Assembly: GCA_032718475.1 (NCBI GenBank)
Contig: JAUCBJ010007040.1
Span: forward strand, 61,638 to 125,637
DNA from: Nemertoderma westbladi
Lineage: Eukaryota; Animalia; Xenacoelomorpha
Length of the DNA stretch: 64,000 bases
Direction of reading: 5' to 3'
The position numbers and the translations under genes were made by a program. Numbering within the stretch: position 1 is the first letter of the stretch; every line of letters starts with the position of its first letter. Shown one piece after another: positions 1-64,000 of this stretch. The notes under the pieces were generated by a model. That model had not been told where the DNA came from. It saw nothing but the letters and a program-made list of their open reading frames with translations, and ran no database searches.

Positions 1-391
1 CAGTCTCGTTCAGTGATAGCCTACATCTTATGTTATGCTTTGTTGGTATATTTTTGCAAACATACCCGCCGAAGTGCCAATTTTCCTAATTTATGAAATT
101 TTGTCCGTTACTTTAATTATGATTCCAGAATTTCCTCCCCCCAGTTGCTATAATTTTTTAATTTTATAATTTTGATATTATTTTATATTCCCCCTCCCTG
201 TGCTATTAATAACTGTCACCGGATTACTTACTTAAGTAACCCCTCTATTTGTATACAGAGAAGACTAGCTATAATTTCATTACTGCGCTAGCTTCCTACC
301 AGACAGCTTTCTGGCTCTGTAACAATAGCCTATACCTATGCTACGGACTGTGCGGTACAGTAGTCTATTTCGTGCAGCCTACACGGTCTAT

Positions 392-963
392 CCTGCTGTA
401 CCCACATGCCCCCCTCTTCCCTCCGTGGCGCTCTCAGTGCCCACAGGTTCTATGGTACTGTGTACCCTACTACTACGGTATGCGTACATACCCCCCAATT
501 CTTCACGTGGTGCCCTCAGTGCCCATAGGTTCTACAGTACTATGTACCCTACTACTATGGTATGCGTTCATACGCCCCAATTCCTCATGTGGCGCCCTCA
601 GTGCCCACAGGTTCTACGGTACCATGTACCCTACTACTATGGTATGCGTACATACCTCCCAATTCCTCACGTGGCACCCTCAGTGTTCACAGGTTCTATG
701 GTACTATGTACCCTACTACTATGGTATGCGTACATACCCCCCAATTCCTCACGTGGTGCCCTCAGTGCCCACAGGTTCTACGGTACCATGTACCCTACTA
801 CTATGGTATGCGCACATACCCCCCAATTCCTTACGTGGCACCCTCAGTGCCCACAGGCTCTACGGTACTATGTACCCTACTACTATGGTATGCATACATA
901 CCCCCCAATTCCTCACGTGGCGCCCTCAGTGCCCACAGGTTCTACGGTACTGTGTACCCTACT
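392..963. repeat. 82-bp minisatellite, about 7 copies
   Basis: AATT of the motif ccccAATTcctcacgtgg recurs at 497, 579, 661, 743, 825, 907 (period 82). Confidence 0.95.
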
Positions 964-1470
964 AATATCTACTATCTACACTAATAAGTACTTATTTTAT
1001 TATTTTACTTGTTTATTATTTTTATTTTGTGTGCGGGAAGGGCGTCTCGCCCTCATTCCCACCCCCTCAGTCCAACAAATTGGATGACTAAACTCTAAGG
1101 CGACCCTTCCAATAGGCAACACTTTCCTACCACCCTCCTGTAGGTCTTCCTATCTTTGGCCCCTATCTTTCCTCCGATCTTCACTTCTACGGATCTAATT
1201 CTTCCATCTTTGTCCCCCCTCAGTCCAACTTATTGGACGACTCAACAACCTAAGGGCGATTCTTCTAGCAGGCAACTCTCCCACTGCACCCCTGTAGGTC
1301 CTCTTAATCTTCGCCCCACTCTCCTTGTCAATTCCAACTCTCTTGGGATTGACCTTCCTTTCTCATCCACCCTTAAATCGGGTCTTTCTGTCATCTCTTT
1401 CTATCGTGGTCCCCTGGCAGAAAAATGCCACCCTCCATCTTGTTGTCACTTGGTGGTAGAATGCCGCACT

Positions 1471-3733
1471 TCATGTCATCCTCACTGGTACATGCCACAG
1501 CTCTGCTGGCCTCCCCCTCAATATGTATACTCTGCCAGCCCCATGTGTGTATACAACACGCCTCCTGAAAACTTTCCTGCCTCCTTTGTCACGCTTCATT
1601 ATCAGCTTCTCCGCCCTTGGTCTCATCTTCCCACATCCTCTCCCATTCCACCCTGTCCTCTTACTCGACCTCCTTCCTATTGGTATGCTTCTCAACTGGA
1701 CCAGTGTCTGCTCCAGACATCTCTCCAGATATCTCACCATCCACTCTTCTCCATCCTCATACCGATACTCGCCAGGTACATCTATGTTCCATCCCATCGC
1801 CTCTAGGTCCTCTGCGTCGAACCCATCCTCCTCCGCCCACTCTCTTGCTGTTGCTTCTCCTCCTGATTCATCTATCGGCGGTATTTTTCTGGACTTATCC
1901 TCCACCCTATCACCACGCTCCACTATGCGTGGTTCCAGATCCATACCCATCCCCGACTCGTGGTATCCTTCCCCGGGTCGCTCCTCACATGGGATCACCC
2001 CATCACCCGTCTTTGACTTCTCCTCTATCTCATCAACAGTACCGGAGAGCATGCATCCTGATGTTTTGGATACACCAAACGGTGTCCTCGTCTTAATGGG
2101 GCCAGTGAGCGTCCATCCAAATAGCGTGAGAATGGCCATCGGGTCTCGCTCCCTGTCATCGCCGAATATGGTCTGTAGTCTCTCGTGGGCTGTCGGGCAA
2201 TCCATGCCGACTATGAGAGATATTTTCGTGACATTCAGTTTGGGTACGAAAAAATCGATGTCATCCTGGTACCACTATTGCTCGACCTTGATCTTCGTGG
2301 GTCGCCTGGCGTTAAAATAAATCGATTCTATTATTTTGATGGGTTCGATGGTAGCCCCACAGTTGCACCCTGGTGTTATCGCTGATATCTCGCAATGCCC
2401 CATTCTCATTCTCATGATCTCGTCCTTATTGGAGATAGTAGTTACCGCCATCTTGCTTAGCCTCGTTCGTAACCCTATCCTTTCGGCCACCCAACTCTCC
2501 GTTAGCGTAAAAAAAAGCTCCACTATCGACCAACATCAGTGTCGTGACCGATAGCCCATCCTCTCCTATTATTCTCACTGGTACTACCCCGAGTAGTACT
2601 GTCCTCTTCCTCCTTGCTCCCACCGTGCTCGTTGCCATTGTTTGGACTCCAGTCTCATCAGTTTCGTTGTGTTTCATCGGTGGTTCCTGGCATTCATTCT
2701 TCCAGTGTCCTCCTACCACGCATTGGTGACATAGTCCATTCTTATCAGCGTAGGATATCCGATCTTGTTTGAGTAACGCCTGCCAATGCTTACAGTCCAT
2801 GGTCTTATGGGTTCCATCTCTATGCAATTGACATTTGTATCCTGGATTGTAGCGTTCCTTGTATAGCCCTTCATGTATTGCGCGTAGATTCATATCTAGT
2901 AGTTTAGTGTTTTGGTTATTTGGACTCGGCCTAATGGGGGTATTGGGTTTGTATTTGTATGTGTTGTTTTGCTTCTGCCCCTGCCATGGTGTGGTTCTAC
3001 TCCCAGCTGCTTGTGGACTAGAAGTCCCCTGCATGGCCGCATGCGGTAGCGACTGTCTCACTCTTGGAAATGCATACGCCGGATTATGTTTGGGTTTAGG
3101 CCTGTTGTATTCAGCTTTCGGTGCCTTCCTCAAACTGTCCTCGCTGTAGACTGGATCTGTATTCAATTCCGCTTCATAGTTAAGGAAGTTTGAAATCTCC
3201 TCTAGCCCTGGCTCAGCACCTTTCTTCTCCTGGGTGGAGAAGGCGATCTTTCTCCACTTGTTCCTCAGCCAGATCGGTAGTGCCTGCGCTATTGTAGTAA
3301 TGTTATTCGATGCATTAAGTTCGTAAGGTGCATCTAGGGTCTTTAATACAATTAGCGCCTTTTCTACTTTATTCGCGAAGGTTTTAATGCTATCAGGGTC
3401 ATCCTGTAGTCTGCCTGATGTTATTCCCCTTAAGGTTTGTCGGATAATCTTTGCAGGATGCCCGAATTCCCTGTCCAGGGCTCGCCATGCAGTCGTGAAT
3501 CCTCCTTCAATACCTTGGAATTGCCTCACGATGTCATATGCTGGCCCCCTTGTGTAGACTTGTAAATATTTAAGGCATTCCGCCTGTGTCAAGTTCTTCG
3601 TTAAAATTTCATTGCTGTACATACGCCGGAATTGCAGATATTCCTCCGGCTTACTACCATCGAATTTGAAGGACTCTACTGGCAGTAGCTCGATCCTGGT
3701 CTTTAGCGTGTCGATGAGTGTTGCCATTTCCAT
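1471..3733 (-). pseudogene. gag: BEL/Pao-type Gag (DUF1759-like, zinc knuckles) and aspartic protease, frameshifted
   Basis: ORF 2426-3733 has CQLHRDGTHKTMDC, CHQCVVGGHWKNEC and LVDSGA; the frame breaks at an A-run near 2509-2517 and continues in ORFs 2275-2523 and 1471-2205. Confidence 0.75.
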
Positions 3734-6700
3734 CGCTTATACTTCCAGCGCGCTTGATGGTTGGGATACAGCCTCCCTTGCTGTTGGGTGCGGTTCTCCT
3801 GCCGGGCCCGTCGACTTTCCTTGCGTTGGATATATCATCGGGGGTAATGGTCCCCTCCATATCTCCGTGTCTCATGACTTATTTGGGTCTGAGGGGTTTG
3901 GGGTTTTTATTCTTGCCTGCATGTATTGCTGATACTGCAATGGGGGAATGTCACACTGCCCCCCCCCCCCCCCCCCCACCGGTGTTATGTTTGGTACTGG
4001 GGTTGATGTTATCATGTTAGGGCCCATGCACCTATTGGCAATACCCCCCCCCCCCCCCCCCCCTCCCCTGGGTATATATTATATCCCTGCATGTTATAGT
4101 CATACTGATGTGCAGGTACCAGTATAGGCCTATCCACTTCTTGCCTACCAACCGGTATGTACACCGCGATTTCCGGGTTTAATCCCGTTGTCCACGCTAC
4201 CCTATCGCCTACACTATCTCTCCCAGCATGGCCTATAGTATGTGCAGTATGGCCTACAGTTTTTCCTGTAGTCTGCATGTGTCCTTCTGGACCAAAGTTT
4301 AATCTTCTCGTGTACTCCAAGAAGTCCTCCCCGCGACTACCATAGTCTCGATCGGCAGCTGCGTTACGACGGGAAGTTTCTCTCTGGTCCCCTCTTCTGT
4401 CCTCATCCTCGTACCAGTACAGTCTGTACCCCTCTCCCGGTGTGTGGTATATCTCTCCAGGTTGTGTTTCTCCGGGGCGATGGCAATCTCCTGAAGTACG
4501 ACCCCACTGGCTTTCTGTCTCCATCTCGACTACTGATGGTTCACTGTCCGTCCTATCCCTCCGGTTGCTCATAGCAACGCTTCCTCTCTTCTCCTCGCCT
4601 CATCCTATTCCAGTGCAGTGTTCCTCCTCATGAGATCTCGCTTCGACCTCGCGTATAAACTCTACTGTGCTTCTTCCGTCTTCGTACTGGGCTCGACGTT
4701 TTCTCGCTCGCCCTCTCACGGCGCCAACGTCTCTCCCTCTGCCCGGTTTGACGGCCCTGGGGAAATTCGCAGTCCCCCTACTATTCTTTGTCGTCGGGTG
4801 CCACAGCTCACTTAACTCGCTGCGCGCATTGTCCACTGACGCTCGTGGGACATTCTCTGGCCCCCCTCTCGACCGCCGTCGGATGCTGTGGTTCACTCAA
4901 CTCACTGCGCACATTACCCGTCGACGCTTGTGGGACATTCTCTGCCCCCTCTCGTCACTAATCGCTTGTGGTAGGGTAGCCGTAGCCCCCCTCCGTCCGT
5001 CACCTCCTACTTCGCCCCTACACTCCCCTCTAGTCGACGCGTTATCTCTACCCTCACTGGGTTTATTCACTCCGGCTCCTCCTGGCGCAACTGCGTGGCC
5101 CTGCATGCTCTCATTGGCTGGCTCACTTGTTCCCCCTACGTTTGTATTAATTGCACTGTTAATAGTTTCGCCCTGGTTTACTATGTCGTTATTAATAATA
5201 TTACTTTGAATAATTTCTTTGGGGTTATTTATTATATTATTATTATTTAAATTATTGTTTAAAATATTTAAATTATTTTGTTCGATATTATTTATATTAT
5301 TATTTAAATTATTTTGCACACCAACATTAGGATTATTACTACTGGGTAAAATATTATTTCCTGCAAGAAAAGTTTGATTAGGGTTATCTATTACGGTACT
5401 ATTAATATTAACTTCACCGGATGTATTATTATTACCCCCCCCCCCCCCCCCCCCACCCATACGGTCACACCAGTCTTGGGTCTGTCATCCAGTACCTGTA
5501 AGTGGGGTATTAACAAAGGTTTCCATCACCTCTGGTTCCTCGTAAATACTACCCGAACCAGCCTCACTCTCCGATAAACCCATTTTTGCCAGTTCTAACC
5601 AGCGCTTTTGCTTCGCTTGGTAATGCATTAACCCTCTCAACCGGGTATGCATATCATCCCGCAAGCGTTTGCCCACGCTCTCTCTTTCTCTATCCTCCCT
5701 CATACTCTGGTTGGCCAATTCTGCCTCACTCGCCTCCCGCTCTCTACGCTCATTCATTTCTCTCTCAATCCTCTCAGCTTTCCTCGCTTCCCGCTCTTTG
5801 CGCTCGTTCTCTTCTCTCTCAATCCTCTAAGTTTTCCTCGCTCCCTGCTCTTTGCGCTCGCTCTCTTCTCTCGTCTCTCGCTCTTTGCGCTCATTTATCT
5901 CTTTCTCTCCTCCCACTCCCTATGGTTTCTCGCCACCCTCTCGGCCCTATCTTTACACTCGCTCGCTAATTCTCTCTCTCTCTCTAGCAACGCAGTTCCC
6001 TTTTCCAACTGCATTTCCACTTCCTTTTGACCCAGTGCAACAATGTCTAATTGACACACCAAATCTATCTCTAACACCCGTCTTGCAATCGCGGAGGATG
6101 TAGCAGACTTATCAGTCGCGACGGACTCCCGTCGCCTCTCTGTCCTGGTAATTTTCCCCCGTTTGCTGGGGTTCCTACTAACCGACGACACCGAATCTTC
6201 AGGGTTAACCTCGGATTCGCTGTCGTGCGGGTCGGCCCATCCCACTATTTTAATCCCCATCGCATCCACTAAGTAAGGCCCTATGTACACTACACCTGCC
6301 TCCATCACCTCGGATCGCCACAATTCAAATAGTTCTGTGGCGACCCCCCTCGCCCTCTCATTCGCCAGTTCCCCCTGTCCAAAATGGACTAAATAACGGA
6401 AATGTTTATTGGACTCACCTAGCCTCTGATATAGTTTAGGCTGGTCTACCTTTCTCCCTTCCTTAGCGTCTTTTAGTATCTTCTTGGTGGCGTTGTATGC
6501 CCGTCACAGGCGATCACTCGTCCCGACATCCTCCTCGTTGACTCTACCTTCCCTCCTCGTCCGGCGTCATACCGTCAGCCCCACCGTCGCCGTTCCAGTA
6601 GGCCGTTCGCCACCCTCAGATAAACTTATATATTAAAATAAAAAAATACCTAAGTTTTGAAATGAATAAAAACAGTGTAGAAAAGTCTAACAAAGCATTT

Positions 6701-7178
6701 TCGCAAAAGATTTGAGTTCTAGAATGTGCTTTTGATGTGTAAATTACACAAAAATTACCAGAAAAATTAGGTGGCCCTGTGGTCGTTTTGTGTATCTACT
6801 TTTCCTATAGAAATTTATTGCAAACGAATATCCAACAGGATATTTATAATGGTCATTATATTGGAGCAGTTAAATTTTTTCAATCGGATTTTTCTAACAA
6901 TAATAATTAATAGATATTATGCATATCTTGTTCTTATCATTCGATAGTTAATGAACTAGTTTATATATTAATTATTAAGGAGTGGCCCTATGGCCCGCAG
7001 TTGGAGTTATATATATATTATTATAAACTCAGTCTTTATACTCAAATAATTCTGTATTTCAATGTAATTGTATTCCATCATTACGGGTACCATACAATCA
7101 TACAGACACTACAATACATAAAGACATGCATACCAGGATATTTATTGATAAAATTAATTGAAATATTCTACACTTCAG

Positions 7179-7301
7179 ATATTGATGAATGTTCTACCAA
7201 TACTGATAATTGCCACAGTAACGCAAGCTGCACAAACAATGATGGTAGTTTTACATGTGCATGTAATTCAGGCTATTCTGGCAATGGTGTTTCCTGCAGT
7301 G
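7179..7301 (+). CDS. cbEGF exon 1
   Basis: cacttcAG / DIDECSTNTDNCHSNASCTNNDGSFTCACNSGYSGNGVSCS / GTaag. Confidence 0.9.
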
Positions 7302-10300
7302 GTAAGCAAATATCATATTATATTACCATTATAATACAACGTCGACGTTATCGTAATAACTTAAGCCTTGGCTTTCACGGTTTTGCAATTTTAATTTTCG
7401 AATTTATAATTTAATAAATTCCTCTTTTATGTGCTTCAGATATTGATGAATGTTCTACCAATTCTGATAATTGCCACATTAATGGAAGCTGCATGAACAG
7501 TGATGGTAGTTTCTCCTGTGCATGTAATTTGGGCTACACTGGCAATGGTGTTTCCTGCAGTGGTCAGCACATATCATCTTATATTAGCAATACAATATAA
7601 AGTTGACATTATCTTGTTAACTTAAGACTATTATCCATGGCATATGACTTTGTTTGATGTTTCTGCAATTAGGATTTGTGAATTTATAATTTAATAAATT
7701 CCTCCATTCTGTGCTTCAGATATTGATGAATGTTCTACCAATTCTGATAATTGCCACATTAATGGAAGCTGCATGAACAGTGATGGTAGTTTCTCCTGTG
7801 CATGTAATTTGGGCTACACTGGCAATGGTGTTTCCTGCAATGGTAAGCAAATATCAATAATTATTCACCAGTTATTTTGTTGTTTTTCCGGTTGTTTTTA
7901 CCCGAGGAGTAGGAACTAGCCGAGGCAAAGCCGAGGTTACTCCGATAACATCATTTTTATAAACTTTTAAAAGTTGATTATTATAATATTAAGCAATGGA
8001 AAAATTATTTCGAACAAAATTTTCTGATATAAAACTGCAACATTGTGTGCCCACTACTATAACTTTTCTAAAAGGGCATAGTTTTGGGGAGAGGATATAA
8101 AAAAGGGGCATGGCACTTTTGGCGGAAAAATAAAGACAAATAATATTATTTATTTGTACCGATTTAATAAGAGTGGTTTGGAAAAATGCAATATGAAATT
8201 CAAAAAGAAAACTTAGAAATTTCATAATTATTAGTAAACTTTTCCTGACCAACTGCCTTCATTTGACCTATTTTCAGAGAGCCATGCTTTTCAAAAGGAC
8301 AGCCCATCTAGGAGTACAGTTTACCATCCCGTATCACATCCGCAAAAAGCAATAAAAACGAAATTCTCCAAAACTACGAATTTTACCCAATCTCAAAAGT
8401 TATAATCCGAGCCCAAATCCTGTCTTATTTCAACTTATTTAATTCGTCCATTTTAAACATTGTCCATTATTCAAATTATAATATTTCAACATGACAAACC
8501 TTTTAAAATGTAGTAGTGACACTCACCATCAATTGAATCTTATCATATTTATTATAACAGTAAATTGACCAGATTATTTGCATAGTTACTATTTGAATCA
8601 ATCGGTTACTAAATTACTAAATTACTGGCTCTTTCAAGATTGCCTTTACCAGCACTTTTCGTTTCCGCTAATCTAGTTTTTAGGATGTCTCTACTAAGAC
8701 GAAACTCAGGGAGTTCTAGCGCATTTCCTAACCCTAGATCTTTCAATATGGGAAGGACTCCCTAAAAACAACGACCTTGCGCAACTTTTTCACCGGTTTT
8801 TTTCTTATACTTACGGATAAATCCGTTGAAATGTTTTGCTAATTCCCCTCTTTTCGATTCCTCGCTCACTTCTTCGATTGTTTCACTGACATTGTTTATG
8901 TCGAGATATTTTTGAAATGCTGCGACAGAACACAGAAACAGTGGTGGAATCAGTGGTATGGACGTTTCTGTTCGTTAATCTGTACTCGTCATCGGTTTTG
9001 TCGTTTTGCAATAATCGAAGAGATGACTCATCCCTGAATCGTTAAGCTGGTGGTATAGTTTCATCATTTCCCAATGTGGAATCCATTGAAATAAATTGAT
9101 CATTGGCATTGAAGAGATTTTCTAAACACACCAGATCAACTAAATCTAAGTCATCCATGCCTAATCGGTTATACTGGTTTGCAATACAATAGATCACAGC
9201 AAAAATGTTTAGGTAAACAGAATGTGAAACCAACGCACTGTTCTGCCATTACTCGCACCTACAATAGGCCTACTGTAGTTGACCTACCAATTTTTTGCTC
9301 TAAATCATAATTGCCAAACCTCAAAATAAGTGCAGAAGTGTACCTACTGTGGTACGTTACCGGTAAGATGCGTACCGTTATGTTGCACAAACCAAATTCG
9401 TCAAAGAGAAAGTGAAATCAAAATGCAGAAGCTACCTGTAGGTACCAGACTGCCGATATGTTGCTCTAAGCTAAAATGGTCAAACAGAAAGTAAACACCA
9501 TAAATAAAAAGCAGAAGGTACCGTAGGGCCTACAGTTTGCAGTTTGCAACCAGTGTAGGTTATCAATTATTACACTTCGGCCTACACCCCTTGGAAAAGT
9601 AACTATTTAAAATCCTCGGCCTTTGGCCTCGGATTTTAAACACTTAATTTTCCGCGGGCTTCGGCCTCAGCAACAGCAGTTGGTTTGCGGAAAAATAAAA
9701 TTACAAAATACCGGACAAAAATAACAACCCTATAGACCAACATTAGTTCAGTGTTATTTTTTCCAGGATTTGTTTTGTAACAACATATTATATTACCAAT
9801 ACAATATAAAGTTGACATTATCTTGTTAACTTAAATAAGACTACTGTATTATCCAATCCATGGCATAGGTTTTGATGTTTTTGCAATTATGATTTGTGTA
9901 TTTATATAATTTAATAAATTCCTCTATTATGTGCTTCAGATATTGATGAATGTTCTACCAATTCTGATAATTGCCACATTAATGCAAGCTGCTCGAACAG
10001 TGATGGTAGTTTCTCCTGTGCATGTAATTTGGGCTACACTGGCAATGGTGTTTCCTGCAGTGGTAAGCACATATCATCTTATATTAGCAATACAATATAA
10101 AGTTGACATTATCTTGTTAACTTAAGACTATTATCCATGGCATATGACTTTGATGTTTTTGCAATTAGGATTTGTGAATTTAGAATTTAATAAATTCCCA
10201 TTTTTTTGATCTTCAGATATTGATGAATGTTCTACCAATACTGATAATTGCCACATTAATGCAAGCTGCTCGAACAATGATGGTAGTTTTACATGTGTAT

Positions 10301-13300
10301 GTAATTCAGGCTATTCTGGAACTGGTGTTTCCTGCAATGGTAAGCAAATATCAGATAATATTACCAATACAAACAATACAAAACAAACTTCGATACCATC
10401 AACTTAAAATCCTATTATCCTGTCATATTGCTTTTAATTAAATTTTTTTGGAGTATTAATTTGCAAATTCATAATTTAGTAAATTCCTATATTTTGTACT
10501 TCAGACATTGATGAATGTTCTACCAATAGCGATAATTGCCATATTGATGCTAGCTGCACAAACAATGATGGTAATTTTACATGTGCATGCAATTCAGGCT
10601 ATTCTGGAACTGGTGTTTCCTGCAATGGTAAGGAAATAACATAGATAAGATACCGTACATTGTTGGTAGAACCTAACATTTCCTTGACCTCTATATTTTA
10701 CTGTTTACCTACCGGTACCGTGTTACTGTACCCATTTTCCTTATGCTCTATTTGTTATTATTATGGTAGTTATATATGATAGCCCACTCCAAAGTGAATA
10801 AATCTTCTACCGCCCTGGTAGCTCAGTGGTCTTAGGACACACACTCGGCTGATGATAACCGGAAGTTTGAAACCTAGGTACCGAGTTCGAGCCCCAATAG
10901 GGGCGGTTGATATTTTTCACTATGGAGAGCATTATCATAATGTACTATAACATTTATTTAATTCGCCGTCACCCTCCCCACAACAATTCATTTATAATTA
11001 ATTCACACGCATGGCCGGCATACGGGGTTACAGTGGTTTCTACAACACTGGATAATAGTTATTCTTTGAGGCATGGTTGCCATTTCTGGCAGAGCACGGG
11101 AATAACGTTGTACTTTCCTATGAGTGACTGTAAAAGGCCTATATATGATAGCCCACTCCAAAGTGAATAAATCTTCTACCGCCCTGGTAGCTCAGTGGTC
11201 TTAGGACACACACTCGGCTGATGATAACCGGAAGTTTGAAACCTAGGTACCGAGTTCGAGCCCCAATAGGGGCGGTTGATATTTTTCACTATGGAGAGCA
11301 TTATCATAATGTACTATAACATTTATTTAATTCGCCGTCACCCTCCCCACAACAATTCATTTATAATTAATTCACACGCATGGCCGGCATACGGGGTTAC
11401 AGTGGTTTCTACAACACTGTATAATAGTTATTCTTTGAGGCATGGTTGCCATTTCTGGCAGAGCACGGGAATAACGTTGTACTTTCCTATGAGTGACTGT
11501 AAAAGGCCTATATATGATAGCCCACTCCAAAGTGAATAAATCTTCTACCGCCCTGGTAGCTCAGTGGTCTTAGGACACACACTCGGCTGATGATAACCGG
11601 AAGTTTGAAACCTAGGTACCGAGTTCGAGCCCCAATAGGGGCGGTTGATATTTTTCACTATGGAGAGCATTATCATAATGTACTATAACATTTATTTAAT
11701 TCGCCGTCACCCTCCCCACAACAATTCATTTATAATTAATTCACACGCATGGCCGGCATACGGGGTTACAGTGGTTTCTACAACACTGTATAATAGTTAT
11801 TCTTTGAGGCATGGTTGCCATTTCTGGCAGAGCACGGGAATAACGTTGTACTTTCCTATGAGTGACTGTAAAAGGCCTATATATGATAGCCCACTCCAAA
11901 GTGAATAAATCTTCTACCGCCCTGGTAGCTCAGTGGTCTTAGGACACACACTCGGCTGATGATAACCGGAAGTTTGAAACCTAGGTACCGAGTTCGAGCC
12001 CCAATAGGGGCGGTTGATATTTTTCACTATGGAGAGCATTATCATAATGTACTATAACATTTATTTAATTCGCCGTCACCCTCCCCACAACAATTCATTT
12101 ATAATTAATTCACACGCATGGCCGGCATACGGGGTTACAGTGGTTTCTACAACACTGTATAATAGTTATTCTTTGAGGCATGGTTGCCATTTCTGGCAGA
12201 GCACGGGAATAACGTTGTACTTTCCTATGAGTGACTGTAAAAGGCCTATATATGATAGCCCACTCCAAAGTGAATAAATCTTCTACCGCCCTGGTAGCTC
12301 AGTGGTCTTAGGACACACACTCGGCTGATGATAACCGGAAGTTTGAAACCTAGGTACCGAGTTCGAGCCCCAATAGGGGCGGTTGATATTTTTCACTATG
12401 GAGAGCATTATCATAATGTACTATAACATTTATTTAATTCGCCGTCACCCTCCCCACAACAATTCATTTATAATTAATTCACACGCATGGCCGGCATACG
12501 GGGTTACAGTGGTTTCTACAACACTGTATAATAGTTATTCTTTGAGGCATGGTTGCCATTTCTGGCAGAGCACGGGAATAACGTTGTACTTTCCTATGAG
12601 TGACTGTAAAAGGCCTATATATGATAGCCCACTCCAAAGTGAATAAATCTTCTACCGCCCTGGTAGCTCAGTGGTCTTAGGACACACACTCGGCTGATGA
12701 TAACCGGAAGTTTGAAACCTAGGTACCGAGTTCGAGCCCCAATAGGGGCGGTTGATATTTTTCACTATGGAGAGCATTATCATAATGTACTATAACATTT
12801 ATTTAATTCGCCGTCACCCTCCCCACAACAATTCATTTATAATTAATTCACACGCATGGCCGGCATACGGGGTTACAGTGGTTTCTACAACACTGTATAA
12901 TAGTTATTCTTTGAGGCATGGTTGCCATTTCTGGCAGAGCACGGGAATAACGTTGTACTTTCCTATGAGTGACTGTAAAAGGCCTATATATGATAGCCCA
13001 CTCCAAAGTGAATAAATCTTCTACCGCCCTGGTAGCTCAGTGGTCTTAGGACACACACTCGGCTGATGATAACCGGAAGTTTGAAACCTAGGTACCGAGT
13101 TCGAGCCCCAATAGGGGCGGTTGATATTTTTCACTATGGAGAGCATTATCATAATGTACTATAACATTTATTTAATTCGCCGTCACCCTCCCCACAACAA
13201 TTCATTTATAATTAATTCACACGCATGGCCGGCATACGGGGTTACAGTGGTTTCTACAACACTGTATAATAGTTATTCTTTGAGGCATGGTTGCCATTTC

Positions 13301-16300
13301 TGGCAGAGCACGGGAATAACGTTGTACTTTCCTATGAGTGACTGTAAAAGGCCTATATATGATAGCCCACTCCAAAGTGAATAAATCTTCTACCGCCCTG
13401 GTAGCTCAGTGGTCTTAGGACACACACTCGGCTGATGATAACCGGAAGTTTGAAACCTAGGTACCGAGTTCGAGCCCCAATAGGGGCGGTTGATATTTTT
13501 CACTATGGAGAGCATTATCATAATGTACTATAACATTTATTTAATTCGCCGTCACCCTCCCCACAACAATTCATTTATAATTAATTCACACGCATGGCCG
13601 GCATACGGGGTTACAGTGGTTTCTACAACACTGTATAATAGTTATTCTTTGAGGCATGGTTGCCATTTCTGGCAGAGCACGGGAATAACGTTGTACTTTC
13701 CTATGAGTGACTGTAAAAGGCCTATATATGATAGCCCACTCCAAAGTGAATAAATCTTCTACCGCCCTGGTAGCTCAGTGGTCTTAGGACACACACTCGG
13801 CTGATGATAACCGGAAGTTTGAAACCTAGGTACCGAGTTCGAGCCCCAATAGGGGCGGTTGATATTTTTCACTATGGAGAGCATTATCATAATGTACTAT
13901 AACATTTATTTAATTCGCCGTCACCCTCCCCACAACAATTCATTTATAATTAATTCACACGCATGGCCGGCATACGGGGTTACAGTGGTTTCTACAACAC
14001 TGTATAATAGTTATTCTTTGAGGCATGGTTGCCATTTCTGGCAGAGCACGGGAATAACGTTGTACTTTCCTATGAGTGACTGTAAAAGGCCTATATATGA
14101 TAGCCCACTCCAAAGTGAATAAATCTTCTACCGCCCTGGTAGCTCAGTGGTCTTAGGACACACACTCGGCTGATGATAACCGGAAGTTTGAAACCTAGGT
14201 ACCGAGTTCGAGCCCCAATAGGGGCGGTTGATATTTTTCACTATGGAGAGCATTATCATAATGTACTATAACATTTATTTAATTCGCCGTCACCCTCCCC
14301 ACAACAATTCATTTATAATTAATTCACACGCATGGCCGGCATACGGGGTTACAGTGGTTTCTACAACACTGTATAATAGTTATTCTTTGAGGCATGGTTG
14401 CCATTTCTGGCAGAGCACGGGAATAACGTTGTACTTTCCTATGAGTGACTGTAAAAGGCCTATATATGATAGCCCACTCCAAAGTGAATAAATCTTCTAC
14501 CGCCCTGGTAGCTCAGTGGTCTTAGGACACACACTCGGCTGATGATAACCGGAAGTTTGAAACCTAGGTACCGAGTTCGAGCCCCAATAGGGGCGGTTGA
14601 TATTTTTCACTATGGAGAGCATTATCATAATGTACTATAACATTTATTTAATTCGCCGTCACCCTCCCCACAACAATTCATTTATAATTAATTCACACGC
14701 ATGGCCGGCATACGGGGTTACAGTGGTTTCTACAACACTGTATAATAGTTATTCTTTGAGGCATGGTTGCCATTTCTGGCAGAGCACGGGAATAACGTTG
14801 TACTTTCCTATGAGTGACTGTAAAAGGCCTATATATGATAGCCCACTCCAAAGTGAATAAATCTTCTACCGCCCTGGTAGCTCAGTGGTCTTAGGACACA
14901 CACTCGGCTGATGATAACCGGAAGTTTGAAACCTAGGTACCGAGTTCGAGCCCCAATAGGGGCGGTTGATATTTTTCACTATGGAGAGCATTATCATAAT
15001 GTACTATAACATTTATTTAATTCGCCGTCACCCTCCCCACAACAATTCATTTATAATTAATTCACACGCATGGCCGGCATACGGGGTTACAGTGGTTTCT
15101 ACAACACTGTATAATAGTTATTCTTTGAGGCATGGTTGCCATTTCTGGCAGAGCACGGGAATAACGTTGTACTTTCCTATGAGTGACTGTAAAAGGCCTA
15201 TATATGATAGCCCACTCCAAAGTGAATAAATCTTCTACCGCCCTGGTAGCTCAGTGGTCTTAGGACACACACTCGGCTGATGATAACCGGAAGTTTGAAA
15301 CCTAGGTACCGAGTTCGAGCCCCAATAGGGGCGGTTGATATTTTTCACTATGGAGAGCATTATCATAATGTACTATAACATTTATTTAATTCGCCGTCAC
15401 CCTCCCCACAACAATTCATTTATAATTAATTCACACGCATGGCCGGCATACGGGGTTACAGTGGTTTCTACAACACTGTATAATAGTTATTCTTTGAGGC
15501 ATGGTTGCCATTTCTGGCAGAGCACGGGAATAACGTTGTACTTTCCTATGAGTGACTGTAAAAGGCCTATATATGATAGCCCACTCCAAAGTGAATAAAT
15601 CTTCTACCGCCCTGGTAGCTCAGTGGTCTTAGGACACACACTCGGCTGATGATAACCGGAAGTTTGAAACCTAGGTACCGAGTTCGAGCCCCAATAGGGG
15701 CGGTTGATATTTTTCACTATGGAGAGCATTATCATAATGTACTATAACATTTATTTAATTCGCCGTCACCCTCCCCACAACAATTCATTTATAATTAATT
15801 CACACGCATGGCCGGCATACGGGGTTACAGTGGTTTCTACAACACTGTATAATAGTTATTCTTTGAGGCATGGTTGCCATTTCTGGCAGAGCACGGGAAT
15901 AACGTTGTACTTTCCTATGAGTGACTGTAAAAGGCCTATATATGATAGCCCACTCCAAAGTGAATAAATCTTCTACCGCCCTGGTAGCTCAGTGGTCTTA
16001 GGACACACACTCGGCTGATGATAACCGGAAGTTTGAAACCTAGGTACCGAGTTCGAGCCCCAATAGGGGCGGTTGATATTTTTCACTATGGAGAGCATTA
16101 TCATAATGTACTATAACATTTATTTAATTCGCCGTCACCCTCCCCACAACAATTCATTTATAATTAATTCACACGCATGGCCGGCATACGGGGTTACAGT
16201 GGTTTCTACAACACTGTATAATAGTTATTCTTTGAGGCATGGTTGCCATTTCTGGCAGAGCACGGGAATAACGTTGTACTTTCCTATGAGTGACTGTAAA

Positions 16301-19300
16301 AGGCCTATATATGATAGCCCACTCCAAAGTGAATAAATCTTCTACCGCCCTGGTAGCTCAGTGGTCTTAGGACACACACTCGGCTGATGATAACCGGAAG
16401 TTTGAAACCTAGGTACCGAGTTCGAGCCCCAATAGGGGCGGTTGATATTTTTCACTATGGAGAGCATTATCATAATGTACTATAACATTTATTTAATTCG
16501 CCGTCACCCTCCCCACAACAATTCATTTATAATTAATTCACACGCATGGCCGGCATACGGGGTTACAGTGGTTTCTACAACACTGTATAATAGTTATTCT
16601 TTGAGGCATGGTTGCCATTTCTGGCAGAGCACGGGAATAACGTTGTACTTTCCTATGAGTGACTGTAAAAGGCCTATATATGATAGCCCACTCCAAAGTG
16701 AATAAATCTTCTACCGCCCTGGTAGCTCAGTGGTCTTAGGACACACACTCGGCTGATGATAACCGGAAGTTTGAAACCTAGGTACCGAGTTCGAGCCCCA
16801 ATAGGGGCGGTTGATATTTTTCACTATGGAGAGCATTATCATAATGTACTATAACATTTATTTAATTCGCCGTCACCCTCCCCACAACAATTCATTTATA
16901 ATTAATTCACACGCATGGCCGGCATACGGGGTTACAGTGGTTTCTACAACACTGTATAATAGTTATTCTTTGAGGCATGGTTGCCATTTCTGGCAGAGCA
17001 CGGGAATAACGTTGTACTTTCCTATGAGTGACTGTAAAAGGCCTATATATGATAGCCCACTCCAAAGTGAATAAATCTTCTACCGCCCTGGTAGCTCAGT
17101 GGTCTTAGGACACACACTCGGCTGATGATAACCGGAAGTTTGAAACCTAGGTACCGAGTTCGAGCCCCAATAGGGGCGGTTGATATTTTTCACTATGGAG
17201 AGCATTATCATAATGTACTATAACATTTATTTAATTCGCCGTCACCCTCCCCACAACAATTCATTTATAATTAATTCACACGCATGGCCGGCATACGGGG
17301 TTACAGTGGTTTCTACAACACTGTATAATAGTTATTCTTTGAGGCATGGTTGCCATTTCTGGCAGAGCACGGGAATAACGTTGTACTTTCCTATGAGTGA
17401 CTGTAAAAGGCCTATATATGATAGCCCACTCCAAAGTGAATAAATCTTCTACCGCCCTGGTAGCTCAGTGGTCTTAGGACACACACTCGGCTGATGATAA
17501 CCGGAAGTTTGAAACCTAGGTACCGAGTTCGAGCCCCAATAGGGGCGGTTGATATTTTTCACTATGGAGAGCATTATCATAATGTACTATAACATTTATT
17601 TAATTCTGATAATTGCCACATTAATGCAAGCTGCATGAACAGTGATGGTAGTTTCTCCTGTGCATGTAATTTGGGCTACACTGGCAATGGTGTTTCCTGC
17701 AGTGGTAAGCACATATCATCTTATATTAGCAATACAATATAAAGTTGACATTATCTTGTTAACTTAAGACTATTTATTATCCATGGCATATGACTTTGAT
17801 GTTTCTGCAATTAGGATTTGTGAATTTAGAATTTAATAAATTCCCATTTTTTTTGATCTTCAGATATTGATGAATGTTCTACCAATACTGATAATTGCCA
17901 CATTCATGCAAGCTGCTCGAACAATGATGGTAGTTTTACATGTGTATGTAATTCAGGCTATTCTGGGACTGGTGTTTCCTGCAATGGTAAGCAAATACCA
18001 GATAATATTACCAATACAAACAATACAAAACAAACTTCGACACCATCACCTTAAAATCCTATTATCCTGTCATATTGCTTTTAATTTAATTTTTTTGGAG
18101 TATTAATTTGCAAATTCATAATTTAGTAAATTACTAATTTTTGTACTTCAGACATTGATGAATGTTCTACCAATAGCGATAATTGCCATATTGATGCTAG
18201 CTGCACAAACAATGATGGTAATTTTACATGTGCATGCAATTCAGGCTATTCTGGAACTGGTGTTTCCTGCAATGGTAAGGAAATAACATAGATACTGTAC
18301 ATTGTTGGTAGGACCTAACATTTCCTTGACCTCTATATTTTACTGTTTACCTACCGGTACCGTGTTACTGTACCCATTTTCCTTATGCTCTATTTGATAT
18401 TATTATGGTAGGTGCTTAAATGCACAACGAGCAACAATGACCAACAACGAGCAACAATGACCAACAACGAGCAACAATGAGCAACAATGAGCAACAACAA
18501 GCAACAACGAGCACCAATGAGCAACAACGAGCAACAATGAGCAACAACTAGCACCAATGAGCGACAACGAGCAACAACGAGCACCAATGAGCAACAACGA
18601 GCACCAATGAGCGACAACGAGCACCAATGAGCGACAACGAGCAACAACGATCACCAATGAACAACAATGAGCAACAATGAGCAACAACGAGCAACAGTGA
18701 GCAACAACGAGCAACAACGAGCACCAATGAGCAATAAACGAGCAACAATAGGCAAAAATAATAAACTCGTTGTTGCTCATTGTCGCTCAATGTTGCTCGT
18801 TGTTGCTCATTGGTGCTCGTTTTTGCTCGCTGTTGCTCGTTGTTGCTCATTGTTGCTCGTTGTTGTACTTTATTATAGCTCGTTGTTGCTCGTTGTTGCT
18901 CATTGGTGCTCGTTTTTACACATTGTTGCTCGTTGTTGTACATTATTATAACTCGTTGTTGCTCGTTGTTGCTCATTGTTGCTCGTTGTTGCTCATTGGT
19001 GCTCGTTGTTGCGCGTTGTTGCTCATTGTTGCTTGTTGTTGCTCGTTGTTGCTCGTTGTTGCTCATTGTTGCTCGTTGTTACTCATTGTTGCTCATTGTT
19101 GCTCGTTGTTGCTCATTATTGCTCGTTGTTGCTCATTGTTGCTCGTTGTTATTCGTTGTTGTTCATTGTTGTTCGTTGTTGCTCATTGTTGTTCGTTGTT
19201 GTACTTTATTATTGCTCAATGTTACTCATTGTTGCTCGTTGTTACTCATTGTTGCTCGTTGTTGGTCATTGTTGCTCGTTGTGCATTTTAGCACCTACTA

Positions 19301-22300
19301 TTTACCTTGTCAGCTTGTTACATTGTCAAATTTAAAGGATTGGCCATAGGCCTACCTATTCCCTATCACATGCTTATCCCCTTTATCTGGTGTGGTGGCA
19401 ACGTTGTGGATACGACCTCACAAAAGATTTCAACTGAAATTCACTAGAACCCCAACCCTACAAGCCTATACCAGTATATACTTACGGGGTCGGCAGTATT
19501 TACTAACCATCATTATTTAGGTATGCCAGGGAGTTAACGAAACTGCCTCGGATAAACCTTGTTAAGAACTGCCATAAAATAAATATATTGAAATTGTCTG
19601 GGTCTATTAACATTCCTGCAGATATCGCAAGTCCAAAATGCCCTTGAGTGTCTTACTCCAACCTGCCAAATTTAAAAATTTCGCACCAAAAATTGGAGTC
19701 ATGTCAAACAACCTCTCAATGATCTGTCATCCAACTATCGCCACACAAGAAGATGACCAAAGTGATGGTATTATCACTTATACAGGGTCAGTTGTGATGA
19801 TAAAGCTTTGTTCAGTACTTTTCCTACAGGTAGTATTCAGCATGAGCATAGTGATGACATACAAGATGAAGATGATACCCCAATCTTCATCACTCTCTCT
19901 ACTTGGCTACCCCTAAAAGGCGAGTGTGCATATCTTTGCCTTATCAAACCCACATAATACAGGGCACTCAACCTCCAGATGTGAGACAGGAATCCGAGAC
20001 ATGAAATTATATATTGTGTTGGCTACTTTATCACATGATGGACTTGTACAGGTTCGCCATTCCTAACCCCTTACTGCAACAAAGGAGCTCATTGTTGTCC
20101 CACATTCTGTTATAGGTGGACTTCTCAATGCTTATACACTTTAGGTTAAATCACCCTTCCACCTCCCAGCTTCGACATTATCACATACTATTTTTCAGCA
20201 CTGGACTTAGAACAGTCACTTGTTCAAATAGCACCTCATTGTCACCATTGTAATTCCTTAAATAAAGTGCCATGTTTTGCTGTTGACCAAACTACTGCCA
20301 TTATAGTAATTATTACTGCCAGTAGTAGGAACCTCGTTTGCAGCTGATATTCTTTGACAATCAAACAGTATATTTTAGTAGTATGAAAAGGATTTACTGC
20401 TTATACTACTACATGTATCATACCTGATGAGAAAGGGGCGACATTACGTTATCGACAATAAGATTATGTTCAGGTTTAACACCACTTCAAGGCTCACACT
20501 GCAACGTACGAGTTGACCCTGGTACTGGATTCAACTCACTGAAAGATGATCATGGTCTCTGTTATCATATTCAATTCAATTCAATTCAATATATATTTTC
20601 CAAATGCTTAACAAATGATACAATAAATTGCACAATAATTACTGTACAATATATATTGTAAATACGTAATTATAAAGTAAATTATAAAGTAAATGGGGGA
20701 TTTAGCACAGGACAGGACACCAGCGAATAGCTGTAATAGCTAGTAGCGTGCTGGTGCCCTGGGGGGGGGGGGGGGGGGGGGGGGTACGTTACGTTTGCTA
20801 CTAGTGTTACATGATATAATTTTAATATACATAGATATGAGTATTGAAATTTATATTTATTACTTCGTGCAGCACCAATCGTAATACGTGGACGGACGCT
20901 ACACTGCCGCCAAGGAAAAACAAGATTTGTATAATAAAACTAAATTTAAATTTAAATACTGGATGATTTAATTTTTCGTAGTTGATAATAATGGAGGAGA
21001 ATATTGCAAGGTAATTCCAAATATCTATATAGTTTCAAGTAGATATCTCTTAAGATTTTTAGCAAATGTTGATTTGGTTTTCTTTTGTTTAATTATACGT
21101 GGGATAGAATTCCACACGGACGGGCCCCGAAAACTGATGGTTTGCTGACTAGATACTAAACGAACTAAAGGGATCTGATAATTATCAGCAGCTACTGACC
21201 GGGTGTTATATTGGTGAACAGAAGAAGTTAAAGTAAAAAGATTTGATATTAAGGGTGGAACATCTATTAGTTTATTGTGCAATTCGTACATGAATATACC
21301 TACCTGTTGTTTATAGAGTTGATCTAATGGGAGTATGCCTAACTGTTTATAAATAGGTAAAGAAGATGACCGGTAGTGACTACGTGTAATACAGCGAAGG
21401 ATCTTGTTTACTTTAATTCTGATCGGTTTTAGAACAGAAGAGAATGTACCGCCCCAAACTATAATGCCGTAAAGTAGATAAGGATGCACAAGTGAATAGT
21501 AAAGCTGGCGTAAAATATTAAGAGGAAAAATATACCGAAGTTTATAAAATATCCCAGCCGTTTTGGAAATTTTTTGAATTATGTGCTGAATATGAGTTTT
21601 AAAATTTAACTGTTTATCAACCCAGATGCCCAAGATTTTGCTGGATTGTGTATACTTAATTTTAATATTATTAATTTCAACTCTAGATAGATTATAGGTA
21701 CTGTGAATATTTGAAAAAAATGTTGCTTCAGTTTTAGTCAAATTAAGTGACAAAGCGTTATCCATCAGCCAATCTGAAATTTTAGTTAGTTCAGAGTTTA
21801 GTTCTGATATTAAAATATTGGGATTTTTATGTGAATAGAGTAAGGTTGTATCGTCAGCAAAAAGTGCAGGAAAAAGTTTGGAAGCCCGGGGGAGATCATT
21901 TATATATAATAAAAATAAAGTGGGAGATAGGACGCCCCCTTGCGGAACACCACAAAGAAGTGGCTCTAGAGAAGACAAAAAATTACCTAGCTTTACGAAT
22001 TGCTGCCTGGATGCAAGAAAATTTTCGAATAATTGGAGCGGTACACCTCTGACTCCGTATCTTTCGAGCTTATTTAATAGAATTTTATAATTTAAGGTAT
22101 CAAAAGCTTTTGATAGATCAATGTAAACAGCGCACGATGCGTCCTTTTCTTCGAGGGCCGTGTGAATCTGTTCTAAAACCGATAGAATTGCATGTGAGGT
22201 TGTTCTTTTAGGCCTAAAACCGAACTGAGATTGAGAGATAATTTTAAATTTTGATAAATAAGAAATAAGTTGTGTATTGATAATAGTTTCGAAAATTTTA

Positions 22301-25300
22301 GTTAATACCGGTAGTAGGGAAATAGGTCTAAAGTTCGTAGGATTACTCGCGTTACCACCCTTATGTAATGGAATAACTTTAGCAATCTTTAGCGAATCAG
22401 GATAAAAACCAGAAGAAAAAGATAAGTTGATTAGACTACTTAAGTGTATTGATAGCGGTTTAGCTGCGAGGATTAGGAGCTTAGTAGGAAAAGGATCATT
22501 AGAGGCGGATTTAGGATCTAGGTGTAATAGGCGGTATTCTACTTCAACTGGAGTGGTTTCGGTAAGACCAAAACTATTGTTATTAGAATGTGAAATATGA
22601 CGTAGATAAGAACGGTTAGATTTAGGTATTTTATCTGCTAATTTCGGTCCTATTGTAGAGAAGTGATTATTTAAGGTATTAGCGATTTCGGATGGATCAG
22701 TAATTGTCCTAATAGAATCGCCTGAGCCGGTAATTAATTTTTTTGGGATCAAGGAATTTTTAGATCTATTAAGTGCACTGTTAATTATTATCCAAGTTTT
22801 TTTAATGTTTCCAGAATTTTTTTCAAATTGTGCCGAATAGTATTCCTTTTCAGCCTTACGCAATAAATTAAGTAGTTTATTTCTAAAACGTTTAAAAGAT
22901 TCAAGATTTATGTCATTTGGATGTTTAATATATGTACGATATAAATTATTTTTAATTATAGTCAATTTAATTAATTTGGGAGTAAGCCACGGTTTTCTTG
23001 GAAGTTCGCGAGATGGGATTGTTTTTTTAGGAACATGCGAGTTTGTGATTTTCGAAAAATCAATCTTATACTCGATGTTGGGTGTAAGAAGAACACAAAC
23101 AAGAAGACCATGCACTGCTAAGAGAGCAGTGCAGGAACTATGTTATGAGATTTTCAAGGAAGATCCCTGTGGAAATATAATCTCACCAACAATGTTGATG
23201 TTGGTTAGGCCTACCTCTCGTCTCAATTCCAAACTGATATCCTCTGTCCTTTCTGCATGTGAGATGCTTTACCAACATGATCAGTAATCAATGTTCGTAA
23301 CCCTATCCTTTCGGCCACCCAACTCTCCGTTAGCATGAATGCTGCTCCACTATCGACCAACATCAGTGTCGTGACCGATAGCCCGTCCTCTCCTATTATT
23401 CTCACTGGTACTACAGCGAGTAGTACTGTCCTCTTCCTCCTTGCTCCCATCGTGCTCGTTGCCATGGTTTGGCCTCCAGTCTCATTTGTCTCGTCGTGTT
23501 TCATCGGTGGTTTCTGGCATTCATCCAGTGTCCTCCTACCGCGCATCGGTGACATAGTCCATTCTTATCAGCATAGGCTATCCGATCTTGTTTGAGTAAC
23601 GCCTGCCAATGCTTACAGTCCATGGTCTTATGGGTTCCATCAATATGCAATTGACATTTGTATCCTGGATTGTAGCGTTCCTTGTATAGCCCTTCACATA
23701 TCACGCGTAGATTCATATCTAGCAGTTTAGTGTTGCATTCTGTGCTCAAAAAACACTGAACAACGAAATGTAAGCCGACTACTGATTCGAAATGACTCAG
23801 ATAGATTGCTTACTAATATCCTACAGCGTTTGAATAAACCACCCGTTCCAAGGCAAAACTAATATTTCTGAAATGTTCTAAATGTTGCTGCTAATTAAGG
23901 CAAAAAGGTGATACCCACATTTAAATATCACATGACTGAGTCAAGCTAAATTTGCTATATTGTAATCTAGATTTAGCGTAGTACTTTCAATATAATCTAG
24001 GACTAATTTTGTAATAAATATAAATTGAAATCTGACAGCCGAGTTCCGTTAATTATCGGCTATAAGCCGCTTTTACGCAGGTCCCATTTCCAAATAATAT
24101 CATTTTGGCTTCTCCAAAACTGTAATACTTCCAATGAACCAACCGAAAGGGAGAGTCTGTCTATTATGGATGATCAAATAGCTAACCAGCCCAGCGTGTG
24201 ATAGTGAATGATCCCCAAAATCGAAAGTCGGCCTAGTGATAGAAATATATATAATCAGAATTGTTAGTCCCCCAAATAATCCCAATGAAATGTAGAATCG
24301 AAGCACCTATTTTTACTGTCGATTCCCCTCCCAAAACTAGGAATGGTTGGAAATGGGCTGGGCTGTTCAATAATCTAATGCGGTAATACGACCTTTAATC
24401 CAAAATGTACTAATTAAATCAAAAAAATCCTAGGTGTTAGCGAATTCAATTCCGCTAACCACCCCATAAAGTTGGGAAAGCGGTGCCTTTAAGCAATATT
24501 GGGGAGTACGAGGTTGATTACCAACCAACCTCGTATCACCCCCAATGAACGGGGACGACAAACCCCAAAGGGCCGTACACAATGGGGGTCAGAGGTTACA
24601 CCTCCGGGAGAGGGAAAGTAACAGTAGCAAAGGGGGAAACACTCCCAGAGAGATGGGAGGCGAGAATTAGGTTACTAGCCAATGGGGGGCAAGCATCCGC
24701 TGAGTGATAGGGCCAATGTAGGGTGATTAGATATATATTACCGGTCGGTGCCCATAACATTCAGTAATTTGCTCAGTCACATTATTGTTTGCAGAACGGT
24801 GACACTTTAAGACCGTCACCGTCGTCACCAATACACATTATCATTAACGGTATACTGTGATGTCATTACTCTGTCTATCTTATATACATATATCTTATCA
24901 ATAATACTGGAAGAACGACAAACTCTTTTCTTTCATTCGCACGGCGTGGATGCGTATATAAACCAAACAGGTTGGGATCCTCTGATCCCGTCACAGTCTT
25001 AAAGTCTAAGAACTGCCAAATTGTGACTGCCAGCCACCAGAGAAGAACAGAGTAAAGATGAGTCAAGAGGGAAAAGGACACCGCCATGGACCCCGGATGA
25101 CAACCTAACGATCCGCGCGGCCGCGGCGAGACGGTATCGACCCACAAGGCCGGATTCGTCGACTACAGACGATCCGGCAATCCAAGCGGAGGGGGGCTGT
25201 CTACAACGAGGACGAGAGGACGAGTCGACACGCGGCGGCGGTCGAGTTACCGATGTCGCCGGCCAGCCACAGGCCGAGGGCGACAGACGGCCCACCGGAA

Positions 25301-28300
25301 CGGCGATGGTGGGGCCGCCAGTACGACGCCTAACACAGAGAGAAAGAGGGGACGTCGGCGACGAGGACGTCGGAGTCAGCGACCGGCTCCGACGAGTCTA
25401 CAACGCGACGAGGAGGCAACTGAAGGAAGCCAAAGAAGGAGCTTTTATATTTCATCGACATATCAGCCTGCTGTGACGCGTACTTACTAGACCCGGTCGG
25501 GATCCCTCGATCCCGTCACACTTATCATATTTAGTATAACAGTAAATTGACCAGATTATTTGCATAGTTACTATTTGAATCAATCGGATACTAAATTACG
25601 AGACCCCCCCCCCCCCCCCCAGCTCTCTCCCTGTGTTTAGCATTTTACTGGCCTTGCTATTTTAACTGTCCAACTATTCAATTATTCTTTCCCTCTCTGA
25701 CACTAAACCATTGATTACATATAAAAATTAATTTGGGTGATAAAATATTTATATTTGCAAAATTATCAAGGCCACATAACGCCGATTTACACTTACACGC
25801 TAATTTAAAATTAACTTTCTAATAAGTTTACTCATTATACTTTATTTTTTTTACGTAGTTTACTTTAACACTTTTTGAAATTAGTTTCCTTTTATAATTA
25901 ACTCGTTTTTATATTTAAAACTAGAAAGCCAGCAAGCTGGCTGGAAGGAGCCCGGAGGAAGAATCCTATTTACAAGACTATTACAAATAAACCTTGTCGG
26001 TCAGCAGTAAGTAAACTAAACAATTGTCTAAACTATAAGGCGTGGGGCTAGCTGACTTTGTGTCTCGTCCCACATAATAAAAATAGGAAACTTTGCTATG
26101 ACAACACACCCGGTTCTTTTAAATTTGAGTTTTATGCCTGCACCACTATTTGTAAAAAATGTTAAAACTTATCTTACAGTATGCCAATGTAGTAATGGTA
26201 TTAAAATATAATTAAATTAATTTACACTATGCATATATCACATATTACACAATTTACACTAATGCTTCAGCTAAAAAATGATGCTAATCCTATGTAATAA
26301 AAACAATAAGAATATTATTTTTAAGAACTTTCTACATATATCCTATACAAAATAACCAGCCCAATGATTCGTGGAATAATAATATAATCCTACTGCATTT
26401 GTATATTTTATTTTGTTTATTGACAACTCAACTATTTTCTGTCTATCCCTGAGAGCTGATAAAGGATGTGTAGACTCAGCCAGCAGCCAGCAGCAGGAGG
26501 GGTGTAGTCAAGAAATTCTGCCTTGATGGAATTATATCTCATGCAGCCCTGCACTCAACCATTACTACACAGCTAGCTGCTGCAGCAGCTCAGGGAGGAG
26601 TTGTTACTTTACTATTGCTTTTTATTTCGCGACAAAATAATTTCAAAAAAACGAAATATATCGAATACCACACATACAATCTATCTGATATTTTGCAACG
26701 CGATTATGAACCACCAAAGCAATTTACTTTCAAAATTTCAACAAAATCGCCAGGCAGGAAGTGCCTGAACCTTGATAATTATCAGTCAGTCAGTCAGTGT
26801 TATATATCCTGAGATTTTTACAGTAAGTATCCCTTAGATTTTTGAACCACCATAGCAATTTACTTTTAAAATTCAACAAAATCGCCAGGCAGGAAGTGCA
26901 TGAACCTTGATAATTATCAGTCAGTCAGTCAGTCAGTCAGTGTTATATATCCTGAGATTTTTACAGTAAGTATCCCGCAGATTTTTACAGTAAAATTTTT
27001 ACATTAAAATTTACATTGGAATTTCTGTACAATCTAAGTAGGTTAGGTTAGGTTAGTTAGCTAGGTTAGTCTCTTTTAATGATCATTCTCAACTCACTCT
27101 CAGCTCACTCTCCACACTATTGCTGATGAAAGTCGATGAAACTGATCCTGATTCCAATCTGTCAATGGTCTAAGATCACTAGATGACGATGGTCCCGCCA
27201 TGTATAGGCTCAACTGACGACTCATTTCAAATTTCTTTGAAGTAGACGGTAGAAGATAGGAAGTCGTTGTGGATAGATTCATGTGCCCTAGGTGTCTGTG
27301 AACTGTGTGTGCTGTGTCTGTTAACCTCTGTGCTAGGTTAACTGGTTGGCCACCATCTACCAATGCTTGGGGTGCCGTTTTACGACAGGAAATAGGGGTA
27401 AGCTTCTTTCCTCCTTGTATCCCAGCTTTCGTTATTAGAATCGTAAACATTTTAGCGAATTGATGCTTTCCTACTGGTTGCTCACAGAACCATTTCTCAC
27501 TTGGCTTGGTGTTATGCTTTGGACATATGAAGTATGGCTGCAAACCATCTACCTTTCCATCGGGGAAACGTTTCATTATGTAGAAGTCATGAAGTGTAAC
27601 TGCACACAGACTTCGATCCGCTTTGTACTCATACTACTACTAGGATCGGCATGCTGCATTGCAGCTGCATTTTTAAGAATGCTGTGCCGGCTTGTCAACA
27701 AAATTGCACCGCCACAACTCCCTATCACCCATGACATTTGCTAGATCATCCGCATCTTTAAGGCCAGTGTCCTTTAAGATGCGTCTCAAGAAAGTCATGG
27801 GCTGTCCACCATGCTTATTCGCTCCATGAGGCTGCCAAAGTACAAGATTATGCACTGGCTGGTCCTCACGGCGAAAGCAATGTCCTGCAAAGCGGAGGCG
27901 ATTTTGTTCTAGTGTCAAGCTTGGGGGAACCAATGAGACACCTCCAATGTTATATAGTGTCTGGTTGGAGATGTGTGCATTGTACTTGACACAATGAACC
28001 CGGCGTAGCATTCTTGTGAATGTGCCATCCAGAGATTTGGTGTCCTCAGCAGTTAGAGCCCAGCATGGACTCCCGTAGAGGAGTACTGGAACTACTGCTG
28101 CTCTAAATAATCGGACCTTGGACCTTTTTTTGTACTCATAAGCACTTGGTGAAAATTCCCTGGGGGCCGAATCGTCGTGTCACATCTTTGTACTACATTC
28201 CTTTAGTTTTAGGTAGTATATAAGCCATCTTCAGGGTTATAGTGCTTTGTTATGTCGCCCACAAGTATTTTTCTCATCTCCTCGTCTGGACGAGCTCCAA

Positions 28301-31300
28301 ACTCTGTTGTAAGTACTATATACAACATTTCGAGTAGCATTTTTGGATTCTCCATTCCAAGAAGCCCCTTTTCCCTCATAGCCTTGAAATCGCCTTCCTC
28401 CATTGGGTTACTGGCTCTTTCAAGATTGCCTTTACCAGCACTTTTCGTTTCTGCTAATCTAGTTTTTAGGATGTCTCTACTAAGACGAAACTCAGGGAGT
28501 TCTAGCGCATTTCCTAACCCTAGATCTTTCAATATGGGAAGGACTCCCTAAAAACGACGACCTTGTGCAACTTTTTCACCGTTTTTTTTCTTATACTTAC
28601 GGATAAATCCGTTGAAATGTTTTGCTAATTCCCCTCTTTTCGATTCCTCGCTCAGTTCTTCGATTGTTTCACTGACATTGTTTATGTCGAGTTATTTTTG
28701 AAATGCTGCGACAGAACACAGAAACAGTGGTGGAATCAGTGGTATGGACGTTTCTGTTCGTTAATCTGTACTCGTCATCGGTTTTGTCGTTTTGCAATAA
28801 TTGAAGAGATGACTCATCCCTGCATCGTTAAGCTGGTGGTATAGTTTTATTATTTCCCAATGTGGAATCCATTGAAATAAATAGATCATTGGCATTGAAG
28901 AGATTTTCTAAACACACCAGATCAACTAAATCTAAGTCATCCATGCCTAATCGGTTATACTGGTTTGCAATACAATAGATCACAGCAAAAATGTTTAGGT
29001 AAACAGAATGTGAAACCAACGCACCGTTCTGCCATTACTCGCACCTACTATAGGCCTACTGTAGTTGACCTACCAATTTTTTGCTCTAAATCATAATTGC
29101 CAAACCTCAAAATAAGTGCAGAAGTGTACCTACTGTGGTACGTTACCGGTAAGATGCATACCGTTATGTTGCACAAACCAAATTCGTCAAAGAGAAAGTG
29201 AAATCCAATTGCGTAGGTACCAGACTGCCGGTATGTTGTTCTAAGCTAAAATGGTCAAACAGAAAGTAAACACCATAAATAAAAAGCAGAAGGTACCGTA
29301 GGGCCTACAGTTTGCAGTTTGCAACCAGTGTAGGTTATCAATTATTACACTTCGGCCTACACCCCTTGGAAAAGTAACTATTTAAAATCCTCAGCCTTTG
29401 GCCTCGGATTTTAAACACTTAATTTTCCGCGGGCTTCGGCCTCAGCAACAGCAGTTGGTTTGCGGAAAAATAAAATCACAAAATACCGGGCAAAAATAAC
29501 AACCCTATAGACCAACATTAGTTCAGTGTTATTTTTTCCAGGATTTGTTTTGTAACAACATATTATATTACCAATACAATATAAAGTTGACATTATCTTG
29601 TTAACTTAAATAAGACTATTATCTAATCCATGGCATAGGTTTTGATGTTTTTGCAATTATGATTTGTGTATTTATATAATTTAATAAATTCCTCCATTCT
29701 GTGCTTCAGATATTGATGAATGTTCTACCAATTCTGATAATTGCCACATTAATGCAAGCTGCATGAACAGTGATGGTAGTTTCTCCTGTGCATGTAATTT
29801 GGGCTACACTGGCAATGGTGTTTCCTGCAGTGGTAAGCACATATCATCTTATATTAGCAATACAATATAAAGTTGACATTATCTTGTTAACTTAAGACTA
29901 TTATCCATGGCATATGACTTTGATGTTTCTGCAATTAGGATTTGTGAATTTAGAATTTAATAAATTCCCATTTTTTTGATCTTCAGATATTGATGAATGT
30001 TCTACCAATACTGATAATTGCCACATTCATGCAAGCTGCTCGAACAATGATGGTAGTTTTACATGTGTATGTAATTCAGGCTATTCTGGGACTGGTGTTT
30101 CCTGCAATGGTAAGCAAATACCAGATAATATTACCAATACAAACAATACAAAACAAACTTCGACACCATCACCTTAAAATCCTATTATCCTGTCATATTG
30201 CTTTTAATTTAATTTTTTTGGAGTATTAATTTGCAAATTCATAATTTAGTAAATTACTAATTTTTGTACTTCAGACATTGATGAATGTTCTACCAATAGC
30301 GATAATTGCCATATTGATGCTAGCTGCACAAACAATGATGGTAATTTTACATGTGCATGCAATTCAGGCTATTCTGGAACTGGTGTTTCCTGCAATGGTA
30401 AGGAAATAACATAGATACTGTACATTGTTGGTAGGACCTAACATTTCCTTGACCTCTATATTTTACTGTTTACCTACCGGTACCGTGTTACTGTACCCAT
30501 TTTCCTTATGCTCTATTTGATATTATTATGGTAGGTGCTTAAATGCACAACGAGCAACAATGACCAACAACGAGCAACAATGACCAACAACGAGCAACAA
30601 TAAGCAACAATGAGGAACAACAAGCAACAACGAGAACCAATGAGCAACAACGAGCAACAATGAGCAACAACTAGCACCAATGAGCGACAACGAGCAACAA
30701 CGAGCACCAATGAGCAACAACGAGCACCAATGAGCGACAACGAGCAACAACGATCACCAATGAGCAACAACGAGCAACAATGAGCAACAATGAGCAACAA
30801 CGAGCAACAGTGAGCAACAACGAGCAACAACACGAGCAACAACGAGCACCAATGAGCAATAAACGAGCAACAATAGGCAAAAATAATAAACTCGTTGTTG
30901 CTCATTGTTGCTCATTGTCGCTCAATGTTGCTCGTTGTTGCTCATTGTTGCTCGTTGTTGTACTTTATTATAGCTCGTTGTTGCTCATTGGTGCTCGTTT
31001 TTACACATTGTTGCTCGTTGTTGTACATTATTATAGCTCGTTGTTGCTCGTTGTTGCTCATTGTTGCTCGTTGTTGCTCATTGGTGCTCGTTGTTGCGCA
31101 TTGATGCTCATTGTTGCTCGTTGTTGCTCATTGTTGCTCGTTGTTGCTCGTTGTTACTCATTGTTGCTCATTGTTGCTCGTTGTTGCTCATTATTGCTCG
31201 TTGTTGCTCATTGTTGCTCGTTGTTGTTCGTTGTTGTTCATTGTTGTTCGTTGTTGCTCATTGTTGTTCGTTGTTGTACTTTATTATTGCTCAATGTTAC

Positions 31301-34300
31301 TCATTGTTGCTCGTTGTTACTCATTGTTGCTCGTTGTTGCTCATTGGTGCTCGTTGTTGCGCGTTGATGCTCATTGTTGCTCGTTGTTGCTCGTTGTTAC
31401 TCATTGTTGCTCATTGTTGCTCGTTGTTGCTCATTATTGCTCGTTGTTGCTCATTGTTGCTCGTTGTTGTTCGTTGTTGTTCATTGTTGTTCGTTGTTGC
31501 TCATTGTTGTTCGTTGTTGTACTTTATTATTGCTCAATGTTACTCATTGTTGCTCGTTGTTGCTCATTGTTGCTCGTTGTACATTTTAGCACCTACCTAT
31601 TATTATACCTTTACCTTGTCAGCTTGTTACATTGTCAAATGTATGGATGAATGTGTCAAATAATGGATTGGCCATAGGCCTACCTATTCCCTATCACATG
31701 CTTATCCCCTTTATCTGGTGTGGTGGCAATGTTGTGGATACGACCTCACAAAAGATTTCAACTGAAATTCACTAGAACCCCAACCCTACAAGCCTATACC
31801 AGTATATACTGACGGGGTCGGCAGTATTTAGTAACCATCATTATTTAGGTATGCCAGGGAGTTAACGAAACTGCTTCGGATAAACCTTGTTAAAAACTGC
31901 CATAAAATAACTATATTGAAATTGTCTGGGTCTATTAACATTCCTGCAGATATCGCAAGTCCAAAATGCCCTTGAGTGTCTTACTCCAACCTGCCAAATT
32001 TAAAAATTTCGCACCAAAAATTGGAGTCATGTCAAACAACCTCTCAATAATCTGTCATCCAACTATCGCCACACAAGAAGATGACCAAAGTGATGGTATT
32101 ATCACTGATACAGGGTCAGTTGTGATGATAAAGCTTTGTTCAGTACTTTTCCTACAGGTAGTATTCAGCATGAGCATAGTGATGACATACAAGATGAAGA
32201 TGATACCCCAATCTTCATCACTCTCTCTACTTGGCTACCCCTAAAAGGCGAGTGTGCATATCTTTGCCTTATCAAACCCACATAATACAGGGCCTCTGAT
32301 CATGGTCTCTGTTATCATAACCTTATAGTCGATGTTGGGTGTAAGAAGAACACAAACAAGAAGACCATGCACTGCTAAGAGAGCAGTGCAGGAACTATGT
32401 TATGATATTTTCAAGGAAGATCCCTGTGGAAATATAATCTCACCAACAATGTTGATGTTGGTTAGGCCTACCTCTCGTCTCAATTCCAAACTGATATCAT
32501 CTGTCCTTTCTGCACGTGAGATGCTTTACCAACATGATCAGTAATCAATGTTCGTAACCCTATCCTTTCGGCCACCCAACTCTCCGTTAGCATGAATGCT
32601 GCTCCACTATCGACCAACATCAGTGTCGTGACCGATAGCCCGTCCTCTCCTATTATTCTCACTGGTACTACAGCGAGTAGTACTGTCCTCTTCCTCCTTG
32701 CTCCCATCGTGCTCGTTGCCATGGTTTGGCCTCCAGTCTCATCTGTCTCGTCGTGTTTCATCGGTGGTTCCTGGCATTCATCCAGTGTCCTCCTACCGCG
32801 CATCGGTGACATAGTCCATTCTTATCAGCATAGGCTATCCGATCTTGTTTGAGTAACGCCTGCCAATGCTTACAGTCCATGGTCTTATGGGTTCCATCTA
32901 TATGCAATTGACATTTGTATCCTGGATTGTAACGTTCCTTGTATAGCCCTTCACATATCACGCGTAGATTCATATCTAGCGGTTTAGTGTTGCGTTCTGT
33001 GCTCAAAAAATACTGAACAACGAAATGTAAGCCGACTACTGATTCGAATTGACTCAGATAGATTGCTTACTAATATCCTACAGCGTTTGAATAAACCACC
33101 CGTTCCAAGGCAAAACAAATATTTCTGAAATGTTCTAAAGGTTGCTGCTAATTAAGGCAAAAAGGTGATACCCACATTTAAATATCACATGACTGAGTCA
33201 AGCTAAATTTGCTATATTGTAATCTAGATTTAGCGTAGTACTTTCAATATAATATAGGACTAATTTTGTAATAAATATAAATTGAAATCTGACAGCCGAG
33301 TTCCGTTAATTATCGGCTATAAGCCGCTTTTACGCAGGTCCCATTTCCAAATAATATCATTTTGGCTTCTCCAAAACTGTAATACTTCCAATGAACCAAC
33401 CGAAAGGGAGAGTCTGTCTATTATGGATGATCAAATAGCTAACCAGCCCAGCGTGTGATAGTGAATGATCCCCAAAATCGAAAGTCGGCCTAGTGATAGA
33501 AATATATATAATCAGAATTGTTAGTCCCCCAAATAATCCCAATGAAATGTAGAATCGAAGCACCTATTTTTACTGTTGATTCCCCTCCCAAAACTAGGAA
33601 TGGTTGGAAATGGGCTGGGCTGTTCAATAATCTAATGCGGTAATACGACCTTTAATCCAAAATGTACTAATTAAATCAAAAAAATCCTAGGTGTTAGCGA
33701 ATTCAATTCCGCTAACCACCCCATAAAGTTGGGAAAGCGGTGCCTTTAAGCAATATTGGGGAGTACGAGGTTGATTACCAACCAACCTCGTATCACCCCC
33801 AATAAACGGGGACGACAAACCCCAAAGGGCCGTACACAATGGGGGTCAGAGGTTACACCTCCGGGAGAGGGAAAGTAACAGTAGCAAAGGGGGAAACACT
33901 CCCAGAGAGGTGGGAAGCGAGAATTAGGTTACTAGCCAATGGGGGGCAAGCATCCGCTGAGTGATAGGGCCAATGTAGGGTGATTAGATATATATTACCG
34001 GTCGGTGCCCATAACATTCAGTAGTTTGCTCAGTCACATTATTGTTTGCAGAACGGTGACACTTTAAGACCGTCACCGCCATCACCAATACACATTATCA
34101 TTACTGGTATACTGTGATGTCATTACTCTGTCTATCTTATATACATATATCTTATCAATAATACTGGAAGAACGACAAACCCTTTTCTTTCATTCGCACG
34201 GCGTGGACGCGTATATAAACCAAACAGGTTGGGATCCTCTGATCCCGTCACAGTCTTAAAGTCTAAGAACTGCCAAATTGTGACTGCCAGCCACCAGAGA

Positions 34301-37300
34301 AGAACAGAGTAAAGATGAGTCAAGGGGGAGAAAGGACACCGCTGCGGACCCCGGACGACAACCTAACGATCCGCGAGGCCGCGGCGAGACGGTATCGACC
34401 CACGAGGCCGGATTCGTCGACTACAGACGATCCGGCAATCCAAGTGGAGGGGGGCCATCTACAACGAGGACGAGAGGACGAGTCGACACGCGGCGGCGGT
34501 CGAGTTACCGATGTCGCCGGCCAGCCACAGGCCGGGGGCGACGGACGGCCCACCGGAACGGCGATGGTGGGGCCGCCGGTACGACGCCGAACACGGAGAG
34601 AAAGAGGGGACGTCGGCGACGAGGACGTCGGAGTCAGCGACCGGCTCCGACGAGTCTACAACACGACGAGGAGGCAACTGAAGGAAGACAAAGAAGGAGC
34701 TTTTATATTTCATCGACATATCAGCCTGCTGTGACGCGTACTTACTAGACCCGGTCGGGATCCCTCGATCCCGTCACACTTATCATATTTAGTATAACAG
34801 TAAATTGACCAGATTGTGCAACTTTTTCACCAGTTTTTTTCTTATACTATATTATTATACTCTTTAATTCGGACTAGCCGACAATACGGTCAATAAAATT
34901 TACAACATACATTTACAATTACTTCACAATGAAAAGTAAATTAATCACGACATAGAGCGTGAAATGAATAAAAACAATTGAATTAAAGTTATTGAATATT
35001 CCGAATAAAATGATCTGGCTAAAAAAGCAGTAAAAATCGATCTAAAACCGATTAAAATGCGACTAAATGATGGCATAAAATTCCTTTATTCGTTTCATTT
35101 TTTCCATTATGTGACCTCTGGTGACCTCCAGTTTGGTATTTGTATTGAAACTAGCTTGACTAAATTAAAATACGTCCTTCAATGATATGATATAAAATGG
35201 CAAACAGATGAATAAAAACAATTGAATTACAGTTGTTGAATATTCCGAATAAAATGATCTGGCTAAAAAAGCAGTAAAAATCGATCTAAATCCAATTAAA
35301 ATACGACTAAATGATGGCATAAAATTCCTTTATTCGTTTCAGTTTTTCCCGCAATGTCAGCGATTGAAGGTCGAAGCAGGCCGCAATGAAATCAGCGTTC
35401 CCAATATCTGTGAAGGTCGGCGCGCCCATAACCATCCGGTTTACGATGGAGTCCTTCGCGTAGCGGTACATTAGAATGGACTCGAGCCGTGGTAGAGGGT
35501 GCTCGGTGGAGGCAGCTCTGTAGCCGCCGAGAACCCCTGGGTAGGAGCCTCTCCCCCGTCTCCCAGACAGGCTGGCGATTGCCAGGGATGCAAACGCGCT
35601 CTGGAGGGCTTTGTTGGGGCACTCGTTGTACCGAATGAGTGTACCAACCGATAGCCGGAAGGCCTCCAGTGAGATGGGTTTCAGCTGGGTTAGGTGGTAG
35701 AGTGTTGAGTTCCCAATGTACGGTCCAACACACAGAAGACTCCTGAGGGCGTTCCTGTAAACCACGTCGAGTTTTCCCAATTCAGTTTGAGTGAACGCCC
35801 CGATGTTGAGTTTCAATGAGTACAGGGCTGCCGGTAGAGCGACGGCGCGCCACAGGTTGGCAACGGTCGCCGCCGGCAGCCACCGGGTCGTCCAGCCCTT
35901 CGCCTGGAACATCCGTGCGAGGGCGACTATCTTCTGGGCCGAGGCGCCCAGAGGGTTGGTCTGCGACTGGGCTAGGTTGTAGCCGAGGAAGGTCCAGGAT
36001 TTACAGCGCGGGAACAGCGGTTTGCCAAGCCGGAGGAATGACGGTTGGTGGCAATTCCTTTGGTTCGAAAATACCGTCCACTTAATTTTACTAGATTCGA
36101 CCGACAGTTTTATATCATTGGCGGACTTGCTGAAGACCCTAAATAGAGTTTCCATATCTTTTGGATTGTTCGTCATTAGTAAGAAATCGTCCGCATATGA
36201 TATGGCTCCCAACCATATTGAATTGATTGTATACCCTACATGGGATTCCTCTAGGTTGTCCAGTATGCTTCTTGTGTACAGGTTGAATAGGATCGGTGAT
36301 AACAAGGATCCCTGTTTAACGCCTCGTCGAACAAAGATTCCGTCACGATCGATCAGGCCGTTGAACTTTAGGTACAAGGTGCTGACCATGTAGTAATTGA
36401 GCACGGTGGCGACGATATGAGGGTTAACGAACTCCATCATCTTCCGACCCAATGTATCATAGTCCACGGAGTCGAACGCAGCCTCTATGTCTAGCTGGCA
36501 GATGTACAATTGGGACCCTCTCACTAAGTTACTCTCAATGCATTCCAGAACTGTAGCTATGGCGATGTCGCACCCAATCCCGCGGTGCCCACGACCCCCC
36601 TACTACTACTCGTGGCATGACAATATGCCACACTCCCTTACCCGCCGCCTTCTAACCTCTCTACTTACTATCCTTTACTACTTCTAACTTCTACTAATCT
36701 ACTTCTTCTACTATCTGTCATATTTTTAATTATTTAATTATTTATTATTATTTGTTTAAATTAAATAATTATTTTTGTGGGAAGGGCGTCTCGCCCTCAT
36801 TCCCACCCCCCTCAGTCCAAAATATTGGACGACTAAACCTCCTAACTAGGGCGATTCTTCCAACAGGCACTCTCCCACTGCTGCTCTTGTAGGTCCTGTA
36901 GGATTCGCCGCACTCTCTTCGCCAATTCCATCTCACCAGGAATTGGTTCTCCCTCCTCTGCCACCCTGAAATCGGGTCTCTCCGCCGCCTTCTTAACTAG
37001 CTCATCTCCTGGCATCAAAATGCCACTTCTCTCCTTGTTGTCTCCCGCCGGCAGAATGAATAGAAAGTGAAAGAACAGGCAGAACAGAAGGTAGAATAAT
37101 AGTCCTATCCCTTTCCATCCTGCCTTCCTTCTCGACTTCCCCCTTGTCGGTATGCCTCCAAACCGGACCTGCGTCTCTTCCTGACACTCCTCTGGACACT
37201 CCTCTAGACACTCCTTCTGACACTCCTCCGGGCACTCCCCCGGAGTGTTGTCCTCCGGACACCTCGCCGTCCGCTCCGCTCCATCTCCATACCGATGCTT

Positions 37301-40300
37301 GCTGGGAAACCTACTCTCCTCTGCCCACTTTCTTACTGTCACCTCCCTATCTGGCTCTACTATCTCTTGTTTCTCCTCTACTTCCTCTGCGTCTTCGGTG
37401 CCTGGTATCATGCACCCAGATGTCTCTGTCACACTGCATGGGATGTTGGTTTTAACTGGGCCGCTAAGCGTCCATCCGAACGGCGTGAGGATCGCCGCTC
37501 GGGTCCCGCTGCCTGTCTTCGCCGAAGACCGTCCGTGTTCTCTCGTGGGCCGTCGGGCAGTCCATTCCTACTATAATGGACACCTTCCTAACGTCCACCT
37601 TTGGTATTGAGAAATCGATACCGTCCAGGAATCTATACTGCTCGACCTCAATGTTGGTTGGTCGCCTGGCGTTGATATTTATCGATTCTATGACGTGGAT
37701 GGGGTCGATCGTCGCCCCATAGTCGCATCCCGGTGCAATCGCTGCTATCCTGCACCGCCCCGTCCTCGTCTCCAGGACCTCATCTTTACTCGAGACGGTA
37801 GTTACCGCCATTCTATTCGGCCTCGTCTTTAGCCCTATCTCTTCGGCCACCCAGTTCTCCACCAGCGTGAAGGCTGCTCCGCTGTCGACCAGCATTAATG
37901 TCGTTACTGATCGACCGCCCTCTCCTGATATCTTTACTGGTACTACCCCGAGTAGTACTTTTCTCTTCTTCTCCTCTTCTGTCATGCTTGTAGCCATTGT
38001 TTGGCCTCCAGTCTCCTCCTCTCTTGCTGCTGTTTCTCTACACTCTCCGGGTCTGTGTCCTTCTACCACACATCGATGACATAGTCCGTTTGCGTCTGTG
38101 TAGGCTACACGATCTTGTTTGGGCAACGCTTGCCAGTGCTTACAACTCCTGGTCTTATGGGTTCCGTCCCGGTGTAATTGACATTCGAATCCTGGATTAT
38201 AGCGTTCCCTGTATAGTCCCTCACGTATCGCGCGTAGGTTTATATGTACCGATTTAGTGTTTTGGTTGTCTGCACTCGGCCTACTGGGTATGTTGGGATT
38301 ATGTTTATTCATGGTGTTATTTTCTTTCTGTCCCTGCCACGGTGTGGCCCTACTCCCAGCTAACTGTGGGCTTGTAGCCCCCTGTGTGGCCGCATGTGGT
38401 AGTGACTCTCTTACTCTTGAGAATGGATCCGTCGGATTATGTTCGGGTCCAGGCCTGTTGTATTCGGTCTTTGGTGCCTTCCCTAAACTATCCTCACTAT
38501 AGACTGGGTCTGTAATTAATTCGGCTTCATAGTTTAGGAAGCTCGACATTTCTTCTAGGCCCGGTTCCGCACCTTTCTTCTCTCGAGTGGAGAAGGCGAT
38601 CTTCCTCCACTTTCTCCGCAGCCAGATCAGCAGTGCCTGCGCTATCGTGGTGATGTTGTTAGACGCATTGAGTTCGTATGGTGCGTCTAGCGTCTTCAGT
38701 ACGATTAACGCCTTCTCGACCTTGTTTGCAAACGTCTTTATGCTAACGGGATTATCCTGTAGGCCACCCGATGTTATGCCTCTCATTGCCTCACGATGTC
38801 GTACGCTGGGCCTCCTGTATATACTTGCAGATATTTTAGGCACTCCGCCTGCGTCAAGTTCTTACTTAATATCTCGTTGCTGTACATGCGCCGAAACTGC
38901 AGGTATGCTTCCGGCCAACTTCCGTCAAATTTAAATGGCTCGACTGGTGGTAACTCGATCCTGGTCTTTAATGCATCGATTAATGTGGCCATTCCCATCG
39001 CTTGCGCTTCCAATGGGTTCGATGGATGTTGTACAGACTCTCCTATTGGGTGCAGTCCGTTCGTCCTATCTGTTGTTGATTTTATTTGTTGCGTCGGATA
39101 TATCATTGGGGGTAACGGCCCCCTCCATATTTCCGTGTCGCACGACCTATTCTCGTCCAAGGGGTTCGATGTTCTTGCTCCTATTGGGGTATATTGTTGA
39201 TATTGTAATGGGGGAATGTCACCCTGCCCCCCCCCCCCCCCCCCCACCGGTATGTTTGGTACTGGGGTTGATGTTAATATATTGGGGCACATACATCTAT
39301 CTACAATAACTCTCCCCTCCCCTGGATATATGTTATGTCCCTGTGTATTATAGTCATGCTGCTGTACCGATATAGGCCTACCTACCTCTCGCCTACCTAC
39401 CGGTATGTACTCCGCGACTTCCGGGTTTAATCCCGTCGTCCGCGCTACCCTATCGCCTACTCTATCTCTCCCAGCATGGCCTATAATAGTATGTGCAGTA
39501 AGGCCTACAGTATGTCCTGCAGTCTGCATGTGCCCTTCCGAACCGAAATTTAATCTTCTCAAATCTCGAATCTCCCAGTGACTACCGTACTCTCGATCAG
39601 CAGCTATATCCCGTCGGGAAGTTTCTCTTCGATCCCCTCTCCTGCTCTCGTTCTCATTCTCATATCGGTACATCCTGTACCCTTCTCCTGGTGTGCGGTG
39701 TGTCTCCCCGGGGTGACGGCAATCTCCCGGAGTTCGACCCCACTGACTCCCTAACTCCATCTCTACTTCCGACGGCTCGCTATCTGTCCTCGCTCTCTGG
39801 TTGCTCCTAGCAACGACTCTTTACTAATCTTCTTCTCTCTTCTGACTGGGCTCGACGTCTCGTCGCTCGCCCTCTCGCGACGTTAACCTCTCCCTCTCCA
39901 CTCGGTCGCACGCCGCTGGGGACACTCGCAATCCCCCCACCACTCTCCATCGCCGGGCGCCGCGGCTCACCCAACTCGCCCCGCGCACTATCCGCCGACG
40001 CCTGTGGGGAATTATCTGCCCCCCCCCCCCCCTCTCGCTACTAATCTTCCGTGGTGGGGCGCCCGTAGCCCCCCCCCCCCCACTCGCCATTTCTAACTTC
40101 ACTATCTCTTACTGCACTTCTACACCTATACATACCCATACATCTATCTACAATAACTCTCCCCTCCCCTGGATATATGTTATGTCCCTGTGTATTATAG
40201 TCATGCTGCTGTACCGATATAGGCCTACCTACCTCTCGCCTACCTACCGGTATGTACTCCGCGACTTCCGGGTTTAATCCCGTCGTCCGCGCTACCGCTA

Positions 40301-43300
40301 CCCTATCGCCTACTCTATCTCTCCCAGCATGGCCTATAATAGTATGTGCAGTAAGGCCTACAGTATGTCATGCAGTCTGCATGTGCCCTTCCGAACCGAA
40401 GTTTATTCTTCGCGAATCTCGAATCTCCCCACGACTACCGTACTCTCGATCGGCAGCTATATCACGTCGGGAAGTTTCCCTTCGATCCCCTATCCTGCTC
40501 TCGTCTTCGTATCGGTACGTCCTGTACCCCTCTCCTGGCGTGCAGTGCGTTTCTCCAGGGCGACGGCAATCTCCCGAAGTTCGACCCCACTGACTCCCTA
40601 ACTCCATCTCTACTAGCGACGGCTCGCTATCCGTCCTCGCTCTCCAGTTGCTCCTAGCAACGACTCTTCTATTATCTTCACTTCTTCTCTCTTTGACCCC
40701 TCTGTTAAACTCCACTAATCTTCTATCTTGACCTCTCTATTAAACTCTACTAATCTTCTCTCTTCTGACTGGGCTCGACGTTCCGTCGCCCGCCCTCTCG
40801 CGACGTCAACCTGTCTCTCTCTGCTCGATCGCACACCGCTGGGGATGCTCGCAATCCCCCTATTATTCTCCATCGCCGGGTGTTGCGGTTTACCTAACTC
40901 GGCCCGCGCATTATCCGCCGACGCCTGTGGGACACTCTCTGCCCCCCCTCTCTCGCTACTAATCCCTCGCGGTGGGGTGCCCGTAGCCCCCCCCCCCCCA
41001 CCCGCCACTTCTAACTTCACTATCTCTTACTACACCTTTGCGTTTCTCTTGTCGGACACTCTCTACCCCCCTTCTCTCGCCACTAATCTTTCGTGGTGGG
41101 GCTCCTGTAGCCCCCCCCCCCCCCCCCACTCGCCACATCTAACTTCACTATCTCTTACTACACTTCTATACCCCTCTTTAGTCGACGCACTGTCTCTACT
41201 ACGGCTGGGTCTATTCACCCCCGCCTCTCTCTCTACTACTGCGAGGCCTACCAAGCCCACCTCGGGTTGGCTCAACCCCGCTACCTCCTGCCTACCAACT
41301 GCGTGGCCTGCCAGGCCGCCGTTGGGTTGGCTCAACCCCGCCACTTCCTGCCTACTAACTACGTGGCCTACCAGGCCGCCGTCTGCCGGGCTATACACGT
41401 CTGGCACGTTCACATTAATAGCACCATTCCCAATATTATTTGTTAAATCAATTAAATTATTTGAATTTGAAACGGGATTATTATTTAAATTATTTAAATT
41501 AGAATTGCTATTATTTTCAAAATTTAAATTATTATTCGAATTATTTGAATTATTCTGGATATTTGAATTAATATTATTATTTGAATTTAAATTACCGGGT
41601 AAAATATTTCCTGTAATAAAGGGATTAGGGTTATCTACTATGGTACTATTAATACCAACATTTCCTAACGTACTACTACTACCCCCCTCGCCCGTACGGC
41701 TACTGTACGTGTACCGCACGCTCTGTTCTCTTGCCTCACGCTGTTCGCGTTCACTCTCTTGCTCCTTCCTTCCCCTCAGTCGCCACTCTAATTCTTCCAT
41801 ATTTAATTTATATGCCATGCGTTCACTCTCTCGCACCCGTCTTTCTTTTGCGGAGGATGTAGCAGACTTATCGGTTGCGACGGACTTCCGCCGCCCCTCC
41901 GTCCTACTAACTTTCCCCCGCTTTCCGGGGTTCTCGCTGACCGACGAGACCGAATCCTCGGAGCTAACCTCGGATTCGCCCTCGTGCGGTCCCGCCCAAC
42001 CCACTAACTTAACTTCCCTGGCATCGACTAAGTATGGCCCTATGTACACTACATCAGGCCCCATACCCCTACGTTCCCATAGCCCAAACAGTTCGAAGGC
42101 AACCCCTCTCGCCCTCTCCTCGGCTAGTTCTCCCTGCCCAGAACGCACTAGGTATTCAAAGTATCTGTTCGACTCACCTAGTCGTCTCCTCAACTTCACC
42201 TGGTCTATCTCAGCCCCTCCTCTTGGATTACCGGATCGTTTGTCGACGGATCCGGCGTCGTGGGTAAATACCGTCTCGTCGCGGCCTCACGGATCGTTAG
42301 GTTAGATCGTCGCCTGGGGTCCGTGGCGGTGTCGTCTTCTCTTCTCGACTCATCCTTTCTCTTTACTCTAGCGGTCACAGTTTATTGCGTTGGTTTATAG
42401 TTTGACTGTGACGGGATCAATGGATCCCGACTGGTTATAGTTAGTACGCGTCACAGCGGGCTGATGGGTGGATATGATATAATATATATAAGGTCTGAGT
42501 TCGGTGTTCAACTGAAGTATAATATTGTAATATAGATGATAGCAATAATTGGTAGATACAGGTACCGGTAGGATAATGTATACAGCACCGCAACGACGGT
42601 CAAACTATGTGGCCGGTCCGCGGTAAACTAATCACTGAGTAAACTGACCGGTAATGTGGTATGTAACATAATATATATTGGTTACTGCACTGTGGCCTTG
42701 CTACTCAGCTGATGCCTGCCCCCCCCCCCCCCCCCCCCATTGGCTACTAATCCACTTCACACCCTTTGCCCTGTGGGGGTGTTTCCCCCCCCCCCCCCCC
42801 CCGCTGCTGTTACTTCCCTTCTCCCTGGAGGCTTAACCTCTGACCTCCATTGTGTGAGGCCCTCTGGGGTTTGTTGTCCCCGTTTTATTGGGGTGACACG
42901 AGGTTGATATTGGTAATCAACCTCGTGCTCCCAATATTGCTTAGAGGCCTCGCTGGCCCAACTTTGTGGGGTGTTAGCGGAATTGATTCGCTAACACCTA
43001 CTGTAGTTGACCTACCAATTTTTTGCTCTAAATCATAATTGCCAAACCTCAAAATAAGTGCAGAAGTGTACCTACTGTGGTACGTTACCGGTAAGATGCA
43101 TACCGTTATGTTGCACAAACCAAATTCGTCAAAGAGAAAGTGAAATCAAAATGCGTAGGTACCAGACTGCCGGTATGTTGCTCTAAGCTAAAATGGTCAA
43201 ACAGAAAGTAAACACCATAAATAAAAAGCAGAAGGTACCGTAGGGCCTACAGTTTGCAGTTTGCAACCAGTGTAGGTTATCAATTATTACACTTCGGCCT

Positions 43301-46300
43301 ACACCCCTTGGAAAAGTAACTATTTAAAATCCTCAGCCTTTGGCCTCGGATTTTAAACACTTAATTTTCCGCGGGCTTCGGCCTCAGCAACAGCAGTTGG
43401 TTTGCGGAAAAATAAAATCACAAAATACCGGGCAAAAATAACAACCCTATAGACCAACATTAGTTCAGTGTTATTTTTTCCAGGATTTGTTTTGTAACAA
43501 CATATTATATTACCAATACAATATAAAGTTGACATTATCTTGTTAACTTAAATAAGACTATTATCTAATCCATGGCATAGGTTTTGATGTTTTTGCAATT
43601 ATGATTTGTGTATTTATATAATTTAATAAATTCCTCCATTCTGTGCTTCAGATATTGATGAATGTTCTACCAATTCTGATAATTGCCACATTAATGCAAG
43701 CTGCATGAACAGTGATGGTAGTTTCTCCTGTGCATGTAATTTGGGCTACACTGGCAATGGTGTTTCCTGCAGTGGTAAGCACATATCATCTTATATTAGC
43801 AATACAATATAAAGTTGACATTATCTTGTTAACTTAAGACTATTATCCATGGCATATGACTTTGATGTTTCTGCAATTAGGATTTGTGAATTTAGAATTT
43901 AATAAATTCCCATTTTTTTGATCTTCAGATATTGATGAATGTTCTACCAATACTGATAATTGCCACATTCATGCAAGCTGCTCGAACAATGATGGTAGTT
44001 TTACATGTGTATGTAATTCAGGCTATTCTGGAACTGGTGTTTCCTGCAATGGTAAGCAAATACCAGATAATATTACCAATACAAACAATACAAAACAAAC
44101 TTCGACACCATCACCTTAAAATCCTATTATCCTGTCATATTGCTTTTAATTTAATTTTTTTGGAGTATTAATTTGCAAATTCATAATTTAGTAAATTACT
44201 AATTTTTGTACTTCAGACATTGATGAATGTTCTACCAATAGCGATAATTGCCATATTGATGCTAGCTGCACAAACAATGATGGTAATTTTACATGTGCAT
44301 GCAATTCAGGCTATTCTGGAACTGGTGTTTCCTGCAATGGTAAGGAAATAACATAGATACTGTACATTGTTGGTAGGACCTAACATTTCCTTGACCTCTA
44401 TATTTTACTGTTTACCTACCGGTACCGTGTTACTGTACCCATTTTCCTTATGCTCTATTTGATATTATTATGGTAGGGGCTTAAATGCACAACGAGCAAC
44501 AATGACCAACAACGAGCAACAATGACCAACAACGAGCAACAATGAGCAACAATGAGCAACAACAAGCAACAACGAGCACCAATGAGCAACAATGAGCAAC
44601 AACTAGCACCAATGAGCGACAACGAGCAACAACGAGCACCAATGAGCAACAACGAGCACCAATGAGCGACAACGAGCAACAACGATCACCAATGAGCAAC
44701 AACGAGCAACAATGAGCAACAATGAGCAACAACGAGCAACAGTGAGCAACAACGAGCAACAACGAGCACCAATGAGCAATAAACGAGCAACAATAGGCAA
44801 AAATAATAAACTCGTTGTTGCTCATTGTTGCTCATTGTCGCTCAATGTTGCTCGTTGTTGCTCATTGGTGCTCGTTTTTGCTCGCTGTTGCTCGTTGTTG
44901 CTCATTGTTGCTCGTTGTTGTACTTTATTATAGCTCGTTGTTGCTCGTTGTTGCTCGTTGTTGCTCGTTGTTGCTCATTGGTGCTCTTTTTTACACATTG
45001 TTGCTCGTTGTTGTACATTATTATAGCTCGTTGTTGCTCGTTGTTGCTCATTGTTGCTCGTTGTTGCTCATTGGTGCTCGTTGTTGCGCGTTGTTGCTCA
45101 TTGTTGCTCGTTGTTGCTCTTGTTGCTCTTGTTGCTCGTTGTTACTCATTGTTGCTCATTGTTGTCTCGTTGTTGCTCATTATTGCTCGTTGTTGCTCAT
45201 TGTTGCTCGTTGTTGTTCGTTGTTGTTCATTGTTGTTCGTTGTTGCTCATTGTTGTTCGTTGTTGTACTTTATTATTGCTCAATGTTACTCATTGTTGCT
45301 CGTTGTTGCTCATTGTTGCTCATTGTTGGTCATTGTTGCTCGTTGTACATTTTAGCACCTACCTATTATTATACCTTTACCTTGTCAGCTTGTTACATTG
45401 TCAAATGTATGGATGAATGTGTCAAATAATGGATTGGCCATAGGCCTACCTATTCCCTATCACATGCTTATCCCCTTTATCTGGTGTGGTGGCAATGTTG
45501 TGGATACGACCTCACAAAAGATTTCAACTGAAATTCACTAGAACCCCAACCCTACAAGCCTATACCAGTATATACTGACGGGGTCGGCAGTATTTAGTAA
45601 CCATCATTATTTAGGTATGCCAGGGAGTTAACGAAACTGCTTCGGATAAACCTTGTTAAAAACTGCCATAAAATAACTATATTGAAATTGTCTGGGTCTA
45701 TTAACATTCCTGCAGATATCGCAAGTCCAAAATGCCCTTGAGTGTCTTACTCCAACCTGCCAAATTTAAAAATTTCGCACCAAAAATTGGAGTCATGTCA
45801 AACAACCTCTCAATGATCTGTCATCCAACTATCGCCACACAAGAAGATGACCAAAGTGATGGTATTATCACTGATACAGGGTCAGTTGTGATGATAAAGC
45901 TTTGTTCAGTACTTTTCCTACAGGTAGTATTCAGCATGAGCATAGTGATGACATACAAGATGAAGATGATACCCCAATCTTCATCACTCTCTCTACTTGG
46001 CTACCCCTAAAAGGCGAGTGTGCATATCTTTGCCTTATCAAACCCACATAATACAGGGCACTCAACCTCCAGATGTGAGACAGGAATCCGAGACATGAAA
46101 TTATATATTGTGTTGGCTACTTTATCACATGATGGACTTGTACAGGTTCGCCATTCCTAACCCCTTACTGCAACAAAGGAGCTCATTGTTGTCCCACATA
46201 TAGTTATAGGTGGACTTCTCAATGCTATACACTTTAGGTTAAATCACCCTTCCACCTCCCAGCTTCGACATTATCACATACTATTTTTCAGCACTGGACT

Positions 46301-49300
46301 TAGAACAGTCACTTGTTCAAATAGCACCTCATTGTCACCATTGTAATTCCTTAAATAAAGTGCCATGTTTTGCTGTTGACCAAACTACTGCCATTATAGT
46401 AATTATTACTGCCAGTAGTATAGGAACCTCGTTTGCAGCTGATATTCTTTGACAATCAAACAGTATATTTTAGTAGTATGAGAAGGATTTACTGCTTATA
46501 CTACTACATGTATCATACCTGATGAGAAAGGAGCGACATTACGTTATCGACAATAAGATTATGTTCAGGTTTAACACCACTTCAAGGCTCACACTGCAAC
46601 GTACGAGTTGACCCTGGTACTGGATTCAACTCACTGAAAGATGATCATGGTCTCTGTTATCTTAACCTTATAGTCGATGTTGGGTGTAAGAAGAACATAA
46701 ACAAGAAGACCATGCACTGCTAAGAGAGCAGTGCAGGAACTATGTTATGAGATTTTCAAGGAAGATCCCTCTGGAAATATAATCTCACCAACAATGTTGA
46801 TGTTGGTTAGGCCTACCTCTCGTCTCAATTCCAAACTGATATCCTCTGTCCTTTTATGCACGTGAGATGCTTTACCAACATGATCAGTAATCAATGTTCG
46901 TAACCCTATCCTTTCGGCCACCCAACTCTCCGTTAGCATGAATGCTGCTCCACTATCGACCAACATCAGTGTCGTGACCGATAGCCCGTCCTCTCCTATT
47001 ATTCTCACTGGTACTACAGCGAGTAGTACTGTCCTCTTCCTCCTTGCTCCCATCGTGCTCGTTGCCATGGTTTGGCCTCCAGTCTCATTTGTCTCGTCGT
47101 GTTTCATCGGTGGTTTCTGGCATTCATCCAGTGTCCTCCTACCGCGCATCGGTGACATAGTCCATTCTTATCAGCATAGGCTATCCGATCTTGTTTGAGT
47201 AACGCCTGCCAATGCTTACAGTCCATGGTCTTATGGGTTCTATCAATATGCAATTGACATTTGTATCCTGGATTGTAGCGTTCCTTGTATAGCCCTTCAC
47301 ATATCACGCGTAGATTCATATCTAGCGGTTTAGTGTTGCATTCTGTGCTCAAAAAACACTGAACAACGAAATGTAAGCCGACTACTGATTCGAATTGACT
47401 CAGATAGATTGCTTACTAATATCCTACAGCGTTTGAATAAACCACCCGTTCCAAGGCAAAACTAATATTTCTGAAATGTTCTAAATGTTGCTGCTAATTA
47501 AGGCAAAAAGGTGATACCCCCATTTAAATATCACATGACTGAGTCAAGCTAAATTTGCTATATTGTAATCTAGATTTAGCGTAGTACTTTCAATATAATA
47601 TAGGACTAATTTTGTAATAAATATAAATTGAAATCTGACAGCCGAGTTCCGTTAATTATCGGCTATAAGCCGCTTTTATACAGGTCCCATTTCCAAATAA
47701 TATCATTTTGGCTTCTCCAAAACTGTAATACTTCCAATGAACCAACCGAAAGGGAGAGTCTGTCTATTATGGATGATCAAATAGCTAACCAGCCCAGCGT
47801 GTGATAGTGAATGATCCCCAAAATCGAAAGTCGCCTAGTGATAGAAATATATATAATCAGAATTGTTAGTCCCCCAAATAATCCCAATGAAATGTAGAAT
47901 CGAAGCACCTATTTTTACTGTCGATTCCCCTCCCAAAACTAGGAATGGTTGGAAATGGGCTGGGCTGTTCAATAATCTAATGCGGTAATACGACCTTTAA
48001 TCCAAAATGTACTAATTAAATCAAAAAAATCCTAGGTGTTAGCGAATTCAATTCCGCTAACCACCCCATAAAGTTGGGAAAGTGGTGCCTTTAAGAAATA
48101 TTGGGGAGTATGAGGTTGATTACCAACCAACCTCGTATCACCCCCAATAAACGGGGACGACAAACCCCAAAGGGCCGTACACAATGGGGGTCAGAGGTTA
48201 CACCTCCGGGAGAGGGAAAGTAACAGTAGCAAAGGGGGAAACACTCCCAGAGAGGTGGGAAGCGAGAATTAGGTTACTAGCCAATGGGGGGCAAGCATCC
48301 GCTGAGTGATAGGGCCAATGTAGGGTGATTAGATATATATTACCGGTCGGTGCCCATAACATTCAGTAGTTTGCTCAGTCACATTATTGTTTGCAGAACG
48401 GTGACACTTTAAGACCGTCACCGCCGTCACCAATACACATTATCATTACCGGTATACTGTGATGTCATTACTCTGTCTATCTTATATACATATATCTTAT
48501 CAATAATACTGGAAGAACGCCGTCACCGCCGTCACCAATACACATTATCATTACCGGTATACTGTGATGTCATTACTCTGTCTATCTTATATACATATAT
48601 CTTATCAATAATACTGGAAGAACGACAAACTCTTTTCTTTCATTCGCACGGCATGGACGCGTATATAAACCAAACAGGTTGGGATCCTCTCATCCCGTCA
48701 CAGTCTTAAAGTCTAAGAACTGCCAAATTGTGACTGCCAGCCACCAGAGAAGAACAGAGTAAAGATGAGTCAAGGGGGAGAAAGGACACCGCCGCGGACC
48801 ACGGACGACAACCTAACGATCCGCGAGGCCGCGGCGAGACGGTATCGACCCACGAGGCCGGATTCGTCGACTACAGACGATCCGGCAATCCAAGCGGAGG
48901 GGGGCCGTCTACAACGAGGACGAGAGGACGAGTCGACACGCGGCGGCGGTCGAGTTACCGATGTCGCCGGCCAGCCACAGGCCGAGGGCGATGGACGGCC
49001 CACCGGAACAGCGATGGTGGGGCCGCCGGTACGACGCCGAACACGGAGAGAAAGAGGGGACGTCGGCGACGAGGACGTCGGAGTCAGCGACTGGCTCCGA
49101 TGAGTCTACAACGCGAAGAGGAGGCAACTGAAGGAAGACAAAGAAGGAGCTTTTATATTTCATCGACATATCAGCCTGCTGTGACGCGTACTTACTAGAC
49201 CCGGTTGGGATCCCTCGATCCCGTCACACTTATCATATTTAGTATAACAGTAAATTGACCAGATTATTTGCATAGTTACTATTTGAATCAATCGGACACT

Positions 49301-52300
49301 AAATTACGAGACCCCCCCCCCCCCCCCCCCCCCCCAGCTCTCTCCCTGTGTTTAGCATTTTACTGGCCTTGCTATTTTAACTGTCCAACTATTCAATTAT
49401 TCTTTCCCTCCCTGACACTAAACCATTGATTACATATAAAAATTAATTTGGGTGATAAAATATTTATATTTGCAAAATTATCAAGGCCACATAACGCCGA
49501 TTTACACTTACACGCTAATTTAAAATTAACTTTCTAATAAGTTTACTCATTATACTTTATTTTTTTTACGTAGTTTACTTTAACACTTTTTGAAATTAGT
49601 TTCCTTTTATAATTAACTCGTTTTTTATATTTAAAACTAGAAAGCCAGCAAGCTGGCTGGAAGGAGCCCGGGGGAAGAATCCTATTTGCAAGACTATTAC
49701 AAATAAACCTTGTCGGTCAGCAGTAAGTAAACTAAACAATTGTCTAAATTATAAGGCGTGGGGCTAGCTGACTTTGTGTCTCGTCCCACATAATAAAAAT
49801 AGGAAACTTTGCTATGACAACACACCCGGTTCTTTTAAATTTGCGTGATTTGAGTTTTATGCTCGCACCACTATTTGTAAGAAATGTTAAAACTTATCTT
49901 ACAGTATGCCAATGTAGTAATGGTATTAAAATATAATTAAATTAATTTACACTATGCATATATCACATATTACACAATTTACACTAATGCTTCAGCTAAA
50001 AAATGATGCTAATCCTATGTAATAAAAACAATAAGAATACTATTTTTAAGAACTTTCTACATATATCCTATACAAAATAACCAGCCCAATGATTCGTGGA
50101 ATAATAATATAATCCTACTGCATTTGTATATTTTATTTTGTTTATTGACAACTCAACTATTTTCTGTCTAACCCTGAGAGCTGATAAAGGATGTGTAGAC
50201 TCAGCCAGCAGCCAGCAGCAGGAGGGGTGTAGTCAAGAAATTCTGCCTTGATGGAATTATATCTCATGCAGCCCTGCACTCAACCATTACCACACAGCTA
50301 GCTGCTGCAGCAGCTCAGGGAGGAGTTGTTACTTTACTATTGCTTTTAATTTCGCGACAAAATAATTTAAAAAAAAAACGAAATATATCGAATACCACAC
50401 ATAGAATCTATCTGATATTTTGTAACGCGATTATGAACCACCAAAGCAATTTACTTTTAAAATTTCAACAAAATCGCCAGGCAGGAAGTGCCTGAACCTT
50501 GATAATTATCAGTCAGTCAGTCAGTCAGTCAGTGTTATATATCCTGAGATTTTTACAGTAAGTATCCCGCAGATTTTTACAGTAAGTATCCCGCCTGTCG
50601 AGCGGGCTCCTAATTAAAATTTACAATTTGGAATTTCTGTACAATCTAAGTAGGTTAGGTTAGGTTAGTTAGCTAGGTTAGTCTCTTTTAATGAACATTC
50701 TCAACTCACTCTCAGCTCACTCTCCACACTATTGCTGATGAAAGTCGATGAAACTGATCCTGATTCCAATCTGTCAATGGTCTAAGATCACTAGATGACG
50801 ATGGTCCCGCCATGTATAGGCTCAACTGACGACTCATTTCAAATTTCTTTGAAGTAGACGGTAGAAGATAGGAAGTCGTTGTGGATAGATTTATGTGCCC
50901 TAGGTATCTGTGAACTGTGTGTGCTGTGTCTGTTAACCTCTGTGCTAGGTTAACTGGTTGGCCACAATCTACCAATGCTTGGGGTGCCGTTTTACGACAG
51001 CAAATAGGGGTAAGCTTCTTTCCTCCTTGTATCCCAGCTTTCGTTATTAGAATCGTAAACATTTTAGCGAATTGATGCTTTCCTACTGGTTGCTCACAGA
51101 ACCATTTCTCACTTGGCTTGGTGTTATGCTTTGGACATATGAAGTATGGCTGCAAACCATCTACCTTTCCATCGGGGAAACGTTTCATTATGTAGAAGTC
51201 ATGAAGTGTAACTGCACACAGACTTCGATCCGCTTTGTACTCATAAGCACTTGGTGAAAATTCCCTGGGGGCCGAATCGTCGTGTCACATCTTTGTACTA
51301 CATTCCTTTAGTTTTAGGTAGTATATAAGCCCTCTTCAGTGTTATAGTGCTTTGTTATGTCGCCCACAAGTATTTTTCTCATCTCCTCGTCTGGACGAGC
51401 TCCAAAATCTGTTGTAAGTACTATATACAACATTTCGAGTAGCATTTTTGGATTCTCCATTCCAAGAAGCCCCTTTTCCCTCATAGCCTTGAAATCGCCT
51501 TCCTCCATTGGGTTACTGGCTCTTTCAAGATTGCCTTTACCAGCACTTTTCGTTTCTGCTAATTTAGTTTTTAGGATGTCTCTACTAAGACGAAACTCAG
51601 GGAGTTCTAGCGCATTTCCTAACCCTAGCTCTTTCAATATGGGAAGGACTCCCTAAAAACGACGACCTTGTGCAACTTTTTCACCAGTTTTTTTCTTATA
51701 CTTACGGATAAATCCGTTGAAATGTTTTGCTAATTCCCCTCTTTTCGATTCCTCGCTCACTTCTTTGATTGTTTCACTGACATTGTTTATGTCGAGTTAT
51801 TTTTGAAATGCTGCGACAGAACACAGAAACAGTGGTGGAATCAGTGGTATGGACGTTTCTGTTCGTTAATCTGTAGCTACTCGTCATCGGTTTTGTCGTT
51901 TTGCAATAATTGAAGAGATGACTCATCCCTGAATCGTTAAGCTGGTGGTATAGTTTCATCATTTCCCAATGTGGAATCCATTGAAATAAATTGATCATTG
52001 GCATTGAAGAGATTTTCTAAACACACCAGATCAACTAAATCTAAGTCATCCATGCCTAATCGGTTATACTGGTTTGCAATACAATAGATCACAGCAAAAA
52101 TGTTTAGGTAAACAGAATGTGAAACCAACGCACCGTTCTGCCATTACTCGCACCTACTATAGGCCTACTGTAGTTGACCTACCAATTTTTTGCTCTAAAT
52201 CATAATTGCCAAACCTCAAAATAAGTGCAGAAGTGTACCTACTGTGGTACGTTACCGGTAAGATGCATACCGTTATGTTGCACAAACCAAATTCGTCAAA

Positions 52301-53506
52301 GAGAAAGTGAAATCAAAATGCGTAGGTACCAGACTGCCGGTATGTTGCTCTAAGCTAAAATGGTCAAACAGAAAGTAAACACCATAAATAAAAAGCAGAA
52401 GGTACCGTAGGGCCTACAGTTTGCAGTTTGCAACCAGTGTAGGTTATCAATTATTACACTTCGGCCTACACCCCTTGGAAAAGTAACTATTTAAAATCCT
52501 CAGCCTTTGGCCTCGGATTTTAAACACTTAATTTTCCGCGGGCTTCGGCCTCAGCAACAGCAGTTGGTTTGCGGAAAAATAAAATCACAAAATACCGGGC
52601 AAAAATAACAACCCTATAGACCAACATTAGTTCAGTGTTATTTTTTCCAGGATTTGTTTTGTAACAACATATTATATTACCAATACAATATAAAGTTGAC
52701 ATTATCTTGTTAACTTAAATAAGACTATTATCTAATCCATGGCATAGGTTTTGATGTTTTTGCAATTATGATTTGTGTATTTATATAATTTAATAAATTC
52801 CTCCATTCTGTGCTTCAGATATTGATGAATGTTCTACCAATTCTGATAATTGCCACATTAATGCAAGCTGCATGAACAGTGATGGTAGTTTCTCCTGTGC
52901 ATGTAATTTGGGCTACACTGGCAATGGTGTTTCCTGCAGTGGTAAGCACATATCATCTTATATTAGCAATACAATATAAAGTTGACATTATCTTGTTAAC
53001 TTAAGACTATTATCCATGGCATATGACTTTGATGTTTCTGCAATTAGGATTTGTGAATTTAGAATTTAATAAATTCCCATTTTTTTGATCTTCAGATATT
53101 GATGAATGTTCTACCAATACTGATAATTGCCACATTCATGCAAGCTGCTCGAACAATGATGGTAGTTTTACATGTGTATGTAATTCAGGCTATTCTGGAA
53201 CTGGTGTTTCCTGCAATGGTAAGCAAATACAAGATAATATTACCAATACAAACAATACAAAACAAACTTCGACACCATCACCTTAAAATCCTATTATCCT
53301 GTCATATTGCTTTTAATTTAATTTTTTTGGAGTATTAATTTGCAAATTCATAATTTAGTAAATTACTAATTTTTGTACTTCAGACATTGATGAATGTTCT
53401 ACCAATAGCGATAATTGCCATATTGATGCTAGCTGCACAAACAATGATGGTAATTTTACATGTGCATGCAATTCAGGCTATTCTGGAACTGGTGTTTCCT
53501 GCAATG
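7179..53506 (+). CDS. Partial multi-exon gene for a tandem calcium-binding EGF (cbEGF) repeat protein (fibrillin/fibulin/uromodulin-like or EGF-adhesion receptor ectodomain); 17 intact 123-bp exons in window
   Basis: Each exon is flanked by ttcAG and GT(a/c)ag, is 123 bp, phase 1-1, and encodes DIDECSTNxDNCHxxAxCxNxDGxFxCxCNxGYxGxGVSCx with 6 Cys and the D-x-D-E / C-x-N Ca-binding consensus; no stops seen. Confidence 0.85.
7440..7562 (+). CDS. cbEGF exon 2
   Basis: AG acceptor, 123 bp, weaker GTcag donor. Confidence 0.82.
7720..7842 (+). CDS. cbEGF exon 3
   Basis: AG...GTaag, 123 bp, nearly identical to exon 2. Confidence 0.88.
7857..9785 (-). mobile_element. Crypton-like element, internally deleted copy inserted in an EGF intron
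   Basis: Splits the short-intron sequence gtaagcaaatatca|tattatattacc; ccgaggcaaagccgagg / cctcggcctttggcctcgg motifs near the two ends; 8622-9785 matches the recombinase-bearing copies at 28408-29560 and 51512-52669. Confidence 0.65.
9940..10062 (+). CDS. cbEGF exon (type A, block 1)
   Basis: AG...GTaag, 123 bp. Confidence 0.88.
10217..10339 (+). CDS. cbEGF exon (type B, block 1)
   Basis: AG...GTaag, 123 bp. Confidence 0.88.
10505..10627 (+). CDS. cbEGF exon (type C, block 1)
   Basis: AG...GTaag, 123 bp. Confidence 0.88.
10812..10917 (+). promoter_or_regulatory. tRNA-like internal Pol III promoter cassette (A box, B box, T5 terminator), present in every array unit
   Basis: A box TAGCTCAGTGG 10819-10829; B box GTTCGAGCC 10885-10893; acceptor-like pairing ACCGCCCT/GGGGCGGT; TTTTT at 10913-10917. 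Confidence 0.7.
10843..10886 (+). ncRNA. Type I hammerhead ribozyme (first of 19; core CTGATGA at 10849+369n, last at 17491)
   Basis: ACTCGG (helix I) CTGATGA t-AAC-cggaa-GTT-t (helix II) GAAA C-ctag-G T A^ CCGAGT (helix I'); conserved core in the correct order, GUA cleavage triplet, palindromic ACCTAGGT helix III. Confidence 0.85.
17602..17704 (+). pseudogene. Decapitated type-A cbEGF exon (acceptor and first 20 nt lost at the array junction)
   Basis: Array runs directly into AATTCTGATAATTGCCAC...TGCAGTG/GTaag. Confidence 0.9.
17864..17986 (+). CDS. cbEGF exon (type B, block 2)
   Basis: AG...GTaag, 123 bp. Confidence 0.87.
18152..18274 (+). CDS. cbEGF exon (type C, block 2)
   Basis: AG...GTaag, 123 bp. 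Confidence 0.87.
18407..19298. mobile_element. Foldback/MULE-like non-autonomous element with arms built from 10-bp repeats (copy 1)
   Basis: Left GGTAGGTGCTTAAATGCACAACGAGCAAC..., right ...GTTGCTCGTTGTGCATTTTAGCACCTAC; (GAGCAACAAY)n inverted to (RTTGTTGCTC)n; right TSD eroded in this copy. Confidence 0.8.
20570..23064 (-). mobile_element. 5'-truncated LINE of the L2/CR1 group with (TTGAA)n tail
   Basis: Absent from the other blocks (empty site gttatcataaccttatagtc); ttcaa repeats at 20570-20590; open RT ORF. Confidence 0.9.
21025..23064 (-). CDS. Non-LTR reverse transcriptase ORF2 (endonuclease domain missing)
   Basis: KPWLT, NFRPISLLP, QFGFR, DLSKAFDT, GVPQGGVLSPTLFLLYIND, FADDT motifs; the first ~17 aa of the listed 696-aa ORF come from flanking DNA. 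Confidence 0.88.
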   Translation of the reverse strand: MDFSKITNSHVPKKTIPSRELPRKPWLTPKLIKLTIIKNNLYRTYIKHPNDINLESFKRFRNKLLNLLRKAEKEYYSAQFEKNSGNIKKTWIIINSALNRSKNSLIPKKLITGSGDSIRTITDPSEIANTLNNHFSTIGPKLADKIPKSNRSYLRHISHSNNNSFGLTETTPVEVEYRLLHLDPKSASNDPFPTKLLILAAKPLSIHLSSLINLSFSSGFYPDSLKIAKVIPLHKGGNASNPTNFRPISLLPVLTKIFETIINTQLISYLSKFKIISQSQFGFRPKRTTSHAILSVLEQIHTALEEKDASCAVYIDLSKAFDTLNYKILLNKLERYGVRGVPLQLFENFLASRQQFVKLGNFLSSLEPLLCGVPQGGVLSPTLFLLYINDLPRASKLFPALFADDTTLLYSHKNPNILISELNSELTKISDWLMDNALSLNLTKTEATFFSNIHSTYNLSRVEINNIKIKYTQSSKILGIWVDKQLNFKTHIQHIIQKISKTAGIFYKLRYIFPLNILRQLYYSLVHPYLLYGIIVWGGTFSSVLKPIRIKVNKILRCITRSHYRSSSLPIYKQLGILPLDQLYKQQVGIFMYELHNKLIDVPPLISNLFTLTSSVHQYNTRSVAADNYQIPLVRLVSSQQTISFRGPSVWNSIPRIIKQKKTKSTFAKNLKRYLLETI
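23293..23735 (-). pseudogene. BEL/Pao Gag-knuckle/protease fragment (copies at about 32550-32992, 46896-47338, 56152-56594)
   Basis: Highly similar to 2465-2910 (LVDSGA, CQLHxDGTHKTMDC). Confidence 0.85.
24435..25520 (+). mobile_element. Miniature/deleted LTR element: 561-bp LTR (24435-24995), ~450 bp of 5' internal region, then the 3' end of a variant LTR; copies at 33692-34778 and 48037-49228
   Basis: TGTTAGCG...GATCCCGTCACA termini; same LTR as 57295-57855 and 63093-63650; second GATCCCGTCACA at 25509-25520. Confidence 0.75.
25921..27005 (-). mobile_element. Helentron/DINE-1-like non-autonomous element (one end rearranged)
   Basis: CTAG end, AGCCAGC-aa-GCTGGCT hairpin, GGAGCCCG subterminal repeat, (CAGT)n microsatellite; homologous to 49637-50615. 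Confidence 0.55.
27634..28128 (-). mobile_element. 5'-truncated RTE-like LINE fragment with 12-bp TSD
   Basis: TSD TTTGTACTCATA at 27622-27633 and 28129-28140; single copy of this sequence at the empty site near 51234; RLRFAGHCFRR motif; (TAG)n tail. Confidence 0.85.
29710..29832 (+). CDS. cbEGF exon (type A, block 3)
   Basis: AG...GTaag, 123 bp. Confidence 0.87.
29987..30109 (+). CDS. cbEGF exon (type B, block 3)
   Basis: AG...GTaag, 123 bp. Confidence 0.87.
30275..30397 (+). CDS. cbEGF exon (type C, block 3)
   Basis: AG...GTaag, 123 bp. Confidence 0.87.
30530..31597. mobile_element. Foldback/MULE-like element (copy 2) with 9-bp TSD
   Basis: TATTATTAT at 30521-30529 and 31598-31606 flank GGTAGGTGC...GCACCTACC. 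Confidence 0.85.
34849..36585 (-). mobile_element. 5'-truncated non-LTR retrotransposon (RT ORF 35307-36524), clade uncertain
   Basis: LDIEAAFDSV, GVKQGSLLSPILFNLY, YADD; short (TAA)-like tail near 34849-34858; present only in this block. Confidence 0.8.
36590..42996 (-). mobile_element. BEL/Pao-like element, variant subfamily: LTR 42407-42996, N-terminal extension, Gag, protease, no RT/integrase; ~850-bp internal duplication
   Basis: Reverse-complement TGTTAGCG...GATCCCGTCACA LTR; ORFs 41063-42199, 38783-39760, 37464-38843 (knuckles, LVDSGA), 36842-37432; 39290-40120 repeated at about 40135-41030. Confidence 0.8.
43652..43774 (+). CDS. cbEGF exon (type A, block 4)
   Basis: AG...GTaag, 123 bp. 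Confidence 0.87.
43929..44051 (+). CDS. cbEGF exon (type B, block 4)
   Basis: AG...GTaag, 123 bp. Confidence 0.87.
44217..44339 (+). CDS. cbEGF exon (type C, block 4)
   Basis: AG...GTaag, 123 bp. Confidence 0.87.
44472..45363. mobile_element. Foldback/MULE-like element (copy 3)
   Basis: Same TIRs and TATTATTAT TSD. Confidence 0.85.
49229..52669 (-). mobile_element. Crypton-like element, copy without the RTE insertion (recombinase pseudogene about 50712-52053)
   Basis: ORFs 51314-51637 and 50712-51188 near-identical to the block-2 copy. Confidence 0.75.
49637..50615 (-). mobile_element. Helentron/DINE-1-like non-autonomous element, both ends intact
   Basis: Subterminal inverted repeats GGAGCCCG (49663-49670) / CGGGCTCC (50603-50610); CCCGC..GCGGG palindrome at one end; hairpin plus CTAG at the other; (CAGT)n; A-rich flanks, no TSD. 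Confidence 0.65.
52819..52941 (+). CDS. cbEGF exon (type A, block 5)
   Basis: AG...GTaag, 123 bp. Confidence 0.87.
53096..53218 (+). CDS. cbEGF exon (type B, block 5)
   Basis: AG...GTaag, 123 bp. Confidence 0.87.
53384..53506 (+). CDS. cbEGF exon (type C, block 5)
   Basis: AG...GTaag, 123 bp. Confidence 0.87.
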
Positions 53507-53638
53507 GTAAGGAAATAACATAGATACTGTACATTGTTGGTAGGACCTAACATTTCCTTGACCTCTATATTTTACTGTTTACCTACCGGTACCGTGTTAC
53601 TGTACCCATTTTCCTTATGCTCTATTTGATATTATTAT

Positions 53639-54918
53639 GGTAGGTGCTTAAATGCACAACGAGCAACAATGACCAACAACGAGCAACAATGACCAACAAC
53701 GAGCAACAATAAGCAACAATGAGTAACAACAAGCAACAACGAGAACCAATGAGCAACAATGAGCAACAACTAGCACCAATGAGCGACACCGAGCAACAAC
53801 GAGCACCAATGAGCAACAACGAGCACCAATGAGCGACAACGAGCAACAACGATCACCAATGAGCAACAACGAGCAACAATGAGCAACAATGAGCAACAAC
53901 GAGCAACAGTGAGCAACAACGAGCAACAACACGAGCAACAACGAGCACCAATGAGCAATAAACGACAACAATAGGCAAAAATAATAAACTCGTTGTTGCT
54001 CATTGTTGCTCATTGTCGCTCAATGTTGCTCGTTGTTGCTCATTGTTGCTCGTTGTTGTACTTTATTATAGCTCGTTGTTGCTCATTGGTGCTCGTTTTT
54101 ACACATTGTTGCTCGTTGTTGTACATTATTATAGCTCGTTGTTGCTCGTTGTTGCTCATTGTTGCTCGTTGTTGCTCATTGGTGCTCGTTGTTGCGCGTT
54201 GATGCTCATTGTTGCTCGTTGTTGCTCATTGTTGCTCGTTGTTGCTCGTTGTTACTCATTGTTGCTCATTGTTGCTCGTTGTTGCTCATTATTGCTCGTT
54301 GTTGCTCATTGTTGCTCGTTGTTGTTCGTTGTTGTTCATTGTTGTTCGTTGTTGCTCATTGTTGTTCGTTGTTGTACTTTATTATTGCTCAATGTCACTC
54401 ATTGTTGCTCGTTGTTACTCATTGTTGCTCGTTGTTGCTCATTGGTGCTCGTTGTTGCGCGTTGATGCTCATTGTTGCTCGTTGTTGCTCATTGTTGCTC
54501 GTTGTTGCTCGTTGTTACTCATTGTTGCTCATTGTTTCTCGTTGTTGCTCATTATTGCTCGTTGTTGCTCATTGTTGCTCGTTGTTGTTCGTTGTTGTTC
54601 ATTGTTGTTCGTTGTTGCTCATTGTTGTTCGTTGTTGTACTTTATTATTGCTCAATGTTACTCATTGTTGCTCGTTGTTGCTCATTGTTGTTCGTTGTTG
54701 GTCGTTGTTGCTCATTGTTGTTCGTTGTTGGTCATTGTTGTTCGTTGTTGCTCATTGTTGTTCGTTGTTGTACTTTATTATTGCTCAATGTTACTCATTG
54801 TTGCTCGTTGTTGCTCATTGTTGCTCATTGTTGCTCATTGGTGCTCGTTGTTGGTCATTGTTGCTCATTGGTGCTCGTTGTTGGTCATTGTTGCTCGTTG
54901 TGCATTTTAGCACCTACC
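53639..54918. mobile_element. Foldback/MULE-like element (copy 4, expanded right arm)
   Basis: Same TIRs and TATTATTAT TSD. Confidence 0.85.
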
Positions 54919-57294
54919 TATTATTATACCTTTACCTTGTCAGCTTGTTACATTGTCAAATGTATGGATGAATGTGTCAAATAATGGATTGGCCATAGGC
55001 TTACCTATTCCCTATCACATGCTTATCCCCTTTATCTGGTGTGGTGGCAATGTTGTGGATACGACCTCACAAAAGATTTCAACTGAAATTCACTAGAACC
55101 CCAACCCTACAAGCCTATACCAGTATATACTGACGGTGTCGGCAGTATTTAGTAACCATCATTATTTAGGTATGCCAGGGAGTTAACGAAACTGCTTCGG
55201 ATAAACCTTGTTAAAAACTGCCATAAAATAAATATATTGAAATTGTCTGGGTCTATTAACATTCCTGCAGATATCGCAAGTCCAAAATGCCCTTGAGTGT
55301 CTTACTCCAACCTGCCAAATTTAAAAATTTCGCACCAAAAATTGGATTCATGTCAAACAACCTCTCAATGATCTGTCATCCAACTATCGACACACAAGAA
55401 GATGACCAAAGTGATGGTATTATCACTGATACAGGGTCAGTTGTGATGATAAAGCTTTGTTCAGTACTTTTCCTACAGGTAGTATTCAGCATGAGCATAG
55501 TGATGACATACAAGATGAAGATGATACCCCAATCTTCATCACTCTCTCTACTTGGCTACCCCTAAAAGGCGAGTGTGCATATCTTTGCCTTATCAAACCA
55601 TTGTAATTCCATAAATAAAGTGCCATGTTTTGCTGTTGACCAAACTACTGCCATTATAGTAATTATTACTGCCAGTAGTAGGAACCTCGTTTGCAGCTGA
55701 TATTCTTTGACAATCAAACAGTATATTTTAGTAGTATGAGAAGGATTTACTGCTTATACTACTACATGTATCATACCTGATTAGAAAGGAGCGACATTAC
55801 GTTATCGACAATAAGATTATGTTCAGGTTTAACACCACTTCAAGGCTCACACTGCAACGTACGAGTTGACCCTGGTACTGGATTCAACTCACTGAAAGAT
55901 GATCATGGTCTCTGTTATCATAACCTTATAGTCGATGTTGGGTGTAAGAAGAACATAAACAAGAAGACCATGCACTGCTAAGAGAGCAGTGCAGGAACTA
56001 TGTTATGAGATTTTCAAGGAAGATCCCTGTGGAAATATAATCTCACCAACAATGTTGATGTTGGTTAGGCCTACCTCTCGTCTCAATTCCAAACTGATAT
56101 CCTCTGTCCTTTCTGCACGTGAGATGCTTTACCAACATGATCAGTAATCAATGTTCGTAACCCTATCCTTTCGGCCACCCAACTCTCCGTTAGCATGAAT
56201 GCTGCTCCACTATCGACCAACATCAGTGTCGTGACTGATAGCCCGTCCTCTCCTATTATTCTCACTGGTACTACAGCGAGTAGTACTGTCCTCTTCCTCC
56301 TTGCTCCCATGTGCTCGTTGCCATGGTTTGGCCTCCAGTCTCATCTGTCTCGTCGTGTTTCATCGGTGGTTCCTGGCATTCATCCAGTGTCCTCCTACCG
56401 CGCATTGGTGACATAGTCCATTCTTATCAGCATAGGCTATCCGATCTTGTTTGAGTAACACCTGCCAATGCTTACAGTCCATGGTCTTATGGGTTCCATC
56501 TATATGCAATTGACATTTGTATCCTGGATTGTAGCGTTCCTTGTATAGCCCTTCACATATCACGCGTAGATTCATATCTAGCGGTTTAGTGTTGCGTTCT
56601 GTGCTCAAAAAACACTGAACAACGAAATGTAAGCCGACTACTGATTCGAATTGACTCAGATAGATTGCTTACTAATATCCTACAGTGTTTGAATAAACCA
56701 CCCGTTCCAAGGCAAAACTAATATTTCTGAAATGTTCTAAATGTTGCTGCTAATTAAGGCAAAAAGGTGATACCCACATTTAAATATCATATGACTGAGT
56801 CAAGCTAAATTTGCTATATAGTAATCTAGATTTAGCGTAGTACTTTCAATATAATATAGGACTAATTTTGTAATAAATATAAATTGAAATCTGACAGCCG
56901 AGTTCCATTAATTATCGGCTATAAGCCGCTTTTACGCAGGTCCAAATTCCAAATAATATAATTTTGGCTTCTCCAAAACTGTAATACTTCCAATGAACCA
57001 ACCGAAAGGGAGAGTCTGTCTATTATGGATGATCAAATAGCTAACCAGCCCAGCGTGTGATAGTGAATGATCCCCAAAATCGAAAGTCGGCCTAGTGATA
57101 GAAATATATATAATCAGAATTGTTAGTCCCCCAAATAATCCCAAATGAAATGTAGAATCGAAGCACCTATTTTTACTGTCGATTCCCCTCCCAAAACTAG
57201 GAATGGTTGGAAATGGGCTGGGCTGTTCAATAATCTAATGCGGTAATACGACCTTTAATCCAAAATGTACTAATTAAATCAAAAAAATCCTAGG

Positions 57295-60200
57295 TGTTAG
57301 CGAATTCAATTCCGCTAACCACCCCATAAAGTTGGGAAAGCGGTGCCTTTAAGCAATATTGGGGAGTACGAGGTTGATTACCAACCAACCTCGTATCACC
57401 CCCAATAAACAGGGACGACAAACCCCAAAGGGCCGTACACAATGGGGGTCAGAGGTTACACCTCCGGGAGAGGGAAAGTAACAGTAGCAAAGGGGGAAAC
57501 ACTCCCAGAGAGATGGGAGGCGAGAATTAGGTTACTAGCCAATGGGGGGCAAGCATCCGCTGAGTGATAGGGCCAATGTAGGGTGATTAGATATATATTA
57601 CCGGTCGGTGCCCATAACATTCAGTAGTTTGCTCAGTCACATTATTGTTTGCAGAACGGTGACACTTTAAGACCGTCACCGCCATCACCAATACATATTA
57701 TCATTACCAGTATACTGTGATGTCATAACTCTGTCTATCTTATATACATATATCTTATCAATAATACTGGAAGAACGACAAACTCTTTTCTTTCATTCGC
57801 ACGGCGGGGACGCGTATATAAACCAAACAGGTTGGGATCCTCTGATCCCGTCACAGTCTTAAAGTCTAAGAACTGCCAAATTGTGACTGCCAGCCACCAG
57901 AGAAGAACAGAGTAAAGATGAGTCAAGAGGGAGAAAGGACACCGCCGCGGACCCCGGACAACAACCTAACGATCCGCGAGGCCGTGGCGAGACGGTATCG
58001 ACCCACGAGGCCGGATTTGTAGACTACAGACGATCTGGCAATCCAAGCGGAGGGGGGCCATCTACAACGAGGACGAGAAGACGAGTCGACACGCGGCGGC
58101 GGTCGAGTTACCGATGTCGCCGGCCAGCCACAGGCCGAGGGCGACGGATGGCCCACCGGAACGGCGATGGTGGGGCCGCCGGTATGACGCCGAACACGGA
58201 GAGAAAGAGGGGAAGGTCGGCGACGAGGACGTCGGAGTCAGCGACCGGCTCCGACGAGTCTATAACGCGATGAGGAGGCAACTGAAGGAAGCCAAAGAAG
58301 GAGCAAAACTAGACCAGGTGAAACTAGAACAGCGACTAGGTGAGTCGAACAAACATTTTGACTATCTAGTCCGCTTTGGGCAGGGAGAGTTGGTGGGTGA
58401 GAGAGCGAGAAAGACCGCCACCGAACTGTTCGAACTGTGGCAATCTAGTGGTATAGAGCCTGGTGTAGTGTACATAGAGCCATACTTAGTGGATGCCAGG
58501 GGAGTTAAGTTAGTGGGTTGGGCGGGACCGCACAAGGGCGAATCCGAGGTTGACCCCGAGGATTCGGTCTCGTTGGTCAACGAAAACCCCGGAGAGCGGG
58601 GGAAAGTTAGCAGGACAGAGAGGCAACGGGAGTCCGTCATGACCGATAAGTCCGCTACATCCTCCTCGAAAGTAAGAAGGGTGTTAGAAATAAATCTGGC
58701 ATGTCAGCGTAAAGAGCGCGAGATGAGGTGGCTTGAGAGGGTTGCGAGAGAGACAGAGTTGGCCGAGCAAAGTCTACGAGAGGATAGAGAGAGAGAAACG
58801 TTTGTTAATGCCCCACTTACAGGGACCGGACGACAGACCCAAGACTGGTGTAACCGTACGGGCGGGGGGGGGGGGGGGGTAATAACAATAGATTAGAGAA
58901 CATTAATATTAATAGTACCGTAGTAGATAACCCTAATCAAACTTTCATTGCAGGAAATAATATTTTGCCCGACAGTAGTAATTTAAGTCCGAACGATTCT
59001 AATATAAATGTACAAAGTAGTCCGAATAATTTAAATAATAATTTAAATTTAAATACAGAAAATAATTTAAATAATAATCCCGTTTCAAATTCGAATAATT
59101 CGAATAATTTAAATAATTTAGAAAATAGTGTTGGTAATGGTACTATTAATATAAACGTGTCGGACGCAGGTGGCCCGGCAAATGAGAGCCTGGTAGGCCA
59201 CGTAGTCAGTAGGCAGGGAGTAACGGGGGTGAGAACCCCCAATGAGAGCCTGGTAGGCCACGTAGTTAGTGCGCAGGGAGTGGCGGGGTTGAGTCAACCT
59301 GACGGGAGCCTGCCAGGCAACACAGTAACAGAGGGAGAGGCGGGGGTGAATAGACCCAGCCGCAGTAGAGTTAGTGCGTCAACTAGAGAGGGGTGTAGAA
59401 GTGCAGTAAGAGATAGTGAAGTTAGAAATGGCGAGTGGGGGGGGCTACGGGCGCCCCACCACGGAAGATTAGTAGGGGCAGAGAATTCCCCACAGGCGTC
59501 GGCGGATAGTGCGCGGGGCGAGTTGGGTGAGCCGCGGCACCCGGCGATGGAGAGTGGTGGGGGGATTGCGAGTGTCCCCAGCGGCGTGCGACCGAGTGGA
59601 GAGGGAGAGGTTAACGTCGCGAGAGGGCGAGCGACGAGATGTCGAGCCCAGTCAGAAGAGAGAAGAAGATTAGTAGAGTTTAACCGAGAGGTCGAAGAGA
59701 GAAGAAGTAAAGATAATAGAAGAGTCGTTGCTAGGAGCAACCGGAGAGCGAGGACAGATAGCGAGCCGTCGGAAGTAGAGATGGAGTTAGGGAGTCAGTG
59801 GGGTCGAACTCCGGGAGATTGCCGTCGCCCCGGGGAGACACACCACACACCAGGAGAGGGGTACAGGACGTACCGATATGAGAACGAGAACGAGAGCAGG
59901 AGAGGGGATCGAAGAGAAACTTCCCGACGGGATATAGCTGCTGATCGAGAGTACGGTAGTCGCTGGGAGATTCGAGATTTGAGAAGATTAAACTTCGGCT
60001 CGGAAGGGCACATGACGACTGCTGGACATACTGTAGGCCTTACTGCACATACTATTATAGGCCATGCTGGGAGAGATAGTGTAGGCGATAGGGTAGCGCG
60101 AACGACGGGATTAGATCCGGAAGTCACGGAGTACATGCCGGTAGGTAGGCAAGAAGTGGATAGGCCTATATCGGTACCAGCACAGCAGCATGACTATAAT

Positions 60201-63200
60201 ATCCAGGGACATAACATAACCCGTTGAGGGGGATATTGCAGATAGGCAATATAAACAACCAAGAACAAATATATGCAAAACCCGGTTGAGGGGGATATTG
60301 CGGATAGGGCAATATAGACAACCCAGAACTTATAGGAACAAATAACATCTAGGAACAAGAGAACAAAGAGGATTCGACGAAGAGATGTGCGGGATGGAAG
60401 GTAGGGAGAACGAGTAGAAGGTAGGGAGCTAGAGGGGAAAGATGGGAGAGATGAGAAGGGTACAGGGGATGCGTTGAACTAAGTAGGGCACGGGCGTGAT
60501 GACATGTTTGATGCACGAGCAGGGTATGTTAATTAGAGTGGGTGCCGGGCACAAGAGGTGCCGGGCACAAGAAGTTAGTAGTAGAGTTAGTTGAGTTAGT
60601 AAGAGTTAGTAGTAGAGTTAGTTGAGTTAGGTAAGAGTTAGTAGTAGAGTTAGTTGAGTTAGTAAGAGTTAGTAGAGAGTTAGTAGAGTTAGTAAGAGTT
60701 AGTAGTAGTTCACATAATTAACATACCCACTTTGCCGGCACTCAGAGCGTCACGTGCAGGCGAGGAGACGTAAAGGGGATAAGATGTAGATAGGTGTAGA
60801 GGGAGTAGATAGTAGAGATAGATGTAGAGGAAGTAGATAAAGGTGGGAGAGATGCGTGATGGAGGGGTGGCCCATAGAGTTGTTGAGTGGTCCAGTAGGT
60901 TGGACAGAAAAGGGTACGGACGTGCCGAGGTGTATGCATAGGTGTAGGAGTACCTCGTACGAAATATGAGAAGTATGAGCACCTAGGTGTAGGAGTACCT
61001 TGTATGAAATATGAGAAGTATGAGCACCTAGGTGTAGGAGTACCTTGTATGAAGTACGGGAAGTATGAGCGCCTTTGACGGCACTGAGGGCGTCACGTAC
61101 GGAATTGAGGGGGAGCATGTATACATAGCCATAGTTGAGAGGCGCCTGCCAGGTAGTAGAGTAGTAGAGACGGGCACATAGGGTGCCAGGTAGTAGAGTA
61201 GTAGAGACGGGCACATAGGGTGCCAGGTAGTAGAGTAGTAGAGACGGGCACATAGGGTGCCAGGTAGTAGAGTTAGAGAGTTAGAGGTAGTAGAGTAGTA
61301 GAGAGGGCACATAGGGTGCCAGAGTAGTAGAGTAGTAGAGAGCGGGCACATAGGGTGCCAGGTAGTAGAGTAGTAGAGAGGGCACAAAGGGTGCCAGGTA
61401 GTAGAGTAGTAGAGAGGGCACAAAGTGAGGGGGGGTATGTACGCATGCTATTGCCAAGGAGTAAGGAAAGTGCGAAACCTGTGGGCGCTGAGGGCATCAC
61501 GTAGTGAGTAGTAAGAGGGTACGTAGTACCGTTAGCTAGAGGAGTTAGTAAGAGTAGTAAGAGGGTACGTAGTACCGTTAGCTAGAGGAGTTAGTAAGAG
61601 TAGTAAGAGGGTACGTAGTACCGTTAGTTAGAGGTAGAGAGTCAGTAGAGTTAGTAGAGGTAGAGAGTCAGTGGAGTTAGTAGAGTTAGTAGAGGTAGAG
61701 AGTCAGTAGGAGTTAGTAAAGGTAGAGAGTCAGTAGAGTTAGTTAGAGGTAGAGAGTCAGTAGAGTTAGAGAGTTAGTAAAGGTAGAGAGTCAGTAGAGT
61801 TAGAGAGTCATGAGAGTCAGTAGAGTTAGAAAGTCAGTAGAGTCAGGGAGTTAGTAGAGCTAGTGGAGTTAGTAGAGTTAGCAGTAAGAGAGTAGAGAGC
61901 GCAATATACCGTAGAAGTAGTAGCTAGAAAAGGTAGATAGGATAATAGCACAGAACAGGGGCAAATAGAGATAAAACAAAATTAAAATAAAAATTAAGAA
62001 TATCAGGATCACCTCCGAACTACAGAAGAGCCTTCAAGGTGGCCTTCGAAGGTCTGGTAGACCACCCGGGGCTGAAGGGCGAGTCGGTGTAATACAACAG
62101 CCGGCATCTAGTAGACAGGGAGGTGGATACACATAACAGAGCTGGGAGGAGTTGGAAGCGGATAGACTTGAGGGGAAGCGACTGGAAGAAGTCGCCAGGC
62201 GAGAAAGGCGGAGAGAGAGTAGTGAGTAGTAGAAATGAAACGCGTTATGTAGACGAGCATATAATATAATATATATAATAATAATAATTATAATCTTATA
62301 TTAATTATATAGTAATTCATATATATTATACAGTATGTACCGTAGTCAAGCACAACCTTTTTCCAATTAGCTACTGGGACTGGGGACTAATTGACTAGGG
62401 CGACAGGACGGGACTTAGACGGCTCCCACTAACATGAGCGCACATGCGTGGGACCCGATAAGTGCGTGGTCATTAAACAACAGGGCGGAGTTCAGGATTT
62501 ATTGTGAAAGCTCGTATCCTGCGGGATAAGAATCGTGCAGATATGAGTATGAGTATGCAGGTATGAGCGGGATATGAGTAGGAGGGGCACTTGATGGCAC
62601 CACAGGCGTGAAGAGTGAGGAGTATGAGAGGAGTATGAGAGGAATGTGAGAAGAGTATGAGAGGAGAATGCAAGAGAGATAGCGAGAGGTGGTATAGAAT
62701 GCGCGGAGAGAGTGCGAGTGCAATTCAAGTGTGTGGGGGGGGGAGGAGTGAGAGGTAGAGTGAGGGACAAGGAGGTCCGAGAGTTAGGGTGGAAGAGAGC
62801 TTAGAGTCAGTTAGAGCGAAGTTAGAGTGGTGAGAGTGTTGGGGAAACAAAAATTGTGTGAGAGAAACCCACAATCGGCCCGACACGGGACGCCAGATGT
62901 CTTGGTGCAAGATAGATGAAGTTGCACCAAGACTGGGTAGCAATATCATACCCATAGGGAGCGGCCTGGAAAGCCGGCTCCGAAAGAAAAATAACTCCAC
63001 CCCACACCCGATAGTAGATCGGGCTCCAGCGGAATTGTAGCGCACTAGAGGTAGATGCTATCTTCTCACCGGGAAGATAGCATGGGGGGGAGTGTTAGCG
63101 AATTCAATTCCCTAACCACCCCATAAAGTTGGGAAACGGTGCCTTTAAGCAATATTGGGAAGCACGAGGTTGATTACCAATCAACCTCGTACCACCCCCA

Positions 63201-63650
63201 ATAAACGGGGACGACAAACCCCAAAGGGCCGTACACAATGGGGGTCAGAGGTTACACCTTCCGGGAGAGGGAAAGTGACAGTAGCGGGGGGGAAACACTC
63301 CCAGAGAGATGGGAGGCGAGAATTAGGTTACTAGCCAATGGGGGCAAGCATCGGCTGAGTGATAGGGCCAATGTAAGGTGATTAGATATATATTACCGGT
63401 CGGTGCCCATAACATTCAGTAGTTTGCTCAGTCACATTATTGTTTGCAGAACGGTGACACTTTAAGACCATCACCGCCGTCACCAATACACATTATGATT
63501 ACCGGTATACTGTGCTGTCATTACTCTGTCTATTTTATATACCTATATCTTATCAATAATACTGGAAGAACGACAAACTCTTTTCTTTCATTCGCACGGC
63601 GGGGACGCGTATATAAACCAAACTGGTCGGGATCCTCTGATCCCGTCACA
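57295..63650 (+). mobile_element. Two-LTR non-autonomous BEL/Pao-family element (LTRs 57295-57855 and 63093-63650), followed in tandem by another internal region running to the window end
   Basis: TG...CA LTRs; polypurine tract GGGGGGGAG directly before 63093; ORFs 58114-58896 and 58965-60227 match the N-terminal extension; Gag core, protease and pol absent. Confidence 0.8.
60570..61900. repeat. Cluster of purine-rich mini/microsatellites inside the LTR element (AGAGTTAGT-type, 45-bp, 37-bp and ~50-bp units)
   Basis: ggtgtaggag at 60941, 60986, 61031; tgccaggtagtagag at 61147, 61184, 61221, 61258. Confidence 0.9.
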
Positions 63651-64000
63651 GTCTTAAAGTCTAAGAACTGCCAAATTGTGACTGCCAGCCACCAGAGAAG
63701 ACAGAGTAAAGATGAGTCAAGAGGGAGAAAGGACACTGCCGCGGACCCCGGACAACAACCTAACGATCCGCGAGGCCGTGGCGAGACGGTATTGACCACG
63801 AGGCCGGATTTGTAGACTACAGACGATCCGGCAATCCAAGCGGAGGGGGGGCCGTCTACAACGAGGACGAGAAGACGAGTCGACACGCGGCGGCGGTCGA
63901 GTTACTGATGTCGCCGGCCAGCCACAGGCCGAGGGCGACGGATGGCCCACCGGAACGGCGATGGTGGGGCCGCCGGTATGACGCCGAACACGGAGAGAAA

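What the first reader, a model, noticed from the sequence alone, without database searches (positions are those of the whole stretch)
10771..17606. Tandem array of 19 hammerhead ribozymes: a non-LTR retrozyme-like locus predicted to release 369-nt (circular) RNAs
Seen: every 369-bp unit contains ACTCGG-CTGATGA-tAACcggaaGTTt-GAAA-C-ctag-G-TA-CCGAGT. This gives a 6-bp helix I, the conserved hammerhead core, a short helix II and a 2-bp helix III capped by a palindromic loop (ACCTAGGT); predicted cuts fall after 10880+369n. The rest of the unit has further hairpins (ACAGTgGTT/AACACTGT, TGCCA-tttc-TGGCA). Established: metazoan non-LTR retrozymes (newt satellite 2, schistosome SM-alpha, cricket pDo500) are tandem repeats of a few hundred bp with type I hammerheads whose weak palindromic helix III permits dimeric cleavage, and several accumulate as circular RNAs. 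Inference: this is a young retrozyme family, possibly undescribed. Caveat: position 10.1/11.1 is U.U rather than the usual G-C pair.
Basis: partly seen in the sequence, partly recalled or inferred. Interest (0 to 1): 0.92.

Follow-up and report, generated by a model that had tools for sequence, protein, structure and literature searches.

The report
Retrozyme array, hammerhead inside tRNA promoter
Nineteen near-identical repeats of 369 bases each carry a hammerhead ribozyme motif built into the middle of a tRNA-like sequence; this is likely a jumping RNA element of an animal that is predicted to carry its own promoter and to cut itself in pairs into units that would circularise.

Summary
The array is real: 18.5 units of 369 bp, 19 type I hammerhead motifs, one mismatch among the full units. 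An A box, a B box and an acceptor-like stem lie in exact tRNA register, followed by the unit's only T5 run. The ribozyme replaces the anticodon arm and variable loop, helix I uses the T-stem strand, and the predicted cut falls between the boxes. Runs of the same organism hold a large, varied family in which one helix I pair varies on both sides (U-A to C-G, unphased) and inverted copies occur. Folding predicts no hammerhead in a one-core RNA but a double-hammerhead frame in two-core RNAs; helix II is never predicted. Best reading: a non-LTR retrozyme with an internal Pol III promoter, like schistosome Sm-alpha but nested rather than promoter-then-ribozyme, probably copied by Penelope-like enzymes. 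Cleavage, transcription and circles are not shown. The 810-bp flank repeat is not a clean target duplication. The scan's earlier notes describe tRNA promoter plus hammerhead repeats in other genomes. New variant of a known kind.

The parts
10771..17606 (+). Tandem array, 18.5 x 369 bp, 19 hammerhead cores, 42.8% GC
10812..10905 (+). tRNA-derived cassette of unit 1 (tRNA positions 1-73; repeats at +369n); acceptor-like stem 6 of 7 pairs in exact register, T stem 2 of 5
   Evidence: ARAGORN calls it only at relaxed score with a 13-nt intron, not by default
10819..10829 (+). A box-like element at tRNA positions 8-19
   Evidence: sequence; box consensus recalled
10843..10886 (+). Type I hammerhead motif: helix I 10843-48 with 10881-86, core CTGATGA 10849-55, weak helix II 10857-67, GAAA 10869-72, palindrome 10872-79, predicted cut after 10880 (just before tRNA position 49)
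10884..10894 (+). B box-like element (T54 = 10886), overlapping the 3' arm of helix I; family majority has G at 10884
10913..10917 (+). T5 run, the only run of 4 or more T on this strand of the unit, 8 nt after tRNA position 73; predicted Pol III terminator
10918..11180 (+). Non-coding body of the unit with two local hairpins, running into the next cassette
17413..17606 (+). Last, partial unit (194 nt) with full cassette, hammerhead and T5
17602..17606 (+). Right junction: 5-nt microhomology AATTC shared by unit and host exon
10770..10770 (+). Left junction: one extra T found in neither the empty paralogous sites nor the unit
9960..10769 (+). Left copy of the 810-bp flank repeat (three EGF_CA exons at 9940-10062, 10217-10339, 10505-10627), part of a host segment 1.4-1.9% diverged from the other paralogues along its whole length
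17602..18411 (+). Right copy of the flank repeat, starting inside an EGF exon (to 17704, acceptor lost); 15 substitutions from the left copy, 0-2 from three empty paralogues at about 29730, 43672 and 52839

Best explanation
This is a tandem array of hammerhead motifs nested in tRNA-like cassettes, likely a non-autonomous retroelement (retrozyme) that is predicted to be transcribed by Pol III from its own boxes, to self-cleave only as a two-core RNA, and to be copied back, probably from an RNA circle, by a Penelope-like enzyme. Shown: the array, the nested anatomy, the junctions and a large varied family in the same organism. Step 1 (inferred): Pol III starts at the cassette and mostly stops at the T5, giving a one-core RNA of about 105 nt that folds away from the hammerhead. 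Step 2 (inferred, folding only): one read-through of the T5, or Pol II reading the host EGF gene on the same strand, gives RNA with two cores, which pair through the palindrome and crosswise helices I into a double hammerhead and release a 369-nt monomer. Step 3 (from known retrozymes): a host tRNA ligase closes the monomer. Because the cut lies between the A and B boxes, a linear monomer carries the boxes in the wrong order; only a circle or a multimer restores them. Step 4 (inferred): reverse transcription primed at an AT-rich host site with 5 nt of microhomology ran round the circle about 18.5 times.
For: Family: 1017, 525 and 53 contigs laid on a 161-nt stretch in three DNA runs; one search lists only 4 sites varying at 6% or more in X1 and 5 in X4 (one search shows one more at 10919), and two of them are partners of one helix I pair: 11214 T>C at 57, 70, 73% and 11253 A>G at 91, 97, 95% of summed depth. 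A third, 11230 G>A (56, 47, 65%), lies in loop II and breaks the rival anticodon-like stem. The acceptor stem is broken without compensation at 11272 (about 73-82%), as expected if boxes and ribozyme matter and the cloverleaf does not. Folding: helix I probability 0.01 in the one-core RNA; palindrome pairing 0.74-0.98 in 30 of 30 two-core RNAs with starts 11160-11210 and ends 11626-11700 (56 end pairs tested in all); the double hammerhead is 5.8 kcal/mol better than two single ones. Penelope-type signs: 6 of 8 joints listed and 7 of 15 shown are opposite-strand, one seen in all three runs; inverted 5' copies are typical of PLEs (PMC8557442); the right junction holds ATT, the cut preference of a purified PLE (PMC11167929). 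Precedent: Sm-alpha (PMC6765202, PMC2770079) and metazoan retrozyme circles (PMC7229834).
Against: Helix II is never predicted (probability 0.03 or less) and lacks G10.1-C11.1; the fully constrained double hammerhead is 5.5 kcal/mol above the minimum; Rfam does not recognise the motif. The double frame fades when the RNA is extended to 11760 and beyond (palindrome 0.00-0.43 at end 11877), which is the case for long Pol II transcripts folded at equilibrium. The covariation is one pair, unphased, and may be one event; the 6% cut-off cannot show that the core is more conserved than its neighbours. Depth over the A box is about 7-fold (X1) to over 20-fold (X4, X2) below the hammerhead and B box, and loose ends at 11206 suggest copies with an altered A box. 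The predicted circle is not unusually stable (z -1.41). There is no clean target duplication and no Penelope RT or GIY-YIG in the 101 frames scanned. In Xenopus only 1 of 9 retrozyme dimers cleaved in vitro (bioRxiv 2026.07.22.740005), and the Anolis PLE hammerhead was dispensable for insertion in vitro (PMC11167929).
Confidence: 0.5

Rival explanations
1. An ordinary non-LTR retrozyme: the ribozyme works, but the tRNA boxes are a silent relic and multimeric precursors come only from Pol II read-through, here from the host EGF gene.
For: The hammerheads lie on the sense strand between EGF exons; reviews state that retrozymes seem to lack promoters and rely on read-through (PMC7761336); a T5 in every unit opposes Pol III multimers; the A-box part is thinner in the family.
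Against: Both boxes are intact in the array, the family majority has the more canonical G52, and no B-box core position varies at 6% or more in X1 or X4; the two-core fold is best predicted for RNAs ending near the second T5.
Confidence: 0.22
2. The hammerhead of this subfamily is inactive; one SINE-like or Penelope-type insertion was multiplied at the DNA level (unequal crossing over, slippage) into a minisatellite.
For: Weak helix II and no Rfam match; the region is already prone to tandem duplication and the two flanks come from different paralogues; 8 of 9 Xenopus dimers did not cleave and the authors favour local amplification (bioRxiv 2026.07.22.740005).
Against: All catalytic core bases are intact in 19 of 19 copies; helix I varies on both sides in the family; the array begins and ends at different unit positions with microhomology and an extra base, as expected from copying more than one turn, although one insertion of 1.5 units followed by expansion would look the same.
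Confidence: 0.18
3. The main product is the 105-nt Pol III RNA; two such molecules cleave each other through the palindrome, and the family spreads as short SINE-like monomers, arrays being rare by-products.
For: A terminator sits right behind the cassette; summed depth falls about 4-fold after unit position 170, and 46, 43 and 6 contigs diverge behind 11308 into AT-rich sequence; with four family-majority letters helix I reaches probability 0.55 in this RNA (unphased, in silico).
Against: The shared sequence runs past the T5 to at least unit position 170, which a terminated RNA would not carry; 11308 lies near the end of the stretch laid, so these loose ends are weak; the rest of the unit is also highly repeated.
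Confidence: 0.1

Closest known systems
Sm-alpha / Sj-alpha SINE-like hammerhead retroposons of Schistosoma (PMC6765202 passages; PMC2770079 passages; PMC8490949 passages; the original paper was not held)
   Same: tRNA-derived repeat of about 335 bp, apparently Pol III-transcribed, with a type I hammerhead; tandem copies; single cleaved copies lose their promoter.
   Different: The review describes a promoter followed by the hammerhead, with the promoter left at the 3' end of the cleaved unit. Here the hammerhead lies between the A and B boxes, helix I overlaps the B box, the cut splits the promoter, a T5 follows the cassette, and helix II lacks G-C closure. Sequence homology to Sm-alpha was not tested.
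Metazoan non-LTR retrozymes (coral, mussel 350-390 bp, axolotl; PMC7229834 passages and first third of Results; PMC7761336 passages)
   Same: Tandem repeats of 150-450 bp, GC below 50%, no coding frame, one type I hammerhead each, short palindromic helix III, dimeric folding.
   Different: Said to lack promoters; 'pol III' and 'SINE' occur 0 times in the main text of PMC7229834 (its supplement with sequences could not be read). Their circles are predicted to be highly self-paired, which is not clear here.
Penelope-like element pLTR hammerheads and non-autonomous derivatives (PMC4209133; PMC8557442; PMC11167929; bioRxiv 2026.07.22.740005)
   Same: Extra unpaired base after A9, palindromic loop 3, partial tandem and inverted copies, AT-rich target.
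   Different: Helix II is short and lacks G10.1-C11.1; no parent element was found; no tRNA cassette is described in the parts I read.

Membership tests
Type I hammerhead ribozyme | Core CUGANGA, GAAA, A15.1-U16.1, cleavage triplet NUH | tested here: met
   19 of 19 copies
Type I hammerhead ribozyme | Helix I closing core and cut, supported by covariation | tested here: met
   6 bp; one pair varies on both sides in three runs, unphased
Type I hammerhead ribozyme | Stable helix II closed by G10.1-C11.1 | tested here: not met
   U.U, or extra U plus A-U; 3 bp at best, probability 0.03 or less
Type I hammerhead ribozyme | Match to an Rfam hammerhead model | tested here: not met
Type I hammerhead ribozyme | Self-cleavage | not testable with these tools
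   needs an assay
Non-LTR retrozyme | Tandem 150-450 bp non-coding units, GC below 50%, a type I hammerhead in each | tested here: met
   369 bp, 42.8% GC; the one 89-aa frame scanned has no Pfam match
Non-LTR retrozyme | Weak palindromic helix III allowing a double hammerhead | tested here: met
   (prediction only)
Non-LTR retrozyme | Accumulating linear and circular unit-length RNA | not testable with these tools
   only contig runs were offered
Non-LTR retrozyme | Highly self-paired circle | tested here: inconclusive
   57% paired, z -1.41, 10 of 100 shuffles as good
Non-LTR retrozyme | Target site duplication, when present, longer than 4 bp | tested here: inconclusive
   810-bp flank repeat, but its copies are different paralogues
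Non-LTR retrozyme | No internal promoter (PMC7761336) | tested here: not met
   A box, B box and T5 present; their activity is untested
Sm-alpha-type SINE-like retroposon | tRNA-derived Pol III boxes plus hammerhead in a tandem-prone repeat | tested here: met
Sm-alpha-type SINE-like retroposon | Promoter followed by the hammerhead | tested here: not met
   hammerhead and cut lie between the boxes against the layout in PMC6765202
Sm-alpha-type SINE-like retroposon | Sequence homology to Sm-alpha | not tested
   no Sm-alpha sequence was available from a tool
Penelope-like element derivative | Homology to the pLTR of an autonomous PLE | not testable with these tools
   no genome held; none in the window
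Penelope-like element derivative | Inverted 5' copies and AT-rich (ATT) target | tested here: inconclusive
   opposite-strand joints in contigs laid at 80% likeness; one junction with ATT
Functional tRNA gene | Cloverleaf with 5-bp T stem, anticodon arm and maintained acceptor stem | tested here: not met
   no default ARAGORN call; T stem 2 of 5; A box to T54 is 67 nt against 45-48 in 105 of 112 tRNAs; acceptor broken in most family copies

The most novel reading that the evidence does not exclude
A self-sufficient circRNA cassette in which a tRNA gene became a ribozyme: the anticodon arm and variable loop were remodelled into, or replaced by, a hammerhead whose helix I doubles as the start of the B box. 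The captured terminator acts as a switch: terminated one-core RNAs stay uncut, one read-through gives exactly the two-core substrate, and because the cut splits the promoter only circle-derived, more-than-unit copies stay transcribable. In the boldest form the CUGA U-turn of the core descends from the anticodon loop itself (C3 falls at tRNA position 32 if two units of the length-variable AC repeat are left out), which would be a natural tRNA-to-hammerhead transition.
Probability: 0.25. Interest if true: 0.82.

Novelty: new variant of a known kind. Interest (0 to 1): 0.6.

Why it matters
How animal retrozymes are transcribed and which enzyme copies them are open questions; reviews say they seem to lack promoters. 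This element offers a compact test: its boxes, terminator and ribozyme can each be mutated in a 475-nt construct. If the model holds, it shows a retrozyme with its own Pol III promoter that is split by its own cut, explains why more-than-unit copies are needed, links SINEs, retrozymes and Penelope elements in one unit, and gives a natural Pol III cassette for making small RNA circles. The overlap of helix I with the B box is also a clear case of one sequence under two constraints.

Tried and rejected
Rfam: no match at gathering score; two chance matches at E 5.7-8.5. Own genome: none held. No RNA holder listed; this is no evidence on expression. Run X5 (RNA is a guess, another organism label) has one 184-nt exact piece at depth 4 outside the cassette core: not used. 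These collections hold few animal genomes, so this does not show the family is unique. The 810-bp flank repeat was considered as a giant target duplication and rejected as such: the left flank differs from the other paralogues at the same rate inside (1.85%) and outside (1.4-1.8%) the repeat. Contigs of about 1.9 kb that begin and end in the unit were considered as an autonomous parent; the X2 copy appears to carry core changes (C3, A6) and the middle could not be read, so this is unresolved. Summed contig depth (peak 338,421 in X1) was not taken as a copy number. tRNA isotype: Lys was commonest among pattern-selected tRNAs (52 of 112), but scores outside the pattern do not separate isotypes. 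The ESM Atlas on the nearby RT gave only eukaryotic RVT_1 clusters, so the phylum is undetermined. Literature: nine searches listed no paper whose title or abstract start describes a hammerhead nested between A and B boxes; subscription papers and Repbase/Dfam entries were not searchable. A search for U-U at 10.1/11.1 gave 0 papers.
Full report
Observation. The array lies at 10771-17606, with period 369 and 18.5 copies. Seventeen of the 18 full units are identical, unit 1 differs at one base, and the last unit is 194 nt. The hammerhead string occurs 19 times with the cut triplet GTA at 10878-10880+369n. My descriptor found such a motif with a 6-bp helix I in 0 of 20,000 shuffles of the unit. 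Rfam did not recognise it.

Each hammerhead is embedded in a tRNA-like cassette (10812-10905 in unit 1). Counting from 10812 as position 1, an A box starts at position 8; counting back from the other end, T54 of a B box is at 10886, and positions 1-7 pair with 72-66 in 6 of 7 places with no shift of register (box consensus recalled). An A box plus B box pair at this spacing arose in 2 of 20,000 shuffles and nowhere else in the window. A pattern made of the two boxes retrieved 112 distinct sequences from viral contigs; all were called tRNA, with 45-48 nt from A box to T54 in 105 of 112, against 67 here. ARAGORN ignores the cassette by default and calls it at 80% score with a 13-nt intron. The only run of four or more T on this strand is a T5 eight bases after position 73. 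So the anticodon arm and variable loop are occupied by the ribozyme, the 3' arm of helix I is tRNA positions 49-54, and the predicted cut falls just before position 49, between the two boxes. It is not a working tRNA: the T stem has 2 of 5 pairs.

The family. Four DNA contig runs of one organism label, from three studies, hold 66-83% of the unit's words; one may be the source of the window. On a 161-nt stretch 1017, 525 and 53 contigs were laid, ranging from over 99% to under 90% alike. Few sites vary at 6% or more: 4 in X1 and 5 in X4, plus 10919 seen. Two are the partners of one helix I pair: T>C at 11214 (57, 70, 73% of summed depth) and A>G at 11253 (91, 97, 95%). U-A, U.G and C-G all pair, and the G also gives the commoner B box. 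A third change, in loop II, breaks the rival anticodon-like stem but not the hammerhead. A fourth breaks the acceptor stem in most copies without compensation. These are unphased, depth-weighted contig figures, and one pair may be one event. Depth is much lower over the A box and falls after unit position 170, which may reflect truncation or diverged subfamilies. Opposite-strand joints are frequent (6 of 8 listed; 7 of 15 shown, 28 more hidden), as for inverted Penelope insertions (PMC8557442, passages), but they were laid at 80% likeness.

Folding. In the one-core RNA from position 1 to the T5, helix I has probability 0.01 and the hammerhead fold is 5 kcal/mol above the minimum, because the D-loop region pairs with the palindrome and cut site. 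In the two-core RNA from position 1 to the next T5, the palindromes pair at 0.87-0.94 and one crosswise helix I at about 0.75. Over 56 start and end pairs, palindrome pairing is 0.74-0.98 in all 30 with starts 11160-11210 and ends 11626-11700, lower with start 11100 (0.00-0.38), and 0.00-0.43 at end 11877. Helix II is never predicted, in any of three registers tried under constraint it adds little, and the conserved G10.1-C11.1 pair is absent; the U after A9 resembles the extra base of Penelope hammerheads (PMC4209133, parts 1-2 of 4). The circle is 57% paired and not clearly better than shuffles.

Context and junctions. The array lies on the sense strand of a gene with 123-nt calcium-binding EGF exons, in a region of near-identical segmental repeats with LINE-like RT, BEL-like gag and recombinase-like fragments; an animal host is inferred, the phylum is not known. 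The right end shares AATTC with an EGF exon, which it decapitates; the left end has one extra T. The 810 bp left of the array recur on its right, but the two copies differ by 15 substitutions, whereas the right copy differs from three empty paralogues by 0-2, and the left segment is equally diverged outside the repeat. So this is either an insertion that joined two paralogues or haplotypes, or a long duplication later converted on one side. In X1 and X4 the contigs over the left intron carry the paralogue-type letters, in line with a private or polymorphic insertion, though absence is not shown. No Penelope RT or GIY-YIG was found in 23 long and 78 of 98 shorter frames scanned (20 frames, mostly in repeated segments, were left out).

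Mechanism. Most likely (0.5): Pol III transcribes the cassette; most RNAs stop at the T5 and stay uncut; one read-through, or Pol II from the host gene, gives two cores, which fold as a double hammerhead and release a 369-nt monomer; a tRNA ligase closes it (shown in vitro for other retrozymes, PMC7229834, passages); a Penelope-like enzyme copies the circle more than once. Since the cut splits the promoter, only circles or multimers regenerate it. The anatomy is shown; transcription, cleavage, circularisation and the copying enzyme are inferred. Rivals: silent boxes with Pol II only (0.22); inactive ribozyme with DNA-level expansion (0.18), for which 8 of 9 non-cleaving Xenopus dimers are a warning (bioRxiv 2026.07.22.740005, parts 1-3 of 5), as is the dispensable, protein-assisted hammerhead of an Anolis PLE (PMC11167929, parts 1-2 of 4); short SINE-like monomers as the main form (0.1).

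Comparison. It works like a non-LTR retrozyme and meets the structural definition, but departs from the statement that retrozymes seem to lack promoters (PMC7761336, passages). A tRNA-derived, Pol III-type repeat with a hammerhead is known from schistosome Sm-alpha (PMC2770079, PMC6765202, PMC8490949; passages), described as a promoter followed by the ribozyme. I could not read the original Sm-alpha paper, a hammerhead review, PMC5785218 (recalled as the paper on dimeric minimal hammerheads) or the sequence supplement of PMC7229834; any of them could bear on whether the nested layout or the weak helix II has precedent. Nine literature searches listed nothing on a hammerhead between A and B boxes (listings and abstract starts only, apart from the papers named). 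No look-alike stretch is in the scan's earlier notes, but notes on other genomes report tRNA promoter plus hammerhead repeats; I did not test those.

Verdict. Observation confirmed; interpretation partly supported; new variant of a known kind; interest 0.6.

Noticed in passing
window 8622-20566, 28129-34815, 42997-49265, 51234-58304: Segmental repeats, 95-99.9% identical, each with three EGF_CA exons followed by a long imperfect palindrome of 10-bp units (for example 18424-18748 facing 18766-19282) bounded by short inverted ends; looks like a MITE- or foldback-like element. The array's left junction lies 11-12 nt before where this element starts in the empty paralogues.
   Followed up: partly
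window 21025-23142 (-) and 35307-36599 (-): Two LINE-type reverse transcriptase frames (RVT_1, E 7e-31 and 6e-24); neither gave a Penelope-type sign.
   Followed up: partly
window 1-6600, 37000-42300 and 58100-62700: Related, strongly strand-skewed elements (GC skew to -0.43 and +0.56) with gag-like DUF1759 and aspartyl protease matches but no RT match in the frames scanned; one copy is inverted and ends in G/A-rich minisatellites.
   Followed up: no
window 27100-27633 (-) and 50712-51284 (-): DUF3504 / tyrosine recombinase-like fragments, as in Crypton-type elements (label recalled).
   Followed up: no
L016, L034, L042, L044, L060, L070 (one metagenome sample; similar motifs in L082, L089, L107, L110): An unrelated family of minimal Penelope-type hammerhead motifs with palindromic loop 3, some in inverted pairs, without an A box; probably DNA of an animal host.
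   Followed up: no
L043 (-), near 3001-3043: A type I hammerhead-like motif with 6-bp helix I and G-C-closed helix II in a metagenome contig.
   Followed up: no
records 7 (X1), 10 (X2), 22 (X4): Contigs of about 1.9 kb with unit sequence at an end (both ends in X2) and about 1.75 kb of other sequence; a longer relative or an old insertion.
   Followed up: partly

Follow-up and report, generated by a model that had tools for sequence, protein, structure and literature searches.

A hammerhead ribozyme between tRNA-like Pol III boxes in a 369-bp tandem repeat of Nemertoderma westbladi, a likely non-LTR retrozyme

A tandem array of 369-bp units within an intron

We analyzed a 64-kb stretch of Nemertoderma westbladi DNA (the window) containing a tRNA-like cassette (Table 1). 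The cassette is not a free-standing gene but part of the unit of a tandem array. This array occupies, in sense orientation, an intron of a gene with EGF repeats, and + strand EGF_CA exons flank it at either end. The array contains 18 full units, 17 of them identical; unit 1 deviates at a single base (11051), and differences across the array amount to 1 in 6836 bases. The 369-base tandem repeat is young. The copy number of 18.5 is as assembled, and short-read contigs do not confirm it. The GC content of the array is 39-43%, and no stop-to-stop ORF of at least 150 aa was found in it. No further copies of the repeat were detected within the window outside the array.

Table 1 Features of the array and of the cassette in its first unit.
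Feature	Position	Strand	Detail
Left junction	10765..10770	+	Foldback DNA element: 5 bases from the start of its terminal inverted repeat, and one extra base
TATA-like stretch	10770..10777	+	Weak; also tip of the long hairpin; putative function
Tandem array, likely retrozyme	10771..17606	+	369-bp unit x 18.5 (as assembled), 19 hammerhead cassettes, non-coding; from sequence
Unit 1	10771..11139	+	Carries the cassette under study
Long imperfect hairpin, left arm	10771..10818	+	Includes the acceptor-like 5' strand; from folding
tRNA-like 5' end	10812..10829	+	tRNA positions 1-19; exact 18-mer match
Pol III A box	10819..10829	+	11/11 to consensus
Type I hammerhead	10843..10886	+	Between A and B boxes; predicted cut after A10880
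Hammerhead helix I	10843-48/10881-86	+	6 bp
Hammerhead core	10849-55 and 10869-72	+	
Hammerhead helix II		+	U.U at base plus 3 bp
Hammerhead helix III	10872-79	+	Palindrome, 2 bp
Pol III B box	10884..10894	+	Overlaps helix I; 10/11, or 11/11 with G at 10884
Long imperfect hairpin, right arm	10896..10944	+	From folding
Acceptor-like 3' strand	10898..10904	+	tRNA positions 66-72; exact register
T5, candidate Pol III terminator	10913..10917	+	All five T also paired in the long hairpin
Right junction	17602..17606	+	5-nt microhomology, array end/EGF exon; from sequence

On its two sides the array has different gene copies, paralogs that it connects within a tandemly duplicated region. The left and right flanks differ by 15 substitutions and 3 indels, while the right flank differs from three other paralogs by 0-2 substitutions. 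The 805-bp flanking duplicate was therefore rejected as a giant target-site duplication, being two diverged paralogs rather than a fresh duplication. No target-site duplication was found at the array; the definition of non-LTR retrozymes counts one only "when present". The window showed no Penelope element: its reverse transcriptase ORFs matched only RVT_1, and the seven window proteins scanned gave no match to GIY-YIG. We rejected the array as a Penelope-like element itself, there being no RT plus GIY-YIG ORF between pLTRs. A scan for bacterial promoters and terminators was set aside, as this is animal DNA.

A hammerhead between tRNA-like A and B boxes

All motifs named in the initial annotation were found where it had placed them. 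The cassette contains the CUGANGA, GAAA and UH core elements and three helices, and it ends in helix I, as in type I hammerheads. Its proposed position between tRNA-like A and B boxes is confirmed by anatomy and coordinates, and the overlap of the 3' strand of helix I with the B box can be seen directly. By the sequence, the predicted cut falls between the two boxes and divides the candidate promoter. The G10.1-C11.1 pair at the base of helix II, typical of type I hammerheads and not strictly required, is absent, with U.U in its place and no listed family variant there. The Rfam hammerhead match to the cassette was sub-threshold (RF02275 HH9, 21.3 bits, gathering 52, E 0.0023). At the gathering threshold the entire window gave 0 Rfam matches, and a search of a 500-bp stretch at E 10 returned only a pseudoknot match, judged to be chance.

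The tRNA derivation of head and tail, which had also been proposed, gained support from two observations. First, the exact 18-mer at the head has 37 viral-contig matches, and in 35 of them an ARAGORN tRNA gene begins with it (25 distinct sequences). Inferring a donor isotype from these heads was rejected: they are phage/bacterial-type, mostly Arg(TCT), and do not identify the donor. Second, G10812:C10904 lies in the exact 1:72 register of a tRNA, anchored by T8 and T54. The acceptor-like stem itself is imperfect, with four Watson-Crick pairs, two wobbles and one mismatch. Its pair 2:71 is broken in ~73% of family depth, which counts against the model proposed below. The T-stem retains 2 of 5 pairs; the letter most common in the family raises this to 3. 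The D-loop region may resemble that of tRNA-Sec. An Rfam search at E 10 returned neither a tRNA nor a tRNA-Sec match, and ARAGORN at default called no tRNA. A relaxed call, passing at 87% of threshold, was rejected as not significant, since shuffles also give calls (459/1000 at 80% of threshold and 91/1000 at 85%). An intact tRNA gene was thus rejected, with no cloverleaf recognised by tRNA finders beyond shuffle level.

The boxes were scored against the consensus given in PMC10137851. In order, consensus match and a workable spacing they correspond to a type 2 (tRNA-type) Pol III promoter, and G at 10884, the common family letter, brings the B box to 11/11 in most family depth. The unit was dinucleotide-shuffled 20,000 times and searched for A and B boxes 25-90 nt apart, with patterns composed with the sequence already known. 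None of the 20,000 shuffles contained a strict A+B pair and 45 contained a loose one; with the strict pair, the boxes that had been reported are above chance. No A+B pair was found in the remainder of the window on either strand. The A-B spacer is 54 nt, compared with 32-43 nt in tRNA genes and 52 in 7SL (PMC10137851); a spacer beyond the tRNA-gene range counts against the proposed promoter.

The TTTTT reported to follow the acceptor-like strand is present, starting 8 nt past position 72 rather than directly after it. It is the sole run of at least four T on the + strand of the unit. The scarcity of such runs was rejected as a sign of Pol III read-through, as 1287 of 5000 shuffles carry at most one. 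An efficient terminator at T5 would work against multimer transcription and so counts against the model proposed below. The TATA-like stretch lies about 30 nt upstream of a putative start near 10801-10807, in keeping with the spacing rule in PMC10137851. A tRNA-related head with A and B boxes is a mark of tRNA-derived SINEs, and the initial annotation had suggested a tRNA-SINE/ribozyme chimera. We do not retain the SINE class: the array is head-to-tail and ends mid-unit by microhomology, without an A-rich or LINE-like 3' tail or target-site duplication.

Predicted folding and variation within the family

The initial annotation suggested that each unit may make a ~105-nt self-cleaving RNA. An RNA of this kind that cleaves as a monomer finds no support as the principal product: the predicted fold of the short RNA from unit 1 lacks helix I (P 0.01-0.03) and lies 5 kcal/mol below the hammerhead fold. 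The clamp on helix I, in which the A box pairs with the B box, exists as pairing and is present in the blocked fold as well. When the family's common letters were substituted, helix I formed in the monomer (P 0.9); in the folding model, the monomer block may belong to this subfamily alone. In a two-unit fold, helix III formed between units (P 0.96), as did a cross helix I (P 0.78), and the double hammerhead was 5.8 kcal/mol below two single hammerheads, in a model in which any palindrome favours the dimer. The minimum-energy dimer fold is without helix II, which costs 4.8 kcal/mol to form. Overall, the folds predict a ribozyme that is blocked in a monomer and able to form in a dimer.

The 180-nt long hairpin had a z of -4.3 (0/300 shuffles as stable), and its outer arms folded at -22.9 kcal/mol against -9.9 +/- 2.8 in shuffles (0/2000). 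The complete 369-nt monomer had a folding z of only -1.3. The stem runs ~33 pairs further outward, across the TATA-like stretch and past T5. Because the hairpin folds more stably on the minus strand (-65.3 versus -59.3 on the plus; core z -3.5 versus -1.6), energies alone do not fix the functional strand.

The family was present in four DNA runs from three studies of one organism. No RNA run was among those listed for it, which carries no weight for or against expression. In three of these runs, 1528 (X1), 87 (X2) and 811 (X4) contigs with many different flanks aligned to the unit; these counts are not copy numbers. A further dataset (X5, organism B, RNA by guess only) contributed a pair of contigs at low depth, one of which crosses the unit junction without a difference, and was left out. 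Among the variants listed, none of at least 1% fell in the core, the palindrome, T5 or B-box positions 53-62. Those listed affect at least 3 of 22 box positions, against at least 22 of 231 positions overall; the boxes are intact in most family depth, yet conserved no more than their surroundings. A-box depth was 6-20 times below B-box depth, indicating that the majority of aligned contigs fail to reach the A box. A-box-like letters were retained in the loose ends of divergent copies, at 11211 in X4 (3 contigs, agreement 0.91) and at 11206 in X1 (34 contigs, agreement 0.43). Many copies end in AT-rich flanks shortly past the right hairpin arm. Depth does not step at the cleavage site, as it might if copies had been truncated there.

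Two apparent U-A to C-G changes were found, both unphased: one in helix I at 10845/10884 (57-70% and 91-97%, one species) and one in the outer hairpin at 10795/10919 (61-70% and 94%). At both, the surplus gives U.G wobbles, workable on the + strand only. Since the hairpin and an apparent compensatory change reach beyond the putative start and terminator, selection would act on a multimer or circle; the folding points to a read-through multimer or circle, rather than the 105-nt transcript, as the selected RNA. Outside the family, 58 metagenome and 34 viral pattern matches were searched for relatives, and only one (L065) passed a weak hammerhead filter. It was rejected as chance, having a 4-bp helix I and no A box, and a single prokaryote-genome match was rejected as unrelated.

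Candidate mechanism and relation to known elements

The array consists of tandem non-coding units within 150-450 bp and of low GC, each with a type I hammerhead, and the family is multi-copy at many genomic sites, all of which are properties of non-LTR retrozymes. On balance, we think it probable that the cassette is the core of a metazoan non-LTR retrozyme with its hammerhead between A and B boxes, and that the tRNA-like remnant is its own Pol III promoter. The analysis shows directly the array and its abundant family, the anatomy of the hammerhead, both boxes, the tRNA register and the long hairpin; the following steps we infer. In each unit TFIIIC would bind the two boxes, which are separated by 54 nt, and transcription by Pol III would start near 10801-10807. 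T5 would end many of the transcripts as a ~110-nt RNA, for which folding predicts a block in the monomer; the others, reading through, would encounter no further T4 run until the next unit. Where a transcript spans two units, pairing of the palindromic helix III and of the hairpin arms across neighbours would build a double hammerhead. Its cut after GUA would give 369-nt monomers with ends that helix I and the long stem keep together. These would then be closed into circles by an RtcB-type ligase, a step demonstrated in vitro with retrozymes of axolotl and mussel (PMC7229834). A borrowed reverse transcriptase, likely from Penelope-like elements, would be primed by microhomology at a DNA break and copy round the circle, producing identical head-to-tail arrays. 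Because the cut lies between A and B, the linear monomer would have B first and A last, and only tandem or circle-derived copies would restore promoter and ribozyme.

A more specific version of this reading is tentative. It holds that a tRNA gene took up a hammerhead in its anticodon region and that the two became interlocked, with a single strand serving as B box, as helix I and as what is left of the T-stem. The promoter would be active with Pol III, the cut would split both promoter and ribozyme so that only circle-derived tandems are alive, and T5 would set the ratio of short tRNA-shaped RNAs, trans partners of the dimeric ribozyme, to circle-bound multimers.

The alternative that survives best, although it is doubtful, is a retrozyme with a fossil tRNA. 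Its ends would derive from a tRNA or tRNA-SINE, the promoter would be dead or minor, the RNA would come from Pol II read-through, and the boxes and T5 would be kept by pairing. This fits the shared pairing of both boxes and all five T in the helix I clamp and hairpin, the lack of excess conservation in the boxes and the + strand EGF_CA exons on either side of the array; newt hammerhead repeats, moreover, appear to be Pol II products (PMC6765202). Against it, the T-loop-like 10887-10888 is unpaired in the hammerhead fold and yet without a listed variant, the family's common letter improves box B, divergent copies retain A-box letters, and the 11/11 A box, the spacing and the terminator position are all still in place.

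It is improbable that the units act as Pol III genes mainly for a functional tRNA-shaped RNA of ~105-115 nt, self-cleaving alone or paired with another such RNA, with multimers as by-product. The gene-like layout is complete (TATA-like stretch, A, B and T5), helix I forms in the monomer with the family's common letters, and the predicted fold of two short RNAs in trans is a double-hammerhead scaffold (-83.8 versus -73.6 kcal/mol). However, folding predicts a blocked monomer for unit 1, the short transcript does not take in the whole hairpin or one of the apparent compensatory pairs, and such an RNA cannot template 369-bp units. Least probable is a DNA-level satellite with an inactive ribozyme, in which a once-mobile unit or foldback element was amplified by unequal crossover or extrachromosomal circles, or expanded in assembly: the array does bridge two paralogs in a tandemly duplicated region, the hairpin is strong on both strands and 8 of 9 tested Xenopus retrozyme dimers failed to cleave (bioRxiv 10.64898/2026.07.22.740005), but the core is intact across the family, the apparent covariation has + strand wobble intermediates and copies are dispersed among many different flanks.

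Among known systems, the preferred retrozyme reading places the repeat closest to metazoan non-LTR retrozymes, which are 170-400-bp head-to-tail non-coding units with <45% GC (Cervera and de la Pena 2020, PMC7229834). It shares size and GC range and one type I hammerhead per unit above all with axolotl Rtz_353 and the mussel 350-390-bp repeats (PMC7229834). In the active axolotl HHR_Amex2, which cleaves 22% per hour as a monomer and much more as a dimer, helix III likewise has 2 bp and a tetraloop, and helix II likewise starts with U.U at its base. The retrozymes in PMC7229834 have a self-paired monomer RNA, to which the 180-nt hairpin may correspond; their expression and circles were shown, whereas the 369-bp repeat is known from DNA. 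The main text of that paper names no promoter for them ("pol III" does not occur, and "promoter" appears only as T7), whereas the 369-bp unit has A and B boxes and T5 around its ribozyme.

The likeness to schistosome SM-alpha, drawn by the initial annotation, holds: Sm-alpha and Sj-alpha of Schistosoma are tandem repeats with a tRNA-derived Pol III promoter and a type I hammerhead, and their single copies lose the ability to propagate (PMC6765202, PMC2770079). Compared by description, Sm-alpha has the promoter upstream of the hammerhead, so that after cleavage each unit carries it at the 3' end (PMC6765202). In the 369-bp unit, by contrast, box B lies 3' of the cut and shares bases with helix I. 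Many Sm-alpha copies still score as whole tRNA-Gln genes, whereas the tRNA here is interrupted by the hammerhead. Penelope-like pLTR hammerheads are likewise type I, dimer-capable and tandem, with a palindromic helix III (PMC4209133; bioRxiv 10.64898/2026.07.22.740005); the 369-bp unit differs in having no ORF, a canonical 6-bp helix I rather than the minimal form and no G10.1-C11.1. The tRNA-derived SINEs and Helenus TRIMs also carry tRNA-derived A and B boxes in a non-autonomous retroelement (PMC10886601) but have no ribozyme, and in the 369-bp unit we noticed no LINE-like tail, target-site duplication or PBS/PPT.

The overall design, a tRNA promoter with a hammerhead in tandem repeats, is already known from schistosomes. 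For a hammerhead between boxes A and B, no description was found in the paper texts searched, and the layout may exist unremarked in published families. The retrozyme literature examined leaves the transcription of metazoan non-LTR retrozymes unexplained, and this family offers as a candidate an internal tRNA-derived Pol III promoter round the ribozyme. If that promoter is active, the same bases would double as DNA promoter and RNA helix, the need of such elements for tandem arrangement would be accounted for, and the cassette would be nature's equivalent of the ribozymes that have been engineered into tRNAs. For Pol III transcription, a hammerhead was reportedly built into a tRNA gene by Cotten and Birnstiel in 1989 and by Yuyama in 1992. 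Those ribozymes are man-made and trans-acting, whereas the cassette of the 369-bp repeat is natural, repeat-borne and predicted to act in cis.

Pol III boxes in a tRNA-like frame

In unit size, GC content and layout, the 369-bp tandem repeat resembles metazoan non-LTR retrozymes as described in PMC7229834 and in bioRxiv 10.64898/2026.07.22.740005. Leaving promoter activity aside, it is very probably a retrozyme. We consider it rather probable, with real reservation, that it carries its own tRNA-derived Pol III promoter and passes through multimers, double hammerheads and circles into arrays.

A direct sequence check confirmed the motifs of the initial annotation at 10809-10917: tRNA-like head, box A, hammerhead, box B and acceptor-like strand. 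The T-run (T5) does lie 3' of that strand, but starts 8 nt past position 72 instead of adjoining it directly. The 1:72 pair is in exact tRNA register with boxes A and B, which are 54 nt apart and match the consensus quoted in PMC10137851 at 11/11 and 10/11 positions, respectively. With search patterns composed with the cassette already in view, none of 20,000 dinucleotide-shuffled versions of the unit contained a strict A+B pair at 25-90 nt spacing, and 45 contained a loose one; a pattern scan of the remaining window found no A+B pair.

The cassette is not a tRNA, since neither ARAGORN (default) nor Rfam called one, two of five T-stem pairs are retained, and a relaxed ARAGORN call, within the shuffle range in frequency, was rejected. 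The exact 18-nt head was found in 37 viral contigs (25 distinct sequences), and in 35 of these ARAGORN predicts a tRNA gene that begins with it. When the cassette tail is compared with 15 distinct tails of these tRNAs, 11-17 of 25 positions agree; the shared head, with which their acceptor strands have to pair, accounts for part of this agreement. The hairpin between box A and helix I may be a D-arm remnant; in a divergent subfamily (loose end at 11211 in DNA run X4) its stem is retained and its loop altered. Separately, a 533-kb viral contig (L107, 47-194) carries two neighbouring phage tRNA genes whose anticodon is CTA; ARAGORN labels them Pyl, and they are likely amber suppressors.

The cassette is a real feature, and tandem repeats combining a tRNA-derived Pol III promoter with a hammerhead are already known from Schistosoma Sm-alpha (PMC6765202). 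Sm-alpha, however, is described there as promoter, then ribozyme, and many of its copies score as whole tRNA-Gln genes, according to PMC2770079. The literature searched yielded no natural hammerhead placed between the two boxes; the supplements of PMC7229834 and the 2026 preprint may contain this layout.

Features of the cassette, the array and the surrounding window
Feature	Position	Remarks
Array	10771-17606 (+)	369-bp period; 18 full units, 194-bp remainder
Long hairpin, whole stem	10771-10944
tRNA positions 1, 8, 54, 72	G10812, T10819, T10886, C10904
Box A	10819-10829
Side hairpin	10829-10838	3 bp, 4-nt loop
Helix I	10843-48 with 10881-86	6 bp
Predicted cleavage	3' of A10880
Box B	10884-10894
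Spacer block	11065-11116	unit positions about 295-345
Foldback copies	~18407-19297, 30529-31595, 44471-45361, 53638-54916
LINE-type RT ORFs (RVT_1), DUF1759 gag-like ORF, weak DUF3504 match	21025-23142, 35307-36599, 2426-3736, 27100-27633 (all -)
Additional gag-like copies	near 37.5-42.3 kb and 58-60 kb
EGF region	7.1-20.5, 28.1-31.6, 43.0-46.7, 51.2-55.6 kb	tandemly duplicated gene area

Variation among family contigs

Four DNA runs from three studies, all of one organism, contain at least two thirds of the unit's words. Contig alignment covered 4 of the 9 listed runs (1528, 87, 811 and 2 contigs), with variants at ≥1% listed for two. At that threshold, no variant was listed in the aligned contigs for the core, palindrome, U.U, T5 or B-box positions 53-62. 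Box B is completed by A10884G (91-97% of depth), and the combination of this change with T10845C (57-70%) converts a helix I U-A pair to C-G; T10795C (61-70%) and A10919G (94%) do the same in the outer hairpin, these percentages being unphased shares of contig depth that do not prove covariation. A10792T (50-54%) closes a hairpin mismatch, and frequent changes at 10773, 10940 and 10944 disrupt pairs at the AT-rich hairpin tip.

At G10903, about 73% of depth reads C or T and 10813 shows no change to match; this argues against a maintained acceptor stem. The boxes vary at 3 of 22 positions, compared with 22 of 231 overall, a comparison that leaves selection on the boxes neither supported nor contradicted. 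A-box depth is 6-20x below B-box depth. Minor box A variants include G18 to T (3.5% and 10%; 47% in small run X2). A-box-like letters are still present in loose ends of divergent copies.

Many contigs diverge from the unit just beyond the right hairpin arm, into AT-rich flanks. Between unchanged flanks, one X1 contig (joint 11213-11266) carries another helix I and core start, suggesting that related repeats in this organism include a second hammerhead variant. A second contig block of high depth lies in the spacer, at a distance from the ribozyme, and is possibly a conserved element. No relatives were found in other collections, where one weak chance match was obtained among 92 loci.

Hammerhead folds and the proposed cycle

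The hammerhead core is complete. In helix II, 3 bp follow a U.U, and an 8-nt palindrome forms helix III with 2 bp and a tetraloop. The best Rfam match, type I family HH9 (E 0.0023, 21.3 bits), does not reach the gathering score of 52. PMC7229834 describes the same anatomy for the axolotl retrozyme hammerhead HHR_Amex2, cleaved 22% per hour as a monomer and far better as a dimer; dimerization through a palindromic helix III is a general model in PMC4209133.

The extended stem proposed initially around helix I exists, but about 33 further pairs continue outward. None of 300 shuffles of the 180-nt hairpin region was as stable (z -4.3), nor any of 2000 for the outer arms alone (-22.9 vs -9.9 +/- 2.8 kcal/mol). 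The minus strand folds more stably than the plus strand. A TATA-like stretch that would precede any Pol III start lies within the hairpin, which also extends past T5 and pairs all five of its bases; a short Pol III RNA, originally proposed at about 105 nt per unit, is improbable as the main product.

In short, rod and circular contexts, unit 1 is predicted to lack helix I (P 0.01-0.03), the hammerhead costing 5 kcal/mol; when the unit is given the letters common in the family, helix I is predicted to form (P 0.9, cost 3.1). The predicted free fold of a two-unit transcript is a double-hammerhead scaffold (P 0.96 for inter-unit helix III and 0.78 for cross helix I). This scaffold lies 5.8 kcal/mol below two single hammerheads and still has a misfolded helix II, in a model that omits tertiary contacts and in which palindromes always favour dimers. 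Its inner hairpin is the predicted cleaved-monomer fold, with both ends brought together.

In the retrozyme reading that we favour, Pol III would transcribe from the unit's own promoter and read through into multimers, which would fold as double hammerheads and free 369-nt monomers. By analogy with the RtcB ligation in PMC7229834, monomers may be ligated into circles, and a borrowed enzyme, possibly Penelope-related as linked in bioRxiv 10.64898/2026.07.22.740005, would reverse-transcribe these into arrays. The predicted cut falls between boxes A and B; therefore, promoter and ribozyme would be restored only in tandem copies. As a rival reading, a fossil promoter, with RNA supplied by Pol II read-through, is unlikely but deserves consideration.

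Array, host gene and neighbouring elements

The cassette stands at the start of the array, which contains 19 hammerheads; no long ORF was found in it. Seventeen units are identical and unit 1 deviates at one base. This single difference across 6836 bases fits one rolling-circle reverse transcription, though assembly polishing or a recent amplification at the DNA level would fit it as well. An inactive DNA-level satellite or assembly expansion is very improbable.

In an animal genome with abundant retroelement remains, the array lies in sense orientation, flanked by EGF_CA exons (match in 2 of 5 translated exons, the other three probably cut out of frame). If active, the 19 sense hammerheads, which sit within an intron of the EGF-repeat gene, would cut host pre-mRNA, and this paralog would probably be inactivated. 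The array's start lies 5 bases into the terminal inverted repeat of a foldback DNA element, four related copies of which are intact; its end, in mid-unit, shares a 5-nt microhomology with an EGF exon. These junctions fit an insertion at a break in which the DNA separating two gene copies was lost. The 805-bp flanks were rejected as a target-site duplication, being two diverged paralogs.

At the right junction, one EGF exon has lost its splice acceptor. The EGF region contains 277-290-bp repeats, each one EGF_CA exon plus intron, in paralogous blocks 95-99% identical. The foldback copy at the left junction is the fifth. These elements carry a 10-bp unit in two inverted arrays and have terminal inverted repeats, and three of the four copies show an AT-rich target-site duplication of 9 bp; by these features they appear Mutator-like.
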